From Vicinamibacteria bacterium (lineage in GTDB: Bacteria > Acidobacteriota > Vicinamibacteria > Fen-336): a DNA stretch of 64,000 nucleotides. The position numbers and the translations under genes were made by a program. Below the pieces are notes generated by a model. It saw nothing but the letters and a program-made list of their open reading frames with translations. It was not told where the DNA came from and made no database searches. The DNA is taken from contig JBGPYB010000002.1 in NCBI GenBank assembly GCA_041493035.1, positions 29,087-93,086 on the forward strand, written 5' to 3'. The first letter of the stretch is position 1. Every line of letters starts with the position of its first letter. Below are positions 1 through 64,000 of the stretch, piece after piece.

Positions 1-150
1 TCCGATGCTGCGGTTTCCCAACTGCAGCCAAGCAGAAGCATTGCTGCTGCAGCACTTTGGTCCCCGGTGGGCCGCACGGCACAGAGCGTGCAAAGTCATT
101 GGTCCGTGGACCAGGGCAACATTCGCTTCGAGTCTTCTTCGGTCGCGCCC

Positions 151-732
151 ATGCAAAGGAGGTGTGCCGTGATAGCAAAGAACAGTCTCCTGGGGCTTCT
201 CTGCGGGTTGGTGCTCGTCGCTCCGGTCGCTGCCGAGAACCGTATCGGGATCCTGGGAGGCGTCAACCTCGCAACCTTCCACGAGACGCCTGCGGAAGAG
301 GGCCTCTTGAGCACACGGACTCTGTTCGAGGCAGGGGCCGTCGCGGACGTGGGTTTGGGCGGAAACCTCTCGATCCGGTTCGAGCCCATGTTTCTGGTGA
401 AGGGCAGCGACGTGAGCTTCGCTCTGTTCGGTCCGCCGCCGTCCGCCCCGAATGGTGGCTTGCGGCGGATCAACCTGGTGGACCTTCGAGAGGAGCCGCG
501 ACCGCTTGGCTTCGCGTTACATGCCGACACTGAAGGGCGACGTTCTTGGTCAAGAACTGTGGAGGCAGGCCATGAGAACCCGTTCGCTGGGAAAGCGAGG
601 TTGACATGCGATGTCACGAGTCTCAAGGTCGCGGCGCGGGCCCAGTTTCGCCGCCCAACGACACTGCTGGCGGTTGGAGCGGGCGTACAATTGGGACAGA
701 GAGGGACCTCGTGTGGCACTCCTGGGCGCTAA
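151..732 (+). CDS. Putative outer-membrane beta-barrel protein (OmpW/OMP_b-brl-like), probably C-terminally truncated
   Basis: The internal Met at 151 gives a signal peptide, MQRRCAVIAKNSLLGLLCGLVLVAPVAA. It is followed by alternating hydrophobic beta-strand-like segments (RIGILGGVNLATF, LSIRFEPMFLV). The ORF ends GTSCGTPGR without the usual terminal aromatic strand, 10 nt before the DUF4160 gene. Confidence 0.3.
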   Translation: MQRRCAVIAKNSLLGLLCGLVLVAPVAAENRIGILGGVNLATFHETPAEEGLLSTRTLFEAGAVADVGLGGNLSIRFEPMFLVKGSDVSFALFGPPPSAPNGGLRRINLVDLREEPRPLGFALHADTEGRRSWSRTVEAGHENPFAGKARLTCDVTSLKVAARAQFRRPTTLLAVGAGVQLGQRGTSCGTPGR

Positions 733-741
733 CTTCTGTCC

Positions 742-978
742 GTGCCCACGCTGCTCGTGGTCGAAGGGTTCCGGTTCTGGTTCTACAGCAACGAGGGGCA
801 AGAGCCGCCGCACGTGCACGTGAGCAACGGTGGGGCTTCTGCGAAACTTTGGCTGCAACCAGTTCGCATCGCGTACTCACACGGTTTGACTCCGGCCCAG
901 GTCCGGCGCGCCCGGGAGCTGGTCTTTGAGCACCAAGCCTCCTTCCTCGAGAGGTGGCATGACTACTTCGGTCGTTAG
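742..978 (+). CDS. DUF4160-family protein, the first gene of a DUF4160/DUF2442 toxin-antitoxin-like pair
   Basis: GTG start. The 78-aa product carries the characteristic FRFWFYSNEGQEPPHVHV motif of DUF4160. It overlaps the start of the next gene. Confidence 0.7.
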   Translation: MPTLLVVEGFRFWFYSNEGQEPPHVHVSNGGASAKLWLQPVRIAYSHGLTPAQVRRARELVFEHQASFLERWHDYFGR

Positions 979-1207
979 TCCGCCGAATGCTCGCGCCCGG
1001 AGCATCGACTTCGTACCGGACGCTTTCGTAGTGCACCTCGAAGATGGTCGGTCACTCACGGTGCCCATCGAGTGGTTCCCTCGCCTTCGAGACGCGACGG
1101 CGGAGCAGCGGAGCCGCTGGGAGCTGATCGGTCCTGGCTTCGGCATCCGCTGGCCCGATCTGGACGAGGACATTTCTGTGGCGGGTCTCCTCGGCCTCCC
1201 GGACTGA
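959..1207 (+). CDS. DUF2442-family protein, partner of the DUF4160 gene
   Basis: The internal ATG at 959 overlaps the stop of the upstream gene. The 82-aa product is small and acidic and matches DUF2442, which is usually paired with DUF4160. Confidence 0.65.
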   Translation: MTTSVVSPPNARARSIDFVPDAFVVHLEDGRSLTVPIEWFPRLRDATAEQRSRWELIGPGFGIRWPDLDEDISVAGLLGLPD

Positions 1208-1359
1208 CGTCACCCTTCCGCCTGCGCACTTCTCTGACCCTGCTGACGTGAGCGCCAATGGCGCTGCGCCAATTGCGCCAATGCCGATCGTTGACTCGCC
1301 AATGGTGGGGGGCGTACAGTCGTGCCCGCGGCCTCCCTCGCGGCCGTCCAGGTGGGTGC

Positions 1360-2613
1360 ATGATGCGCGGGCTTGGCACGATGTTGCTGGGAGTCGCGAT
1401 CGCAGGCGGCCTGCAAGCCAACGAGGAGCGAGATCCTCCGCTGGTGATAGAGAGCGCCGTTGCCGATCTGGACAACGGGCGCCTCGTCATCCAAGGCCGG
1501 GACTTCGGGACGGAACGCCTCGGAGTAAGGCTCGCCGGACGGACCCTGAAGGTGCTCCTGGCGAAGCCCAGGCAGATCACCGCGGCCCTGCCGCCCGGAA
1601 TCGCGCCGGGGAGCTACCTGCTCGTCGTGTCCCTTCGCGACGGAGGCCGGAAGAGCAACTCATTTGCCGTGACCATCGGAGCGGTCGGGCCGCCAGGACG
1701 CCAAGGGCAAAAAGGCGATAGGGGAGATCCTGGGCCAGCCGGCCCTGCCGGGATACAGGGGCCTGAAGGGCCAAAGGGCGCTGAGGGTCAAACCGGTCCA
1801 GCAGGCCCGCAAGGTCCTCCGGGCATCGTCGGCGCGTTCGATAGTCTCGCGGGTCTTCCCTGCACGCGAGGCGGTGTTGTTGGGTCCATCGTTCTCCTCT
1901 ATGCGACCAACGGCGACGCAAGTCTTCGCTGCGTGTTGCCCGACGTCCCCCCCCCGCCTCCCTCGCCGACGCCCTCGACCCCAGCGGTCCTTCTCCTCAA
2001 TGAGGTGAATCCGAACATCGTCGACATCGCTGGTACCCGGGACCTGATCGAGCTGGAAGTGGTCAGCGCGGGCAACTTGCAGAACATCACGGTTCAGATG
2101 CGCTTCACCAGCCCTCTAGTGCTGGCCACCCTGCCCGACCTGGCGGTGTCGGCCGGCGATCTCATTCTTGTGCACCTCAACCCACTGCCAGGCTGGATCA
2201 CCGAGTCTGCTAGTCGAGGCGATTGCACGGATGCTTCATGCGTGGCGAGCGCTTGGGACGTCAGGGGGAATGCCACTAGCATTCCTTTCACTACCGGTGT
2301 GTTGCTCGTGCGGGCCCCTGACGGCACGGTCCAGGACGGCGTCTCGTTCACGACGGGCGGCAGTATCAACCCAAACTTTGCGACTGACCTCCAGTCGCTT
2401 CAGGCTCTGGGGCTCTGGAGCCCCGCGGACTGCGGTGGCTCACTCTGCACGCTCACGTCTACGCCAACCGCACTGGATATATCGGCTTCGTGGGCCGGAT
2501 CGGCAAACAACGCAAGCGGGAGCAGCATTGGCCGCCACCCGAATGCGCAGGACACCAATTCCGCCAGTGATTGGCAAATCGAATTCGCGACTTTCGGAGG
2601 CCCGAACCCATAG
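1360..2613 (+). CDS. Secreted IPT/TIG - collagen-like triple-helix - lamin-tail-domain (LTD) protein
   Basis: ATGATG start with a signal-like N-terminus ([20 protein letters not shown]). An IPT-like block follows (LVIQGRDFG ... SYLLVVSL). Then come 17 uninterrupted GXY triplets ([52 protein letters not shown]) and a poly-Pro linker ([12 protein letters not shown]). The LTD-like motif LLLNEVNPN ... DLIELEV comes next, followed by a Cys-containing C-terminal domain. Confidence 0.7.
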
Positions 2614-2693
2614 CAAGGGCTGCGGGCGGACTCCGGGATGGGTTGGTTGGGACGGAGACTCAAGATGCGCGGTGACTTAGGAGGTATTGGGCC

Positions 2694-3233
2694 ATGGTGT
2701 CGATTGGAAGGATGTCGTCAGTGAGTCTCTTGGTGACAGGTTTGCTGGGGTTGGCACCGCCGACCACACAATCAGCGCCCGCAGTTCAGCCCCCGCCGAC
2801 GACTCAGGCGGCGCCAGCGAAAGCGGCGCCTGCGGCAGCGGCAAACCCGCCCTCTGCCGGAGTCATCCAGACCCAGGAAACCAACACCCAGGGCGTGGTC
2901 GCCGATGTAACCGAGTGCAAACGGAAGGACGGGGTGTTGACCGTCAAGCTCCGCATTCGGAACACCTCCGGCGGGACAGTGTCGTTCTATACGGACCGAC
3001 TCCGCGATTACGACAAGGTTTATCTCACCGCGGACAACAAGAAGTACTTCGCCCTGACAGACTCGGAGAAGCAGCCTCTTTGGGGCAGCACGACAGGAAA
3101 TGAGTCCCTGAGTCCCGGCCAGAGCTACCGGTGGTGGGCGAAGTTCCCGGCGCCTCCTGCGGCGGCGAAGAGTATCAACCTGCTCACGCCAGTGGCTTCA
3201 CCCTTCGACGACGTTCCCATCAGCGACCAATAG
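2694..3233 (+). CDS. Secreted hypothetical protein with a Pro/Ala/Thr-rich linker
   Basis: An AGGAGG Shine-Dalgarno (SD) sequence lies 9 nt upstream of the ATG. The signal peptide is MVSIGRMSSVSLLVTGLLGLA. A low-complexity PTTQ/AAPA linker is followed by a beta-rich domain. A 1-nt gap separates it from the OmpA-like gene downstream. Confidence 0.55.
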   Translation: MVSIGRMSSVSLLVTGLLGLAPPTTQSAPAVQPPPTTQAAPAKAAPAAAANPPSAGVIQTQETNTQGVVADVTECKRKDGVLTVKLRIRNTSGGTVSFYTDRLRDYDKVYLTADNKKYFALTDSEKQPLWGSTTGNESLSPGQSYRWWAKFPAPPAAAKSINLLTPVASPFDDVPISDQ

Positions 3234-3234
3234 G

Positions 3235-3843
3235 GTGATGGCGAAACGACTGCTGGTCTCGATCGGAATACTCCTCCTACTCGCTCGCGCCGTCCCTGCG
3301 CAGGGCAAGTACCCAGACCCGGATTCGCCCGCCGTAGAAGGCGCGGCGCGTGCGGCGCTCGCCAACGCGAAGGTCTTGGAGGTCAAAGCCAAGGTTCTGG
3401 ACATCATCGGTGTCAGCCGCGGTCTCAGCGGCGTCATGAAAGACCTTGGGGCCAAAGTGACCGATCAGGAGATCACCATCGAGCTGGCGGCTGACTTTCT
3501 CTTTGACTTTGACAAGTACGCTCTGAGGAGCGAGGCCACCGACAGCCTCCGCAAGGTCGGAGAGGTCGTCAAAGCTTATCCAAGAGCGCCGCTGCTGATT
3601 GAGGGGCACACGGACGGCAAAGGCACGCATCCCTACAACATGACGCTGTCGGAGAGCCGTGCTGTCTCGGTGAAGAACTGGCTGGTGCAAAATGCCGGGG
3701 TCGATCCCGCGCGGATCACCACCAGGGGCCTGGGAGAAACCAAGCCCGTCGCATCCAACGCCAACCCCGACGGCAGCGACAATCCCCAGGGCAGACAGAA
3801 GAACCGGCGAGTCTCGATAACACTGCGTACACGCTCTAACTGA
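3235..3843 (+). CDS. OmpA-family (OmpA/MotB C-terminal domain) protein
   Basis: GTG or ATG start at 3235 or 3238, with a signal peptide. The C-terminal OmpA_C motif reads FDFDKYALRSEA ... LLIEGHTDGKGTHPYNMTLSESRA ... ITTRGLGETKPVASN ... NRRVSI. Confidence 0.85.
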   Translation: MMAKRLLVSIGILLLLARAVPAQGKYPDPDSPAVEGAARAALANAKVLEVKAKVLDIIGVSRGLSGVMKDLGAKVTDQEITIELAADFLFDFDKYALRSEATDSLRKVGEVVKAYPRAPLLIEGHTDGKGTHPYNMTLSESRAVSVKNWLVQNAGVDPARITTRGLGETKPVASNANPDGSDNPQGRQKNRRVSITLRTRSN

Positions 3844-3859
3844 TTGATAATAAGCATAA

Positions 3860-3902
3860 TATAGATTGGAACTCTGAATGACTAGATAAGTTCCAATCTA
3901 TA
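3860..3902. promoter_or_regulatory. Perfect 14-bp inverted repeat inside an 82-bp AT-rich intergenic island: candidate operator, or a terminator for the upstream OmpA-like gene
   Basis: The left arm tatagattggaact spans 3860-3873. The right arm agttccaatctata spans 3889-3902, with a 15-nt spacer between them. Region 3844-3925 is strongly AT-rich in a 68% GC genome. A TACAAT box at 3914-3919 lies 6 nt before the GTG at 3926, and no SD is visible. Confidence 0.4.
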
Positions 3903-3925
3903 GTAGTTAGAGTTACAATAGTCCC

Positions 3926-4972
3926 GTGAAAGCACGTTCGGAGATCACGCAATTCATCGCTGCTCACATCGCCGAGCAGCAGTCCGGTCTTGCCCGGATG
4001 GTCTCCGAGCGATTCGGAATCAGTCGACAGGCGGCGAATCGAAACATCGCGCGCATGGTGAAGTCTGGGCTCGTTCTTGCCCATGGCAAGACGCGTGGTC
4101 GGCAGTACCGGCTCGCGACCCTGGGTCGGGTGCATGAGACCTTGGCCATCACACCGGAGCTGCAGGAGGATCAGGTCTGGGAGCGCCGTGTGCTACCCCT
4201 GTTGCGCGACGCGCCCGAGAACGTGCGGGACATTTGCAGCTACGGCTTCACCGAGATGGTCAACAACGCGAAGGACCATTCGGGTTCGCCCACGCTACTC
4301 ATCTTGGCCGAGGTCACGGCGGACGGCGTCACGATGGTGGTGAGAGACGAGGGTGTCGGGATTTTCCGCAAGATCAAGGACGCTCTGCACCTGGAGGATG
4401 AGCGCCACGCGATCCTGGAGCTCACCAAGGGGAAGTTCACCACGGACCCGGAACGCCACACGGGCGAAGGCGTCTTCTTCGCGTCACGCATGTTCGACTC
4501 GTTTGGCATAGGGTCCGGGCGACTCGGCCTCCTTCACCGGCGCGACACCCAGGACTTCCTGAGCGAGGACCGGCCGGAACATGCTGGCACGACGGTGGTC
4601 ATGGAGGCAAAGTTCGTTTCACAACATACAGCGAAGGAGGTGTTCGACCGGTACTCGACCGAGCAGGACGACTACGCGTTCCAGCGAACCCGCATCGTGG
4701 TCGCTTTGGCGGAGATCGAAGGCACGAAGCTCGTCTCTCGTTCTCAGGCCAAGCGAATCCTCGCCCGGCTCGATCGGTTCAAGGAGGTGATCCTCGACTT
4801 CAAGCGGGTCGAGAGCGTCGGACCCGCCTTCGCCGACGAGATGTTCCGCGTATACAGGTGTCAGCACCCGCAGGTGAACCTGATCCCGACCGAGGCCAAT
4901 GAAGAAGTGCAGAGGATGATCCGGCGCGCAGAGGCAGCCAGACAAACCATGATTCCCGCCCCGGGCTCTTGA
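3926..4972 (+). CDS. One-component regulator: N-terminal winged HTH + GHKL/HATPase_c (RsbW-like) domain + C-terminal STAS-like DUF4325 domain
   Basis: GTG start. The HTH segment is LARMVSERFGISRQAANRNIARMVKSGLV. The GHKL ATP-binding motifs are NNAKDHSG and VRDEGVGI ... TGEGVFFASR. The C-terminus (LDFKRVESVGPAFADEMFRVY) fits the STAS-like DUF4325 domain. Confidence 0.7.
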   Translation: MKARSEITQFIAAHIAEQQSGLARMVSERFGISRQAANRNIARMVKSGLVLAHGKTRGRQYRLATLGRVHETLAITPELQEDQVWERRVLPLLRDAPENVRDICSYGFTEMVNNAKDHSGSPTLLILAEVTADGVTMVVRDEGVGIFRKIKDALHLEDERHAILELTKGKFTTDPERHTGEGVFFASRMFDSFGIGSGRLGLLHRRDTQDFLSEDRPEHAGTTVVMEAKFVSQHTAKEVFDRYSTEQDDYAFQRTRIVVALAEIEGTKLVSRSQAKRILARLDRFKEVILDFKRVESVGPAFADEMFRVYRCQHPQVNLIPTEANEEVQRMIRRAEAARQTMIPAPGS

Positions 4973-5022
4973 CCACGACGCCGAACTCCGCGCTATGCTT
5001 CCTGTTCGGGGAGATCGCCTTC

Positions 5023-6177
5023 ATGCCCTTCTACCACCAGCTCGGCCGTGTCCCACCGAAGCGCCACGTGGTGCTTCGCACGGCGGACGGGGCGCTATGC
5101 TTCGAGGAGCTGGTCGGGAACAAGGGTTTCACCGGGCCGTCGTCGCTGCTCTACCACCTCCGGCTTCCGACGGCCGTCAAGAGCGTGCGCCTCTTCCGAG
5201 ACCTCGCGTGGGCGCGGGAGGAGGACCAGACGCTGCGCCACCGGCACTTTCGGACGGCTTCCCTCGAGACGGGGCCGAGTGCCGTTCTCGACCGCGTGCC
5301 TTTGCTCTACAACGACGACGTCGCCCTGGAGATGGTGAGGCCGCGGCAGGAGGACGAGTTCTTCTACAGGAACGGCCAGGGAGACGAGGTCGTCTTCGTG
5401 ACCGAAGGCGAGGGGGTTCTCGAGTCGCCCTTCGGCGTGGTCGCGTTCCAGTCGGGCGACTACGTCGTGATTCCCCGCGGGGTGCTTCATCGCTACCGTC
5501 TCGCCCCCTGCCCCCAGCGCTTTCTCGTGATCGAGAGCCGCGGCGATGTGCGCACGCCGAAGCGATATCGGAACGAGCACGGTCAGATGCTGGAAGGCGC
5601 GCCTTACTCGGAGCGGGATTTCCGGCGTCCGGAGAAGCTCGAGACCCGCGACGAGGCCGGAGAATTCCGGGTCCTCGTCAAGGCCGCGAACCGCATCACG
5701 GAGATCATCATGGCTCACCATCCCTTCGACGTGGTGGGCTGGGACGGGTACTACTATCCGTGGGCCTTCAGCATTCACGACTTCGAGCCCAAGGTAGGCC
5801 GCGTCCACCTGCCCCCGCCCGTGCATCAGACGTTCGAGGGAGACGGCTTCGTGATCTGCTCCTTCTGTCCGCGTCCTTATGACTTCGATAAAGACGCGAT
5901 CCCCGCTCCCTACAGCCACCAGAACGTGATGTCCGACGAGGTCCTCTACTACGCCAACGCGGAGTTCATGAGCCGGAAAGGGATCGAGTATGGCTCCATC
6001 ACCCTCCACCCCGACGGCCTGCCCCACGGTCCGCAGCCAGGGAAGACGGAAGAGTCGATCGGCGCGAAGTGGACGGGCGAGCTGGCGGTGATGGTGGACA
6101 CGTTCAAGCCGCTCCGCGCGAGTCGGCAGGCTCTCGCCCTCGAGGATGCCGGCTATGCCTTGTCGTGGCTCGTATGA
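5023..6177 (+). CDS. hmgA: Homogentisate 1,2-dioxygenase
   Basis: Conserved HGD blocks are present, including HLPPPVHQTF, SFCPRPYDF and SHQNVMSDE. An ATG at 5023 has GGGGAG upstream. A TTG at 4969 is an alternative start. Confidence 0.85.
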   Translation: MPFYHQLGRVPPKRHVVLRTADGALCFEELVGNKGFTGPSSLLYHLRLPTAVKSVRLFRDLAWAREEDQTLRHRHFRTASLETGPSAVLDRVPLLYNDDVALEMVRPRQEDEFFYRNGQGDEVVFVTEGEGVLESPFGVVAFQSGDYVVIPRGVLHRYRLAPCPQRFLVIESRGDVRTPKRYRNEHGQMLEGAPYSERDFRRPEKLETRDEAGEFRVLVKAANRITEIIMAHHPFDVVGWDGYYYPWAFSIHDFEPKVGRVHLPPPVHQTFEGDGFVICSFCPRPYDFDKDAIPAPYSHQNVMSDEVLYYANAEFMSRKGIEYGSITLHPDGLPHGPQPGKTEESIGAKWTGELAVMVDTFKPLRASRQALALEDAGYALSWLV

Positions 6178-7067
6178 TCGCGGCCGCCACGTCATCGCTG
6201 CTCGCGTCCCTCGTCGACTACGCCGGGCTCTTTCCGCCGGCCGGTCTCGACACGGAGAAGGCGGTGGAGCAGTACGCGCGCCATCGCCGTTCCCCGGAGC
6301 GCTGGATTCTCGGACGCTTCGTCGTCCCGGCCACGCGCCTCGACGAGATGGCGACGGCGGCTGCGCCGTACCTGCCGACCCTTGGCGCGACGGATCCCTG
6401 GCGCGTGACGGCGCTCCTTGGGAATCGTCCCGCAGCCGAGGCCGCCCAGGCGGTGGCGTTTGGCCAACGCCTCGGCGGCCAGGCGGTCGTCGATTCGGTC
6501 GAGCTGAAAGGCTCGACGGTGGGTGAAATCGAGTCGGCCCTCGACGGACTGCCATCCGGCGTCACGGCCTACGTCGAGTTGCCGATCGACGCCGTTCTGC
6601 CGCCGCTTCTGCAAGCGCTCAAGGCCCGCGGCGCGCGGGCCAAGGTGCGCACCGGTGGGGTGACGCCCGAGGCGATACCGTCGCCGGAGCAGGTGGCCCG
6701 ATTTCTCGTTGCCTGCGGCGCAGCCAAAGTTCCGTTCAAGGCGACAGCCGGGCTCCATCATGCGGTGCGCTCCGTTCGGCCGCTCACCTATGCCTCCGAC
6801 AGCCCGCGAGCCACCATGCACGGCTTCCTGAACGTCTTCTCCGCCGCCGCCCTCGTCTGGCACGGCGCCTCCGTGGACGCGGTCGAGGCCGTGTTGCGAG
6901 AGGAGAATCCCGAGGCCTTTCGGATCGACGACGGCGGCCTGTCGGTGGGGGATCGCCACGTTTCCGCCGGCGATGTCGCCGCGTCGCGCGCCGAGCTTTC
7001 CATCGGGTTCGGCTCTTGCTCCTTCGCGGAGCCGATCGCCGACCTGAAGGCCCTCGGCATCTTGTGA
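6174..7067 (+). CDS. Uncharacterised protein translationally coupled between hmgA and fahA (297 aa)
   Basis: Its ATG at 6174 overlaps the hmgA stop (ATGA). Its stop overlaps the fahA GTG (GTGA). I recognise no family signature. The two Cys residues sit in VACGAAKVPF and GFGSCSF. Confidence 0.6.
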   Translation: MIAAATSSLLASLVDYAGLFPPAGLDTEKAVEQYARHRRSPERWILGRFVVPATRLDEMATAAAPYLPTLGATDPWRVTALLGNRPAAEAAQAVAFGQRLGGQAVVDSVELKGSTVGEIESALDGLPSGVTAYVELPIDAVLPPLLQALKARGARAKVRTGGVTPEAIPSPEQVARFLVACGAAKVPFKATAGLHHAVRSVRPLTYASDSPRATMHGFLNVFSAAALVWHGASVDAVEAVLREENPEAFRIDDGGLSVGDRHVSAGDVAASRAELSIGFGSCSFAEPIADLKALGIL

Positions 7068-8380
7068 TCGCCGCGATCGACGAGACCCACGCCCCTGCGC
7101 TCCGGAGCTGGGTCGAATCGGCCAACGATCCCGCCACTGACTTTCCCGTCCAGAACCTGTCGATGGGTGTCTTCCAGCGGAAAGGAAATGGAACGGCGGG
7201 CGTCGGCGTTGCCATCGGCGATCAGATCCTGGATCTCGCCGCCTGCGCCGGGCGCGGCCTCCTCCGCGGCCTGCCGACCGCGATCGAGGAGGCCTGTCGC
7301 GCCGCGTCCCTGAACGCCTTCATGGCGCAACCGGCCCGCCTGCGGAGCGCGCTCAGGAACCGGATCAGTCACCTGCTTCGTGCCGAGGGCGGGTTCGTGA
7401 CGGCGCGCAGCGAGGCCGCAGCGGTCCTTCTGCCGCAGGCCGAGGCTGAGATGCGCCTCCCGGCCGAGGTGGGGGACTACACCGACTTCTACGCGTCGAT
7501 CTTCCACGCGAGCAACGTCGGCGCCATGTTCCGCCCCGACAGCCCGCTGTTGCCGAACTACAAATGGGTGCCGATCGGCTATCACGGGCGCGCGTCGTCC
7601 CTCGTGGTCAGCGGCACGCCGGTGCGCCGTCCTTCGGGGCAGACCGAAGGGACCGACGGTGGGCCACCGTCGTTCGGCCCGACTCGCGCCCTCGACTACG
7701 AGCTGGAGATGGGAGCCTTCCTCGGGCCGGGAAACGACCTCGGAACGCCCATCCCTCTCCGTGAGGCCGCGGATCACCTCGTCGGCCTCTGCCTCCTGAA
7801 CGACTGGTCCGCTCGCGACATGCAGAAATGGGAGTACCAGCCCCTCGGTCCGTTCCTCGCGAAGAGCTTCGCCACGTCGCTCGGACCATGGGTGGTTACC
7901 CGCGAGGCGCTGGCGCCCTTCCGCGTCTCGGCCTTGTCGCGGCCGGCAGGAGACCCCGCTCCGCTTCCGTACCTGAGCGACGAGGAGGATGCAGCTCACG
8001 GGGGTTTCGACGTGCATCTCGAAGTGCGTATCGCATCGCGCGCCATGCGCGACGCGCGGCACCCGGCGATGACGGTGAGCCGTAGCCGTCTCCGCGACCT
8101 TTACTGGACGCTTGGCCAACTGCTCACTCATCACGCGAGCAACGGCTGCAACCTGCGCCCTGGGGACCTGATCGCCAGCGGCACCGTCTCCGGGCCGGAG
8201 ACGGAATCCCGCGGCTGCCTCCTGGAGCGGACGGGACGGGGGAACGAGCCGCTCACGCTCCCGACGGGGGAAAGGCGCCGCTTTCTCGAAGATGGCGACG
8301 AGGTGATCTTCCGCGGGCGCTGCGAGCGGGAGGGCTTCGTCTCGCTGGGCTTCGGCGAATGCCGCGGCGTGGTAGGTTAG
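7064..8380 (+). CDS. fahA: Fumarylacetoacetase (fumarylacetoacetate hydrolase)
   Basis: The N-terminal domain carries FPVQNLSMGVF. The FAH core carries DYTDFYASIFHASNVG, LGPFLAKSFATS, and a Ca/Mg-binding region. Start at the GTG at 7064. Confidence 0.85.
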   Translation: MIAAIDETHAPALRSWVESANDPATDFPVQNLSMGVFQRKGNGTAGVGVAIGDQILDLAACAGRGLLRGLPTAIEEACRAASLNAFMAQPARLRSALRNRISHLLRAEGGFVTARSEAAAVLLPQAEAEMRLPAEVGDYTDFYASIFHASNVGAMFRPDSPLLPNYKWVPIGYHGRASSLVVSGTPVRRPSGQTEGTDGGPPSFGPTRALDYELEMGAFLGPGNDLGTPIPLREAADHLVGLCLLNDWSARDMQKWEYQPLGPFLAKSFATSLGPWVVTREALAPFRVSALSRPAGDPAPLPYLSDEEDAAHGGFDVHLEVRIASRAMRDARHPAMTVSRSRLRDLYWTLGQLLTHHASNGCNLRPGDLIASGTVSGPETESRGCLLERTGRGNEPLTLPTGERRRFLEDGDEVIFRGRCEREGFVSLGFGECRGVVG

Positions 8381-8395
8381 GGACCGGAGGGAGCC

Positions 8396-9544
8396 ATGCC
8401 GAAAGTCGAGTCCCTCGGGATCAAGCGGATCGAGTCGATCCACTACTACGTCCACGACCTGGAGCGGAGCCGGCGCTTCTACACCGGGACCATGGACTTC
8501 GCGGAGATCGGCGGCAGCTCCGAGACGATGACACGCGAGGGCCGCGAGCAGTCCGTGGTCTTCATGGCGGGGAACTGCGTCGTGACCTGCATCGCTCCTC
8601 GCGGAGAAGACGGCCGCGCCGCGCGCTACCTGCGGAAGCATCCGGACGGCGTCGGGACGCTGAACTTCGAGGTGGAGGACGCGGGGCGCGCCTTCGCTCT
8701 TCTGGAGAAGCGGGGCGGCACGCCCATCGGCGAGATCCACCGAGAGAAGGATGGGAGCGGCGAGATCGCCTTCTTCTCCATAGCGACCCCGTTCGGCGAC
8801 ACCACGTTCCGGTTCGTGGAGCGCCGCGGTTACCGGTCGCTCTTTCCCGGCTTCGAGTCCCTCGAAGCACCTCGGGGCGGCGCCAACGCCTTCGGCTTCG
8901 TCGGCTTCGACCACGTCACCTCCAACTTCCAGACCATGAGCCCGGCTCTGCTGTGGTTGGAACACGTCCTGGGTTTCGAGCGCTACTGGGAGGTGCAGTT
9001 CCACACCACCGATGTCGCCATCGACCAGTCCCACGGCTCGGGCCTCAGGTCGGTGGTGATGTGGGACCCGGCTTCGGGGGTGAAGTTCGCCAACAACGAG
9101 CCGTGGCGGCCGTTCTTCAAGGACTCGCAGATCAACGTCTTCAACGAGCAGCACCGAGGCGACGGCGTCCAGCACCTGGCCATCGGCGTCAAGGACATCG
9201 TGTCGTGCGTCCGCGGCCTCCGGGTACGCGGTCTAGAGTTCATGCCGACGCCCGGGACGTACTACGACGCCCTCTCGGCTCGGCTCCAGACCATGGGCGT
9301 CGGCTCCATCGACGAGGACATCGAGCTCCTGAGGTCCCTCGAAATCCTGGTCGACGGCGACCGGGAGCACTCGTATCTTCTCCAGATCTTCCTGAAGGAG
9401 GCGGCCGGCCTCTATCGCGAGCCCGAAGCCGGGCCCTTCTTCTACGAAATAATCCAGCGCAAAGGGGACGAAGGATTCGGCGCCGGGAACTTCCGCGCCT
9501 TGTTCGAGTCCATCGAGCGCATGCAGCAAGGGGTGAAAGCATGA
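8396..9544 (+). CDS. hppD: 4-hydroxyphenylpyruvate dioxygenase
   Basis: The VOC-fold tandem carries FDHVTSN, QHLAIGVKDI, and the C-terminal EIIQRKGDEGFGAGNFRALFESIE typical of HPPD. Confidence 0.9.
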   Translation: MPKVESLGIKRIESIHYYVHDLERSRRFYTGTMDFAEIGGSSETMTREGREQSVVFMAGNCVVTCIAPRGEDGRAARYLRKHPDGVGTLNFEVEDAGRAFALLEKRGGTPIGEIHREKDGSGEIAFFSIATPFGDTTFRFVERRGYRSLFPGFESLEAPRGGANAFGFVGFDHVTSNFQTMSPALLWLEHVLGFERYWEVQFHTTDVAIDQSHGSGLRSVVMWDPASGVKFANNEPWRPFFKDSQINVFNEQHRGDGVQHLAIGVKDIVSCVRGLRVRGLEFMPTPGTYYDALSARLQTMGVGSIDEDIELLRSLEILVDGDREHSYLLQIFLKEAAGLYREPEAGPFFYEIIQRKGDEGFGAGNFRALFESIERMQQGVKA

Positions 9545-10089
9545 TGATGCGCCGCGTACTCGTCTCTTCCGCGGTTGTGGCGGCCTTCGCCACGTCGGTC
9601 TTTTCGGGAGATGCCATGTCCTTCTATTCGCTCAAGACGACCACGCTCTCGGGGAAGCCGGCCGACCTCGGCGACTATTCCGGCAAGGTCACTCTCGTCG
9701 TCAACGTGGCGAGCCAGTGCGGATTCACCCCGCAGTACAAGGGGCTCGAGGCCCTCCACCAGGAGTTGGCACCCAAGGGGTTTTCGGTCCTCGGCTTTCC
9801 GAGCAACGAGTTCGGAGGACAAGAGCCGGGGAGCGCCGAGGAAATCCAGACCTTCTGCCAGAAGAACTACGGTGTGACGTTCCCGATGTTCTCGAAGCTC
9901 GTCACGAAGCCGGGTTCGGACCAGTCGCCCATCTACGCGCTTCTGACGAAGGCCGGCGACGTCCCCTCGTGGAACTTCTGCAAATACCTGGTCGGCAAGG
10001 ACGGCAAGGTGATCGCTTTCTTCCCGAGCAAGGTCACGCCTGAGTCGAAGGAACTGCGCGACGCCATCACGGCTGCCCTCGGGAGGTAG
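9541..10089 (+). CDS. gpx: Glutathione peroxidase, with signal peptide
   Basis: Its ATGATGATG start overlaps the hppD stop. The conserved motifs are VNVASQCGFT and LGFPSNEFGGQEP ... WNFCKYLV. Confidence 0.9.
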   Translation: MMMRRVLVSSAVVAAFATSVFSGDAMSFYSLKTTTLSGKPADLGDYSGKVTLVVNVASQCGFTPQYKGLEALHQELAPKGFSVLGFPSNEFGGQEPGSAEEIQTFCQKNYGVTFPMFSKLVTKPGSDQSPIYALLTKAGDVPSWNFCKYLVGKDGKVIAFFPSKVTPESKELRDAITAALGR

Positions 10090-10159
10090 GCGGCCTTGCC
10101 GCAAGCGGCTTGGCATTGTTTGGACGCTTACTGGATAATGCCGATTGAGTAAGTCATAA

Positions 10160-11599
10160 ATGCGCCTGACCGGTTCGGCCCTGGGCACGCTCGCAGTCCT
10201 CTCTGCCGCCGTGGCCGCGGCTGCGCAGGATCCGGCGGCCCTCAAGAAGACCTGTGACAAGGGGAGCTTCCAGGACTGCTTCACCCTCGCTGGTCTCCAC
10301 CTCCAGGGGCAGGGCGTTCCCAAGGACGTGGCGAAAGCCACGTCCCTCTACAAGAAGGCGTGCAACGGGAACGATGCCCGGAGCTGTCTCGAGTTGGCAC
10401 GGCTGACCCGCGGTGGTGAAGCGGGCGCCAAGGACGCGGCGGGCGCCGTCAAGCTCTTCGACAAGGCCTGTACCCTCGGCAGCGCCGAAGCCTGCGGCCA
10501 GATGGGTGTCCTCTACCAGACCGGCCAAGACGTGGCGAAGGACATGGCTCGCGCCGCCGAGTTCTATGGGCGCGCCTGCGAAGGGAACTTGGCGAAGAGT
10601 TGCCTGGCTCTCGGCGAGATGCATCGGCAGGGACGGGGCGTTCCGCAAGACGTCAATCGCGGGGCCGCGCTGTTCAAGAAGGCCTGCGACGGAGGAGAAG
10701 CCGATGGCTGCGGCGCACTCGGGTTCGCGTTTCGATCCGGGGAGGGGGCCGTCAAGGACCTCCCCCACGCGGCCGCCCTCTTCAAGCAAGCCTGCGGAGC
10801 GGGCTCGGCCGTGGGTTGCTACGGGCAGGGCCTTTCCCAGGAGAAGGGCGACGGCATGACACGGGATCTCGCCGCTGCTTTCGCGTCCTTCGGCAAGGCG
10901 TGCGAGGCTGGGGAGCCCCGGGCGTGTCACAGCGTCGCTCTCATGATGCGCGACGGCACGACGGTTCCCAAGGACGCCGCCAAGGCCGCCGAGTTCTTCC
11001 AGAAGGCGTGCGACGGCGGCGCGGGGCAAGCGTGCCACGACTTGGGCGTCTTCGCCGAGACAGGGCGCGGGATGCGACGGGACCTGGCGCGCGCGGCCAC
11101 GCTCTACGGTCAGGCCTGCTCGGGGGGCGACATGCGCGGCTGCCTGAGGCTGGGCCTCCTGTACAACGGCCGCGTGGGCATCGAGGCCGAACCCGGGCGT
11201 GCCGTGGCTCTCTTCAAGCAGGCGTGCGACGGCGGCGAGATCGGCGGCTGCGCCAAGCTCGCTCCGATGTACGAAAACGCCGAGGCCCCGCTCACCCGTG
11301 ATCTCGTCCAGGCTGGGGCCCTTTACAAGAGGGCCTGCGATTCGGGTCTCGCCGCCGAGTGCTACAGCCTCGGCCGCCTCGTGGCACGCGGCGACGGCAT
11401 GTCGGCCGATCTCGCGAAGGCAGCGGGTTTCTACAAGCAGGCCTGCGAAGGCGGCTCTGCTCCCGGATGCTACGAACTCGGCCTGCTGACCCAGAGCGGC
11501 CAGGGGGTCGCCCGCGATCGTGACGGCTCGCGCTCTCTCTTTCAGAAGGCCTGCGACGCCGGCGACAAACGGGGCTGCGAGAAGGTCAAGTACCGGTAG
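10160..11599 (+). CDS. Secreted Sel1-like repeat (SLR) protein with about 12 repeats
   Basis: A signal peptide is followed by roughly 36-aa units repeating the pattern KDxxKAxxLYKKACDGGxxxGC throughout. Confidence 0.85.
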   Translation: MRLTGSALGTLAVLSAAVAAAAQDPAALKKTCDKGSFQDCFTLAGLHLQGQGVPKDVAKATSLYKKACNGNDARSCLELARLTRGGEAGAKDAAGAVKLFDKACTLGSAEACGQMGVLYQTGQDVAKDMARAAEFYGRACEGNLAKSCLALGEMHRQGRGVPQDVNRGAALFKKACDGGEADGCGALGFAFRSGEGAVKDLPHAAALFKQACGAGSAVGCYGQGLSQEKGDGMTRDLAAAFASFGKACEAGEPRACHSVALMMRDGTTVPKDAAKAAEFFQKACDGGAGQACHDLGVFAETGRGMRRDLARAATLYGQACSGGDMRGCLRLGLLYNGRVGIEAEPGRAVALFKQACDGGEIGGCAKLAPMYENAEAPLTRDLVQAGALYKRACDSGLAAECYSLGRLVARGDGMSADLAKAAGFYKQACEGGSAPGCYELGLLTQSGQGVARDRDGSRSLFQKACDAGDKRGCEKVKYR

Positions 11600-11606
11600 G
11601 ATCGCG

Positions 11607-12881
11607 CTAGGTGAGCTCGCGTCCCCGGGTTTCGGGCAACGCCAACGCGAGAAGGGCAGCAACGAAAAAGGCGGCGGCCTGAAGGAAGAACGCGGAGCCG
11701 AGGCCGAATCGACCCGCGAGAGCGCCGACGATGAAGGGCGCCGCCGCTGAGAACCCACGCCCCAGGTTGTAGCTCAGTCCCATGGCCGTCGCGCGGATCT
11801 CGGTGGGGAAGAGCTCGGCGGCCAGGGGGCCGAAGCCCGAGAAGAAGCCGGTGCCGAAGAACGCCACGAATGGTCCGAGAACGAGAAGCCACAAGGGACG
11901 CGTCGCCATGCCGTAAAGCGGGACGAGGAGCGTCGCTACGAGGAGATAGGTGGCGTAGGTCCTGCGGCGCCCGACCGAGTCGGCGAAGAAGCCGAAGAGG
12001 GCGTATCCAAGCCACTTGCCCACACCCATCACCACGAGCCACGTCGTGGTCCTGAAGATGTCCAGCCCTCGGCCGCCCTGCTCCACCGGCAACGAGAGGT
12101 AGGCCGGGATCCACGTGAAGAGACCCCAGTAACCGAACATTCCCGCCGCGTTCATGGCCGTGGCCAGAAGTCCGTTCCAGCGGATGTCAGGGCGGAGGAG
12201 CAGCCAGAGCGAGCCCCGCTGCCCTCGTCCCCGCTCGAGCCACACCGCCGACTCCGGGACGTCGCGACGGATCCAGAAGACGAGGAGGGCGGGAAGGATT
12301 CCCACGAAGAACACGGCGCGCCATCCGAAGCGGGGAAGGACGTAGCCCGCTACCGCAGCGGCCGCCATCTCGCCGATCGCCCACGTCGATTGCATCAGGC
12401 CGAGAGCCTTCCCCCGGTGCTCGGCCGGCCAGACCTCCGCGATGAGCGCGGCGCCCGTCGTCCATTCTCCGCCCATGCCGAGCCCCAGGATGAAGCGAAA
12501 GATCGCGAGCTGGATGACGCTGTCCGACAGGCCGCAGGCGCCGCTGGCCACGGAGTAGACGAGGATCGACAGCATCAGGGAGCGCGTGCGGCCGATGCGG
12601 TCGGCCAGGAAGCCGAACGCGGCTCCTCCGAGCGCCGAGGCCAGAAGGGTCAGGGAGTTGAGGAGCCCCGCGGTGGACTTCGCCATCCCGAGGTCCCGCA
12701 TGAGGTGCGCGAGGACCATCGAGTACAGCATCACGTCCATCGCGTCGAGCATCCACCCGAGGCCGCCGGCCACGAGGGACTGCCGCTCCGCCGGCGTGAC
12801 GCGCGCGGGCCAGACGAAACCCAGCACCTTGCGGGTCGGCCGCGGTCCGGTGGCTGCCGCGGCGGACATGGCCGGGATCAT
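11607..12881 (-). CDS. MFS transporter
   Basis: The product has 12 predicted TM segments. MFS motifs are present (GFLADRIGRTRS, GGEWTTGAAL). Start chosen at MIPAMSAAA, where the revcomp ATG lies at 12881-12879. The upstream extension of the ORF is GC-rich noise. Confidence 0.8.
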   Translation of the reverse strand: MIPAMSAAAATGPRPTRKVLGFVWPARVTPAERQSLVAGGLGWMLDAMDVMLYSMVLAHLMRDLGMAKSTAGLLNSLTLLASALGGAAFGFLADRIGRTRSLMLSILVYSVASGACGLSDSVIQLAIFRFILGLGMGGEWTTGAALIAEVWPAEHRGKALGLMQSTWAIGEMAAAAVAGYVLPRFGWRAVFFVGILPALLVFWIRRDVPESAVWLERGRGQRGSLWLLLRPDIRWNGLLATAMNAAGMFGYWGLFTWIPAYLSLPVEQGGRGLDIFRTTTWLVVMGVGKWLGYALFGFFADSVGRRRTYATYLLVATLLVPLYGMATRPLWLLVLGPFVAFFGTGFFSGFGPLAAELFPTEIRATAMGLSYNLGRGFSAAAPFIVGALAGRFGLGSAFFLQAAAFFVAALLALALPETRGRELT

Positions 12882-12910
12882 ACCCCCGGGGTCCAGAGGG
12901 TGAGCGGACG

Positions 12911-13228
12911 TCAGCTCGCGGTTTCGACCCAGGAGTCGAACACGCGCACCGCTTTCCAGTTGCTCGAGTTCTCCAGGGTGAAGCGGGCGTGGCGAGGATG
13001 GGCCTGGTAGGCGTCGTGGGCGGCCTTGTCCTCGAGGTAGACGTGGAGCGCCACGCCGAAACCGCGGTCGTTCACCGGGCGGTCCAACTCCGAGGCCACG
13101 ATCCCGACGGTGAAGAAGACGGTGCCGGAGTGCCCCGACAGATACGTGTGGCATGCCGCGGCCAGGCGTTGCCGCGCTTCGGCCGAGTCGTCGTTCAGCG
13201 TGAAGTAGACGTCGTGAGCCAGGATCAA
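12911..13228 (-). CDS. Dabb-type stress-responsive alpha/beta-barrel protein (105 aa)
   Basis: Only the distal 105 codons of ORF 12911-13729 look protein-like (LILAHDVYFTLNDDS ... AVRVFDSWVE). The TTG start is preceded by GGAGGGGAGG. Confidence 0.5.
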   Translation of the reverse strand: MILAHDVYFTLNDDSAEARQRLAAACHTYLSGHSGTVFFTVGIVASELDRPVNDRGFGVALHVYLEDKAAHDAYQAHPRHARFTLENSSNWKAVRVFDSWVETAS

Positions 13229-13345
13229 TGGGCCTCCCCTCCTTGGGCACGGCATTCTAAGGCAGAGATGAATAAATCGTTGACCCGACCGGCCCTTCGG
13301 CCGTAGGCTGGCTCCAGAGTCCCCGCCCTTTCGAAGGAGGCGCAC

Positions 13346-13876
13346 ATGCAACTGAGCGAGTTCGACGACGCCCACGAGGACGACACGACGGCGCGTGACC
13401 TCGAGGAGCAGCGGTTGGGCGAAGCGATCCTCGGTGCGCCCATCCGCGCCCTCGACCCAAGAAGAGCCGTAACCGTCCCCGAGACGGCGACGATTCGCGA
13501 GGCCATCCACCTCATGCTCGACGGCGAGATCGGCGCGGTGCTCGTAGTGCGGGACGGGCGCTCGGTCGGTATCTTCACGGAGCGCGACGTCCTCCGGCGA
13601 GTGGCAACAACAGGAATGGATCTGTCCCGACCCGTGGCCGAGGTCATGACCCGCGATCCCGAGGTGCTGGCCCCGGACGACGGCATCGCCTTCGCCCTCA
13701 ATCGGATGATCGTCGGCGGGTTCCGCCACGTGCCCATCGTCGCCGGCGAAGGGACGCCACTGGCGGTTCTCTCCCTGCGCGAGGTCGTCGCATTCGTGGT
13801 CTCACTCCTTCCGGCACGGGTCCTCAACCTGCCGCCGGAGCCGCATCTGGCCGCTCGATCAGCCGACGGCGGATAG
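13346..13876 (+). CDS. Protein with a CBS domain pair
   Basis: An AAGGAGG SD lies before the ATG. Two CBS motifs are present (VTVPETATIREAIHLMLDGEIGAVLVV and PVAEVMTRDPEVLAPDDGIAFALNRMIVGGFRHVPIV). Confidence 0.8.
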   Translation: MQLSEFDDAHEDDTTARDLEEQRLGEAILGAPIRALDPRRAVTVPETATIREAIHLMLDGEIGAVLVVRDGRSVGIFTERDVLRRVATTGMDLSRPVAEVMTRDPEVLAPDDGIAFALNRMIVGGFRHVPIVAGEGTPLAVLSLREVVAFVVSLLPARVLNLPPEPHLAARSADGG

Positions 13877-13919
13877 GCTCGGGCTCGTCCGCGGCTTCGA
13901 GGATCGCCTCCAATCACCT

Positions 13920-14420
13920 TCATGCTTCGTCCCGCGACGTTCCCATCACGACCACCGAGAAGTCGCGTGGTCGCGGCCCATCCAGCTCGACCAGGAAGAC
14001 CCGTTGCCATTCCCCGAGGAGCAACCGCCCGCCCATCACGTTGAGGCTCACGGAAGCCCCGAGAAGCGCCGCCCGGCAGTGGGCGTCGCCGTTCGGCCTT
14101 TCGTCGGGAGAGATGCGCGGGTCGCGTCGGGTCCAATCGTTGTGGGCGTAGACGGCGTCGGCGGGCACAAGTCGTTCGAGTAGCTGTCGGAGGTCGCTCA
14201 TGAGGAGCGGCTCGTTCTCGTTCACGATGATGGCGGTCGTCGTGTGTTGGGTCTGAACGGAGGCGATGCCGTAGCCGACACCGGAACGCCGGACCCGCTC
14301 GGCCACGACCTCCGTCACGTCGACGAGCTGGATCCGTTCCTCGGTCCTCAGTCGAACGGCATCGCCGCAGACGCGGAGGCCCGTCTGCTCAGCCTCCCAT
14401 TCGAACAGCTTTGTGGCCAT
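13920..14420 (-). CDS. YjbQ/UPF0047 family protein (secondary thiamine-phosphate synthase-like)
   Basis: Start at MATKLFEWEA. The conserved YjbQ core includes HTTTAIIVNENEP. Confidence 0.75.
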   Translation of the reverse strand: MATKLFEWEAEQTGLRVCGDAVRLRTEERIQLVDVTEVVAERVRRSGVGYGIASVQTQHTTTAIIVNENEPLLMSDLRQLLERLVPADAVYAHNDWTRRDPRISPDERPNGDAHCRAALLGASVSLNVMGGRLLLGEWQRVFLVELDGPRPRDFSVVVMGTSRDEA

Positions 14421-14604
14421 GGTGTCTCTCCTTCCGAGCCCGCGCATTTCGGGGCCCCGTGACAGGAAAGGTCGGCCGGCCGTTCGGCGAAGGCTTGTCC
14501 AAACGGTGAGGGAAGAGTGAGGATCGTCTGATCGGAACGGGAGGGCGCGCTCAGGGCCTCATGCGAGCCCTGAAACCGCTCTCGAGCGGGCGGATCGAGA
14601 AAGG

Positions 14605-15510
14605 CTAGCCGGCGCTCGCCGGGGGGTAGGGCGTCACTTCGGTGAAGGCCCGCAGAGGTACGGCGCGCCCATCGCGCCAGAACGACTGAAGCTGCGCAAT
14701 GGCCATGCCGGTGTTCGCCGGGGTCGTGATGCTCGCCGTCAGACCTCCCGCGTCCACCAGCCTCCTCCCGTAGCGCGGGCTCGCGTCGACGCCCAGGTAC
14801 TTCGCCTTCGAGAACATGTCCCGGTGGGCCGGGTTCGCGAGAGCCTTCGCGGCGTTCTTCGCTCCCGTCGCCAACTCGTCGTTGTGAGCCGCGACCACAT
14901 GGATCGCATCGGTGCGAGCCTTGAAGACGCCGTACCAGCTGTTGAACGCTCCGATCCCGTCCGCTTCCGTCCACTGGCCGGCCTCGGTGTCGAAGAGGTT
15001 CACGCCGGCGCGGAGCGTCGATTTGGCGCCCGCGAGGCGCTGCTGCGCCGCCGACGAGCGCTGCGGGCCCGTGACGCAGAGGGCGTTGCCTCCGTTGGGC
15101 AGGAGAGCGGAGATCTGCCGCCCCTGGATTTCGCCGATCTTCGTGTGGTCGGTGCTGACGGTTCCAAACGGATGGTCGGAGCCCCACGCCCGAGCGTGCT
15201 CCTCGACCGACGGCCCCCAGGCGTTCAGCAACACGAGGCCCGTCCGTCCCTTGAGGTCACGAAGGATGAGGTCCATGGTCGCGACGCTGGCCGGCTCTGT
15301 CACCACTGCGTCGAGAGGTTTGGTTGGCGCGTCGAGCAGTCTCTTCCGCAGAACGCGAAGCTGATCGAAGCCCGGTGCGAAGGCCACTTCGACGTCGGCC
15401 CCGAGACGTTTTCCTTCGCTTAGAGCCGTTTCTTCTTGCAGCAGTTGGTAGCCGTTGGTTTCTCCGCGCTCCTTGTTGCCGATGAGGAGCACGAAGATGC
15501 TCTTCGCCAT
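14605..15510 (-). CDS. Periplasmic-binding-protein type I fold (LacI/RbsB-like sugar-binding domain) protein without HTH
   Basis: An AAGGAGG SD lies 8 nt upstream. The sequence is PBP-like (FVLLIGNKERG ... VVAAHNDELATGA), with no DNA-binding domain. Confidence 0.65.
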   Translation of the reverse strand: MAKSIFVLLIGNKERGETNGYQLLQEETALSEGKRLGADVEVAFAPGFDQLRVLRKRLLDAPTKPLDAVVTEPASVATMDLILRDLKGRTGLVLLNAWGPSVEEHARAWGSDHPFGTVSTDHTKIGEIQGRQISALLPNGGNALCVTGPQRSSAAQQRLAGAKSTLRAGVNLFDTEAGQWTEADGIGAFNSWYGVFKARTDAIHVVAAHNDELATGAKNAAKALANPAHRDMFSKAKYLGVDASPRYGRRLVDAGGLTASITTPANTGMAIAQLQSFWRDGRAVPLRAFTEVTPYPPASAG

Positions 15511-15641
15511 TCCCCAAGCCTCCTTTTTTGTCGCGCCTTTCTCATAGCCTACACCGGGAAGGCCGTCGGGCGGAGAGCTTCCGAAAGGGGTTTCGTAGAC
15601 TGTAACGTATTGTGTCTACCAACTTTGCGAAGTGTGGGGGG

Positions 15642-15995
15642 CTACTTCTTCTGTTGGGCGAGGAGGTCCCGGATCTCCCGGAGCAGCGCCTCCTGGGGGG
15701 CCGAGGGCGGAGCCATTCGAGCCGCATAGCGGTTGAAGGGGAGGACGATCAGGAAGTAGAGACCGGCCGCCTTGATCAGGAAGCTGACGAGAGCATTCAA
15801 GAGGTTCCCCACGCCGATCGATCCCAGTTTGATGGCGGAGAAATCGGGCTGCCCGCCGAGCATTCCGATGATGGGCGTGATGAGATCCTTGACGAGAGAG
15901 TCGACGACGGCGCCGAACGCCGCGCCGATGATTACGCCGACGGCCAGATCGATGACGTTGCCGCGGGCAATGAAGTCCCGAAAGCCCTTGATCAT
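15642..15995 (-). CDS. mscL: Large-conductance mechanosensitive channel
   Basis: The N-terminus MIKGFRDFIARGNVIDLAVGVIIGAAFG is a canonical MscL start. The product is 117 aa with two TM helices. Confidence 0.9.
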   Translation of the reverse strand: MIKGFRDFIARGNVIDLAVGVIIGAAFGAVVDSLVKDLITPIIGMLGGQPDFSAIKLGSIGVGNLLNALVSFLIKAAGLYFLIVLPFNRYAARMAPPSAPQEALLREIRDLLAQQKK

Positions 15996-16057
15996 TTTCG
16001 GCTCCTCTCCAAAAGCTGCCGGAGTCTATCCAAAGGCCCCTTCCGCCGCCAGCGTGC

Positions 16058-17131
16058 TCAGGCTGTGGCGGCGAGGCGGCGCCGCCGAGCCCGGGAGGCT
16101 TCGGCGAGGTCGTCCAGGAGCGGCTCCGTGCGTTCCCAGCTCATGCAGGCGTCGGTGATGCTCTGTCCGTACGTGAGGCTCGACTTTCCCTCGTGGTCCT
16201 GCCGGCCGGCGACGAGGAAGCTCTCCATCATCACGCCCATGATCCCGCGGTTTCCCTCGCGCACCTGCTCCGCCACGTGGCGGGCCACCTCCGCCTGACG
16301 CTCGTGGTCCTTGCCGCTGTTGGCGTGGCTGCAGTCGAGCATCAGACGCGGGGGAAGCGCCGCCGCTGAAAGCGCATGGACCGAGGCGGCGACCTTTTCC
16401 CGAGAGTAGTTGGGCCCCGTGCTCCCGCCCCGCAGGACGAGATGGCAATCGCGGTTTCCCGCCGTGGCCACGATCGCGGCAACACCCTGCTTGGTCACGC
16501 TCAGGAAATGGTGGGGGTGGGCGCTCGACCGAGCGGCGTCGATGGCGACCTGGACGTTGCCGTCGGTTCCGTTCTTGAAGCCGACGGGCATCGACAACCC
16601 CGAAGCCAGCTCCCGATGCACCTGGCTCTCCGACGTCCTCGCCCCGATGGCCCCCCACGCGACGAGATCGGCGAGGAACTGGGGCGTGATCGGGTCGAGG
16701 AACTCTGTCCCCGCCGGAAGCCCCATCTCCGCCAGGTCGACGAGGAAGCGGCGGGCGAGGCGCAGGCCTTCGTTGATGGCGAAGCTGCCGTCCAGACGCG
16801 GGTCGTTGATGAGCCCCTTCCAGCCTACGGTGCTCCGCGGCTTCTCGAAGTACACGCGCATCACGACGAGGAGGTCCTGAGCGCGAGCCTCGGCCCGCTC
16901 CTTCAACTTGCGGGCATAGTCGAGGCCGGCCTTCGTATCGTGGATCGAGCAAGGACCCACGACGACCAACAGGCGATCGTCATGCCCGTGGAGGATGCGT
17001 GCGGCCGCAAGGCGCGCGGCTGAAACCACGGTCGTCCCCTCCTCGCTGACGGGGATTTCCTCCATCAGGATGGCCGGCGGCAGGAGGGGCCGGAGGCTCT
17101 CAATCCGGACGTCGTCGGTCTGATGGCGCAT
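16058..17131 (-). CDS. aroG: 3-deoxy-7-phosphoheptulonate (DAHP) synthase, class I
   Basis: Start at MRHQTDDVRIESLRPLLPP, which compares with the canonical MNYQNDDLRI. Further motifs are VVVGPCSIHD and LDCSHANS. Confidence 0.9.
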   Translation of the reverse strand: MRHQTDDVRIESLRPLLPPAILMEEIPVSEEGTTVVSAARLAAARILHGHDDRLLVVVGPCSIHDTKAGLDYARKLKERAEARAQDLLVVMRVYFEKPRSTVGWKGLINDPRLDGSFAINEGLRLARRFLVDLAEMGLPAGTEFLDPITPQFLADLVAWGAIGARTSESQVHRELASGLSMPVGFKNGTDGNVQVAIDAARSSAHPHHFLSVTKQGVAAIVATAGNRDCHLVLRGGSTGPNYSREKVAASVHALSAAALPPRLMLDCSHANSGKDHERQAEVARHVAEQVREGNRGIMGVMMESFLVAGRQDHEGKSSLTYGQSITDACMSWERTEPLLDDLAEASRARRRRLAATA

Positions 17132-17316
17132 GAAAGTCGAATGGTAGCGTGTCCTCACACCCGTGGCCAGTGGCGCGGGCGCCCACCTCAGGCACTACGA
17201 CGATGCCGACGAGCGATCTAGCTGTGTAATGGACGACATTAGAAGAATGCGTTGGACTAATGGCATGAGGCTTTCGTACAACAGTGTGGGAGGCGGACTC
17301 CCGACGGGAGGATTTC

Positions 17317-18153
17317 ATGGGCGAACCCAAGGACGTGCGGCGCCACTATCTGCTGGCCAGCGATTTCGATCAGACCCTGAGCTTCAACGACTCCGGGATG
17401 GTCCTGAGCGATCTGCTCGGAACCTCCGGGTTCGGGCAGAAGGTCGCCGGTCTGGCTCGGATCAACCTGGTCCAGCAGGGAGGCGAGCTGGCCTACCTGC
17501 TTCTCCACGATCCGGAGTATCGGCGGGTCCGGCGCGAGCACCTCTTCGAGGTGGGGAAGCGGATCCGGCTGAAGCACAACATCGGCCGTCTCGTCGAGAT
17601 GCTGGCGAGCGGAATCGCGGGGTATCACTTCTCGTTCTTCGTGGTGTCGGCGGCCCCGGAAGAGGTGATCCAGTCGGCCCTCGAAGGGATCGTCCCGCCG
17701 GACCACATCTATGCGACGCGCTTCAACTACCATCCGGTGACGGGGGAGATCGAGTCCATCGTCCGGGTGCCCGCGGGGTACGGGAAGGTGGCAGTCCTGA
17801 ACGATCTTCGGTCGACGCTTCAGGTGAGCCCCGACCACATCGTCTACGTGGGGGACGGCAACTCCGACATCCACGTCATGCTCCACGTCAATCGCCTGGA
17901 CGGATACACCATCGCCGTCTCGGAGGGGAAGTACATCGCTCCCATCGCCAAGCGCACGATCCTGAGCGACGACTCCTTGAGCGTCCTCGTGCCGATTCTC
18001 GAGGACATCGTGGGCTGGGAGGATCCGCTTCAGATCCGCTCCCTCTTCGAGCTCTATGGGTTGCAGATCCAGGAGTGGGACAAGGTGCGCACCGACTTCC
18101 TGACCATTCGGGAGAGCTCCCTCGGGAGCGCGGCGGAGGTCACCCGTGCTTGA
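17317..18153 (+). CDS. HAD-superfamily hydrolase (HAD-IB / phosphoserine-phosphatase-like)
   Basis: A GGAGG SD lies before the ATG. Motif I reads [10 protein letters not shown]. Motif IV reads VYVGDGNSD. Confidence 0.75.
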
Positions 18154-18373
18154 CGCGATCGGCTGGGTGGCGACGGCGGTCTTCGCCGTGTCCTACCTCT
18201 GCAAGGAGCCCAGGCTCTTGCGGAGGCTCCAGGCCGGCGCGGCGGTCCTCTGGATCGCGTATGGCGTGATCCTCAAGGCGCCACCGGTGATCGTCGCCAA
18301 CGTCATCGTCGCGACCCTCGCCGGCTGGTCGTCCCTCCGTCCCGCGCGAGAGCCGCGGCAGGAAGAGGCCTAA
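18146..18373 (+). CDS. Small two-TM membrane protein (CBU_0592-like family)
   Basis: GTG start with a GGAGG SD 6 nt upstream. It overlaps the HAD gene stop. The motifs are [16 protein letters not shown] and [16 protein letters not shown]. Confidence 0.55.
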
Positions 18374-18415
18374 CCGCACTACCATTGCGTCGGCGCCGCA
18401 GCCGCCGGAGGCCAG

Positions 18416-21400
18416 TTGATGACGAAGGCCCGCCGCGTTTTCCGACTCCTCGCGACCATCGTCGCACTCCTGTCCGCGACGCCGGCTTTCGCGACCGGCT
18501 CCTCGGACCCGCTCGAAGCGGGCTGGAGCGATCCGCCTCTCTCTGCGCGCCCCAAGGCTCTCTGGCCCTGGATCAACGGCAACGTGGACCAGGAGGAGAT
18601 CACCCACGAGTTGGAGGAGGGGAAGGCCAAGGGCATGGGGGGCTTCGACATCTGGGACATCCGTCCCGTCGTCGACGAAGAAAACGTGGTCCCCGCGGGC
18701 CCTGCTTTCATGAGTGCTCCCTCGGTTCGAGCCATCAGCCACGCGGTGCGCGAGGCGACCCGGCTCGGGCTCGAAATGGGGCTCGTGGTCTCGAGCGGCT
18801 GGAACGCGGGTGGTAGCTGGACGATCCCGGAGCACCGGACCATGGGGCTCTTCCGCTCCCGGCAGGTCTTCGATGGGCCGACGAATGTGTCGATCGTCCT
18901 CCCGTTTCCGGAGCTGCCCAGGGACTACGGCGACGAAGGGGCCGCGCTCATCGAGCGAGGCGCCGGTGGCCTTCCCGTCTTCTCGCGGGAGGTCGCGGTC
19001 CTTGCCATTCCCGTGACGCCGGACGGCGTCGTCCCGACTCCCGCGGCCGTGGTCGACCTCTCGAAGCGGGTGGACGCGGCCGGGAGGCTCACGTGGCAGG
19101 CGCCCGCCGGGCGATGGGAGATCGTTCGCTACGTTTGCGCGAACACCGGCCAGCCCCTCATCTCCCACTCCACGAACTCCGGCGGGCCGATGATCGATCA
19201 TTTCAGCCCGGAAGCCACCGAAGCTCACCTGCGCTTCTTCATCGACCTCCTCAAGGCTGAGCTCGGACCGCTTCAGAAGACGGCCCTCAAGTACTTCTAC
19301 ACGGACAGCTACGAGGTACGAGGCGAGCTATGGACGCCACGACTCCGGGAAGAGTTTCAGCGGCGCGCCGGCTACGATCTGCTTCCGTTCCTCGCGGCCC
19401 TCGACGGCCGGGTCGTCGCCGACCGTGATACGACGGACCGCTTTCTCTTCGACTACCGCAAGGTCCTCTCCGACCTCATCATCGAAGGGCACTACGTCAA
19501 GGCGAAAGAGATTTGCCACGGCGAAGGGATTGCCTTCGCAGCCGAAGCGGCGGGTCCGGGGCAGCCGATACATAACTGCCCTTTCGAGGCGCTCAAGTCG
19601 TCCGGCAGCCTGGATCTTCCTCGCGGGGAGTTCTGGCACAAGCTCGAGGGCGGGAGCGCGTCGGACCAGCTTCTTCAAGTGGTAAAGGGCGTCGCCTCCG
19701 CGGCCCACATCTACGGCCAGCGCTTCGTCGAGGCCGAGGCCTTCACGAGCGTCTGGCTCTGGCAGGAAAGCCTGGCCGAGCTGAAGCCCGATGCCGACCG
19801 TGCCTTCTGCGAGGGGCTCAACCGCATCGTCTTCCACACGTTCCCTCACACGCCGAAGGCCGCGGGGAAGCCCGGTTGGGTCTACAGCTTCGGCACACAG
19901 ATAAGCGAGACGCAGCCCTGGTGGCCGAAGGCGAAGCCGTTCATGGACTACCTGGCGCGCACCAGCTTCCTTCTCCAGCGGGGCGAGTTCGTGGCCGACG
20001 TCCTCTACTACTACGGTGACGGCGCGCCCAACTTCGTTCCACCGAAGCGCGTCGATCCGTCTCTGGGCTTCGGCTTCGACTACGACGTGGTGAACAGCGA
20101 CGCGCTCTTGAACCGCCTCGAAGTGAAGGACGGCCGGCTCGTCCTGCCGTCGGGGGGCAATTACGCTATCCTCGTTCTTCCCGACGCCGACGCGATGGAC
20201 CTGGACGTCCTCCGTAAGCTTGAGGTGCTCGTCCGCGGCGGCGCGACCGTCGTCGGGCCGAAGCCCACTCGCTCCCTCGGTCTCCGCGACCGCGCCGAGC
20301 GCGACGCGGAGGTACGCCGCGTGGCCGATCGCCTCTGGGGCGTCGCCGACGGTCATGCCGCCTTCGAGAACCGATTCGGCCTCGGGCGCGTCGTCTGGGG
20401 GCGGGAGCTTCGAACCGTTCTGGCGCAGGGGCGCATCGGCCCGGACTTCACGTACCGTGGCGCCGTTCCGGAGGGCGCCCTCGATTTCATTCACCGTCGC
20501 GACGGGGGCGCCGAGATCTACTTCGTTCGCAATACCCTGGCCCGCCCGCTCTCCGTCGACGGAGTCTTCCGCCTCTCCGGAAAGGGAGCCGAGATCTGGG
20601 ACCCGCTCTCCGGCGAGCGCCGGCTCGGAATCGTCGGCGCGGACGACGGGATCAGGACTCGCCTTCTTCTCGATCTGCCTCCCCATGGATCGGTCTTCGT
20701 CGTCTTTCGCCCGGGTGCTCCCGCGCCGGCCGTGGCCGTTCTCGAGCGGGACGGCGTACGTCTCTTCCCGCTTCCCGACGTCCTCGCCATGCCCCGCGAT
20801 CTGTCCGTCGTCTCGGACCCCACGGGCCGAGCCCTCTTCGCAAAGGCGCCGGGGCGCTATGTTGCGACGCGACCCGACGGGCGGCGAGTCTCTCTCGGAG
20901 ACTTCGTCGTTCCTCCGCCCGTCGAGCTGAAGTCAGGTTGGAACGTGGCGTTTCCACTCGACCAGGGCAGGCGCTCGTCGCCCCTTGCAAGCCTCGTGTC
21001 GTGGTCGCGCCTTCCCGATGACGATCGGCGCTACTTCTCGGGTATCGCCACGTACACGTATCGTCTCGACGTTCCGGCCGCGGTCGATCTCTCCCGCCAT
21101 CGTGCCCTCTTCGGGCTGGGACGGGTCGAGATCCTGGCACACGTGTTTGTCAACGGCGTCGACTGCGGTGTCGCCTGGGCCGAACCTTTCGTGGTCGACG
21201 TGACGGCGGCCGTGAAGCCGGGCTCCAACGAGGTGGTGATCGAGGTCGCGAACACATGGCCCAACCGTCTCATCGGAGACGCCCGCCTGCCGAAGGCTTC
21301 CCGCCGGACGAACACCAACATCACGCGGCTCCCGAACGCGTGGATGTACCCGATGAAGGACCTGCCCATGGCCGACTACCCGCTCCGGGATGGCGGCCTT

Positions 21401-21448
21401 CTCGGTCCCGTCCGTCTCGTCTTCGAGGCCCGAATCCCCCTGGACTGA
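18416..21448 (+). CDS. Large secreted glycoside hydrolase (GH106-like family, with a GH2-type sugar-binding domain at the C-terminus)
   Basis: A GGAGG SD and a signal peptide are present. The product is 1010 aa. The C-terminal FVNGVDCGVAWAEPFVVDVTAAVKPGSNEVVIEV resembles the galactose-binding-like domain of GH2/GH106 enzymes. The family call is tentative. Confidence 0.6.
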   Translation: MMTKARRVFRLLATIVALLSATPAFATGSSDPLEAGWSDPPLSARPKALWPWINGNVDQEEITHELEEGKAKGMGGFDIWDIRPVVDEENVVPAGPAFMSAPSVRAISHAVREATRLGLEMGLVVSSGWNAGGSWTIPEHRTMGLFRSRQVFDGPTNVSIVLPFPELPRDYGDEGAALIERGAGGLPVFSREVAVLAIPVTPDGVVPTPAAVVDLSKRVDAAGRLTWQAPAGRWEIVRYVCANTGQPLISHSTNSGGPMIDHFSPEATEAHLRFFIDLLKAELGPLQKTALKYFYTDSYEVRGELWTPRLREEFQRRAGYDLLPFLAALDGRVVADRDTTDRFLFDYRKVLSDLIIEGHYVKAKEICHGEGIAFAAEAAGPGQPIHNCPFEALKSSGSLDLPRGEFWHKLEGGSASDQLLQVVKGVASAAHIYGQRFVEAEAFTSVWLWQESLAELKPDADRAFCEGLNRIVFHTFPHTPKAAGKPGWVYSFGTQISETQPWWPKAKPFMDYLARTSFLLQRGEFVADVLYYYGDGAPNFVPPKRVDPSLGFGFDYDVVNSDALLNRLEVKDGRLVLPSGGNYAILVLPDADAMDLDVLRKLEVLVRGGATVVGPKPTRSLGLRDRAERDAEVRRVADRLWGVADGHAAFENRFGLGRVVWGRELRTVLAQGRIGPDFTYRGAVPEGALDFIHRRDGGAEIYFVRNTLARPLSVDGVFRLSGKGAEIWDPLSGERRLGIVGADDGIRTRLLLDLPPHGSVFVVFRPGAPAPAVAVLERDGVRLFPLPDVLAMPRDLSVVSDPTGRALFAKAPGRYVATRPDGRRVSLGDFVVPPPVELKSGWNVAFPLDQGRRSSPLASLVSWSRLPDDDRRYFSGIATYTYRLDVPAAVDLSRHRALFGLGRVEILAHVFVNGVDCGVAWAEPFVVDVTAAVKPGSNEVVIEVANTWPNRLIGDARLPKASRRTNTNITRLPNAWMYPMKDLPMADYPLRDGGLLGPVRLVFEARIPLD

Positions 21449-21494
21449 GGGGCGTTGACCGGTTAGGGTAGGGGCCGTTCTTCAGGGAGAAACG

Positions 21495-23351
21495 ATGAAA
21501 CCTTGGCTTCCCGTGACGGCGTCCGCCGCGATGCTCGCCGCCAGCCTCTTCACCGCGTCGGGGTCGCGAGCGGCGTCGGCGTCGCGAATCCGCTTCTCGG
21601 CCTACGACGGTCAGGTGCAGGCCCTTCTCTCCCAGATGACCCTCGAAGAGAAGGTCGGCCAGATGACCCAGCCCGACCAGAGTCTCCTGAAGGACGAGGC
21701 CGACATCGAGAGGTACTTCCTGGGGTCCGTTCTCTCGGGCGGAAACTCGGACCCGAAGACCAACAGCCTCGAGGACTGGACGGAGATGTACGACCGCTAC
21801 CAGACCCACAGCGCCAAGACCCGTCTCAAGATTCCGATCCTGTACGGCGTCGACGCGGTCCACGGCCACAGCAACGTCCTGACGGCCGTGATCTTTCCCC
21901 ACAACGTGGGCCTCGGAGCGACCCGAGACGCCGCCCTCGTGGAAGAGATCGGCCGCATCACGGCGGCCGAGGTGCGGGCCACGGGGATCCAGTGGGCCTT
22001 CGCCCCGTGCGTCACCGTGCCGCGCGACAGGCGATGGGGGCGTTCGTACGAAGGCTTTGCCGAGGATCCGACCCTCGTGGCCAAGCTGGGCGCGGCCGCC
22101 GTCCGCGGGTTCCAGGGGGCCGACCTCAAGGACCCGCTGCGTGTCCTCGCCTGCGCCAAGCACTACGCTGGCGACGGAGGCACCGCCTACGGAACCGGAC
22201 GCCCCGACGGGAAGGGGGGACGCTCTCCGCTGGATCAGGGAGACACCCAGCTCGACGAAACCACGTTGCGGAAGATCCACTTGCAAGGGTACGTCAGCGC
22301 CATCGAAGCGGGGGTCGGTTCCATCATGCCGTCGTACAGCAGTTGGAACGGGCTGAAGTGCTCCGGGAGCCATCGTCTCCTCACCGAGATCCTGAAGGAC
22401 GAGATGGGCTTCGAAGGGTTCCTCATCTCCGACTACAACGCCCTCGACGACCTCCCGGGAGACCAGCGCAGCCAGATCCGCCAGTCGATCAACGCGGGAA
22501 TGGACATGGTCATGGTTCCGGAGAGGTACAGGGAGTTCTTTGCGACCCTCAAGAGCCTCGCCGAAGCCGGCGAGGTCCCCATGGCGCGCATAGACGACGC
22601 GGTGAAGCGGATTCTCCGAGTCAAGTTTGCGATGGGTCTCATGGACCCGGCACGATCCCCGCTGTCGGATCGCACCGTCCAGAGGGACTTCGGATCTCCC
22701 GAGCATCGTGCGGTCGCCCGCCGCGCGGTTCGTGAGTCCCTCGTCCTGCTGAAGAACGAGAAGAAGGCCTTGCCGCTTTCCAAGAACGCCAAGCGGATCC
22801 ACGTCGCGGGGAAGAGCGCCGACGACCTCGGCAATCAATGCGGCGGTTGGACCATCAGCTGGCAAGGGGCGAGCGGGACGCCCACGACCGGGACGACGAT
22901 TCTCGCCGCCCTCAAGGGGGCCGTGTCGAAGGCCACGGCCGTGACGTTCTCGAGAGACGGCAGCGGCGCGGCAGGAGCCGACGTCGGCCTCGTCGTTGTC
23001 GGCGAGACGCCTTACGCCGAGGGCTTCGGCGATCGCACGGACCTGGCACTCGCCAGGGAAGACCTCGAGGCTATCGCCAACGTGAAGAAGGCCGGCATCC
23101 CGGTCGTGGTCGTGGTTCTGTCGGGCAGGCCGATGATCCTAGGGGACGCGCTCGCCAACAGCGACGCCCTCGTCGCTGCCTGGCTCCCAGGGAGTGAAGG
23201 GCTAGGCGTCACCGACGTCCTCTTCGGCGACTCCAAGCCCACGGGGAAGCTTCCGTTCACGTGGCCTCGCTCGATGGCGCAGATGCCCATCAACGTGGGG
23301 GACGCGACCTACGATCCCCTCTTTGCCTACGGCTCCGGCCTCACTTACTGA
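21495..23351 (+). CDS. Periplasmic family-3 glycoside hydrolase (beta-glucosidase / BglX-like)
   Basis: A signal peptide is present. GH3 N-terminal blocks include [23 protein letters not shown] and the catalytic-Asp region [11 protein letters not shown]. The C-terminal alpha/beta sandwich carries VLSGRPM. Confidence 0.9.
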
Positions 23352-23360
23352 GAGCGGTCC

Positions 23361-24212
23361 ATGAAATGGGAAGGCCGCGAGGAAAGCGACAACGTCGAGG
23401 ACCAGCGCGGGCGGAGCCCTCTTTCGGGGCGCGGTGCGGGCATCGGCTTGGGCGGCCTGCTCCTCGTGATCGTGATCGCGCTCATCACGGGGCGTGACCC
23501 AACCCAGATTCTTCAGCTCCTTCAAGGGACGCAGGGGACGGCCCGGCAGAGCGAGCCTGTTCCGAGGCAGGCCCCGCCCGCGAACGATACCCTCGGACGG
23601 TTCGCGAGTGTCGTCCTGCGCGACACCGAGAACACGTGGGAGGGCGTCTTCACGAAGGCCGGCCGGCGCTACGAACGGCCGAAGATGGTGCTCTTCACGG
23701 GCGCCGTCGATTCGGCCTGTGGCTACACGTCCTCGGCCGTGGGCCCCTTCTACTGTCCCGCCGATCGCAAGGTCTACCTCGACCTGTCCTTCTTCGACGA
23801 GCTCTCCCGCAAGTTCGGAGCGCCGGGGGACTTCGCTCACGCTTACGTGATCGCCCACGAGGTCGGTCATCATGTCCAGAACCTCCTCGGGATTTCAGGC
23901 AAGGTGGACGCCGCCCGGGCGCGCATGGGGGAGCGAGACGCGAACGCTCTCTCGGTCAAGGTCGAGCTTCAGGCCGACTGCCTCGCCGGCGTCTGGGCTC
24001 ACTACGCCGCGGGCAAGCCGGACATGCTCGAGCCCGGCGACCTGGAGGAAGGGCTCCGGGCCGCGGCCGCCATCGGCGACGACCGCCTCCAGCGCCTGAC
24101 CCGAGGGCGCGTGCAGCCCGAGTCCTGGACCCACGGCTCGTCGGCCGACCGCGTCCGCTGGCTCCGGGAGGGAATCAAGACCGGCGATCCGAACACCTGC
24201 AAGACGCTGTAG
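23361..24212 (+). CDS. YpfJ-family neutral zinc metallopeptidase
   Basis: A TM anchor is followed by CGYTSSAVGPFYCPADRKVYLDLSFF, the zinc motif AHEVGHHVQN and LQADCLAGVWA. Confidence 0.85.
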   Translation: MKWEGREESDNVEDQRGRSPLSGRGAGIGLGGLLLVIVIALITGRDPTQILQLLQGTQGTARQSEPVPRQAPPANDTLGRFASVVLRDTENTWEGVFTKAGRRYERPKMVLFTGAVDSACGYTSSAVGPFYCPADRKVYLDLSFFDELSRKFGAPGDFAHAYVIAHEVGHHVQNLLGISGKVDAARARMGERDANALSVKVELQADCLAGVWAHYAAGKPDMLEPGDLEEGLRAAAAIGDDRLQRLTRGRVQPESWTHGSSADRVRWLREGIKTGDPNTCKTL

Positions 24213-24228
24213 GGCCGACCGTCGAACG

Positions 24229-24297
24229 CTACCGGAAGTTCTCGATCATCAACAGGTCGCTGCCCTCGCCGACGACCTTCCCGTAGAGGATCGTTCC
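24229..24297 (-). repeat. Orphan copy A of the 3'-terminal segment of the Ser/Thr-kinase/PD40 gene (gene remnant)
   Basis: About 65 bp are near-identical to 25191-25262 and 28661-28720. The segment encodes ...YGKVVGEGSDLLMIENFR followed by TAG. It is not attached to a kinase body. Confidence 0.55.
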
Positions 24298-24401
24298 GAA
24301 AAGGAGCACCACCGCCTCACGGGTGGCCTTCTCCACGGATTGCTCAGTCTGGTCCAGAAGGGCCCCAAGGTTACGGTTCGCATGCAGGGAAGCGGTAGAA
24401 T

Positions 24402-24725
24402 ATGAGTGCCATGGCAACCGTTCCGGCAGTCCTCTACCCCCACATCTCCAAGAGGCCCGGGGTGTGTGGAGGCAAGGCCTGCATCGACGGAACCCGCATC
24501 CGCGTGATGGACATCGTGGCCCTTCATACCCAGGGCCACACCGTCGAGGAGATGCTCGAACACTTCGAGTCTCGGCCCCTCACCCCGGCCGAGGTCTACA
24601 GCGCGCTGGCCTACTACCACGACCACAAGGACGAGATCGAAGCCTCCTTCGCGGACGAGGAGAGGGCTGACACCGAACACGAAGGCAGGAAAGCCGAGTA
24701 CCTGAAGCGCCGCCCCGGCCAGTAG
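24402..24725 (+). CDS. DUF433-family protein (antitoxin-like partner of DUF5615)
   Basis: The 107-aa product has the DUF433 core KRPGVCGGKACIDGTRIRVMDIV. A TAGAAT box lies immediately upstream. A GTG overlaps the stop of the next gene. Confidence 0.7.
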   Translation: MSAMATVPAVLYPHISKRPGVCGGKACIDGTRIRVMDIVALHTQGHTVEEMLEHFESRPLTPAEVYSALAYYHDHKDEIEASFADEERADTEHEGRKAEYLKRRPGQ

Positions 24726-25090
24726 TGGCGGGACGATTCCCGATCTTCGTCGACGAGAACTCGGCGAAGGGCATCGCAGGAGGACTGATCGAGCGAGGCT
24801 GGGACGTGGTTCGCGGTGTCCGCACCTTGGCCCAAGGAACAGCCGACGAGATCGTGCTCGAGAAAGCCGTTGAACTGAACCGGGTGCTCCTCACTCGAGA
24901 CGTCGACCTCGAGGGGATCGCGGTGCGCTGGCTACAGCAATGGCGCCCCCTTCCCGGCGTGATCTTCTGGCGTCAGGAAGACAGACAGGAGAAGTCCACG
25001 CTCGGTCAGGTCGTGGCGGCCATCGAAGCCCTGGCCTTGGAGGACGAGCCCTTCGCCTACCCGATCGTTTACCTCAGGCCGCGAAAGTAA
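24725..25090 (+). CDS. DUF5615-family (PIN-like) protein, partner of DUF433
   Basis: Its GTG start overlaps the DUF433 stop. The product is 121 aa (FPIFVDENSAKGIAGGLIERGWDVV ... LLTRDVD). Confidence 0.65.
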   Translation: MAGRFPIFVDENSAKGIAGGLIERGWDVVRGVRTLAQGTADEIVLEKAVELNRVLLTRDVDLEGIAVRWLQQWRPLPGVIFWRQEDRQEKSTLGQVVAAIEALALEDEPFAYPIVYLRPRK

Positions 25091-25106
25091 CCAGCCGACC
25101 TCAGAG

Positions 25107-27821
25107 CTAGCACCTCTCGCCGGTACCCGCGTGACGCCGGGCTCCTTCAGCGCCCCCCGGTCCTAGGGCGTGGTCGTGCTGGCCGGAAGGCCACCGGAAG
25201 TTCTCGATCATCATCAGGTCGGAGCCCTCGCCAACCACCTTCCCGTAGCGGATCGTCTTCCCGTCGGGGGAGATGGTGATTCCGGCGATCCAGCCCACCA
25301 GCTTGCCGAGGAGCCGTTCACGGCCGGTGGCCGGATTTCGCAAGAAGAGAGTTGAGTCGTCCCCCCCGCATCCCACGTAGTAGACACCGCCGGAACCAAC
25401 GGCGAAGCTGGAGACGCACTCCACGACCCGCCGCTCCGGGCCTCCCGCGAGGGGCAGTGCAAGGAGCGGCGAAGCCTCCAAGCCTCGCGAGAAGAAAAGT
25501 GTTTGCCCGTCGATCGACTCGCAGGAGAAAAAGCCGCCCCCATGCGTCATGCGTTCCTCCGTGCCTCCCGCCGCGGGTATCCGCCACACTTCCGGAGGGC
25601 CGCCCTCCCGACGCGCGGCAAAGTAGACGGAGCGGCCGTCGCGCGACCAGCTCGGTGAGTTCTCGTCGCCAGGACCCTGCGTCAGCCGGCGAGGCGAGCC
25701 TCCGTCGGCATCGATTGTCCAGATATCCCAGTGCCCGTCCTCGCCCTGGGAATCGAAAGCGATACGGCGGCCGTCCGGCGACCAGAAGGGCGACCCTTGG
25801 ACGAGCCCCGGCCCGCGCGTGAGCTGGGACGGGTTGAAGCCATCGGGGTCGGCGAGCCAGATCTCGTGCTCGTCCCCCGAGCGCTCGGTCTCGAAGGCGA
25901 CCCGCCGTCCGTCCGGCGAGAAGCGGGGGTTGTAGTCCGCGAACGAAGACGCCAGCACGGGCTCGGCCGGGCGCCCCGTCTCGAACCGGTAGATGTCGAC
26001 ATTCGTCAACTCCTGCACGAAAACGAGGCGGTCCCGAGAGGCGGCGGTTGCCGGATGCATCGCATGCAAGCCGGCTAGCTCGATGGGTGTCGGGGGCTCT
26101 TTCCCGTCGATCCCGACGCGCCAGATCCTGCGGATCACAGCATCGACGAAGAGCACGGATTTCCCGTCGCGGGTCCAGGCGAGATCCCCGAACGGATAGA
26201 TAGGCCGCCGGCTGAGCCGCCGGGGCGCTCCCTTCGGCACGAAATCGGCGCTCAGCTCGACGACGTCGACATGGCACGACGCGACGCCGACGCAGGACTG
26301 ATAGGCCAAGTGGCGTCCGTCCGGAGAAAACATGGGGTTGTAGGGTTCGCCGGCTCCTTCTGGAAGGGGAATGGGGCGAGGCTCACCACCCTGCACGGGG
26401 ACAAGGTAGAGACCGTCGGACCGGGACCCGCGCGTCGGCCCCGGCTCGGCGCCGGGGCGGGCGCGCGCCGCGACCAGCCAACGACCGTCGGGAGACCACG
26501 ACGGCCTACCCCCGGCCGTGAGGAAGTCGGCAACCCTGCGGTCGGATCCACCCAGGGGCGAAACAAGCTGGATCGTGCCAGTTGGGTCTGGAAAGCGATA
26601 ACGCACGAAAGCGATCTGCCGTCCGTCGGGAGACCAGCTCGGAGTACCATCGAGTGCGGGATCCGTCGTGAGGCGCCGCACCTCCGGCGACCCGATCATC
26701 TGGATGTAGACGTCGAGGTTGTCCTGCTTCTCGCCATTCCACACGAATGCCACCTGCTCGCCGTCCGGAGACAAGGCCGGAAAGGCCTCGAAGCCGCGCA
26801 TGCTCGTGACCTGTACGACCCGCGGTGGCGGAGGCGGGGGCCGCAGTAGCAGCCACGCTCCCGCGGCCATCGCCAGAAGCCCGGCGAGACCCACCACCAG
26901 CCAGCGCCGACGTTTCGAACGAGCCGGCACTGCCGCCACACGTCTCGATTCCGATTCTTCCTTGATCTGCTCGAGCTCGAGCTTCACGTCCAGCATGTGT
27001 TGGAAGCGCCGCTCCGGCTCCTTCTGCAGGCAACGCTGGACTAGCCGATCCAGCTCCTTCGGCGCGGCCGGCACGACCTCACTCGGCGCCTTCGGTTGGT
27101 CCCTCACGACCGCTGCCAGGGTCTCTGCCGTCGAGCTGCCCGTAAAGGCCCGCCGACCTGTCACCATCTCGTACAGCATCGCCCCGAAGCTGAAGACGTC
27201 GCTGCGGGAGTCGACCTCCTTGCCCATCGCTTGCTCGGGTGACATGTAGCCGGCTGTGCCCGGCACGGTCCCCGGCCGGCTGAGCGGGCCTGCGTCGCCG
27301 TCCTCGCTCACCGTCTCGTGATCCGGGCTCCCCGGCTCAAGTATGACGAGCTTGGCCAGCCCGAAGTCCAGAACCTTCACCACGCCATCGGACCCGATCA
27401 TGACATTGGCCGGCTTCAGGTCGCGGTGGACGATGCCCGCAGCGTGGGCTCGGGCGAGAGCATCGGCGATGGGAATCGCGACCCGCAGGACTTCGCCGAG
27501 GCTCATTTCCTGGCGCGAGATGAGGGTGTCGAGCATCTTGCCCTCGACGTACTCCATGACGATGAAGTCGATGCCGTCCGCCGACTCGATCTCGTGGATC
27601 GTGACGATGTTCGGATGGTTGAGGGCGGAGGCGGCTCGGGTCTCCTGGACGAAGCGGCGGCGGCGGTTCTCGTCCGCCATACGCTCGGAGGGCAGGACCT
27701 TGATTGCGACGACGCGGCCGAGGCGGGTGTCCCGGGCGCGGTAAACCTCTCCCATTCCCCCCGCGCCCAGAAGGGAGAGCACATCGTAAGACCCGAGCTT
27801 CGATCCGAGGGTCAGGGCCAT
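25107..27821 (-). CDS. Membrane Ser/Thr protein kinase with C-terminal PD40/TolB-like beta-propeller
   Basis: Hanks kinase motifs are present (GAGGMGEVYRA, AIKVL, HRDLKPANVMI, DFGLA, GTAGYMSPE). A Pro-rich segment is followed by a TM helix. More than 8 PD40 repeats follow (SPDG ... FVW / SWSPDG ...). The conserved C-terminus ...MMIENFR is extended by 28 codons. Confidence 0.9.
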   Translation of the reverse strand: MALTLGSKLGSYDVLSLLGAGGMGEVYRARDTRLGRVVAIKVLPSERMADENRRRRFVQETRAASALNHPNIVTIHEIESADGIDFIVMEYVEGKMLDTLISRQEMSLGEVLRVAIPIADALARAHAAGIVHRDLKPANVMIGSDGVVKVLDFGLAKLVILEPGSPDHETVSEDGDAGPLSRPGTVPGTAGYMSPEQAMGKEVDSRSDVFSFGAMLYEMVTGRRAFTGSSTAETLAAVVRDQPKAPSEVVPAAPKELDRLVQRCLQKEPERRFQHMLDVKLELEQIKEESESRRVAAVPARSKRRRWLVVGLAGLLAMAAGAWLLLRPPPPPPRVVQVTSMRGFEAFPALSPDGEQVAFVWNGEKQDNLDVYIQMIGSPEVRRLTTDPALDGTPSWSPDGRQIAFVRYRFPDPTGTIQLVSPLGGSDRRVADFLTAGGRPSWSPDGRWLVAARARPGAEPGPTRGSRSDGLYLVPVQGGEPRPIPLPEGAGEPYNPMFSPDGRHLAYQSCVGVASCHVDVVELSADFVPKGAPRRLSRRPIYPFGDLAWTRDGKSVLFVDAVIRRIWRVGIDGKEPPTPIELAGLHAMHPATAASRDRLVFVQELTNVDIYRFETGRPAEPVLASSFADYNPRFSPDGRRVAFETERSGDEHEIWLADPDGFNPSQLTRGPGLVQGSPFWSPDGRRIAFDSQGEDGHWDIWTIDADGGSPRRLTQGPGDENSPSWSRDGRSVYFAARREGGPPEVWRIPAAGGTEERMTHGGGFFSCESIDGQTLFFSRGLEASPLLALPLAGGPERRVVECVSSFAVGSGGVYYVGCGGDDSTLFLRNPATGRERLLGKLVGWIAGITISPDGKTIRYGKVVGEGSDLMMIENFRWPSGQHDHALGPGGAEGARRHAGTGERC

Positions 27822-27901
27822 GGGCTGTTGTGAAGACGCTTGATTGTAAGACAGTCGCGGCTCGTGACACCCAACTCACCGATTCTCCGGTGTGGCGAAA
27901 A

Positions 27902-27914
27902 GGCTATAATAGCC
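27902..27914. promoter_or_regulatory. Palindromic -10 box / operator of the Phd-VapC module (GGCTAT-A-ATAGCC)
   Basis: A 13-bp palindrome contains TATAAT at 27905-27910, 6 nt before the antitoxin GTG. No SD is visible, which fits a leaderless, autoregulated toxin-antitoxin promoter. Confidence 0.45.
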
Positions 27915-27916
27915 TT

Positions 27917-28219
27917 GTGAGAACCGCCACCATATCCGAGACGAAGAACTCGCTCAGCGCCCTCCTGGACCAGGTGCGGCATGGGGAGACAGTTCTCATC
28001 ACGGACCGCCGTCGCCCCATCGCGAGGCTCGAGCCCGTGGCGACCGCCGAGGACGCCGGTCCCGACGAGGGACGCCTGGCGCGCCTGGAACGGGCTGGAG
28101 TGATTCGGCGCGCGCGCCGGGGCCGGCTCGAGGAGATCCTGCGAAGGCCCCCAGTCGTGCCGCAGGCAGGCGGCGACGTCCTCGCCGTCCTGCTCGACGA
28201 GCGTCGTACCGGTCGTTGA
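27917..28219 (+). CDS. Phd/YefM-type antitoxin
   Basis: GTG start. The product carries ISETKNSLSALLDQVRHGETVLITDRRRPIARLEPV. Its stop overlaps the toxin start. Confidence 0.65.
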   Translation: MRTATISETKNSLSALLDQVRHGETVLITDRRRPIARLEPVATAEDAGPDEGRLARLERAGVIRRARRGRLEEILRRPPVVPQAGGDVLAVLLDERRTGR

Positions 28220-28653
28220 GGTTCTGGGACAGCTCCGCCCTCGTCCCTCTCATCGTCCGTCAACGGTCGTCGGTCCGGATGCGAGCTCTGTACCGGTCGG
28301 ACTCCGGCGTCCTCGCCTGGTGGGGCACCCGGGTCGAGTGCGAGTCGGCCCTCTCGCGCCTCGAGCGAGATGGCCTGCTGCTGCCGCGGTCGGCGAGCCG
28401 GGCGCGCGGGCGGCTCGATCGCTTCGCGGCAACCTGGCAAGAGGTGCAGCCGTCCGAGCCCCTCCGCGACGCCGCGCGCCGACTGCTCCGCGTTCACGAT
28501 CTGCGGGCCGCCGACTCCCTTCAACTCGCTGCGGCTGGCGCCGCGTCCGAAGGCCGCCCCATGACTCTGGCCTTCGTCTGCCTCGACGAACGCCTCAGCG
28601 CGGCCGCGGAACGTGAAGGGTTCCCGGTGCTCGGAGGCGTATCGCGCCGCTAG
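28216..28653 (+). CDS. vapC: VapC-type PIN-domain toxin
   Basis: A TTG start overlaps the antitoxin stop. The product carries FWDSSALVPLIV and conserved acidic residues (DSLQLAAA). Confidence 0.7.
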   Translation: MRFWDSSALVPLIVRQRSSVRMRALYRSDSGVLAWWGTRVECESALSRLERDGLLLPRSASRARGRLDRFAATWQEVQPSEPLRDAARRLLRVHDLRAADSLQLAAAGAASEGRPMTLAFVCLDERLSAAAEREGFPVLGGVSRR

Positions 28654-28660
28654 GTCGCCG

Positions 28661-28949
28661 CTACCGGAAGTTCTCGATCAGCATCAGATCGCTGCCCTCG
28701 CCAACCAGCTTCATGGGGAAGCCACGCAATCGATCACCGTTCGCTCCGGACCTCCGGAAACAGGCACCGCCAATAGCGGCGGCTCCGCACCGTTCCCCAA
28801 GAAGAACAGCGCCTTGCCGTCGGCAGCCTCGTACGCGAGATGACCCTCCGCGTGCGGGACGGCCCAGCGCCCAGAAGGGAGAGAACCTCGTAAGGCCCGA
28901 ACTTCGACCCCGGGGCGATCACGTTCGGAGGCCTGGCCGCCTTCTGCAA
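28661..28949 (-). pseudogene. Internally deleted remnant of a paralogous Ser/Thr-kinase/PD40 gene (5' end fused to 3' end)
   Basis: Region 28870-28949 mirrors the kinase 5' end (MQKAARPPNVIAPGSKFGPYEVLSLLGAG, against MALTLGSKLGSYDVLSLLGAG). Region 28711-28860 mirrors the C-terminal propeller segment (KALFFLGNGAEPPLLAVPVSGGPERTVIDCV, against QTLFFSRGLEASPLLALPLAGGPERRVVECV). Region 28661-28720 is repeat copy C with its TAG. The frames are broken. Confidence 0.55.
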
Positions 28950-29005
28950 CCGCCCCCGCCGAGCGCACGAGGAGCGCAGCGCTCGGACAGGCCCTTCGCT
29001 AGTCG

Positions 29006-29425
29006 CTATAGCCGCGCCGCTCGCGCCACGGCATCGAGGAAGAGTCGAAGCGCGGGAAGGCCTGGACGCGACTCCTGGTGTACGCGCCTGTAGTCGACCA
29101 TGGCGTATCCATGGGCGATGCGATTCCGCAGCCCGGTGGCTGCGCGCAAGGCATCGGCCGTTGGGCGGTCGATAACGCCACGATCGGCCAGAACGTCGAA
29201 GGCTGAGCCGGCGTCGTCGGGAGGGGTCCAGCCTTCATCCGCCACCCAGTGGGCCGCGAGATCGATGCACTCTTGGATCGCAAGGAAGACGTAGAAAAGC
29301 GCGAGGTCTCGGCCGCTCCGGTCGGCGACAAAGTCCTCGGGCGGGCGTGCCAGGAGCGCCTCCGCGTCATTCAGCCACGCGTGTGCTCGGGCGATGCGCG
29401 CGGCCGCAACGTCACGGCGTACCAT
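29006..29425 (-). CDS. hepT: HepT-like (DUF86) toxin of a HepT/MNT toxin-antitoxin pair
   Basis: The Rx4HxY motif GLRNRIAHGY is present. The product is 139 aa and overlaps the MNT gene by 14 nt. Confidence 0.8.
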   Translation of the reverse strand: MVRRDVAAARIARAHAWLNDAEALLARPPEDFVADRSGRDLALFYVFLAIQECIDLAAHWVADEGWTPPDDAGSAFDVLADRGVIDRPTADALRAATGLRNRIAHGYAMVDYRRVHQESRPGLPALRLFLDAVARAARL

Positions 29426-29816
29426 GCCCGGCCCCCTCTCGAACGCGTCGCACTGCGGAGGCGTGGAGCCGGCGGGCGAGGGGAGCCCAGTCCCACCAGT
29501 CGAGCATCGCGCGCGCCTTGAAGTCGGCCCAGGAGTGGGGAACCCTCTCGACGAGGGTGCGCCCGTCGCGGGCGATCTCGAAGCGCAGGAGTGGCGGGGC
29601 TTCGTCGAGGAAGACGAGATCGACGTGGCGGCGGGTGGCGCGACTCAAGGCGACCTCGAACGACGCGGCCGGGCGACTGCCCGGTTCGAAAAGAACACCG
29701 ACGTCAAGGTCGCTGGCCTCCTTGCTCGCGCCCCGCGCTGTTGAGCCGAAGAGGACGGCGAGACGGACCCCCGGCGTCGCCTCCAGCACGCCGCGCAGCG
29801 ACTCCTCAGGTGTCAT
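29412..29816 (-). CDS. mnt: MNT-type nucleotidyltransferase antitoxin
   Basis: The nucleotidyltransferase motif reads LAVLFGSTARG ... SDLDVGV. Start at MTPEESLRGV. Confidence 0.8.
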   Translation of the reverse strand: MTPEESLRGVLEATPGVRLAVLFGSTARGASKEASDLDVGVLFEPGSRPAASFEVALSRATRRHVDLVFLDEAPPLLRFEIARDGRTLVERVPHSWADFKARAMLDWWDWAPLARRLHASAVRRVREGAGHGTP

Positions 29817-29889
29817 TTGCTGGCCGATTCTAGCACCGCGCGGAGAGGGGCTCCTGCCGGTTACGAGTTGTCGACCCGCCTCGGCTCGA

Positions 29890-32850
29890 TCAGAAGCCGA
29901 GACGGGCTTGCAACTCGATCCTGCGGTTCCCACCAGCGCCGCCGCCGCTGCCGAAGCCGCCGGCGGTGGAGAGGGACTGGCCGAAGAGCAGCGACGTGAG
30001 GTTGCCCACGGGCGTCGAGGGGTTGACGTGGTTCAGCAGGTTCTGGGCGAAGATGGAGATGGTGAGCCCCTTTCCGCCGCCGCCCTCGTCACCGCGTCCT
30101 CGACCACCGCCGCCGAAGCCCCCCGGTCCCCCGAAGCCGGGGCCGCCCCCCCCAGGGCCACCCGGGCCGCCAGGAGGCGCCGGTGCGGCAAGGCCCTTGC
30201 CGAAGGTGAGGGTCTTGCTGATGCGCAGGTTGACCACCGCGAACCCGGGGCCCACGCCGAGGTTCCTCGGGATGATCGCTTCGCCCGCGACCGGATCCGG
30301 ATCCAGGAGGCCATAAGGCGTCTGAACGACTCCGGGTTTGTCGGGATCGTCGGCGAAGGCCGGCCGATCGGTGAACACGCTGTCGAGGTTCAGATCGCGA
30401 CCGATGGTGATGTTGTAGGGCCGGCCGGTGGAGAGGATGACGAAGGGGCTGATTCGCACACCCCAGGGACCGGTGACGTTGCCTCCCAGGGTCACGCGGT
30501 GTCGCATGTCGTTCCCGGCCCGGCCGTACTCGCCCTTCAGATCGTACTGGTTGGCTGGGAAGCTCGATGAGCCGTCGGTGTCGCTCTTCGCCCAAGAGAG
30601 AAAGTACCGGACAAAGACGGTCAGCTTCTTGCTCAGTCGGTTGTTGATGCCGAGGATCCACTGATACTGGTTGAGGCGCCCGGCCGACTCGACCTGATAG
30701 ACGTCCCCGGCGGCCACGCCGAGGGGACGCGCTCCGTCCGCCAGGGGCGCGTTGATGTTCCGGGAACGGAGCTGCCTCCGTCCCTGAGCGGCGATGAGCG
30801 TCCCCGAGACGGTGAAGTTGCCGGGAAGCTGCCGCTCGAGGCTCAAGGACGATTGGAGCGTGTACGACGCTTGGAGGTCCGGCGCCACGTGCCACGTGGC
30901 CTGCGGGATCGCGAAGGCCTCCAGCTCCTCCACGGACGGCACCCCTGAGACGCTGCCGTCCGCGGCGAACCCGAGCTGGTCGAGGACGGCCGGTTGCATC
31001 ACGACGTACTGAGACGTCGAGACACCGTTGAACCGGTTGGCCCGAAGGGTGAGGTCTTCGCCGAAGCGGTCGTAGAAGATGCCGAAGCCCCCGCGGACGA
31101 CGGTGCGCGCCTGCCCCTGGGCGTTCTTGGGTCCGGCCGACCAGGCGAAGCCGAGACGCGGAGCAAAGTTCAAGTGGCTCTCGATGTTGTCCTGCGTCTC
31201 ATAGCGCAGCCCCGCGCTCACGAGGAGGTCCGGCGTGGCGTGCCAGTCGTCCTGGACGAAGGGGGCCACGTCCCACTGAGTCACCTTCGCGTCGGGGTCT
31301 CCGCCCACGATCTGAAGCTGGCTCGCACCACCTCCCAGGGCACGAATCGCCGCGGGGGAGAGGCCCAGGCCCTGGAGGACGATGGTGCGGCGATAGCGCT
31401 CCATGCTCGTGACGGGGACGAAGACCGGATTGCCGTCGGGGCCCGCGACGAGCTGGTTGTTCGCGTCGAGCTTGGGACCGAACCCCCCGGAGAAGACCAC
31501 GGTCCCGCCGAACCCCTGCCGGGCCAGGTCGTCCACGTCCACGGTGCGAAGGCGAAACCCGGCCCGCAGCGAATGCTTTCCGCTCGCCCACGAAGTCACG
31601 CTCTGCAACTCCCAGCGCCTCTGATCGTTGAAGGAGGGCCCCAGCGGGGATCCGCCCCCCGTGAAAGCGTCCTGGACCTGGAGGGTCGGCACGGAGTCGT
31701 CCCCCTCCCTGGTCTGGCGCTCCTTGAAATAGCGGAGGCGCGTTTCGCTGATCACCTTCCCGTAGACGGCGGTTTCCGTGAGCTGCAACGTGTGCTGCCG
31801 ATCGGTGGTGTCGTAGCCCCGGGACGGGAGGGAGAAGCCCCCTACTCCCGCATCGGTCTGATCCGAGGAGGTGTAGGCGTATCGCGCGACGAGGGTATGG
31901 GAGGGACTGATCTGCCAGTCGATGCGCGGGCTCACCGTCGTCCGGTGCTGGGGCGTGACGACGGACACGGCGAGCGGGACGATCGCCAGGTCCTCGGGTT
32001 CCAGGATGGTGGCGTTGATGAGTTGGTTGTCGTCCACGTCCCGGCGCTCGAAGTCGATGACGAAGGAGGCCTTCTTCGCCACGAGGGGGCCGCTGACGTT
32101 ACCTCCCCATTCCCGGCGCTGATACGGGGGCTTGTTCTGGGCGAAGGGGTTCCGCGAGTTGAGGATGTCGTCATTGAAGCGGTACGAGGTCTCTCCACGC
32201 CACTGGTCGGTTCCGGGCTTGGTGAAGATCTCGATGCGACCGAAGCCGAGCCGGTCGTATTCCGCCGAGAAGGGGTTCGCGTTGATCCGGATCTCGCGGA
32301 TGGACGCCTTCGGAGGCATGCGGCCCCCCGTAAAGCCGTCGATGAACACCTGGCCACCGTTCGGCCCCGCGGCGGGGCCGGCAAGGGCCTGCAGCGCGTC
32401 GGCCATCTCGTCGGGATCGTCGGGAAGGGCGTCGAGGTCGTCGCCTTTGATGGTGATGGCGCCCGCGTTGTTGCTGGGATCGATGCTGAGAGCCGGGGCG
32501 GCGGAGTCGACGTTCACGGTCTCCTCGATCGCCGCGACCGCGAGCTGAATGTCGAGGTCCGTCACGCGGCCAGCCGCCACCGCGATGGCACCGCTGCCGT
32601 AGGCCTCGAATCCCCTCTTCATGACCGTGAGGGCGTAGGTCCCCGGCACCAGGCCGTCCAGTGAGTAGATCCCTTTGCCGTCGGTCCTGGTTGTTTTCGT
32701 CGCCGGTCCTGTCACGGATATTTCGGCCCCCGGCATGACACCGCCCTGAGGATCGGTCACGTGACCACGGATGCCGCCGGTGTTGGACGACTGGGCGAAG
32801 GCACCCGGAGCCGCGAGCAGGGCCACGAGCAACGCTAGAGAGGCCCTCAC
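29890..32850 (-). CDS. TonB-dependent-receptor-like outer-membrane beta-barrel with an N-terminal carboxypeptidase-regulatory-like domain
   Basis: GTG start with a signal peptide (VRASLALLVALLAAPGAFAQ). The CarbopepD_reg-like block reads IRGHVTDPQGGVMPGAEISV ... DGKGIYSLDGLVPGTYAL. A plug/barrel follows. The product is 986 aa, with a Gly-rich insert near the C-terminus. Confidence 0.8.
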   Translation of the reverse strand: MRASLALLVALLAAPGAFAQSSNTGGIRGHVTDPQGGVMPGAEISVTGPATKTTRTDGKGIYSLDGLVPGTYALTVMKRGFEAYGSGAIAVAAGRVTDLDIQLAVAAIEETVNVDSAAPALSIDPSNNAGAITIKGDDLDALPDDPDEMADALQALAGPAAGPNGGQVFIDGFTGGRMPPKASIREIRINANPFSAEYDRLGFGRIEIFTKPGTDQWRGETSYRFNDDILNSRNPFAQNKPPYQRREWGGNVSGPLVAKKASFVIDFERRDVDDNQLINATILEPEDLAIVPLAVSVVTPQHRTTVSPRIDWQISPSHTLVARYAYTSSDQTDAGVGGFSLPSRGYDTTDRQHTLQLTETAVYGKVISETRLRYFKERQTREGDDSVPTLQVQDAFTGGGSPLGPSFNDQRRWELQSVTSWASGKHSLRAGFRLRTVDVDDLARQGFGGTVVFSGGFGPKLDANNQLVAGPDGNPVFVPVTSMERYRRTIVLQGLGLSPAAIRALGGGASQLQIVGGDPDAKVTQWDVAPFVQDDWHATPDLLVSAGLRYETQDNIESHLNFAPRLGFAWSAGPKNAQGQARTVVRGGFGIFYDRFGEDLTLRANRFNGVSTSQYVVMQPAVLDQLGFAADGSVSGVPSVEELEAFAIPQATWHVAPDLQASYTLQSSLSLERQLPGNFTVSGTLIAAQGRRQLRSRNINAPLADGARPLGVAAGDVYQVESAGRLNQYQWILGINNRLSKKLTVFVRYFLSWAKSDTDGSSSFPANQYDLKGEYGRAGNDMRHRVTLGGNVTGPWGVRISPFVILSTGRPYNITIGRDLNLDSVFTDRPAFADDPDKPGVVQTPYGLLDPDPVAGEAIIPRNLGVGPGFAVVNLRISKTLTFGKGLAAPAPPGGPGGPGGGGPGFGGPGGFGGGGRGRGDEGGGGKGLTISIFAQNLLNHVNPSTPVGNLTSLLFGQSLSTAGGFGSGGGAGGNRRIELQARLGF

Positions 32851-33983
32851 TGGAGTCCCCCCATCCCGAGGTCCATGAGGTCGGCGGGGAGGCCGACCTC
32901 GGCGCCGCGGCCCATGCGACGCCCGTTGCCTGTTGGCGCCCCGGACCGCAATGCCTCGAGACCCGAGACGACAGCGATGGCGGTCACGCGGGAGACATCG
33001 CTTCCCTTGGTACCCGCGACCAGGATTCGGTCGCCCGCCTTTAGCTCCGCAAGGGTGAGAACGGGCAGACGCTCCAGCAGATCCTCGGAGCCTCCGCCTC
33101 CTTCCCGACGCGCACCCCAACCTCCGGCTCCAGGGCCTGATCCCGGCGGCCCGCCCGTTCCTTCCCGCGGTCCGGCGAGCCGCGCGGCCATCTCCGGGGG
33201 GAGCCGTCGCAGGCGGGCATCGGGCCCCACCGAGACCGAAAGGCGATCACCGGCGTCGTCGGCCTTGACCGCGAGCTCTCGCTTGGCGACATCGACCGCC
33301 ACGACGTCGCCAACGATCGTGCGGAAGGTGCCGAAGACGATCTGCTCGGCCAGGAAGGTGGTCCCGTCCTGGCTGCGATCGCCCAGTGCCCGAAGCTGGT
33401 CACCCACCTGGACCTCGCCCAAGGCGCTCGGCTTCGCGTCGCTGAACTTCACCGAGTCGGGGGCGTACCGGCGGAAGGCGATCTTCCGGTCGGCCGTCGG
33501 CAGCGCGATCGGACTGGCGGCCCCGAAGCGCCGGGGCTGGAGTGTGATCTCCCTCTTGGCCGTATCGACCGCGGTGACCGTTCCGAGGACTCCTCGCTTC
33601 CGCCAGTCCGCCTGCTCGGCTTCCCGCTTCTGGGAGATGTCCCCCTTGGTCATCACCACGACCTGCCGCGCCGCGAGAGTGGTCTTGTCGTCGGAGAGGC
33701 GACCACGGACTAGGACCCTGTCGCCGAGCGCCAGCTCCTCGAGAGAGACGGGGCTCGCGTCGGTCAGGCTCGTGGCTCCGGGCTGCGCCCGCAGCAAGGA
33801 CGCGCCTTCGCCGATCGTGATCACGACGGCGCCGCCGGTATCCGGCTTCAGCGTGAGCTGGCGATGATCGATCGCCGTCACCTCGCCCACGACCGAGTCG
33901 GCCTTCCGTGGAGCGGTCTGGGCGGACGCCCAGACGGAGAGAATCAGAAGGAGAGGAGCCACGAAGACCTTGGATAGACGCAC
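32847..33983 (-). CDS. Secreted protein with four internal repeats (DUF5666-like)
   Basis: A signal peptide is followed by repeats of about 70 aa built on GxVTAvDxxxRELtLkpd. A Gly-rich segment is present. A GTGA overlap joins it to the downstream receptor gene. Confidence 0.6.
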   Translation of the reverse strand: MRLSKVFVAPLLLILSVWASAQTAPRKADSVVGEVTAIDHRQLTLKPDTGGAVVITIGEGASLLRAQPGATSLTDASPVSLEELALGDRVLVRGRLSDDKTTLAARQVVVMTKGDISQKREAEQADWRKRGVLGTVTAVDTAKREITLQPRRFGAASPIALPTADRKIAFRRYAPDSVKFSDAKPSALGEVQVGDQLRALGDRSQDGTTFLAEQIVFGTFRTIVGDVVAVDVAKRELAVKADDAGDRLSVSVGPDARLRRLPPEMAARLAGPREGTGGPPGSGPGAGGWGARREGGGGSEDLLERLPVLTLAELKAGDRILVAGTKGSDVSRVTAIAVVSGLEALRSGAPTGNGRRMGRGAEVGLPADLMDLGMGGLQ

Positions 33984-34140
33984 GAAGAAACCGCCTCCAA
34001 CCCCCCCACGGCATTAGAGCACATTTGTGGCTGAAGGGTTGAGGCTCCATCGGTGGACAAGCCCGCTGCGCTGACATAGGCTCGTTTCTGACGAGCTTGC
34101 AGCCGAGATCGCGTCGCTCACCCATCCCCCGCCCTTCCCA

Positions 34141-35751
34141 ATGATGTTGACCCCCTTCGCCCTCGCACTTCTCCTCGCGTCCGACGCGGACGCGACCCAG
34201 GCTGAGACGCCGCGCGTCCAGGAGATCGACATCCGCGGCGCCGCGGCCTTCGGCCGAGAAGAGGTGCTGGGGTTCATTCGCCTTCAGCCCGGCGCGCCGC
34301 TACGACGGGAGCCCCCGGCCATCGCCGCGGGCCTGGAGAGACGCTACCGGATCTCGGGCTACCCTGGGGCGCGCGTCGCCGCCTCGTTCGACGAGAACGC
34401 CGGCCGCCTCACGTTGGAGGTCGAAGAGGGACACCTGGTCGAAGTCTCCGTCGAGGGGTTGGAGGGATCAGCGCGTCAACGGGCCTCGAGGGTGCTCGGA
34501 TTCGAGGTCGGACGTGTCCTGCGGGAAGGGGACATCTGGGCGGCCGTGGCTCGTCTCGAGAAAGCCTCGGAGGGGACCGTCAAGCTCTCCGGTGATCCCC
34601 CATGGACCGTCGAGCCCGTGCCGGACGGCGCCCGCTTCGTGATCCACCTCGCGAGCACGCCCGCGCGGTTCGGCTTGGGCCTCTGGTCCCCTCGGGTTCA
34701 GGGCCGGCACGATCGGGTGGACGGCTATTCCGCTGGCCTGAGTTCGGAGCTGGTGCTGACCAACGCCTCGTCCTATGACCACCTTCGCCTGAAGGCGGCG
34801 GCCTCTTACGCCTTCGGCTCGAAGCGGCTGCGCTACACCCTGGGCTTCCACAAGCCCTTCTGGGCCGGGCGCGTTGGCGTCGGCTACGAGTACCACGACC
34901 TCACGGACAGCGAAGACTCGTTTCGTCGTGTCGGTCTGGAGGAAGTTCCCGGCGACAGCATCAACACCAAGGACCCCGACGACTTCTTTCGCCGCCTCGG
35001 TCACGAGGCTTACGCCTTCGCCCGCCTCGACGGTCGAACGCAGGTGGGAGCAGCGTTTCGGAGCGACGGGTATGGGAGCCTCACCACCCACTCGGCGGAT
35101 GACGAGCCCAACCCGCGCGTCGAGGAGGGGAGGATGCGCTCGATCGTCGGAACGATTCAATTCGCATCGCGAGGTGATCTCTTTCCCACGCCGAAGGTCG
35201 AACGAGAATCGTTTCTCCTTCCGAACCTGTATTCGGGCCCCGCGCTCAAGCCTGGGCGATTCCGCGCCGAGGCGACCTTCGAGGTCTCTCGCCCCGGTCT
35301 CGGCAGCGATTTCGATTTCTCCCGCCTCATCGTTCGACTCCGCGTCCACCGCCCGTTCGCGCATCGGTCCCGATTCGACGCGGTCACCTACGCCGGCCTC
35401 TCCGAGGGAGCGCCCCCCCTGCCGAAGCGCTTCTTCCTCGGAGGCCTCGGAACGCTGCGAGGGTTCGGCAAGAAGCAGTTCACCGGCAAGAATATGATGA
35501 TGACGTCACTCGAGTGGGCCTGGCTTCCGTTGTCGCGGTTCGTCCCGGCCCTCGTCCCGTTCTACGATGGTGGCGCCCTTTGGGGGGGCGATGCGGTCGC
35601 CACCGGCTGGAAGCACGACGCCGGCCTCGGCCTGCGCTGGCCCCAGCTGGCCCCGGTCTTCGCGCGGGTGGACGCAGCGGTGCCCTTCAACCCCGATCCC
35701 GGGCAGGCCCGCACGGTTCAGTGGAACTTGAGGATCCAGATCCCGTTCTGA
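34141..35751 (+). CDS. Omp85/BamA-TamA family outer-membrane protein (POTRA + surface-antigen barrel)
   Basis: A signal peptide and a POTRA-like segment (VQEIDIRGAAAFGREEVLGFIRLQPGAP) are followed by a C-terminal barrel with FFLGGLGTLRGF and a terminal ...IQIPF. Confidence 0.7.
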   Translation: MMLTPFALALLLASDADATQAETPRVQEIDIRGAAAFGREEVLGFIRLQPGAPLRREPPAIAAGLERRYRISGYPGARVAASFDENAGRLTLEVEEGHLVEVSVEGLEGSARQRASRVLGFEVGRVLREGDIWAAVARLEKASEGTVKLSGDPPWTVEPVPDGARFVIHLASTPARFGLGLWSPRVQGRHDRVDGYSAGLSSELVLTNASSYDHLRLKAAASYAFGSKRLRYTLGFHKPFWAGRVGVGYEYHDLTDSEDSFRRVGLEEVPGDSINTKDPDDFFRRLGHEAYAFARLDGRTQVGAAFRSDGYGSLTTHSADDEPNPRVEEGRMRSIVGTIQFASRGDLFPTPKVERESFLLPNLYSGPALKPGRFRAEATFEVSRPGLGSDFDFSRLIVRLRVHRPFAHRSRFDAVTYAGLSEGAPPLPKRFFLGGLGTLRGFGKKQFTGKNMMMTSLEWAWLPLSRFVPALVPFYDGGALWGGDAVATGWKHDAGLGLRWPQLAPVFARVDAAVPFNPDPGQARTVQWNLRIQIPF

Positions 35752-36542
35752 TGCTCGGCGCCGCCTTCGTCCTTCTCACCGCCACTTCGAGCTCCGCGTC
35801 TCTTCCCGACGGCAACGAGTACGTCCGCGTCCTCGTCGACAAGCAGAAGCGCCGCGAAGAGGCCCTGAACCACTACACCTACGATGTCGAGCAACTCCTG
35901 GAGGAGTTGGACGGCAAGGGCGCGGTCACGAGCCGCAAGGTCCGGCGATACGAAATCTTCTACGTGAAGGGGGAACCGCTCCAGAAGCTCGTGGCCGAGG
36001 ACGGGCGGCCCCTCTCGAGCGGGGCGCAAGAAGCCGAAGAGGCGCGGGTCCGGGACAAGGTCGCCGGGGCGGTGAAGACCCGCGTCAACCTGAACGACCC
36101 CGGTGTGCGCCTCTCGGCGATCCTGGAACGCTACGACTTCCGGACTACCGGCCGCGAGGACCTCGACGCCTGGCCGGCACTCGTTCTCGAGTTCACACCC
36201 CGACCAGGAAGACGCGACCTCGAGGGAGATGTCGTCCTGCGCAGCCTGGGCGGACGCATCTGGGTGGACGAAGCCGAGAAGGAAGTCGTCCGAGCCGAGG
36301 TGAAGAACACGGGCGACATCAAGTTCGCTTTCGGAATCGGGGCGACCGTCTCCGGTCTGGCCTTCACCATCGACTTTCGAAAGATCGAGGACGGGCTGTG
36401 GCTCCCGGCCCGGGTCGAGGCGACGGCCGAGGCGCGCGTGCTGCTGATGAAGGGCTTTCGTGGGCGAACGACCTCGATCTTCAGCCGCTACAAACGCTTC
36501 GAGGCGGCTTCGGAGGAGAACGTGAAGCCGCCGGCGCCCTGA
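35751..36542 (+). CDS. Secreted hypothetical protein (LolA-like / DUF4292-like fold suspected)
   Basis: Its ATG overlaps the Omp85 stop by 1 nt. The signal peptide is MLGAAFVLLTATSSSA. The product is 263 aa. Confidence 0.5.
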   Translation: MLGAAFVLLTATSSSASLPDGNEYVRVLVDKQKRREEALNHYTYDVEQLLEELDGKGAVTSRKVRRYEIFYVKGEPLQKLVAEDGRPLSSGAQEAEEARVRDKVAGAVKTRVNLNDPGVRLSAILERYDFRTTGREDLDAWPALVLEFTPRPGRRDLEGDVVLRSLGGRIWVDEAEKEVVRAEVKNTGDIKFAFGIGATVSGLAFTIDFRKIEDGLWLPARVEATAEARVLLMKGFRGRTTSIFSRYKRFEAASEENVKPPAP

Positions 36543-37249
36543 TCGAGCCGGCTCGCGGCTTCGGGATCCACGAGAACGAGGACACGGCGCGCCCCGCGCA
36601 TGGCGAGCGCCACGGGAAGGGGCGACGACGCATCGTGGAATGCCTCGCGGAGAACCGCCGCCTTGCTCGTTCCGAACGCGGCGATCACAAGCAGCCCCGC
36701 GGCCTGCACGACCGGAAGCGTCAGCGTCAGGCGTGCCGGCGGGGGCTTGGGAGAGTCAGCGACGAAGACGACCAAACGCTCGCGCTCCTGGAGCAGCCGG
36801 TGACCGGGGAACAGAGAGCAGATATGGCCGTCGGGCCCCACGCCCAGCAGGACCACGTCCAGTCGTGGCGGCGTTCCCAGAGCCTGCGTCAACGTCACGG
36901 CGTAGGCCTCGGCGGCCCGCTCCGGATCGGGCGCGTCGGCCTCCATGCGGTGGATTCGCCCAGCGGGAACGCCCGCCGGCTCGAGCCAGAGCCGCTGGGC
37001 CAGGCCGAAGTTGGACTCGGGATCGGAGGGCGGGAGCGCCCGCTCGTCGCACCAGAAGAACTCGGCCCGGGACCAATCGACAGGCACCTTGGCCAGTCGC
37101 GGGAAGAACGTGGTTCCGACCGATCCGCCGGAGAGAGCCACCGCCACTCGTCCCCGAGACTCGATGGCGAGCCGCGCCTCTTCTTCGAACCGCAGGGACA
37201 GTGCTTCGGCGAGGGCGCCGGGCTTGTCAATGATGATCTCCGGTGCCAT
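36488..37249 (-). CDS. pgl: 6-phosphogluconolactonase
   Basis: The conserved motifs are VALSGGS, DWSRAEFFWCDERALPPSDPESN and LGVGPDGHICSLFPG. Confidence 0.85.
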   Translation of the reverse strand: MAPEIIIDKPGALAEALSLRFEEEARLAIESRGRVAVALSGGSVGTTFFPRLAKVPVDWSRAEFFWCDERALPPSDPESNFGLAQRLWLEPAGVPAGRIHRMEADAPDPERAAEAYAVTLTQALGTPPRLDVVLLGVGPDGHICSLFPGHRLLQERERLVVFVADSPKPPPARLTLTLPVVQAAGLLVIAAFGTSKAAVLREAFHDASSPLPVALAMRGARRVLVLVDPEAASRLDQGAGGFTFSSEAASKRL

Positions 37250-37302
37250 AGTTTCGGTCCCGCGTGAACGGTACTACAGATCTCAGCCAAGGGAGCCGCG
37301 TC

Positions 37303-39360
37303 ATGCCCACCTCCGACAAGGACGCCCTCAGCATCAACACCGTCAGGACGTTGGCGATGGACGCGGTCCAGAAGGCGAACTCCGGCCACCCCGGAACGCC
37401 CATGGGCATGGCGCCCGTCGTCTACGCTCTCTGGCAGCGGCACCTGCGCTTCGACCCGAACGACCCCATCTGGCCGAACCGCGACCGCTTCGTCCTCTCG
37501 GCCGGCCACGCCTCGATGCTGCTCTACTCGATGCTGCACCTGGCGGGGGTCAAGGCGGTGAACCCGAAGTACGAAGCCCTGGGGCAGCTTGCCGTACCCC
37601 TGGACGACATCCAGCGCTTCCGCCAGCTCGACAGCCGCTGTCCCGGTCATCCCGAGTACCGGTGGACGTCGGGAGTCGAGACCACGACGGGGCCACTCGG
37701 CCAGGGCGCGGCGAACAGCGTGGGCATGGCCATCGCCTCGAAGTGGATGGCGTCGTACTTCAACCGGCCTGGCTTCGAGATGTTCTCCTTCGACGTGTAC
37801 GCCCTGGCGGGAGACGGCTGTTTGATGGAGGGTGTCTCGCAGGAAGCCGCGTCGCTCGCCGGCCACCTGAAGCTCGACAACCTCTGTTGGATCTACGACA
37901 GCAACCGGATCACCATCGAGGGGTCGACGTCCCTGGCGTTCAGCGACGATGTCGGGACGCGCTTCACTGGCTACGGTTGGGACGTCGTGCACGTCTCCGA
38001 CGCCAACGACCTCGCGGCTCTCGACAAGGCCTACGAGAAGGCCAAGGCCACGAAGAACAAGCCGACCATCATCATTGTCCAGAGCCACATCGGCTACGGC
38101 GCACCGACGAAACAGGACACCAAGGCCGCCCACGGCGAGCCCTTGGGCGACGAGGAAATCCGCCTCACAAAGCGCTTCTACGGATGGCCCGAAGACTCGA
38201 AATTTCTCGTCCCCGACGGTGTGCGCGAGAACTTCTCCGCCGGGATCGGAGCTCGCGGGGCGAAGCTGCGCGCCGAGTGGATGGTGCTCTTCGAGGCCTA
38301 CAAACAGAAGTACGCCACCGAGGCCGAGACGCTCTTCCGGATGCAGCATCGACAGCTCCCCGATGGCTGGGACAAGGGAATCCCGGTGTTCCCCGCCGAT
38401 CCCAAGGGCCTCGCCGGGCGGGACGCCTCGGCCAAGGTGCAGAACGCCGTCGCCCAGAGCATCCCGTGGCTGATTGGTGGCTCCGCCGATTTGGCACCGT
38501 CCACCAAGACGCTCCTGACCTTCGAGGGCGCCGGGGACTTCGAGGCGGGATCCTGGGGAGGACGCAACTTCCACTTCGGCGTCCGTGAGCACGCCATGGG
38601 CGCGGTCTTGAACGGGCTCTCGCTCTCCAAGGTGCGCCCCTACGGCTCGGGCTTCTTGATCTTCAGCGACTACGGCAAGCCGGCCATTCGTCTGGCCGCC
38701 CTCATGGAGATCCCGGTCATCTACCTCTTCACCCACGACTCGATCGGCGTCGGGGAGGACGGCCCGACTCATCAGCCCGTGGAGCAGCTCGTCTCGCTGC
38801 GGTCGATCCCCGGGCTCGTGACGATCCGCCCCGCCGACGCCAACGAGGTGGCCGAGGCCTGGCGCGTGATCCTCCAGTTCCGCCACGCTCCCGCCTGCCT
38901 CATCTTGACGCGCCAGGCGCTCCCGACTGTCGACCGCACGAAGTACGGGGCGGCTTCGGGTCTCGCCAAGGGTGCCTACGTGCTGGCCGACCCACAAGGC
39001 GCAGCACCCGAGGTGCTCCTCCTCGCCACCGGCAGCGAGGTGTACCTGTGCGTCGCAGCCCACGAGCAGCTCGCCAAGGAAGGGATAAGGAGCCGGGTGG
39101 TGAGCATGCCGTCCTGGGAGTTGTTCGATCATCAGACGCAGGAGTACCGAGACTCCGTTCTCCCCCCGGCGGTGAAGGCGCGCGTTTCGGTCGAGCAGGC
39201 GTCGACCTTCGGCTGGGAACGCTACGTCGGCTCGACTGGCCGGAGCATCGGCATGAACACCTTCGGGGCGTCGGCCCCCCTCAAGGACCTCCAGAAGAAG
39301 TTCGGCTTCGACCCCCAGAATGTCGTGGCCGTAGCAAAGCAACAAATCGGGCGAGGGTAG
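37303..39360 (+). CDS. tkt: Transketolase
   Basis: An AAGGGAG SD is present. The conserved motifs are [14 protein letters not shown], the ThDP motif [23 protein letters not shown] and the C-terminal domain. Confidence 0.95.
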
Positions 39361-39421
39361 GAATGGATTACGGAAGCAGCGAGCGGCGGATTCACTCCGA
39401 CCCAAGCGACATGGGGCCGGA

Positions 39422-39877
39422 TTGCCTATGAGGATCGTCGTCGGTTCCGACCACGCCGGCTTGTCGCTCAAGCAGTTGATCGCGGGAGAGCTGCGCCAGG
39501 CTGGCCACGATGTCCTCGACGTGGGGACCTTTTCCTCGGAACCCAGCGACTATCCCGACTTTGCGGAGGCGGTGGGCGAGGCGGTGATCTCCGGCCGCGC
39601 GGAACGCGGCGTGCTGGTCTGTGGTAGCGGCGTTGGCGCCTCGGTGGCCGCCAACAAGATCCCCGGAGTGAGGGCCGCCGTCTGCCACGACGCCTACTCG
39701 GCCCACCAGGGCGTCGAGCACGACGACATGAACGTGCTCGTCCTGGGGGGGCGCATAATCGGCACCGCTCTTGCCCACGACCTCGTGGCCGCCTTCGTGG
39801 GAGCCCGCTTCTCCGGCGAGGAGCGTCACGTGCGCCGTCTCAACAAAGTCAAGGCGTTGGAGAAACGCTACCGCTAG
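39422..39877 (+). CDS. rpiB: Ribose-5-phosphate isomerase B
   Basis: The conserved motifs are [28 protein letters not shown] and MNVLVLGGR. Confidence 0.9.
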
Positions 39878-39911
39878 GCTTCATTCGCGATTTCTGTCAG
39901 GAGAAGGTGGC

Positions 39912-42770
39912 ATGGGCAACCCCGTCAGCTCCCTCGGCCAATACCGGCAGTCGGTTTGGCTCGACTTCATCCGGCGCAGTCTCATCGCCGGGGGCGAGCT
40001 GAAGCGCCTCGTGGACGACGACGGCCTCGGGGGCGTGACGTCGAACCCCGCCATCTTCGAGAAGGCCATCGACGGCAGCAACGACTACGCGGTGGCCATC
40101 GAGGAGATCTCGAAGGATCCCTCCAAGGGCGCCAAGGAAGTCTTCGAGATCCTGGCCATCAAGGACATCCAGGACGCCGCCGACGTCCTGCGCCCCGTCT
40201 ACGACCGCACACGCTCGGGTGACGGCTACGTGAGCCTGGAGGTGGCGCCTGACCTGGCCAACGACACCGCCGGGACGCTGGAGGAGGCTCGCCGTCTCTG
40301 GAGGGCGGTAGGCCGACCCAACGTGATGATCAAGGTCCCCGCGACACCCGAGGGGGTTCCGGCCATAAGGACCCTGATCAGCGAGGGCGTCAACGTCAAT
40401 GTCACCCTCCTCTTCGCGCGCTCCGCCTACGAGACCGTGGCGCACGCTTTCATCGAAGGCCTCGAGGCTCGTGCGGCGCGGGGCGAAGCCTTGGGCAACG
40501 TCGCCAGCGTCGCCAGCTTCTTTGTGAGCCGTATCGACTCTGCCGTGGATGCCCTCCTCGAAGCGAAGCTGAAGACGGCGGCCGGCGCCGAGAAGAGACA
40601 GATCGAGAGCCTTCTCGGCAAAGTGGCCATCGCCAACGCCAAGGTGGCGTATCAGAGCTACAAGAAGATCTTCTCGGGCTCGAAGTGGGACGCCCTCAAG
40701 GCGAAAGGCGCCCAGACTCAGCGCGTGCTCTGGGCCAGCACGGGCACAAAGAACCCTCACTACCGCGATGTTCTCTACGTCGAGGAGCTGATCGGTGCCG
40801 AGACCGTCAACACGGTTCCGCCGGAAACGCTCTCGGCGTTTCGCGATCACGGCAAGCTTCGCGCGAGCCTCGAGGAGAACATAGGCGCGGCGACCGCGAC
40901 CCTGGCCGCTCTCGAGAAGGCCGGCATTTCCCTGGCCAAGGTGACCGACGACCTTCTCGCCGACGGCCTCAAGAAGTTCATGGAGCCCTTCACCAAGCTG
41001 CTCAAGGCCGTGGAGCGCCGCTGCCGCGAGGCCAACAAGGCGCGGATCAACGGCCAGACCCACGCCCTTCCCGCGGCCATCGCCGCCCTTGTCGACGCGA
41101 AGCTCAAGGAATGGGATCTGGGGGGAGGGACCCACCGCCTCTGGGCCGGCGACACGTCCCTCTGGACGGGAAAGGACGAGGCGAGCTGGATCGGCTGGCT
41201 CGGCATCGTGGAGTCTCAGCTCGACGACCTGACTCCTCTCGTCTCGCTCCGCGAGGAGGCGCGCAAGGAAGGGTTCACCCACGCCCTGCTTCTCGGCATG
41301 GGGGGCTCCAGCCTCTGCCCGGAGGTGTGGAAGGAGACCTTCGGGAAAGTCGCGGGCTCTCCCGAGCTGTTCGTCCTCGACTCCACCGATCCGGCGCAGG
41401 TCCAGGCCGTGGCCGACAAGGTGGATCTCGCCAAGACACTGTTCATCGTCTCGAGCAAGTCCGGATCGACCCTCGAGCCCAACATCTTCAAGGCCTACTT
41501 CTTCGATCGCGCGAAAAAGATCGTCGGTGCCGACAAAGCCGCCAGCCATTTCGTCGCCGTGACGGACCCGGACTCCCACCTCGAGAAGGAAGCGAAGGCC
41601 GACGGCTTCCGACACATCTTCGCAGGGGTGAAGAGCATCGGTGGCCGCTACTCTGCCCTGTCCAACTTCGGAATGGTCGCGGCTGCGGCCATGGGCCTCG
41701 ACGTGGAGCGCCTCCTCGACGAAGCGGAACGCATGCTCGCCGCCTGCGCCCCGGGCGTCCCCGCCTCCGAGAACCCCGGCCTCGTCCTCGGCACGATCCT
41801 CGGCGTGTGCGGGACGAAGGGGATCGACAAGCTCACGCTCGTCGCGTCACCGGGCGTCCATGACCTGGGCGCGTGGCTCGAGCAGCTCATCGCCGAGTCC
41901 ACAGGCAAAGAAGGCAAAGGGATCATCCCCGTCGATCGCGAGCGCGTCGCGTCCCCCAAGGCCTACGGCAAGGACAGGCTCTTCGCGTACCTCCGTCTGG
42001 AGAGCGCTCCCGACGCGGCCCAGGACGCGGCCGTTCTCGCCCTCGAAGCGGCCGGCCATCCGGTTGTCCGCATCCACGTGGCAACGCCCTACGACCTGGC
42101 CGAGGAGTTCGTGCGCTGGGAGATCGCCACGGCCATCGCGGGATCGATCCTGCGGATCAACCCCTTCAACCAGCCCGACGTCGAAGCGAGCAAGATCGCG
42201 ACGAAAGCCATCACCTCCGAGTACGAGAAGACCGGCAAGCTTCCGCCGGAAGCACCCTTCTTCGAGGGAGACGGCGTACGGCTCTTCGCCGACCCGAAGA
42301 ACGCCGAGGCACTGGCCAAGTCCGCCGGGTCGTCGCCATCCCTCGCCGGTTACCTGAAGGCACACCTGGGCCGCGTCGGTACGGGCGACTACCTGGGCCT
42401 CCTCGCCTACATCCAGATGACGCCCGCCCATGAAGAGACGCTCCAGAAGATCCGTCATCAGGTGCGGGACGAGAAGCGCGTAGCCACATGTCTGGGCTTC
42501 GGTCCGCGCTTCCTTCATTCGACGGGCCAGGCTTACAAGGGCGGCCCGAACAGCGGCGTCTTTCTCCAGGTCACCTGCGACGACGCGAAGGACGTGGCTG
42601 TCCCGGGGCAGAGGTTCACCTTCGGTGTCGTCAAGGCTTCCCAGGCGCGCGGCGACTTCCAGGTTCTCGCGGAACGAAACCGGCGGGCGCTCCGGGTGCA
42701 CCTCGGTCCCGACGTCGCTGCCGGACTCGAAACGCTGCGGGTGGCCGTCGACAAAGCACTTCATTCCTGA
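39912..42770 (+). CDS. Bifunctional transaldolase / glucose-6-phosphate isomerase fusion
   Basis: The N-terminal Tal domain carries VWLDFIRR and GVTSNPAIFEKAI. The C-terminal PGI domain carries LLGMGGSSLCPEV, FIVSSKSGSTLEP and GGRYSALSNFG. An AGGAGAAGGTGG SD is present. The product is 952 aa. Confidence 0.9.
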   Translation: MGNPVSSLGQYRQSVWLDFIRRSLIAGGELKRLVDDDGLGGVTSNPAIFEKAIDGSNDYAVAIEEISKDPSKGAKEVFEILAIKDIQDAADVLRPVYDRTRSGDGYVSLEVAPDLANDTAGTLEEARRLWRAVGRPNVMIKVPATPEGVPAIRTLISEGVNVNVTLLFARSAYETVAHAFIEGLEARAARGEALGNVASVASFFVSRIDSAVDALLEAKLKTAAGAEKRQIESLLGKVAIANAKVAYQSYKKIFSGSKWDALKAKGAQTQRVLWASTGTKNPHYRDVLYVEELIGAETVNTVPPETLSAFRDHGKLRASLEENIGAATATLAALEKAGISLAKVTDDLLADGLKKFMEPFTKLLKAVERRCREANKARINGQTHALPAAIAALVDAKLKEWDLGGGTHRLWAGDTSLWTGKDEASWIGWLGIVESQLDDLTPLVSLREEARKEGFTHALLLGMGGSSLCPEVWKETFGKVAGSPELFVLDSTDPAQVQAVADKVDLAKTLFIVSSKSGSTLEPNIFKAYFFDRAKKIVGADKAASHFVAVTDPDSHLEKEAKADGFRHIFAGVKSIGGRYSALSNFGMVAAAAMGLDVERLLDEAERMLAACAPGVPASENPGLVLGTILGVCGTKGIDKLTLVASPGVHDLGAWLEQLIAESTGKEGKGIIPVDRERVASPKAYGKDRLFAYLRLESAPDAAQDAAVLALEAAGHPVVRIHVATPYDLAEEFVRWEIATAIAGSILRINPFNQPDVEASKIATKAITSEYEKTGKLPPEAPFFEGDGVRLFADPKNAEALAKSAGSSPSLAGYLKAHLGRVGTGDYLGLLAYIQMTPAHEETLQKIRHQVRDEKRVATCLGFGPRFLHSTGQAYKGGPNSGVFLQVTCDDAKDVAVPGQRFTFGVVKASQARGDFQVLAERNRRALRVHLGPDVAAGLETLRVAVDKALHS

Positions 42771-42782
42771 GAGGTAGAAGCA

Positions 42783-43793
42783 ATGCAGTTCGGCATGATC
42801 GGTCTCGGACGGATGGGCGCCAACATGGTGCGCCGCCTCATGAGGGCTGGGCACACGTGCGTCGTCTTCGATCGCTCGGCAGATGCGGTGGCGGGCCTCG
42901 TCAAGGAAGGGGCGACGGGCTCGTCCTCCCTGGCCGAGTTCGTCAAGAAGCTCGACGCTCCGCGACACCTGTGCCTGATGGTTCCGGCGGCGTTCGTGGA
43001 TTCGAGCGTCGATGAGCTGGTGCCCATGCTTGCGAAGGGGGACACCATCATCGACGGTGGCAACTCCCACTATCACGACGACATCGCCCGAGCCAAGCGC
43101 CTCGCGACGAAGGGACTCCACTACGTCGACATGGGGACGAGCGGCGGTGTCTGGGGGCTGGAGCGCGGCTACTGCCTGATGATCGGTGGTGAGGCCGAGG
43201 TCGTGAAGCGCCTCGATCCGATCTTCGCCACGCTGGCGCCGGGCAAGGGCGATATCCCGCGCACCGCCGGCCGGGAGAAGCTCGGCGGCACCGCGGAGCT
43301 GGGTTACCTCCACTGCGGCCCGAACGGCGCCGGCCACTTCGTGAAGATGGTCCACAACGGGATCGAGTACGGTCTCATGGCGGCCTATGCCGAAGGGCTC
43401 AACATCCTGGCGAAGGCCAACATTGGCAAGGGAAAGCACGAAGTCGACGCCGAGACGACGCCGCTCCGTAACCCCGAGCACTATCAGTACGACTTCAACA
43501 TCGCCGACATCACCGAGGTCTGGAGGCGCGGCAGCGTCGTCGCGTCTTGGCTGCTCGACCTGACCGCGAGCGCCTTCGTCGGAAACCCGACCCTCGGGAA
43601 CTTCGCGGGGAAGGTGTCGGACTCGGGCGAGGGGCGCTGGACGATCGCCGCGGCCAACGACGAAGCGGTTCCAGCCCACGTCCTGACGGCGGCGCTCTTC
43701 GAGCGTTTCGCTTCTCGTGGCGAGGACGACTTCCAGAACCGCGTCCTCTCGGCCATGCGCTTCGGCTTCGGCGGCCACGTGGAGAAGAAGTAG
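42783..43793 (+). CDS. gnd: 6-phosphogluconate dehydrogenase (decarboxylating), short-chain form
   Basis: The NAD(P)-binding motif reads [15 protein letters not shown]. Further motifs are DGGNSHY and MVHNGIEYG. Confidence 0.85.
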
Positions 43794-45176
43794 ATGGCGG
43801 AGCGGCCGCGCTCCGACGCCCTCGTCTTCTTCGGCGCCACCGGAGACCTCGCGTACAAGAAGATCTTCCCGGCTCTCCAGTCCCTCATGCGCCGCGGTCG
43901 CCTCGACGTCCCGGTCGTGGGCGTCGCCAAGTCGGGGTGGACGCGAGAGCAGCTCATCGAGCGGGCCAAGGCCAGCGTCACCGAATACGGCGGCCTCGAC
44001 GAGACGCCTTTCGCGAAGCTGGCCGGGCAGCTCCGCTACGTGGATGGTGACTACAGCGATCCGACCACCTTCAGCCGCCTCAAGGCGGAGTTGGAACACG
44101 CCGAGCGGCCCGCTCACTACCTCGCCATTCCTCCGAGTATGTTTCCGACCGTTGTGGAGCGCCTCGAGCAGGGGGGCGTCTCGAGGGGCGCGAGGGTCAT
44201 CGTCGAAAAGCCTTTCGGGCGCGATCTGGCCTCGGCTCAATCGCTGAACGACACGCTCCACAAGGTCTTTCCCGAGGAGTCGATCTTCCGGATCGACCAC
44301 TACCTCGGCAAGGAAGCCGTCCAGAACATCCTCTACTTCCGTTTCGCCAACGCCTTCCTCGAGCCCATCTGGAACCGCCACTACGTCGAGAACGTGCAGA
44401 TCCTCATGGCCGAGAGCTTCGGCGTCAAAGGGCGGGGGAAGTTCTACGAGGAGACGGGCGTCATCCGCGACGTGATCCAGAATCATCTGCTCCAGATCGT
44501 CAGCTACCTGGCCATGGAGGCGCCATCCTCGACCTACCACGAGGCGATTCGCGACGAGCAGGCGAAGGTCCTGCGCAACGTGCGCCCTCTCTCCACCGAG
44601 CACATGGTGAGGGGACAGTTCCGCGGGTATCGCGACGAGCCGGGAGTTTCGAAGGACTCGTATATGGCGACCTACGCCGCCCTGCGTCTCTACGTGGACT
44701 CGTGGCGATGGGAGGGCGTTCCGTTCTACGTCCGCGCCGGAAAATGCCTGAAGTCGACGCTGACCGAGGTCGTGGTCGAGCTTCGGAATCCGCCCCAGGT
44801 CGTCTTCACCGAGCCGACGCCGTCGATGGGCAACTTCGTGCGCTTCCGCCTGAGCCCCGACGTGGCGATCACCATCGGCGCCCGAGCGAAGCGCCCCGGT
44901 GAGGGGATGATGGGCCAGCCGACGGAGCTGTCGGTCGTGGAGCAGGCAGGACAGGGGGAGGCTGGGCGCATGGAAGCCTACGAGCGCCTCCTGGGCGACG
45001 CCATGGCGGGGGACGCGACACTCTTCGCGCGTCAGGACGTGGTCGAGGCGGCCTGGGCCATCGTGGACCCGATCATCCACGGCCCGAGCCCGATGTACGA
45101 GTACGAGCCCGGAACCTGGGGCCCGCCCCAGGCCGACAAGCTGGTGGCCGATGTGGGAGGCTGGAGCACATTCTGA
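43794..45176 (+). CDS. zwf: Glucose-6-phosphate 1-dehydrogenase
   Basis: The conserved motifs are [22 protein letters not shown] and YFRFAN. Confidence 0.9.
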
Positions 45177-45937
45177 TGAAGATTCTCGTCATCGACGTGG
45201 GCGGCACGAACCTCAAGGTCGGTCTCACCGGGCGCAAAGAGCCTCTGAAAATCCCGTCGGGGCCTGAGATGAGCGCGTCCAAGATGGCGGCTGCCGTGAA
45301 GAAGGCCACCGCCGGATGGAAATACGACGCGGTCTCGATCGGTTACCCGGGGCCCGTCGTCAACAAGCGGCCGGCCCAGGAGCCCGCGAACCTGGGAGCG
45401 GGCTGGGTCCGCCTCGACTACAAGAAGGCCTTCGGCAAGCCGGTGCGAGTCGTGAACGACGCTGCGATGCAGGCCATGGGGAGCTACCAGGGAGGGCGAA
45501 TGCTCTTTCTGGGGCTCGGCACGGGTCTCGGGTCGGCACTCGTCGCCGATGGCGTCCTCGAGCCGCTGGAACTGGCCCACCTTCCGTATCGCAACAACCG
45601 CACGTACGAGGACTACGTGGGCCTCCGGGGTCTCGAGCGACTGGGCCGCAAGAAGTGGCAGCACCACGTGGAGACTGTCGTGGCACTGCTCAAGCACGGC
45701 CTGCAAGTGGACTACGTGACGCTCGGAGGGGGACAGACCAAGAAGCTCAAGGGTCTGCCCGCGGGCGTACGGCTGGGCACCAACGGCCACGCGATCCTCG
45801 GGGGTTTCCGGCTTTGGGACGAGCCCAGCCCGAAGCAGCGCCCCCGCCGAACCCACGTCGCGCGCACTCGCGGACGCGGGTCCGTCGAGGTCCGGGTGGC
45901 GGCAGACCAGGAGGCGCCTGCGGCGCCGTCGGCCTGA
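45176..45937 (+). CDS. ROK-family sugar kinase (glucokinase-like, possibly polyphosphate-dependent)
   Basis: The ROK signatures are [17 protein letters not shown] and LGLGTGLGSAL. A basic C-terminal tail is present. Confidence 0.65.
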   Translation: MKILVIDVGGTNLKVGLTGRKEPLKIPSGPEMSASKMAAAVKKATAGWKYDAVSIGYPGPVVNKRPAQEPANLGAGWVRLDYKKAFGKPVRVVNDAAMQAMGSYQGGRMLFLGLGTGLGSALVADGVLEPLELAHLPYRNNRTYEDYVGLRGLERLGRKKWQHHVETVVALLKHGLQVDYVTLGGGQTKKLKGLPAGVRLGTNGHAILGGFRLWDEPSPKQRPRRTHVARTRGRGSVEVRVAADQEAPAAPSA

Positions 45938-45944
45938 GTCTGTC

Positions 45945-46622
45945 ATGGCGACGCGCCTCTACCTAGTCCGTCACGGCGCCACGCAGCTCACGGCCGAGGA
46001 TCGCTTCTCCGGCTCCGTCGGCGTCGATCTCTCCGACGAAGGGCGGGAGCAGGTCCGGTGCCTCGGCGAGCGCCTCGGCCACGAGAGCATCGCAGCCGTC
46101 TACTGCAGCCCCCTGAGCCGCACGGCCGAGACGGCTGGCATCCTGGCCAAGGCCCACAAGCTCACGCCGATCCATCGCGACGGCCTTCGCGAGATCAGCC
46201 ACGGCCGCTGGGAGGGGCTGACGCGCCGCGAGGTGGAGAAGCGGTTCCCCGACGAGTACACCTCATGGGAGGCCGACCCCTTCACGTTCGCTCCACAGGA
46301 CGGTGAGTCGGGCCTCGGAGTCCTCGCGCGGGCTCTTCCCGTGATACGGGACATCGTGGTGGCCCATCCCGCCGAGACTGTGCTCGTCGTGTCCCACAAA
46401 GCCACGTTGCGCCTGATCCTGAGCAGCCTCCTGGGTTTCGACGCCCGCGGCTACCGGGATCGACTGGACCAGTCGCCCGCGTGCCTCAACGTCGTCGATT
46501 TCAAGGACCCGACCCGCGCCCGCTTGATGCTGTTCAACGACGTGTCCCACTACGCCGATCGCCCGCGGATGCCCGTGAAGAATCTCTCGAAATGGTGGGA
46601 CGCCCCGGCTTCGCGTCGCTGA
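45945..46622 (+). CDS. Histidine-phosphatase (phosphoglycerate-mutase family) protein
   Basis: The catalytic motif is LVRHGAT (RHG). A conserved SPLSRTAETAG block and a downstream His (VVSHKAT) are present. Confidence 0.8.
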   Translation: MATRLYLVRHGATQLTAEDRFSGSVGVDLSDEGREQVRCLGERLGHESIAAVYCSPLSRTAETAGILAKAHKLTPIHRDGLREISHGRWEGLTRREVEKRFPDEYTSWEADPFTFAPQDGESGLGVLARALPVIRDIVVAHPAETVLVVSHKATLRLILSSLLGFDARGYRDRLDQSPACLNVVDFKDPTRARLMLFNDVSHYADRPRMPVKNLSKWWDAPASRR

Positions 46623-46631
46623 AGGCCGCTC

Positions 46632-48296
46632 TCAGGGTTCGTCGATCTTCAGCAATTGGTCGGCCTTGACGTTCTCGAGGTGCGTCAGGGTCCCGTCGGG
46701 CCACGTTACCTCGACGACATCGGCCTGCTTCTCCGGACCGAGGCCGAAGTGCGGGCGCATGTCGTCCTGGGAGAGGTAGCTCGTTCCGCTGCGGACGAGG
46801 CGCGTGAGCGCGAGCCTTCCCGCTTTGACGCGAACCACGGCGCCGATCGCGTCGGTGTTCTCCCCTTTCCCCTTGAGCTCGAGGAGCAGCCAATGGCCGG
46901 TCCCTCGAAGCTCGTTGTGGAGGATCTGCGGGCTTCCATCCAGGTCGTTGATCACCACATCGAGCCGTCCGTCGTTGTCCAGGTCGCCCACCGCGAGGCC
47001 GCGGCTGACCCGCTCCTCGGTTAGCGTCGGTCCGTATCGAGTTGCCACCTCGTCGAAACTACCGTCACCGTGGCCGTGATAGAGAAGTTTCCGCTGCCGA
47101 TAGCCAGCTGATGCGCCCAGCCGCGCTTGGTCGAGCTGCGGGTAGACGTGGCCGTTGACAACGATGATGTCGAGGAAGCCGTCGTTGTCGTAGTCGAAGA
47201 GCGCCGTCCCCCACCCCACGTAGGGAAGGCTGCTGGCTGCGGTCTTCGAACGGAAGGACGCATCGGTGAAGTGGTCGCCGTCGTTGCGATAGAGGTCGTT
47301 GTACTCCTCGGAAAAGTTTGTCTTGAAGAGGCTCAGGCGCCCACTGCCGTCGTAGTCGCCCACCGCCACGCCCATGCCCCCCTGCTCGGAGCCGTCTTCG
47401 CTCACGGCGACACCCATCGGAAAGGCGACCTCCTTGAAGGTGCCGTCCTTCTGGTTGAGGTAAAGGAAGCTGGGCGTCGAGTCGTTGGCCACGAAGAGGT
47501 CGGGCCAACCGTCGTTGTCGTAGTCGAACCAGGCGATGCCCAGGCCGAAATACCCGCGCGGGTCCGAGACGCCTGCCTTGGCACCCACCTCGGTGAAGTG
47601 GCCGTTCCCGTCGTTGTGGAACAACAGATCCGACTCGCCCGGAAGGCCCCGCGGGCCGCACTGGACGGCGACGCCGCGGTACTCGCAGGTCTTCCCCTTG
47701 CCGAACTCGGGCAGGTGTTCGAGGTCGATCTTCACGTAGCGGCTCACGAAAAGATCCAGGTGGCCATCCCGGTCGTAGTCTGAGAAGCCGCAGCCGGTCG
47801 ACCAGCCCCCTCCCGCGACGCCGGCCCGTTCCGTGATGTCCGCGAACGTACCGTCGTGGTTGTTGCGATACAGGTGATTGCCGCCGATCGCCGTCACGTA
47901 CAGGTCTTCCCAGCCATCCCCGTCCACGTCGGCCGTGCAGACACCCATCGCCCATCCTGGATGTCCGATTCCGGCCCTGTCCGTGACGTCCTCGAATTTC
48001 CCGTTCCCGAGGTTCCGATAGAGCGCGCTCCGTGCAGCCTTCGGGTCCTTGGCCGTGTCCACGGTCAGCGAATCGACGAAGTAGATGTCCAAGAGGCCAT
48101 CGTTGTCGAAGTCGAAGAGGGCGACACCGCCACTCATCGACTCCACGATGTACTTCTTCTCCGGGGCCGCGTGATGCTGGAAGCTGATTCCGGCCTCCCC
48201 GGTGATGTCGCGGAAGAGGATCTGAGGCGCATCGGGCACGGCCTGGATCGCGGTGGCTGACAGAATCGACGCGACCCCGGCGATCGCGGCCTTCAC
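46632..48296 (-). CDS. CRTAC1-family protein (FG-GAP/VCBS repeats + ASPIC/UnbV domain)
   Basis: Repeated FDYDNDGxxDLFV / GDxDGDG calcium-binding propeller motifs are present, with a C-terminal UnbV/ASPIC-like region. Confidence 0.85.
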   Translation of the reverse strand: MKAAIAGVASILSATAIQAVPDAPQILFRDITGEAGISFQHHAAPEKKYIVESMSGGVALFDFDNDGLLDIYFVDSLTVDTAKDPKAARSALYRNLGNGKFEDVTDRAGIGHPGWAMGVCTADVDGDGWEDLYVTAIGGNHLYRNNHDGTFADITERAGVAGGGWSTGCGFSDYDRDGHLDLFVSRYVKIDLEHLPEFGKGKTCEYRGVAVQCGPRGLPGESDLLFHNDGNGHFTEVGAKAGVSDPRGYFGLGIAWFDYDNDGWPDLFVANDSTPSFLYLNQKDGTFKEVAFPMGVAVSEDGSEQGGMGVAVGDYDGSGRLSLFKTNFSEEYNDLYRNDGDHFTDASFRSKTAASSLPYVGWGTALFDYDNDGFLDIIVVNGHVYPQLDQARLGASAGYRQRKLLYHGHGDGSFDEVATRYGPTLTEERVSRGLAVGDLDNDGRLDVVINDLDGSPQILHNELRGTGHWLLLELKGKGENTDAIGAVVRVKAGRLALTRLVRSGTSYLSQDDMRPHFGLGPEKQADVVEVTWPDGTLTHLENVKADQLLKIDEP

Positions 48297-49255
48297 GGCT
48301 CATCCGTCGCCAGGTTCCCCACCTCGCTGCGGAGCTTCGCGACCAGAGCCTCGTTTTCCTCGGCCCGGCGCCGCGCGTCGTCCTCGTACCTCCGGGCGCT
48401 CGCTTGGTCGTTCAGGGCCGCGCAGGTGAGAGCGAGCTGGTGGTGGATCTTGGCGGACCCCGGATTTGCGGCCGCAGCCTTGTCGAGGACGCCGCGTGCC
48501 TCCACGGGGCGCTCCCGTGCAAGGAGCACCATGCCCAAGGCCAGGTTTGCGACAGCGTGGGCGGGGGATCGCGCCAGCACGCGCCGTGCGTGAGTCTCGG
48601 CCGACGACAGGTCACCGAGGCTCACCTCGCACTCCGCCAGGGCGGCCGTCGCGTCGGCGTCGTCGGGCTCCAGCTCGAGGCCTCGAAGAAGGTACGGCTC
48701 CGCCTGAGCGTAGAGATCGTGGCCAATCAGGGCGACCCCCAGTGCGATGAGAGTTGACGCTTTGGCGGGCTCCAGCCTCTCGGCGCGCCGCAAGACCGTG
48801 GCCGCTGCCTGCAGATCGCCAGCGCGTATCAAGGCCCTCCCGAGAATGAGGTGGTGTTGCGCGACGTTGGGCGACATGCGCGTCAGCGGCTCCAAGGCCG
48901 AGACGGCGGGCAACGAGGCGCCGACTGCGAGGGAGGCCTCGGCGAAGGCGACGAGGACGGCCTCCGAGTTCGGGGCCGCAGCCCGGGCCCGGGCGAGCGA
49001 GTCGAGGGCGCCTCTTGGATCGCCTCCGCTCGATTGAAGCTCGGCGAGCTGGAGCAGCGCCCGCACCGACCGAAAGCGGTCGGCCGCCTCACGCAGGCGA
49101 GCGGCTGCCTCGGCGCGGCGGCCGGCGGCGAGGTCCGCAGCCGCGCGTTGCAGGAGCATCCGCCGCTCGGGTGTAGGCGGGGCCGGGTACGTCGTCTGGG
49201 CCGCCACGGGCCCGGCCAAGAGAAGCATCCACGGGAGATGTCCGTTCGACCTCAC
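48293..49255 (-). CDS. TPR-repeat protein
   Basis: An ATGA overlap joins it to the CRTAC1 gene. It has multiple 34-aa TPR-like units and is rich in Ala, Leu and Arg. Confidence 0.7.
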   Translation of the reverse strand: MRSNGHLPWMLLLAGPVAAQTTYPAPPTPERRMLLQRAAADLAAGRRAEAAARLREAADRFRSVRALLQLAELQSSGGDPRGALDSLARARAAAPNSEAVLVAFAEASLAVGASLPAVSALEPLTRMSPNVAQHHLILGRALIRAGDLQAAATVLRRAERLEPAKASTLIALGVALIGHDLYAQAEPYLLRGLELEPDDADATAALAECEVSLGDLSSAETHARRVLARSPAHAVANLALGMVLLARERPVEARGVLDKAAAANPGSAKIHHQLALTCAALNDQASARRYEDDARRRAEENEALVAKLRSEVGNLATDEP

Positions 49256-50676
49256 GGTTCGCCTCCTCGTCGCTTTTCCTTCAACTCCCGGAAGACTTCG
49301 AACTGTTCCTGAGCGGGCTCCGCGCGCCCGAGCCTCTGGTACGCCTGCGCAAGCTGGTAGTGGGTGTTGGCCTCCTTCGGGGCGAGACGCACAGCCGCCT
49401 CCAGGTGCTCCACCGCCGCAGCCGCGTCACCCTGGGCCAGAAGGATCTTGCCGAGCAGGTATCGCGCATCGGCGAAGTCCGGCTTCAGCCTGAGGGCCGA
49501 GCGAAGCAGGGGAAGAGCCTCCTCCGTCCGTCCTTCGAGGTCGAGAACCGTCGCGAGGTTGTGTTCCGATTTCACGTCCGCAGGCTGCCCCTTCACCTCC
49601 GCCCGCAGTGCCGCCTCCGCCTCCGCAAGGCGACCTTGCTTGAGATACATCACTCCCAGCGTGGCGTTCGCCTCGGCCACCTCGGGCTTCAGATGGAGTG
49701 CTCGCTGCAACGACTCTATGGCCGATACGTAGTCGCCCTCCTTGGCGTAGGCCTGTCCGAGCATCACCGACAGCTCGGCCGAGTCGCCGTGTTCCCGGAG
49801 GAGCCGGGAGAAGACCTGCTCCGCCTCTGCCGCGCGGTCGCTGCGCACCAGCGCCAGGCCGTAGGTGTACTGGAGGGAGGAGTTCGTGTTGCGCTCCGGG
49901 TCGCCCCGGAGGAGGTCGGCGGCCTTGTCGTAGGCTTCGGTGTTGACCCAGGCCATCGCCAGCATGCTCTTGAGGGTCGCGTTCTCGGGGTGCGCCGCGA
50001 GCGCCCGCGAGAGGGGCTCCGCTGCGCGGTCGAACTGCCGTGCGTTGAAACGCGCGACGCCCAGGGAATACTGGATCTGCGGGAATTCGGGGTCGATCTC
50101 CGCCGCTGCGGCAAAGAGCTCGGCGGCGCGATCGAAGCGTTCGCCCTGGGCCTGCATCACGCCGAGGTTCAGATAAGCGCGGGCGAGGCCCGCGGTAGCC
50201 CGAGCGCGGAGTTCGTGCCGCTCCTCCGCGGTCAGCGCCCTGAGCGGAGAGGGGGCGCCCGGCGTCGTATCCAGGAGACCGATGGACCGGAGCGCGCGCT
50301 CCGTCTCGACCGCGACCGTCGATGCGTGGCGGAAGGCTTCGCGGGCCTGCGGCAGCCGCCCGTCGGCGGCCTCGAGGGATCCCATCAGAAGCCAGCCCTC
50401 CATGAGGGCGTCGCGATACCGGCTCTCCGCGCTCTCCCACTCCTCCTCGCGAAGGCCGCTCTCGGCCGCCGACATTGCGCGGTCGAGGGGGGCACCGAGG
50501 TCCGCCCCGACCGTACCTGAGAGCGCCGGCGAGACCAGGCTGATCAGGAGCAGGCCGGCGAGCCAGGGGACAGCACCAGGCGCGCCGCGTCGTTGCACTC
50601 CCACGGTCGCGATTCTATCCCGTGATTCGGGGCACGACCCGGCCATCATAGACGGACGCGGCCTTCGCCGCTCCAA
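49252..50676 (-). CDS. TPR-repeat protein with N-terminal signal/TM (start uncertain)
   Basis: It overlaps the downstream TPR gene by 4 nt. About 10 TPR units are present (AxxxLGxxYxxxGxxxxA patterns). Several in-frame Met codons lie near the 5' end. Confidence 0.7.
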   Translation of the reverse strand: MERRRPRPSMMAGSCPESRDRIATVGVQRRGAPGAVPWLAGLLLISLVSPALSGTVGADLGAPLDRAMSAAESGLREEEWESAESRYRDALMEGWLLMGSLEAADGRLPQAREAFRHASTVAVETERALRSIGLLDTTPGAPSPLRALTAEERHELRARATAGLARAYLNLGVMQAQGERFDRAAELFAAAAEIDPEFPQIQYSLGVARFNARQFDRAAEPLSRALAAHPENATLKSMLAMAWVNTEAYDKAADLLRGDPERNTNSSLQYTYGLALVRSDRAAEAEQVFSRLLREHGDSAELSVMLGQAYAKEGDYVSAIESLQRALHLKPEVAEANATLGVMYLKQGRLAEAEAALRAEVKGQPADVKSEHNLATVLDLEGRTEEALPLLRSALRLKPDFADARYLLGKILLAQGDAAAAVEHLEAAVRLAPKEANTHYQLAQAYQRLGRAEPAQEQFEVFRELKEKRRGGEP

Positions 50677-50759
50677 AGACTCTTCGGCCTCTCTTACCGA
50701 TTCTCCCTGTTACCAGGCGTAGTTAACGCTGCGTCCCGACCACTGCATCAGAAAACCGC

Positions 50760-50787
50760 TTGACACCTGGTGGCCTCGTCCTTTAAT
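50760..50787 (+). promoter_or_regulatory. Sigma70-like promoter candidate upstream of the TonB-dependent receptor gene
   Basis: TTGACA lies at 50760-50765. A 16-nt spacer precedes TTTAAT at 50782-50787. Both sit in a locally AT-rich 165-bp intergenic region about 55 nt before the ATG at 50842. Confidence 0.3.
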
Positions 50788-50841
50788 AAGGACAGCAGAC
50801 TTAGTAAAGCAATTTAACTAAGAAACCCGGAGGCGGATCCC

Positions 50842-53800
50842 ATGCGTCAGCGGTTGCCCCTACTCGTCGCCCTCGTTGCCCTGGTCGCGGCCCCCGTCCA
50901 CGCTCAGCGGACCACCGCAACGATCCGCGGCTCCGTCACCGACCCCACGAAGGCGGTCATCGCCGGGGCGAAGGTCACCGTGACCGGGGAAGACACGGGC
51001 TTCACCCGCGTCGTGACCACCAACGCGTCGGGGGTCTACTCCTTCCCGGAGCTGCCCACGGGCAGCTACAGGATTGAAGTGGAGCTGACCGGCTTCAAGT
51101 CGGCCGCGCGCACGAAAGTGGTCCTGAACGTGGCCGACGACAAGAGCGTGGACTTCGAGCTCTCGACCGGTGCCGTCACCGAACAGGTGACCGTGGTGGC
51201 CGACTCCCTCGCGGTGAAGACCATCGGTGGCGAGGTCGCCGGTCTCGTCACGGGAGAGCAGGTGCGCGAGCTTCCATTGAACGGCCGCAACTTTCTCCAG
51301 CTCGCCACTCTCATGCCCGGCGTCAACGCGGGGGACGACTTCAACGCCAAGGACAGGGGCCTCATGGCCGGCATCGACTTCTCGGTGAGCGGCAGCGGGA
51401 CCGGCGGCAACATGTGGACCGTGGACGGCGCCAACAATAACGATGTCGGCTCCAATCACACCATCCTGGTCTTCCCCTCCGTGGATGCCATCGAGGAGTT
51501 CAAGGTCCACCGGAACAGCTACGGCGCCGAGTTCGGGGGGGCGGCCGGAGCACAGGTGAACATCGTCACCCGCAGCGGCACCAATGAGTTCCACGGCAGC
51601 GGCTACTACTTCGGACGCAACGATTCTCTGCTCTCCAAGAACTACTTCCTCGAGCAGGCGGGGCAGCCCAAGGACAAGCTGAGCAGCCACGATTTCGGGT
51701 GGACCCTCGGCGGCCCGATCGTCAAGGACAAGCTCCATTTCTTCGCTTCCCAGGAGTGGAACCGCGAGAAGCGCGGCCTCGTGCGGACCGCCTTCGTGCC
51801 CACGGCTGCCGAACGCACCGGCGACTTCAGCGGGCCCACGGTCGAGGGCTGTTCTTCCCCGGTACCGGTCGACCCGCTCACGGGCCTCGCTTTCCCCGGC
51901 AACAGGATCCCCCAGGGCCGGCTGAGCCCGGCGGGGCTGCTCGTCTTGCAGCTCTACCCGCTCCCCAACGCGACGCCGCGCGACAACTGCAACAACTGGG
52001 TCGACTCCCTCAACACGGGGATCAACTGGCGCCAGGAGAACGCTCGCCTTGACTGGACCATCGGCGCCAAGAGCCGCCTGATGTTGCGCTACACCCAGGA
52101 CAGCTGGACGAACAGCGCGCCCAGCGCCAACCTGTGGGGCGACGATCCGTTTCCGGCCGTGGACTCGAACTGGGAGCAGCCGGGCCGGTCCCTCACGGCG
52201 CAGCTCACCCAGAACATCGGCTCGAACGCGGTCAACACCCTGACGTTCGCTTATTCCGCCAACGTCATCACGGTGACGCGGGGCGGCCTTACCCCGGACC
52301 TAAACGACCAGATCAACGCCGCGATCCCCGGGATTTTTCCGGACAGCCTCAAGGAGTACGGCGCCGGTCGCGGCCATCCCATCTTCGGCAACAGGGGGAG
52401 CTACGACGCAGGTGACTCTGGACTTGCAAACATGGCCCCCTTCAAGAACAACCAGAACCTCTTCGTCCTCAAGGACGACTATTCGGCGGTTTTCGGCAAG
52501 CACTTCTTCAAGGCTGGACTCGTCGGCAGCTACAACCAGAAGAACGAGGACGTCTTCGACCAGGGCTCGGCCGAGTCGTCGACGTTCAACGATTCGGTGG
52601 GCCTGACGGGGAAGGGCGACACGACCGGCAACGTCCTCGCCGATCTCCTGCTCAGGGGGATGGCCTTCGACTTCAGCGAGCCCTCGGCCGAACGTTCGAT
52701 CCAGCAGCGCTGGCGGGACGTCGAAGCCTACGTGGCCGACTCCTGGAAGGTCCACCCCCACGTGACCTTGGACTACGGCCTGCGCTGGTCACGGTTCGAG
52801 AGCCCCTACGACCTCGGGAAAACCATCTCGAGCTTCGACGCGTCCACTTTCAATCCGGCTCTCGGCAGTGATGCGTGCAACGGCATGCTGATCCCCCCGG
52901 GTTCGAACGCCTGCCATGCGGCGGGGCTCCAGGGAGGGACGGCGGGACCCAACGGGGCTCTCGCGAAGACGAACAACTACTTCGCCCCACGCGTCGGGAT
53001 CGCGTGGGACGTCTCCGGAAACGGCAAGACCGCCCTACGCGCGGGCCTCGGCCAGTTCATCGAGCGCGAGTCGCTCCAGAATGGCCTGAACCTCGGCTTC
53101 AACCCGCCGTTCAACAGCCTCCAGGCGGGCAGCCGGACCCTCGACAGCAACGCGGAGCCGTTCCCCGGGGCCTTCGCGACGAACCAGGGCGTCCCGCAAT
53201 ACGGCCTCGATACGGCCGGGAAGTTCGGATACAACTGGCAATGGAACGTCACAGTGGAGCGCGAGGTCGTGCGCAACACGACCCTCGAGCTGAGCTACGT
53301 CGGGAGCAAGGGCTCGCGCCTCCTTCACCCCTACAACGCCAACGAGGTTGCCGGGGGCAATCGCCTCGACTACATCCATGCCGGGACCGACGACGCCGCC
53401 CGGTCGGCGCTGCGCCCGTACGGCATCTTCGGCAACGAGAACATCGCGATCCTGGACCACGGAGGCAGCTCGATCTACCACTCCCTTCAGTCGCAGCTCG
53501 TGAGCCGCTTCGGGCGGGGCTCCCAGTTCCAGGCGTCCTACACTTTCTCGCGCACCATCGGCGATGTGCCGCTGAACGGAAGTGAGAACGGCTTTGACTC
53601 CGGCACCGTCAGCCTCCTCGAGAACCGAGGTCTGGACCGCGGCCTGACCGCGACGCACCGCAAGCACATCTTCAACGCAAGCCTCGTCCTGGTCCTGCCG
53701 GAGCTGGAGGCCAAGTCGGGCTTCGTGAAGAACGTCCTCGGCGGCTGGGAGGTCGCGACCATCGCCCAGGCGGCCTCGGGCGCACCCCTCACGGTTTTCG

Positions 53801-54276
53801 TAGGGGACGTCCCCGACCTCGCTGGCGGCCCGTCAGGCACGGGACTCGCCGATAACCAGCGGCCGAACGTCGTGCCCGGTCAGCCCTGCCGCGCGAGCGA
53901 CCCGGCGCACCCGGAGCAGATCTTGAACCAGAACGCGTGGACGATCACGGGCTTCGAGCTCGGAACGTTCGGTAATTCCGGCCGCGGCATCTGCGAAGGC
54001 CCCAACTTTGTCCAAGTAGATCTGGCCCTCTACAAGAACTTCAAGGTGAGCGGGAAGGTGAAGGCCCAGTTCAGGTTCGAGGTCTTCAACGTCTTCAACC
54101 GCGTCAACTTCGTGAGCGTCAACACGAGCCTGAATCCCATCACCGCCGGCCTCGACACGGGGGACCAGGCGACAGCGACACGGATCACGAGCTTCCAGCC
54201 CGCGGGCGACTTCGGACAGGCCACCGGGACCCGCGATGCAAGGCAGGCCCAATTCGGCATCAAGCTGATGTTCTAG
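50842..54276 (+). CDS. TonB-dependent receptor (Acidobacterial long type with an N-terminal carboxypeptidase-regulatory-like domain)
   Basis: A GGAGG SD and a signal peptide are present. The CarbopepD_reg block reads IRGSVTDPTKAVIAGAKVTV ... SGVYSFPELPTGSYRI. A plug follows. A long barrel ends in ...FGIKLMF. Confidence 0.85.
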   Translation: MRQRLPLLVALVALVAAPVHAQRTTATIRGSVTDPTKAVIAGAKVTVTGEDTGFTRVVTTNASGVYSFPELPTGSYRIEVELTGFKSAARTKVVLNVADDKSVDFELSTGAVTEQVTVVADSLAVKTIGGEVAGLVTGEQVRELPLNGRNFLQLATLMPGVNAGDDFNAKDRGLMAGIDFSVSGSGTGGNMWTVDGANNNDVGSNHTILVFPSVDAIEEFKVHRNSYGAEFGGAAGAQVNIVTRSGTNEFHGSGYYFGRNDSLLSKNYFLEQAGQPKDKLSSHDFGWTLGGPIVKDKLHFFASQEWNREKRGLVRTAFVPTAAERTGDFSGPTVEGCSSPVPVDPLTGLAFPGNRIPQGRLSPAGLLVLQLYPLPNATPRDNCNNWVDSLNTGINWRQENARLDWTIGAKSRLMLRYTQDSWTNSAPSANLWGDDPFPAVDSNWEQPGRSLTAQLTQNIGSNAVNTLTFAYSANVITVTRGGLTPDLNDQINAAIPGIFPDSLKEYGAGRGHPIFGNRGSYDAGDSGLANMAPFKNNQNLFVLKDDYSAVFGKHFFKAGLVGSYNQKNEDVFDQGSAESSTFNDSVGLTGKGDTTGNVLADLLLRGMAFDFSEPSAERSIQQRWRDVEAYVADSWKVHPHVTLDYGLRWSRFESPYDLGKTISSFDASTFNPALGSDACNGMLIPPGSNACHAAGLQGGTAGPNGALAKTNNYFAPRVGIAWDVSGNGKTALRAGLGQFIERESLQNGLNLGFNPPFNSLQAGSRTLDSNAEPFPGAFATNQGVPQYGLDTAGKFGYNWQWNVTVEREVVRNTTLELSYVGSKGSRLLHPYNANEVAGGNRLDYIHAGTDDAARSALRPYGIFGNENIAILDHGGSSIYHSLQSQLVSRFGRGSQFQASYTFSRTIGDVPLNGSENGFDSGTVSLLENRGLDRGLTATHRKHIFNASLVLVLPELEAKSGFVKNVLGGWEVATIAQAASGAPLTVFVGDVPDLAGGPSGTGLADNQRPNVVPGQPCRASDPAHPEQILNQNAWTITGFELGTFGNSGRGICEGPNFVQVDLALYKNFKVSGKVKAQFRFEVFNVFNRVNFVSVNTSLNPITAGLDTGDQATATRITSFQPAGDFGQATGTRDARQAQFGIKLMF

Positions 54277-54339
54277 GCTCGCGAGCGGCCAGGACGTCGG
54301 TTTGACAGGGGCGCGCGGAACCTCTATCAAGTACCCGAG

Positions 54340-57300
54340 ATGCCTCCCCTCCTGCGTCAGCACCTGGCTCTCTATCCGTCGTTGGCTGCGCTCATTCTGG
54401 CCGGTCCCGGAGGCAGGACCGCGGCAGGCGGCGGCATCGCGGATGGCGCGGCGGCTCCGACCGACTTCGTCCGCGACGTGGCGCCCATCCTGGCCGTATC
54501 CTGCGTCCGCTGTCATGGCGAGCGGCCGCTGGGCAACCTTCGTCTCGACACACGCGAGGGTCTCGTGCAAGGCGGCGCGACCGGGCCCGCTGTCGTCCCC
54601 GGAAACGCCAAGGGGAGCCGCTTCTTCGAGCGCCTCGTCCTCGACGATCCGGTGAAGCGGATGCCGTGGCTCTCCGACCCCCTGACGGCCGGACAAATCG
54701 AAACGCTCGAGCGCTGGATCGACGAGGGGGCCCCTTGGCCCGACGGCGTCACCATCGCCGTCGCCACAGCACCGGTGTCCCCGGCTCCCGCGAAGCCACC
54801 GGTCGCGTCCACCACGCCTCTCAGTGCAGGCCCTCGGCTCGTGTTCAACCGCGACGTGCGGCCGATCCTCTCCGACAACTGCTATACCTGCCACGGCCCC
54901 GACCGGAACCGGCGGCAGATGGGCCTGCGCCTCGACCGCGAGGAGGTGGCCAAGTCGCCCCTCCCTTCCGGCAATGTCGCGATCGTTCCGGGCAGCCCCG
55001 AGGAGAGCGCCCTCATCCAGCGCATCACGAACCTCGATGAGCAGAAGCGGATGCCCCACGTCTCCAGCGGCAGGGGGCGCCTGAGTGCCGCGCAGATCGA
55101 GACGCTCCGCCGCTGGATCGAACAGGGGGCGGAATGGCAGCCCCACTGGTCCTACATTCCTCCGACGCGCCCGACAGCTCCCGAGCTCCAGCGCCCCGAC
55201 TGGCCGAGAAGCCCGCTAGACCGCTTCATCCTTGCCGGCATCGAGAGGCAGGGCCTGGCGCCGTCGGCCGAAGCCCTGCCGGGAGAGCTTCTGCGCCGCG
55301 CGAGCCTCGATCTCACGGGCCTTCCGCCGACCCCAGAGGAGGTGCTCATCTTCCTGGCCGACAAGGCGCCCGGCGCCTACGATCGCCAGATCGACCGGCT
55401 TCTCGCGTCACCACGCTTTGGCGAGCGCATGGCCTCCACCTGGCTCGACCTCGTCCGCTATGCCGACAGCGTCGGCTACCACAGCGACAACGCGCGCACC
55501 GTCTGGCGCTACCGCGATTACGTGATCGACGCCTTCAACCGCAACCTGCCCTTCGACCGCTTCACCACGGAGCAGCTCGCCGGGGATCTTCTCCCTGACG
55601 CCACGATGGAGCAGAAGATCGCTTCGGGGTACAACCGGCTCCTTCAGACGACCGAGGAAGGGGGCGCTCAACCGAAGGAGTACCGGGCCATCTATCTCGC
55701 CGACCGGACGAGGAACGCCTCGACGATCTGGCTCGGCGCGACCCTCGGCTGCGCGCAGTGCCACGACCACAAGTTCGACCCGTTCCTCGCGAAAGACTTC
55801 TACAGCTTCGGGGCATTCTTCGCCGATGTGAAGGAAGCGCCGGTGGGACGCCGCGAGCCCAACTATCTGCCCGACGAACGCCAGAAGGTCGTGATCGACG
55901 CCGCCCAGGCCGACATCGAGCGTCTCAAGAAGGAGCTGGAGACGCCGTCGGCGGAGTTGGAGGCCGCCGAGGAGCGATGGGCGAAGAGCATCGCAGGGAC
56001 TCGTGCCTCCGCGTTCACGACGCTCGAGCCGGTGGAAGCCTCCTCGGCGAACGGCACTCAAGTGCTGATACAGGGGAACGACTTCTCCATCATCGCCTCG
56101 ACGGCCTCGGGACCGAAGCCCCCGCGCGACACGTACACGGTCAAGTTCAAGACGGAGCTCAAGGAGATCACGGCCTTCCGGCTCGAGGCTCAGACGTTCG
56201 ACGAGCTGCCGAAGGGAGGGCCCGGTCGTGGGCCCGACGGAAACTTCGTCATCTCGGAACTAGTGGTCCTGGACGCGAGCGGCCGACGCGTCGGCCTTCG
56301 GAACGCGACGGCCTCGACGCCGCCAAGCTCCAAGAAGGGTTTCGGACCGCCGGCTGCGATCGACGGTCGCACCGACAAGGGAGGTTGGGTCCTCGATGCG
56401 GCCGACGGAGCGAGCCATCGTCTCGTCGCCGAGACCCTGACGCCCTTCGGCACGAGCGACGAGACCACTCTCACAGTGGTCCTCCACCAGAACGCGGGAG
56501 AGGGGCGCACCCTAGGTCGCTTCCGCATGGCGGCTTCCGCCGATCCGCAACCGGTGCGCACGGAAGCGGGCCCCGAGGTGCCTCGGGACGTCCGCGATAC
56601 TGCGACGATCGATCGAGGAGCGCGTACGAAAGAGCAGTCCGAGAGCCTCTCGCGCTTCTACCTGCGCATCGCCCCCGAGAAGGCCGCCGCTCGCGTGGCT
56701 CTCCGAGCCGCGGAGCTTCGGAAGGCTGACCTCCTGCGGGATGTCCCTCAATCTCTGATCACGACCACGGAGGAACCCGATACGGTGAAGATCCTGCCGC
56801 GGGGCAACTGGCAGAACGAGACGGGTGAGGTGGTCGAGCCGGCCGTTCCTCATTTCCTGCCCCAGCCTGACACAGGCGGAAAGCGCGCCACACGCCTCGA
56901 TCTGGCCCACTGGCTCGCGTCCAAAGACAACCCGCTCACCGCGCGCGTCTTCGTGAACCGCCTCTGGAAGCTCGCCTTCGGCCAGGGACTCTCCACGACG
57001 CTTCAAGATCTCGGTTCGCAGGGGGAGTGGCCGACGCACCCCGAGCTTCTGGACTGGCTCGCCGTCGAGTTCATCGAGAGCGGCTGGGACGTCAAGCACA
57101 TGGTCAAGACCCTGGTGACCTCGGCGACCTATCGACAATCCGCGCGGGCCTTGAAGGAGTTGGTGGAGCGCGATCCCTACAACCGTCTCTACGCTCGCCA
57201 GTCCCGCTTTCGGCTGGACGCGGAGATGGTGCGCGACAACGCACTCGCCGTCAGCGGCCTTCTCTCGACGCAGATGGGAGGGCCGAGCGTCCATCCCTAT

Positions 57301-57831
57301 CAGCCCAAGGGCTACTGGGCGTACCTCAACTTCCCGCCGCGGGAATGGGAGGACGACGCGGGCGCCCAGCAGTACCGCCGCGGGGTCTACACGTGGTGGC
57401 AGCGGACGTTCCCCCAGCCGAGCCTTCTCGCCTTCGACGCGCCCTCGCGCGAAGAGTGCGTGACGGAGCGCCCGCGTTCCAATGTGCCGCAACAAGCTCT
57501 CGTGCTCCTCAACGACCCGACGTATGTCGAGGCGGGGCGCGTCTTCGCCGAACGGATCGTCCGTCAAGGGGGGGCGAGCTTCGAAGCGCGGCTGCGGTGG
57601 GCCTACGCACACGCCCTCTCTCGTGAACCGAGCACCGAAGAGGTTCGGATCCTCTCGGAGCTGTATCAGAAGCACCGGGCGACGTATCGGGAGGACCGGC
57701 GCGCCGCCGAGAGCCTCGTGTCGACAGGCTTCGCACCGCCCGCGAAGGGGCTCGACGTGGGGGAGCTGGCGGCGTGGACCTCGGTGGCGCGGGCGATCCT
57801 GAACCTCCCCGAGCTCATCACGCGGTCATAG
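54340..57831 (+). CDS. PSCyt1/PSCyt2 (planctomycete-type cytochrome c) - DUF1549 - DUF1553 protein
   Basis: Heme-binding-like CxxCH motifs are present (CVRCHG, CYTCHG, and CAQCHDHKFDPF of the PSD1/DUF1553 region). The product is 1163 aa. Such proteins characteristically pair with DUF1501. Confidence 0.85.
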   Translation: MPPLLRQHLALYPSLAALILAGPGGRTAAGGGIADGAAAPTDFVRDVAPILAVSCVRCHGERPLGNLRLDTREGLVQGGATGPAVVPGNAKGSRFFERLVLDDPVKRMPWLSDPLTAGQIETLERWIDEGAPWPDGVTIAVATAPVSPAPAKPPVASTTPLSAGPRLVFNRDVRPILSDNCYTCHGPDRNRRQMGLRLDREEVAKSPLPSGNVAIVPGSPEESALIQRITNLDEQKRMPHVSSGRGRLSAAQIETLRRWIEQGAEWQPHWSYIPPTRPTAPELQRPDWPRSPLDRFILAGIERQGLAPSAEALPGELLRRASLDLTGLPPTPEEVLIFLADKAPGAYDRQIDRLLASPRFGERMASTWLDLVRYADSVGYHSDNARTVWRYRDYVIDAFNRNLPFDRFTTEQLAGDLLPDATMEQKIASGYNRLLQTTEEGGAQPKEYRAIYLADRTRNASTIWLGATLGCAQCHDHKFDPFLAKDFYSFGAFFADVKEAPVGRREPNYLPDERQKVVIDAAQADIERLKKELETPSAELEAAEERWAKSIAGTRASAFTTLEPVEASSANGTQVLIQGNDFSIIASTASGPKPPRDTYTVKFKTELKEITAFRLEAQTFDELPKGGPGRGPDGNFVISELVVLDASGRRVGLRNATASTPPSSKKGFGPPAAIDGRTDKGGWVLDAADGASHRLVAETLTPFGTSDETTLTVVLHQNAGEGRTLGRFRMAASADPQPVRTEAGPEVPRDVRDTATIDRGARTKEQSESLSRFYLRIAPEKAAARVALRAAELRKADLLRDVPQSLITTTEEPDTVKILPRGNWQNETGEVVEPAVPHFLPQPDTGGKRATRLDLAHWLASKDNPLTARVFVNRLWKLAFGQGLSTTLQDLGSQGEWPTHPELLDWLAVEFIESGWDVKHMVKTLVTSATYRQSARALKELVERDPYNRLYARQSRFRLDAEMVRDNALAVSGLLSTQMGGPSVHPYQPKGYWAYLNFPPREWEDDAGAQQYRRGVYTWWQRTFPQPSLLAFDAPSREECVTERPRSNVPQQALVLLNDPTYVEAGRVFAERIVRQGGASFEARLRWAYAHALSREPSTEEVRILSELYQKHRATYREDRRAAESLVSTGFAPPAKGLDVGELAAWTSVARAILNLPELITRS

Positions 57832-57834
57832 CAG

Positions 57835-59280
57835 GTGCCCATGGAGATCCTGACGGACGACCTTCGGACGATGGAAGAGCGCTGGACCCGCCGCGCGTTC
57901 CTGGGACGATCCGCAGCCGGCCTCGGTTCCCTCGCCCTGGGACTGCTCCTCGGCCCGAAGCGCCTCTGGTCCGAGGCCGCCGACAAATGGCGCGGCGTCG
58001 TCGAGCCTTTGCACTTCGTGCCGAAAGCCAAGCGCGTCATCCACATCTACCAGGCGGGCGGCCCGTCGCACCTGGAGCTCTTCGACTACAAGCCGAAGCT
58101 CGCGGAGATGAACGACCAACCGATGCCCGAGTCCTTCACGAAGGGGCAGCCCATTGCCCAGCTCCAGAACCAGCAGCTCCGCTGCTTCGGTCCGCAGCAT
58201 CCGTTCCAGCGCTTCGGCCAGTCGGGGCAAGAGATCTCGGCGTTGCTGCCACACATCGGCTCCATCGCCGACGACATCTGCGTCGTCCGCTCCATGCAGA
58301 CCGAGCAGATCAACCACGACCCCGCCCACACGTTCATGAACACGGGGAGTCAGATCTCGGGGCGCCCGTCGGCGGGATCCTGGGTCTGGTACGGCATCGG
58401 CGCCGAGGCCGAGGACCTGCCGGGCTTCGTCGTCCTGATGTCCCAGGGCCGTGGCGGGCAGATGCAGCCGATCGCCGCCCGGCAGTGGCACAGCGGCTTC
58501 CTGCCGAGCCGCTTCCAGGGGGTCCAGTTCCGATCGAAGGGCGACGCGGTCCTCTATCTGCGCGACCCCGCCGGCGTGACGCGCTCCCAGCAGCGCGACC
58601 TGATCGACACCGTCGAGGCGCTCACCAAGAGCCAGCCCGAGTGGGTAGACGACCCCGAGGTCTCGGCCCGCCTCAGCCAGTACGAGATGGCGTTCAAGAT
58701 GCAGACGAGCCTGCCGGCGCTCACCGACTTCTCGAGCGAGCCCCGAGCGGTCCTCGAGGCGTACGGCGTCGAGCGCATGGACGGCTCCTTCGCAGCCAAC
58801 TGTCTCCTGGCCCGCCGGATGGCCGAACGTGGCGTGCGCTTCATCCAGCTCTACCACCGCGACTGGGACCACCACAGCCGGTTGAAGGCCGACATCGTCA
58901 TGAAGGCCAAGGAGGTTGACCAGGCTTCGGCCGCACTCGTCAAGGACCTGAAGCAGCGCGGGATGCTCGACGAGACCCTCGTGCTCTGGGGCGGCGAGTT
59001 CGGCCGGACGCCGATGGCCCAGGGGGACGGCCGCGATCACCACATCAAGGGCTTCTCGATGTGGCTCGCGGGCGGCGGCATCCGCGGCGGGTTGAGCCAC
59101 GGAGCCACCGACGAGCTGGGTTACATGGCCGAGAAGGATGTTGTCTCCGTCCACGACCTCCACGCCACGATGATGTATCTCCTCGGCATCGACCACACCA
59201 AGCTGACGTTCAAGTTCCTGGGGCGGGACTTCCGCCTCACCGACGTCCACGGCGAAGTGGTCAAGCCGATCCTGGCTTGA
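57835..59280 (+). CDS. DUF1501-domain protein (sulfatase/alkaline-phosphatase superfamily-like) with a Tat-type signal
   Basis: It follows the DUF1553 gene after 3 nt. The Tat-like N-terminus reads RRAFLGRSAAGLGSLAL. The DUF1501 core is present. Confidence 0.85.
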   Translation: MPMEILTDDLRTMEERWTRRAFLGRSAAGLGSLALGLLLGPKRLWSEAADKWRGVVEPLHFVPKAKRVIHIYQAGGPSHLELFDYKPKLAEMNDQPMPESFTKGQPIAQLQNQQLRCFGPQHPFQRFGQSGQEISALLPHIGSIADDICVVRSMQTEQINHDPAHTFMNTGSQISGRPSAGSWVWYGIGAEAEDLPGFVVLMSQGRGGQMQPIAARQWHSGFLPSRFQGVQFRSKGDAVLYLRDPAGVTRSQQRDLIDTVEALTKSQPEWVDDPEVSARLSQYEMAFKMQTSLPALTDFSSEPRAVLEAYGVERMDGSFAANCLLARRMAERGVRFIQLYHRDWDHHSRLKADIVMKAKEVDQASAALVKDLKQRGMLDETLVLWGGEFGRTPMAQGDGRDHHIKGFSMWLAGGGIRGGLSHGATDELGYMAEKDVVSVHDLHATMMYLLGIDHTKLTFKFLGRDFRLTDVHGEVVKPILA

Positions 59281-60650
59281 TGGCGGAAGCCCCCGAGTCC
59301 ACCAGCGACGGGCTGCGGCGCGTCATCGGTTTCTGGGGCGGGACCGCCCTCATCGTCGGGATCACGATCGGCAGCGGCATTTTCCGGAAGCCCTACACCC
59401 TCGCGCGCGACGTCCAGGACCCCATCGTCATCCTGGCTCTCTGGGCGGGCTTCGGTGTCGTCAGCCTCTGCGGTGCCCTGGCCCTGGCCGAGCTGGCGGC
59501 GATGCTGCCGAAGACAGGCGGCGTCTACGTGTACCTCCGAGCGGCCTACGGAGACGGCGCCGCGTTCGTGGTCGGCTGGCTGTATCTGCTCGTGAGCACG
59601 CCCGCGACCCTCGGTGCTCTCTCCACGTTCTTCGCCGAGCTGCTGACGGGCCTCCTCGGCGTCGATGCAAGGACGAGACCCGAATGGGTGGTGCCGGTCG
59701 TCGCTGGAGCGACGATCGCGATCCTGTCGCTGGCCAACCTTCTCGGCGCGCGGCTTGGCTCCGCGATCCAGGGCGCCCTCACGATCATCAAGGTGAGCGC
59801 GATCGTGGCCATGGTGCTCACGATCTTTCTTCTGGCTCCGGGCAGCTTCGGCCACATCGCGCCGAGCGTGGGGGGTGCCCAGAACCTGGGGAGCGGCGCG
59901 GCCTCGGTGATCTGGGCCTACGACGGCTGGGTGGCCGTCAGCATGATCGCCGGCGAGATCATCGCTCCCGAGAAGAAGATGAAGGGCATCATCGTCGCCG
60001 GGATGCTCACCATCGTGGCCCTCTACCTGGGCGCGAACGTGGCCTATTTCTACGCCATGCCCATGGACGTCATGGCTCAGGAGGTCGGCGGCATCCCCCA
60101 GCGGCTCATGGGCGATCTCCTCGGGCCCTGGGCGCGCGCGGGGATCGGTGTCGCCATCTTGTGCAGCGTCTTCGGTGCCCTGAACGGCAACATCCTCTCC
60201 AAGCCTCGCGTCTCGTACGCCCTGTCCCGCGACGGCCTCACGTTCCAGTTCCTGGGGCGACCCCATCCGCGCTGGGCGACTCCCTACTGGGCCATCGTCA
60301 TCGAAGCGCTCGTCGCCCTCGTCCTCATCGCGGTGCTCCGAGACTTCGACGCTCTCACGACGTACTTCGTCGTGGTGGAGTGGGCGTCGCTCCTGTTCGC
60401 GGTCGGTGCGGTGTTCGTGCTGCGCCGCCGGATGCCGGATGCTCCACGGCCGTTCCGCACGCCCGCCTACCCGTGGGTGCCGCTCGTCTTCATCGTCGGC
60501 ACATTTCTCGGTCTCGTCGCCATCGTGAGCGGGGAGGTCGCGCGCCCGGTCCCGAACTACGCGCCGCTCTTCGGCCTCCTGATCGCAGTGGCGGGATTCC
60601 CCGTCTATCGAATCTGGCGGCGACTCGTCCCAGCGAAGGGAGAAGCATGA
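59280..60650 (+). CDS. APC-superfamily amino-acid permease
   Basis: Its ATG overlaps the DUF1501 stop (TGATG). The product has 12 TM segments and the APC signature GSGIFRKPYT. Confidence 0.85.
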   Translation: MAEAPESTSDGLRRVIGFWGGTALIVGITIGSGIFRKPYTLARDVQDPIVILALWAGFGVVSLCGALALAELAAMLPKTGGVYVYLRAAYGDGAAFVVGWLYLLVSTPATLGALSTFFAELLTGLLGVDARTRPEWVVPVVAGATIAILSLANLLGARLGSAIQGALTIIKVSAIVAMVLTIFLLAPGSFGHIAPSVGGAQNLGSGAASVIWAYDGWVAVSMIAGEIIAPEKKMKGIIVAGMLTIVALYLGANVAYFYAMPMDVMAQEVGGIPQRLMGDLLGPWARAGIGVAILCSVFGALNGNILSKPRVSYALSRDGLTFQFLGRPHPRWATPYWAIVIEALVALVLIAVLRDFDALTTYFVVVEWASLLFAVGAVFVLRRRMPDAPRPFRTPAYPWVPLVFIVGTFLGLVAIVSGEVARPVPNYAPLFGLLIAVAGFPVYRIWRRLVPAKGEA

Positions 60651-61051
60651 CCAAGCACGTGATTCAGACGGAGAAGGGCGTTCCGCCGCAAGGTGCTTAC
60701 TCCCAGGGATGGCGCGCAGGGGACTTCGTGTTCGTCAGCGGGACCGGGCCCGTCGATCCGGCCACTGGGAAGCTCGTGGGGGACACGATCGAGTCGCAGA
60801 CCGAACGCGTCATCGACAACCTCGAGCTTATTCTCGCCGCCGCCGGCGCCTCTCTCGGAGACGTCGTCAAGGTCACGGTCCACCTGAGCGACACGAGCCT
60901 CTTCCCCCGCTACAACGCGGTCTATGCGCGGCGCTTCCGGCAGCCCTATCCCGTGCGCACGACCGTGGGCAGCGACCTCGGCCATCTTCCGGGGATGCTC
61001 GTCGAGATCGACTGCACCGCGTATCTCCCGGTCAAGGCGTCCGAGAAATAG
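60647..61051 (+). CDS. ridA: RidA/YjgF-family reactive-intermediate deaminase
   Basis: An ATGA overlap joins it to the permease gene. The motifs are PQGAYSQGWRAGDFVFVSGTG and the C-terminal PVRTTVG. Confidence 0.85.
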   Translation: MTKHVIQTEKGVPPQGAYSQGWRAGDFVFVSGTGPVDPATGKLVGDTIESQTERVIDNLELILAAAGASLGDVVKVTVHLSDTSLFPRYNAVYARRFRQPYPVRTTVGSDLGHLPGMLVEIDCTAYLPVKASEK

Positions 61052-61112
61052 GGGCCCCGGGAAGCGCTCCACATCCGATAGACTGGGGTCGCACGGAATC
61101 GAAGGGGGCGAG

Positions 61113-61757
61113 ATGGGGAAGGTCGCGCTGTTGGTCCTCGTGGTGATCGTCGCGGTCGTGTTGATCGCCGGGTTGGGAGGTGTCGGCGTCTACAATCGAC
61201 TCGTCTCGCTCGGGCAAGGGGTCGACGCTCAGTGGGCGCAGGTGGAGAACGTCTACCAGCGCCGCGCGGACCTCGTGCCGAACCTCGTGGCCACGGTCCA
61301 GGGTGCCGCCAACTTCGAGAAGTCGACGCTCAGTGCCGTGACCGAAGCGAGGGCCAGCGTCGGAAAGGTCGAGGTCAGCGGCAAGGACCTCGTCAACAAT
61401 CCTGAGGCCTTCGCCAAGTGGCAGGCGGCGCAGGACGGCCTCTCGAGCGCGCTGTCGCGTCTCCTCGTCGTTTCCGAGAACTACCCGGAGCTGAAAGCCA
61501 CCCAGGCCTTCCGCGACCTTCAGGGCCAGATCGAGGGGAGCGAGAATCGGATCACCGTGGAGAGAGGGCGCTTCAACGAGGCGGCGCAGGCTTACAACAC
61601 CGCGCGCTTGCAGTTCCCCGGCAACCTCGTCGCCGGCATCGGCGGCTTCGGCGAAAAGGCCTACTTCAAGGCCCAGGCGGGCTCGGAGCGAGCACCGAAG
61701 GTGCAGTTCCAGTCCGCGGTGCCGAGTCGACTCGTTCTCGCCCCGACGCGCGTGTAG
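61113..61757 (+). CDS. lemA: LemA-family protein
   Basis: An N-terminal TM is followed by the conserved LemA blocks YNRLVSLGQGVDAQWAQVENVYQRRADLVPNLV and YPELKATQAFRDLQ. Confidence 0.85.
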   Translation: MGKVALLVLVVIVAVVLIAGLGGVGVYNRLVSLGQGVDAQWAQVENVYQRRADLVPNLVATVQGAANFEKSTLSAVTEARASVGKVEVSGKDLVNNPEAFAKWQAAQDGLSSALSRLLVVSENYPELKATQAFRDLQGQIEGSENRITVERGRFNEAAQAYNTARLQFPGNLVAGIGGFGEKAYFKAQAGSERAPKVQFQSAVPSRLVLAPTRV

Positions 61758-61783
61758 CCGGGCGGACTGCCCAGCCCGAAGCC

Positions 61784-62137
61784 TCAAGCCCCCGTCAAGA
61801 AGTCTGGCGGAGCGAGCAAGCGGCGCCGACGCAGCGGTTCGGGGCCCTCGTCCTCGCACAGCTTGCGCAAGCGCGGTAGGATCCCGGCCGCGCGGACAAG
61901 GAGGACGGGCACCGGGGCCGCGCCGACGTCACTCGTCCACGCCGGCGGCAGCTGAGACGCTCTCTCCGAAAGCATTTCCGCCACGCCCGCGGCGACCGCC
62001 ATGGCCGAAGCGTCGAGTCCGTCAGGCCGTAGGATTGTCGGCCAGAAGACTCCGGATCGGCGCGCGTCGGCGACCCATTGTCGAGCGGCGAGCGCGTCCT
62101 GGGCGAGCAGGGCCTCCACGAGATCACGCAGTTCCAT
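61784..62137 (-). CDS. Hypothetical protein (117 aa) downstream of rluA
   Basis: A GGGAGG SD lies 7 nt upstream of the ATG (revcomp of 62135-62137). I recognise no family. Confidence 0.45.
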   Translation of the reverse strand: MELRDLVEALLAQDALAARQWVADARRSGVFWPTILRPDGLDASAMAVAAGVAEMLSERASQLPPAWTSDVGAAPVPVLLVRAAGILPRLRKLCEDEGPEPLRRRRLLAPPDFLTGA

Positions 62138-62208
62138 GAGCGGCCTCCCACAGATCCTCGAAGGCGTGTGTTGAGTGTAGCAGGCTGACGGTTGCACTCC
62201 GTCTCGCG

Positions 62209-63036
62209 TCAAATGCGCAATTCGGCCGGCGGGGCGCATTCGAGGTCGAGGCGCCTTCCCGTGACCGGGTGCGTGAGGCTCAGCCTGTGCGAATGGAGCC
62301 GATACCCCGGGTCGCCCGGGAGCCCCGGATCCGCTCCCGGCACGCCCCCCGCGACGTAGAGAGGATCGCCCAAGAGCGGATGTCCCGCGGCGGCGAGGTG
62401 AATCCGGATCTGATGCGGTCGTCCCGTCGGTATCGTCGCCTCCACGACGCTGTTCCCGGCACGGCTGTCGAGGACCCTAACGTGGGTCAGGGCGGGCTTT
62501 CCATCCGGGGACGCAGCGTGCACGAAACCCAGACGGGAGTGGGGGACGTGGCCGATGGGCGCGTCGATCGAGAACGTCGCTCGATCGGGGACGCCGACGA
62601 CCAGGGCTCGATAGACCTTCTCCACTCGACCGTCTCGCCAGGCCGCCGAGACCTCGCGCCGCGCCAAGGGCGTTCGCGCGAAGAGCAGCAGGCCCGACGT
62701 GCCTCGTCCGAGGCGGTGCATGGGCGTGGCTTCCGGGAAGGATCGCCGCACCACGTGAAGCAGTGTGTGGGTCAGGAAGCCGCCGTTCGGGATGGAGGGG
62801 AGACCGCGGGGTTTTGCCACCGCCAGGAGGTGCTCGTCGCGGTAGAGGACGGCGAAGGCGAGAGGCACGTCGGCCTCTTCCCAGGGAGGTCGCCGCCAGA
62901 CGAGGGATTGCCCCCCGCGAAGCACGTCCTCGGCGTGAGCCGGAGCGCCATCGAGAAGCACTTCGCCCTCGGCGATCCGCTGGCGCCACGCTGCTTCGCT
63001 CGAGTGTCGGTGCCGCCGGGCGAAGTGGGCCAACAC
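62209..63036 (-). CDS. RluA-family pseudouridine synthase (RluD-like, S4 + catalytic domain); start uncertain
   Basis: The catalytic motif is LLAVAKPRGLPSIP ... HRLGRGTSGLLLFART. The GTG at 63036 was chosen as the start because the upstream extension overlaps the cNMP gene. Confidence 0.75.
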   Translation of the reverse strand: MLAHFARRHRHSSEAAWRQRIAEGEVLLDGAPAHAEDVLRGGQSLVWRRPPWEEADVPLAFAVLYRDEHLLAVAKPRGLPSIPNGGFLTHTLLHVVRRSFPEATPMHRLGRGTSGLLLFARTPLARREVSAAWRDGRVEKVYRALVVGVPDRATFSIDAPIGHVPHSRLGFVHAASPDGKPALTHVRVLDSRAGNSVVEATIPTGRPHQIRIHLAAAGHPLLGDPLYVAGGVPGADPGLPGDPGYRLHSHRLSLTHPVTGRRLDLECAPPAELRI

Positions 63037-63101
63037 CGTCGTCCCGCGGACCTCGGGGCCGACCTGCTCGCGGTAGTCGAAGCCTGCGTTCAGTGCCGCC
63101 G

Positions 63102-63473
63102 TCAGTCCCGCGCCAGCTCGCGGCGCAGGCGTCCCACGACGAGCCGCAGCAACTCCAGGGCGAAGCCGGGCACCTTTTGAACGAGCTGGTTGAAGGTCGG
63201 TTCGTCGATGACGGTCAGCCGGCAATCCGGGCCGGCCACGGCCGTGGCGCTGCGCGGGGCCGGGTCGATGAGCGACATCTCCCCGAAGAGGGCACCGGGT
63301 CCCAGCGTCTCGAGAAACTCACCGTCCTTCCGCAGTGACACCGTCCCATCCCGCACGACGAACAGCTCGTGGCCCTCTTGCCCCTCGGCGAAGATCACGG
63401 TCCCTTCCTCGAAGGCTCGCGGATGCTCGTCCACGAACGCGAGCATCTCACTGTAGCGTCGGACCTCTCGCAT
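63102..63473 (-). CDS. Stand-alone cyclic-nucleotide-binding (CAP/Crp effector-domain) protein, no HTH
   Basis: The cNMP-binding fold reads FEEGTVIFAEGQEGHELFVVRDGTVSL ... GPGALFGEMSLID ... RSATAVA. The product is 123 aa, with GGGAGGG 8 nt upstream of the ATG. Confidence 0.65.
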   Translation of the reverse strand: MREVRRYSEMLAFVDEHPRAFEEGTVIFAEGQEGHELFVVRDGTVSLRKDGEFLETLGPGALFGEMSLIDPAPRSATAVAGPDCRLTVIDEPTFNQLVQKVPGFALELLRLVVGRLRRELARD

Positions 63474-63501
63474 CTCCTGACCCTCCCTAGTTACGGGCGG
63501 C

Positions 63502-64000
63502 TCACCGGCTTTCCTCGGGCGAGGCGCCCGCCAGAAGGAACACCAGTGGAGCGTTCCAGTTGATGGCAATTTCGTTGGTGGCGTACGACGCCTCCTCGTC
63601 CAGATACATCTTGGCTGGTGGGAGGTCGGCGAGCTTCCCCATGGCCGGATCCTGCCGCGACCGGTTGGGGCCGCCGGACAGAAGGCCGGGCCACGGCTCG
63701 GGCTTGTCGTCGGCGCCGCTCGGTCGGTGATGGGGATGACGGAAGGGGTTGGCTCCCACCTGCGTGACGAAGGAGAGCGAGAACGTGTTCCGCCCCATGA
63801 GGTAGTGGAGATTCTCCATCGCCGCCTCGACATACCGTGGGTCGGCGCGCAAGGCGTTCGCCACGAGCAATTGGACTCCGTAGTTGGCGGCAACGCCGTT
63901 CGAGCCCCAGACGTAGTCGGACGACGTCATGCTGATGCGGTAGCCGTTGTGACCCGAACGCTCGACGATCGCGTCAGCCGCCGCCAGAGAGTCGTGGCGA
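63502..64000 (-). CDS. Glycoside hydrolase family 9 (endoglucanase-like), C-terminal part; the gene continues beyond the window edge
   Basis: The GH9 C-terminal catalytic region carries NEIAINWNAPLVFLLAG and GGPNRSRQD. The ORF stays open toward 64000. Confidence 0.6.
   Translation of the reverse strand, partial: RHDSLAAADAIVERSGHNGYRISMTSSDYVWGSNGVAANYGVQLLVANALRADPRYVEAAMENLHYLMGRNTFSLSFVTQVGANPFRHPHHRPSGADDKPEPWPGLLSGGPNRSRQDPAMGKLADLPPAKMYLDEEASYATNEIAINWNAPLVFLLAGASPEESR

Follow-up and report, generated by a model that had tools for sequence, protein, structure and literature searches.

Some integrative elements duplicate the 3′ end of the gene that they target, as does prophage e14 in icd and as do islands in tRNA genes. 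Toxin–antitoxin cassettes occur in chromosomal superintegrons and in toxin–antitoxin-rich variable regions or hotspots; to our knowledge, how such modules move is still little understood. Pseudogene remnants produced by deletion belong to the general pattern of genome decay in bacteria. In Acidobacteria, Ser/Thr kinases are a documented expanded group of paralogues (Challacombe et al. 2011, PMC3174227). Here we analysed a 64,000-nucleotide stretch of a Vicinamibacteria genome (contig JBGPYB010000002.1; hereafter the window), in which a short motif occurs three times among kinase and toxin–antitoxin genes. We consider it likely, with a probability of about 0.8, that the motif marks the 3′ ends of three Ser/Thr-kinase/PD40 paralogues that form a decaying array in a toxin–antitoxin-rich variable segment. 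This is ordinary gene decay, and not a new insertion mechanism.

An initial annotation of this DNA had reported three same-orientation copies of a kinase 3′ end, and a systematic search bore this out. The homologous spans lie on the same strand at 24229–24294 (A), 25191–25256 (B) and 28661–28711 (C). With up to three mismatches allowed, the 39-nt core was found at 24232, 25194 and 28664 and nowhere else, each time on the plus strand; shuffled sequence gave no match, and no copy is expected by chance. Each copy was also said to lie 7–100 nt downstream of a convergent unit, and the measured distances are 16 nt after the stop codon of ypfJ for A, 100 nt after that of the DUF5615 gene for B and 7 nt after that of VapC for C. 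Pfam confirmed the gene identities that had been assigned. The features are as follows.

23361–24212, plus strand: ypfJ-type Zn metallopeptidase gene, the last syntenic gene on the left (Pfam Zn_peptidase, E 3.6e-111)
24213–29889, no strand: variable segment, from ypfJ to the gene for a CarboxypepD_reg outer-membrane protein (blastn breakpoints)
24229–24294, minus strand: copy A, 3′ stump of a kinase/PD40 paralogue, 21 codons and a TAG stop at 24229–24231 (tblastn)
24295–24385, no strand: spacer between stump A and TA1, with a minus-strand terminator-like hairpin at 24308–24327
24386–25092, plus strand: putative toxin–antitoxin module TA1, with a conserved -10-like box GGTAGAAT, an antitoxin-like DUF433 gene (24402–24725) and a DUF5615/PIN-like gene for the toxin (24725–25090) (Pfam)
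25107–27821, minus strand: kinase B, full-length Ser/Thr kinase with a PD40 propeller, 904 aa (Pfam Pkinase, PD40)
27920–28653, plus strand: putative toxin–antitoxin module TA2, with a Phd/YefM antitoxin (27920–28219) and a PIN/VapC toxin (28216–28653) (Pfam, NCBIfam)
28661–28711, minus strand: copy C, the 3′ piece of pseudogene C, 16 codons and a TAG stop at 28661–28663 (tblastn, residues 861–876)
28717–28854, minus strand: middle piece of pseudogene C, propeller residues ~760–805 (tblastn, 36% identity, E 1e-9)
28863–28949, minus strand: 5′ piece of pseudogene C, GSKFGPYEVLSLLGAG, kinase N terminus and start of the glycine-rich loop (repeat D3, tblastn)
29006–29819, minus strand: putative toxin–antitoxin module TA3, with an MNT nucleotidyltransferase (29412–29819) and a HepT RNase (29006–29425) (Pfam)

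Aligning all three copies and 300 bp of flank with MAFFT proved too noisy, and we used anchored gapless comparisons instead. Over the last 48 nt, 43 positions were identical between A and B, 42 between A and C and 43 between B and C; against the kinase of another genome, L119, the counts were 44 for B and 43 for A. Similarity ended at the stop codon: in the 40 nt past it, 8–15 positions matched, the random level. The copies also emerged as direct repeat family D2, with identities of 89% (A/B) and 73% (A/C) over 71 nt. A and B have a 21-nt identical run in common and differ at 8 positions in 66 nt (88% identity). Four of these differences are synonymous and fall in three codons, including a switch between the Ser codon families AGC and TCC; the remainder comprise two amino-acid replacements, one stop-codon change and one difference outside the gene. 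The types of difference indicate that both copies evolved as coding sequence.

Other roles for the copies were considered. On both strands, their folding was not above that of shuffled controls, with z from -0.8 to +0.7. Nothing in Rfam reached a gathering score; the sole weak match, to malK-III, lay outside the copies (25416–25501) and scored 21.2 bits where 50 are required (E 0.51). With fold z near zero and no above-threshold Rfam match, we rejected an RNA-element reading. An integron gene cassette was rejected for want of significant repeat folding, an above-threshold Rfam match and an integrase ORF in the segment. Retention of the stumps as terminators for the convergent genes was unsupported, as the only terminator-like hairpin in 24000–30000 lies outside the copies; the count of such hairpins in this interval was below shuffle expectation.

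The kinase/PD40 family is very large in Acidobacteriota (Vicinamibacteria-like genomes): at least 8,000 homologues were scored, and C termini were counted in the best 120. The family C terminus reads ...GSDLMMIENFR followed by a stop codon (DL(M/L)(M/L)IENFR), and both A and C keep the motif and the TAG. Of these 120, 116 terminate in [ED][NGS]F[RQ] and 100 in ENFR; the four without the broader pattern are the read-through allele of the window and three proteins that are truncated. Genomes of Vicinamibacteria, Bryobacterales and Blastocatellia all have kinases with this ending. At 67% G+C and with strong codon bias, such an invariant peptide would be written with almost the same 48 nt in every paralogue; kinase ends look like DNA repeats because an invariant C terminus is combined with strong codon bias. 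Same-strand tandem kinase arrays are found in relatives, at L108 and L112, each with two ends 3.7–3.8 kb apart.

Kinase B has an N-terminal Pkinase domain (E 7.8e-49) and a C-terminal TolB-like beta-propeller that matches PD40 in five stretches (E 4.3e-51). It had been described as the only copy attached to an intact kinase; the gene is indeed full length, but it has lost its stop codon and gained 29 residues. The ancestral stop at 25191–25193 is TGG, not TAG, and the frame continues through a 29-codon extension (25107–25190) to 25107. Kinase B is the sole read-through protein among the 120 best homologues listed, and the read-through allele is also present on contigs from two JGI metagenomes (3300053056 and 3300052992). 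PADLOC PD-T4-6 and MADS Mad6 matched at E 1e-87, covering only the generic kinase domain (residues ~10–295); no anti-phage partner genes lie beside kinase B, and NCBIfam scores were far below cut-offs. Beyond generic kinase-domain matches, PADLOC and NCBIfam gave, phd_fam for TA2 aside, nothing for the toxin–antitoxin proteins or the stump ORFs.

The other two copies are remnants. Copy A translates as TILYGKVVGEGSDLLMIENFR followed by a stop, with 19 of its 21 residues identical to residues 856–876 of kinase B (tblastn). Kinase homology was absent upstream of 24294, and the stump has no Pkinase domain; with 66 nt it appears too short for a decision between orthology to the L119/L130 kinase and to a B-like paralogue. 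The spacer at 24295–24385 resembled neither the kinase nor the spacer at L134, in another genome, and its hairpin at 24308–24327 was not above shuffle expectation. For a possible Phd-like remnant at 24295–24380 of the minus strand (NLGALLDQ...), a scan of the 62-aa ORF gave no NCBIfam match. Copy C, which translates as KLVGEGSDLMLIENFR followed by a stop, is not isolated. It closes a pseudogene of 289 bp (28661–28949) that also retains a mid-propeller piece and the kinase 5′ end, each of the three pieces being in a frame of its own. The 5′ piece forms direct repeat D3, is 85% identical to 27759–27811 and aligns with kinase B from residue 6, reliably over a 16-aa stretch at about residues 6–21 (tblastn). 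Stumps in this and other genomes measure 16–17, 21, ~30, 49, 50, 65, 72 and 147 codons, and these differing lengths argue for arbitrary deletion endpoints and against a fixed site.

The three gene pairs that accompany the kinase pieces are putative type II toxin–antitoxin modules, mutually unrelated. Their ORFs overlap by 1 nt (DUF433 and DUF5615/PIN_10), 4 nt (PhdYeFM and PIN) and 14 nt (MNT and HepT). TA2, whose genes diverge from kinase B and converge on remnant C, matched PhdYeFM (E 9.7e-8) and, weakly, PIN (E 0.007) in Pfam, and phd_fam in NCBIfam. TA3 (HepT-like, E 3e-23, and Polbeta/NTP_transf_2 in Pfam), a third pair absent from the initial motif claim, adjoins pseudogene C, lying upstream of it and co-directional with it. 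These pairs are packed into 5.7 kb, compared with at most one candidate in the other 58 kb of the window.

We then compared these modules with related contexts. Homology of TA1 to seven other contexts was confined to 24386–25102, and the homologues share only the -10 box and the two ORFs. In five other contexts, homologues of the pair have no ENFR end nearby and no common flanks. An ENFR end lies beside a TA1-type module only in the window and at L134, where the TA1 counterpart (89% nucleotide identity) is placed between a mini-kinase, both of whose ends are kept, and another PD40 gene. This arrangement indicates that TA1 occupies a spacer between kinases rather than the interior of a single gene. 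Among 43 ENFR ends elsewhere, a toxin–antitoxin-like gene lies downstream of one or two, one of them a clear antitoxin, and blastp of the window's six toxin–antitoxin proteins against the ORFs downstream of these ends gave no matches. In other genomes, such genes adjoin two of four truncated kinases versus none of 39 intact ones. Some link between toxin–antitoxin genes and decaying kinases exists, and we explain it only by co-residence in variable regions. The initial proposal that the modules target or recombine at the conserved gene end is not supported: the motif is family-wide, the copies are not specially alike, their similarity ends at the stop codon and the flanks of TA1 vary. The pattern named at the outset as refuting it, a motif at every paralogue end with no enrichment of toxin–antitoxin genes, is essentially what we observe.

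The segment is bounded by blastn synteny breakpoints at 24212–24215, at the ypfJ stop codon, and at 29890–29892, at the stop codon of the outer-membrane-protein gene. On the ypfJ side, homology to L119, L129, L130, L132 and L133 stops at 24212–24215. After ypfJ, L119 and L132 have an NAD kinase gene and a full convergent Ser/Thr kinase. L130 has a 72-codon kinase stump, 41 nt after ypfJ, with HTH_3 and NmrA; this stump is orthologous to the L119 kinase, with 63 of 87 nt identical beyond the motif. L129 has NAD kinase, NmrA and Rrf2 genes and no Ser/Thr kinase. Thus, the same site holds a full kinase, a 72-codon stump or no kinase in related genomes, and these differing contents identify 24213–29889 as a variable segment. 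A metagenome scan with the YpfJ protein recovered only relatives of at most 65% identity, with no linked kinase.

To account for these observations, we propose that three paralogues once formed a same-strand array between ypfJ and the outer-membrane-protein gene. Arbitrary deletions would have removed most of two genes, leaving 21 codons of A and about 290 bp of C; the surviving kinase B has lost its stop codon. Three unrelated putative type II toxin–antitoxin pairs occupy the spacers, and the hotspot would collect such small accessory modules without their recognizing the motif. Decay of a tandem array had been one of the two readings offered initially, and it is supported by the three-piece pseudogene C, stump A, the full kinases at L119 and L132, the stump at L130 and the arrays at L108 and L112. 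We found no close relative in which an intact A or C still lies beside B, as in the presumed immediate ancestor, so the history of the array is reconstructed rather than observed; this applies to the order of events and to the origin of stump A, presumably by deletion rather than by non-duplication.

The layout is also like that of a 3′-end duplication across an insert, with an orphan copy on the far side from the gene-attached copy, and A/B and C could be read as attL/attR-like sites of small non-autonomous toxin–antitoxin elements mobilized in trans at the kinase 3′ end. Such site-specific integration is largely refuted, and we consider it extremely improbable. Every ORF in 24213–29889 is a kinase piece or a toxin–antitoxin gene, so the remark in the initial annotation that no integrase is present holds there, with no transposase ORF either; the window has no tRNA genes. 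The coding-type differences, the stop-codon breakpoint, the absence of structure or a passing Rfam match, and the unrelated modules with no common flanks argue against it too, as does a similarity among copies (42–43 of 48 nt) that compares with 43–44 of 48 to another genome's kinase. Alternatively, the 3′ end of kinase B may recently have been copied to A and C by local duplication or gene conversion, in which case the stumps were never separate genes. A and B both carry YGKVVGEGSDL, found in none of the 120 best homologues listed, and the rare variant KVVGEGS, common to A, B and the L134 stump and present in 3 of the 120 best homologues listed, hints at a closer kinship, or gene conversion, than for any paralogue. 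However, the A/B differences include a two-step Ser codon switch, and L130 and L134 have independent, longer stumps from complete genes, making this origin very unlikely; for C it is already contradicted, as 5′ and middle pieces accompany its 3′ end and the middle one matches B at just 36% identity.

It is also conceivable, though we think it unlikely, that direct ENFR ends recombine to release a circle of motif and toxin–antitoxin module, which enters another kinase end in Campbell style to give motif, module, motif. Consistent with this, TA1 lies between A and B, which are direct repeats with a 21-nt identical run, and at L134 the closest relative of TA1 is again between two same-strand kinase-type ends, with a different right-hand kinase and with HepT/MNT and B-like kinase modules in another order. 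Moreover, the kinase-attached copy B has a defective stop, whereas the orphan A beside ypfJ keeps a proper one. By contrast, 88% identity over 66 nt makes a poor RecA-dependent substrate and is no higher than that to kinases of other genomes, the A–TA1 and TA1–B spacers have no counterpart at L134, five other TA1 contexts have no nearby ENFR end, stump lengths range from 16 to 147 codons, and 41–42 of 43 other ENFR ends have no downstream toxin–antitoxin gene. In a broader and similarly doubtful form, kinase/PD40 arrays might serve as scaffolds for recombination: coding ends that are nearly identical at both 5′ and 3′ would supply short portable homology, by which the modules between them are excised, swapped and re-inserted from one array to another. 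This would explain why DUF433/DUF5615 and HepT/MNT pairs lie between different kinases and in another order in the window and at L134, and why toxin–antitoxin-like genes adjoin truncated, not intact, kinases; if true, paralogue ends used as homology arms would offer an integrase-free route for toxin–antitoxin mobility.

Decay of a paralogue array, our preferred reading, means that a repeated 'motif' can arise wholly from an invariant protein terminus when a paralogue family is very large and its codon bias strong. For annotation, we recommend labelling 24229–24294 and 28661–28949 as fragments of pseudogenes and flagging kinase B for stop-codon loss. The analysis also brings to light a hotspot of gene turnover, situated in a Vicinamibacteria-like lineage between ypfJ and the outer-membrane-protein gene, and a C-terminal signature, DLMMIENFR, that is unusually well conserved.

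Like elements that duplicate 3′ ends, such as e14 in icd and the tRNA islands, this locus has a gene-attached and an orphan 3′ end in direct orientation around accessory genes. Here, however, the segment has no integrase, the similarity is coding-only and at the level seen with an unrelated genome, the insert lacks conserved boundaries and a separate gene is the source of the orphan copy (compare L130 and L134). As in toxin–antitoxin-rich hotspots and superintegrons, several unrelated type II pairs lie within a few kilobases and content varies between close relatives; unlike superintegrons, the locus has no attC sites, intI or cassette-array organization, and modules with their own -10 box lie between paralogues. 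The Acidobacteria kinase paralogues form a large same-genome family, usually less than 50% identical over the full length and under purifying selection (PMC3174227), and kinase B resembles that family in its architecture of Pkinase and PD40/TolB-like propeller. That study does not describe the invariant ...DLMMIENFR C terminus, arrays decaying to stumps or toxin–antitoxin modules between members, which come from the present analysis only. The locus is also like pseudogene remnants left by deletion, which are short, frame-broken paralogue fragments with arbitrary endpoints and no mobile-element signature; the difference is that the piece kept here is the one whose codons vary least across a huge family, and it mimics a repeated DNA motif.

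The initial annotation placed three direct copies of the 3′ end of a Ser/Thr-kinase/PD40 gene in the window, and a search with a 39-nt core (up to three mismatches) located all three, at 24232, 25194 and 28664 and all on the plus strand; shuffled sequence gave no match. Over 71 nt, a repeat finder aligned copies A and B at 89% identity and A and C at 73%. Their homologous spans were set by anchored comparison and tblastn, and Pfam bore out the gene identities assigned to the neighbours, adding a third toxin–antitoxin pair absent from the earlier list.

Repeat copies and neighbouring genes (Pfam)
24229–24294: copy A, TAG and 21 codons, TILYGKVVGEGSDLLMIENFR
25191–25256: copy B, from anchored comparison and tblastn
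28661–28711: copy C, TAG and 16 codons, KLVGEGSDLMLIENFR
Neighbours: GH3 and ypfJ-type Zn peptidase
Neighbour, TA1: DUF433 and DUF5615/PIN_10 pair
Kinase B (full-length gene carrying copy B): Pkinase–PD40 protein, 904 aa
Neighbour, TA2: PhdYeFM and PIN pair
TA3, the added pair: HepT and MNT

Sequence comparisons indicate that the repeat is protein-level conservation viewed through codon bias, not a DNA site. The family of kinase B is very large: at least 8,000 homologues scored (all E ≤ 1e-20), the named sources being Vicinamibacteria and other Acidobacteriota. Among the best 120 of these, 100 have a C-terminal ENFR and 116 have [ED][NGS]F[RQ]; of the four that do not fit, three are truncated entries and one is the read-through allele of the window itself. 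A degenerate DNA pattern for DLMMIENFR recovered this terminus from genomes of Vicinamibacteria, Bryobacterales and Blastocatellia as well, and conservation in the family alignment was 0.84 for the last 13 residues versus a mean of 0.72. Over the last 48 nt, copies A and B share 43 positions, A and C 42, and B and C 43, and the L119 kinase, from a different genome, matches copy B at 44 and copy A at 43; the 40 nt past the stop codon match at random level in all pairs (8–15 of 40). Copies A and B differ at eight positions: four nucleotides are synonymous changes in three codons, including a Ser AGC/TCC codon-family switch, and the others are two amino-acid replacements, one stop-codon change and one change just outside the gene. 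These differences show that both copies diverged while coding sequence. Given a G+C content of 67% and a strong codon bias, this invariant peptide is written in nearly identical nucleotides everywhere. The copies fold no better than shuffled controls, and an Rfam scan returned no family at threshold. A terminator-like hairpin lies on the minus strand at 24308–24327 (GCCACC-CGTGAGGC-GGTGGT, then GCTCCTTTTC), just inside stump A (the 3′ remnant of a kinase gene that was probably deleted) and within a 91-nt spacer; such hairpins were no more numerous than expected from shuffling.

The kinase attached to copy B had been called intact. Its gene is indeed full length, but the stop codon is lost: TGG replaces the stop that immediately follows ENFR in paralogues A and C and in 116 of the best 120 homologues, and translation would run on for 29 extra codons, to 25107, adding residues WPSGQHDHALGPGGAEGARRHAGTGERC (window 25107–25193). 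Contigs from two JGI metagenomes carry the same TGG allele, so the allele is real; the change may be an early pseudogenisation step or the extension may be tolerated. Copy C does carry the 3′ motif, but it is not a lone remnant: it forms the 3′ end of a pseudogene of 289 bp (28661–28949). The mid-propeller piece of this pseudogene is 36% identical to kinase B residues ~760–805, its 5′ piece repeats the start of the kinase gene (repeat D3, with 85% identity to 27759–27811), and the three pieces lie in three different reading frames. Within kinase B, direct-repeat family D1 (window 25743–26780; five 48-nt copies, 60–73% identity, spaced 138, 306 or 408 nt apart, for the most part in multiples of 138) matches the propeller's PD40 blade motif (..SPDG..), and such internal repeats could favour internal deletions. 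The kinase domain (residues ~10–295) matched PADLOC PD-T4-6 models at E ~1e-87, as well as Mad6 and PglW-type kinases; these matches are restricted to the generic catalytic domain.

We then compared orthologous loci. L119, found by a motif scan of GTDB genomes, is syntenic, with GH3 and ypfJ 88% identical; other close loci came from a protein search with ypfJ, after which the contigs were read. In all loci compared, homology to the window ends at the ypfJ stop (24212–24215), and it resumes at the stop codon that closes the CarboxypepD_reg outer-membrane-protein gene (29890–29892).

Gap content at orthologous loci
Window, 24213–29889: kinases and three toxin–antitoxin pairs
L119, 6826 onward: NAD kinase, then full convergent kinase-PD40 gene
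L129, 10853–13214: NAD kinase, NmrA, Rrf2; without a kinase-PD40 gene
L130, 4129–5583: kinase 3′ stump, HTH_3 gene, NmrA
L132, 1807 onward: NAD kinase, then full convergent kinase-PD40 gene

Shared breakpoints and differing content mark 24213–29889 as a variable segment and a gene-turnover hotspot. The L130 stump (72 codons, 41 nt after ypfJ) is orthologous to the L119 kinase, with 63 of 87 nt identical beyond the motif, and a kinase stump beside ypfJ recurs as the decayed form of a gene that some relatives keep intact. At 4170–4630 this stump directly adjoins a HigA-like HTH_3 gene that is short, apparently 5′-truncated and without a HigB partner; the locus suggests that a single deletion took the kinase body plus part of a toxin–antitoxin module. 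The window contains no tRNA genes, and an integrase gene would not fit into the segment.

The proposal that toxin–antitoxin modules are drawn to the motif was not supported. A Pfam survey of the 1.3 kb that follows each of 43 ENFR stop codons from other genomes identified a single PhdYeFM antitoxin, in L084, and a single HTH_3 protein, in L109, the remaining genes being miscellaneous housekeeping. Both exceptions adjoin internally deleted kinases, which keep residues 9–114 plus 847–876 (L084, 3131–5878) and 21–307 plus 730–876 (L109, 1093–2535); in L089 (2492–4355), an orphan 49-codon end abuts an AAA-type ATPase gene assigned by eye. A toxin–antitoxin-like neighbour thus accompanies two of four truncated versus none of 39 intact kinases (p ~0.007, hypergeometric, post hoc, and HTH_3 is not a proven antitoxin), a link that we read as co-residence of decaying paralogues and toxin–antitoxin modules in variable regions. 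Beyond the L084 kinase lie ORFs assigned by eye: a ParE-like toxin, the partner of the Phd antitoxin, and BrnT with BrnA. Another Acidobacteriota locus (L106, 95–452) has an internally deleted kinase-PD40 gene with an ENFR end. The sole other toxin–antitoxin-like candidate found outside the variable segment is a DUF4160 ORF (window 772–975; Pfam E 6e-19), a family often in toxin–antitoxin-like pairs.

DUF5615 toxin homologues were traced to seven other contexts, whose homology to the window is limited to 24386–25102: a GGCGGTAGAAT -10-like box and two ORFs. The box lies 0–13 nt before the start codon in all DUF433/DUF5615 homologues (window 24386–24411, L134–L142), with no shared sequence upstream of it and unrelated flanks. 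This arrangement suggests a TA1 transcript that is leaderless or has a very short leader, and a compact cassette relocating without recognisable ends. Five contexts (L135, L136, L139, L140 and L142) have neither kinase nor ENFR end, and in L137/L138 TA1 follows a distant kinase-PD40 gene without the motif. Only the closest relative, L134 (89% nucleotide identity), resembles the window; its order (1–3843) is B-like kinase 5′ end (85% identical), HepT/MNT (75% identical), mini-kinase, DUF433/DUF5615 and PD40 gene. The mini-kinase fuses retained 3′ (about 150 nt) and 5′ (67 nt) ends, and the PD40 gene is frameshifted and ends SDLMLVEDFR. TA1, divergent from one kinase-type gene and convergent with the other, thus sits in a spacer between two separate genes and was not inserted into a single gene's end.

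The best-supported history has a paralogue array evolving by birth and death within the hotspot (probability about 0.8), in line with the earlier suggestion of a decaying tandem kinase array and with the stumps, the three-frame pseudogene C and the other states in relatives. Homology-facilitated shuffling through the conserved ends is an unlikely alternative, kept alive solely by the changed order of the same modules in the L134 contig, which comes from a related organism. A recent local duplication, or gene conversion, seems very improbable. Least plausible of all is site-specific integration, against which stand the lack of a recombinase in the segment, of excess similarity, of extension past the gene and of conserved element ends.

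Under birth-and-death evolution, toxin–antitoxin pairs would have been gained in spacers of tandem kinase-PD40 genes, which are intact in L108 and L112, and gene bodies then lost through deletions with arbitrary endpoints; eight 3′ stumps measure 16–17, 21, about 30, 49, 50, 65, 72 and 147 codons. That the stumps can still be recognised, and drew attention, would follow from the retained piece being one of the gene's most codon-invariant parts. The search used the 3′ motif, an ascertainment effect, and 5′ pieces also survive (pseudogene C, L084, L134). Kinase B, its stop lost in a family otherwise always ending at ENFR, may itself be disappearing. Smaller points that deserve to be retained are the invariant DLMMIENFR terminus, the kinase B stop loss, the limits of the hotspot and the compact TA1 cassette.

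On the surface the layout looks like that of an integrative element duplicating the 3′ end of its target gene, but every defining feature tested is lacking here. Expanded Ser/Thr kinase paralogue groups are documented in Acidobacteria (PMC3174227). Deletion remnants and toxin–antitoxin-rich variable regions are ordinary, and nothing at the locus is new in kind: what was found is genuine but ordinary.
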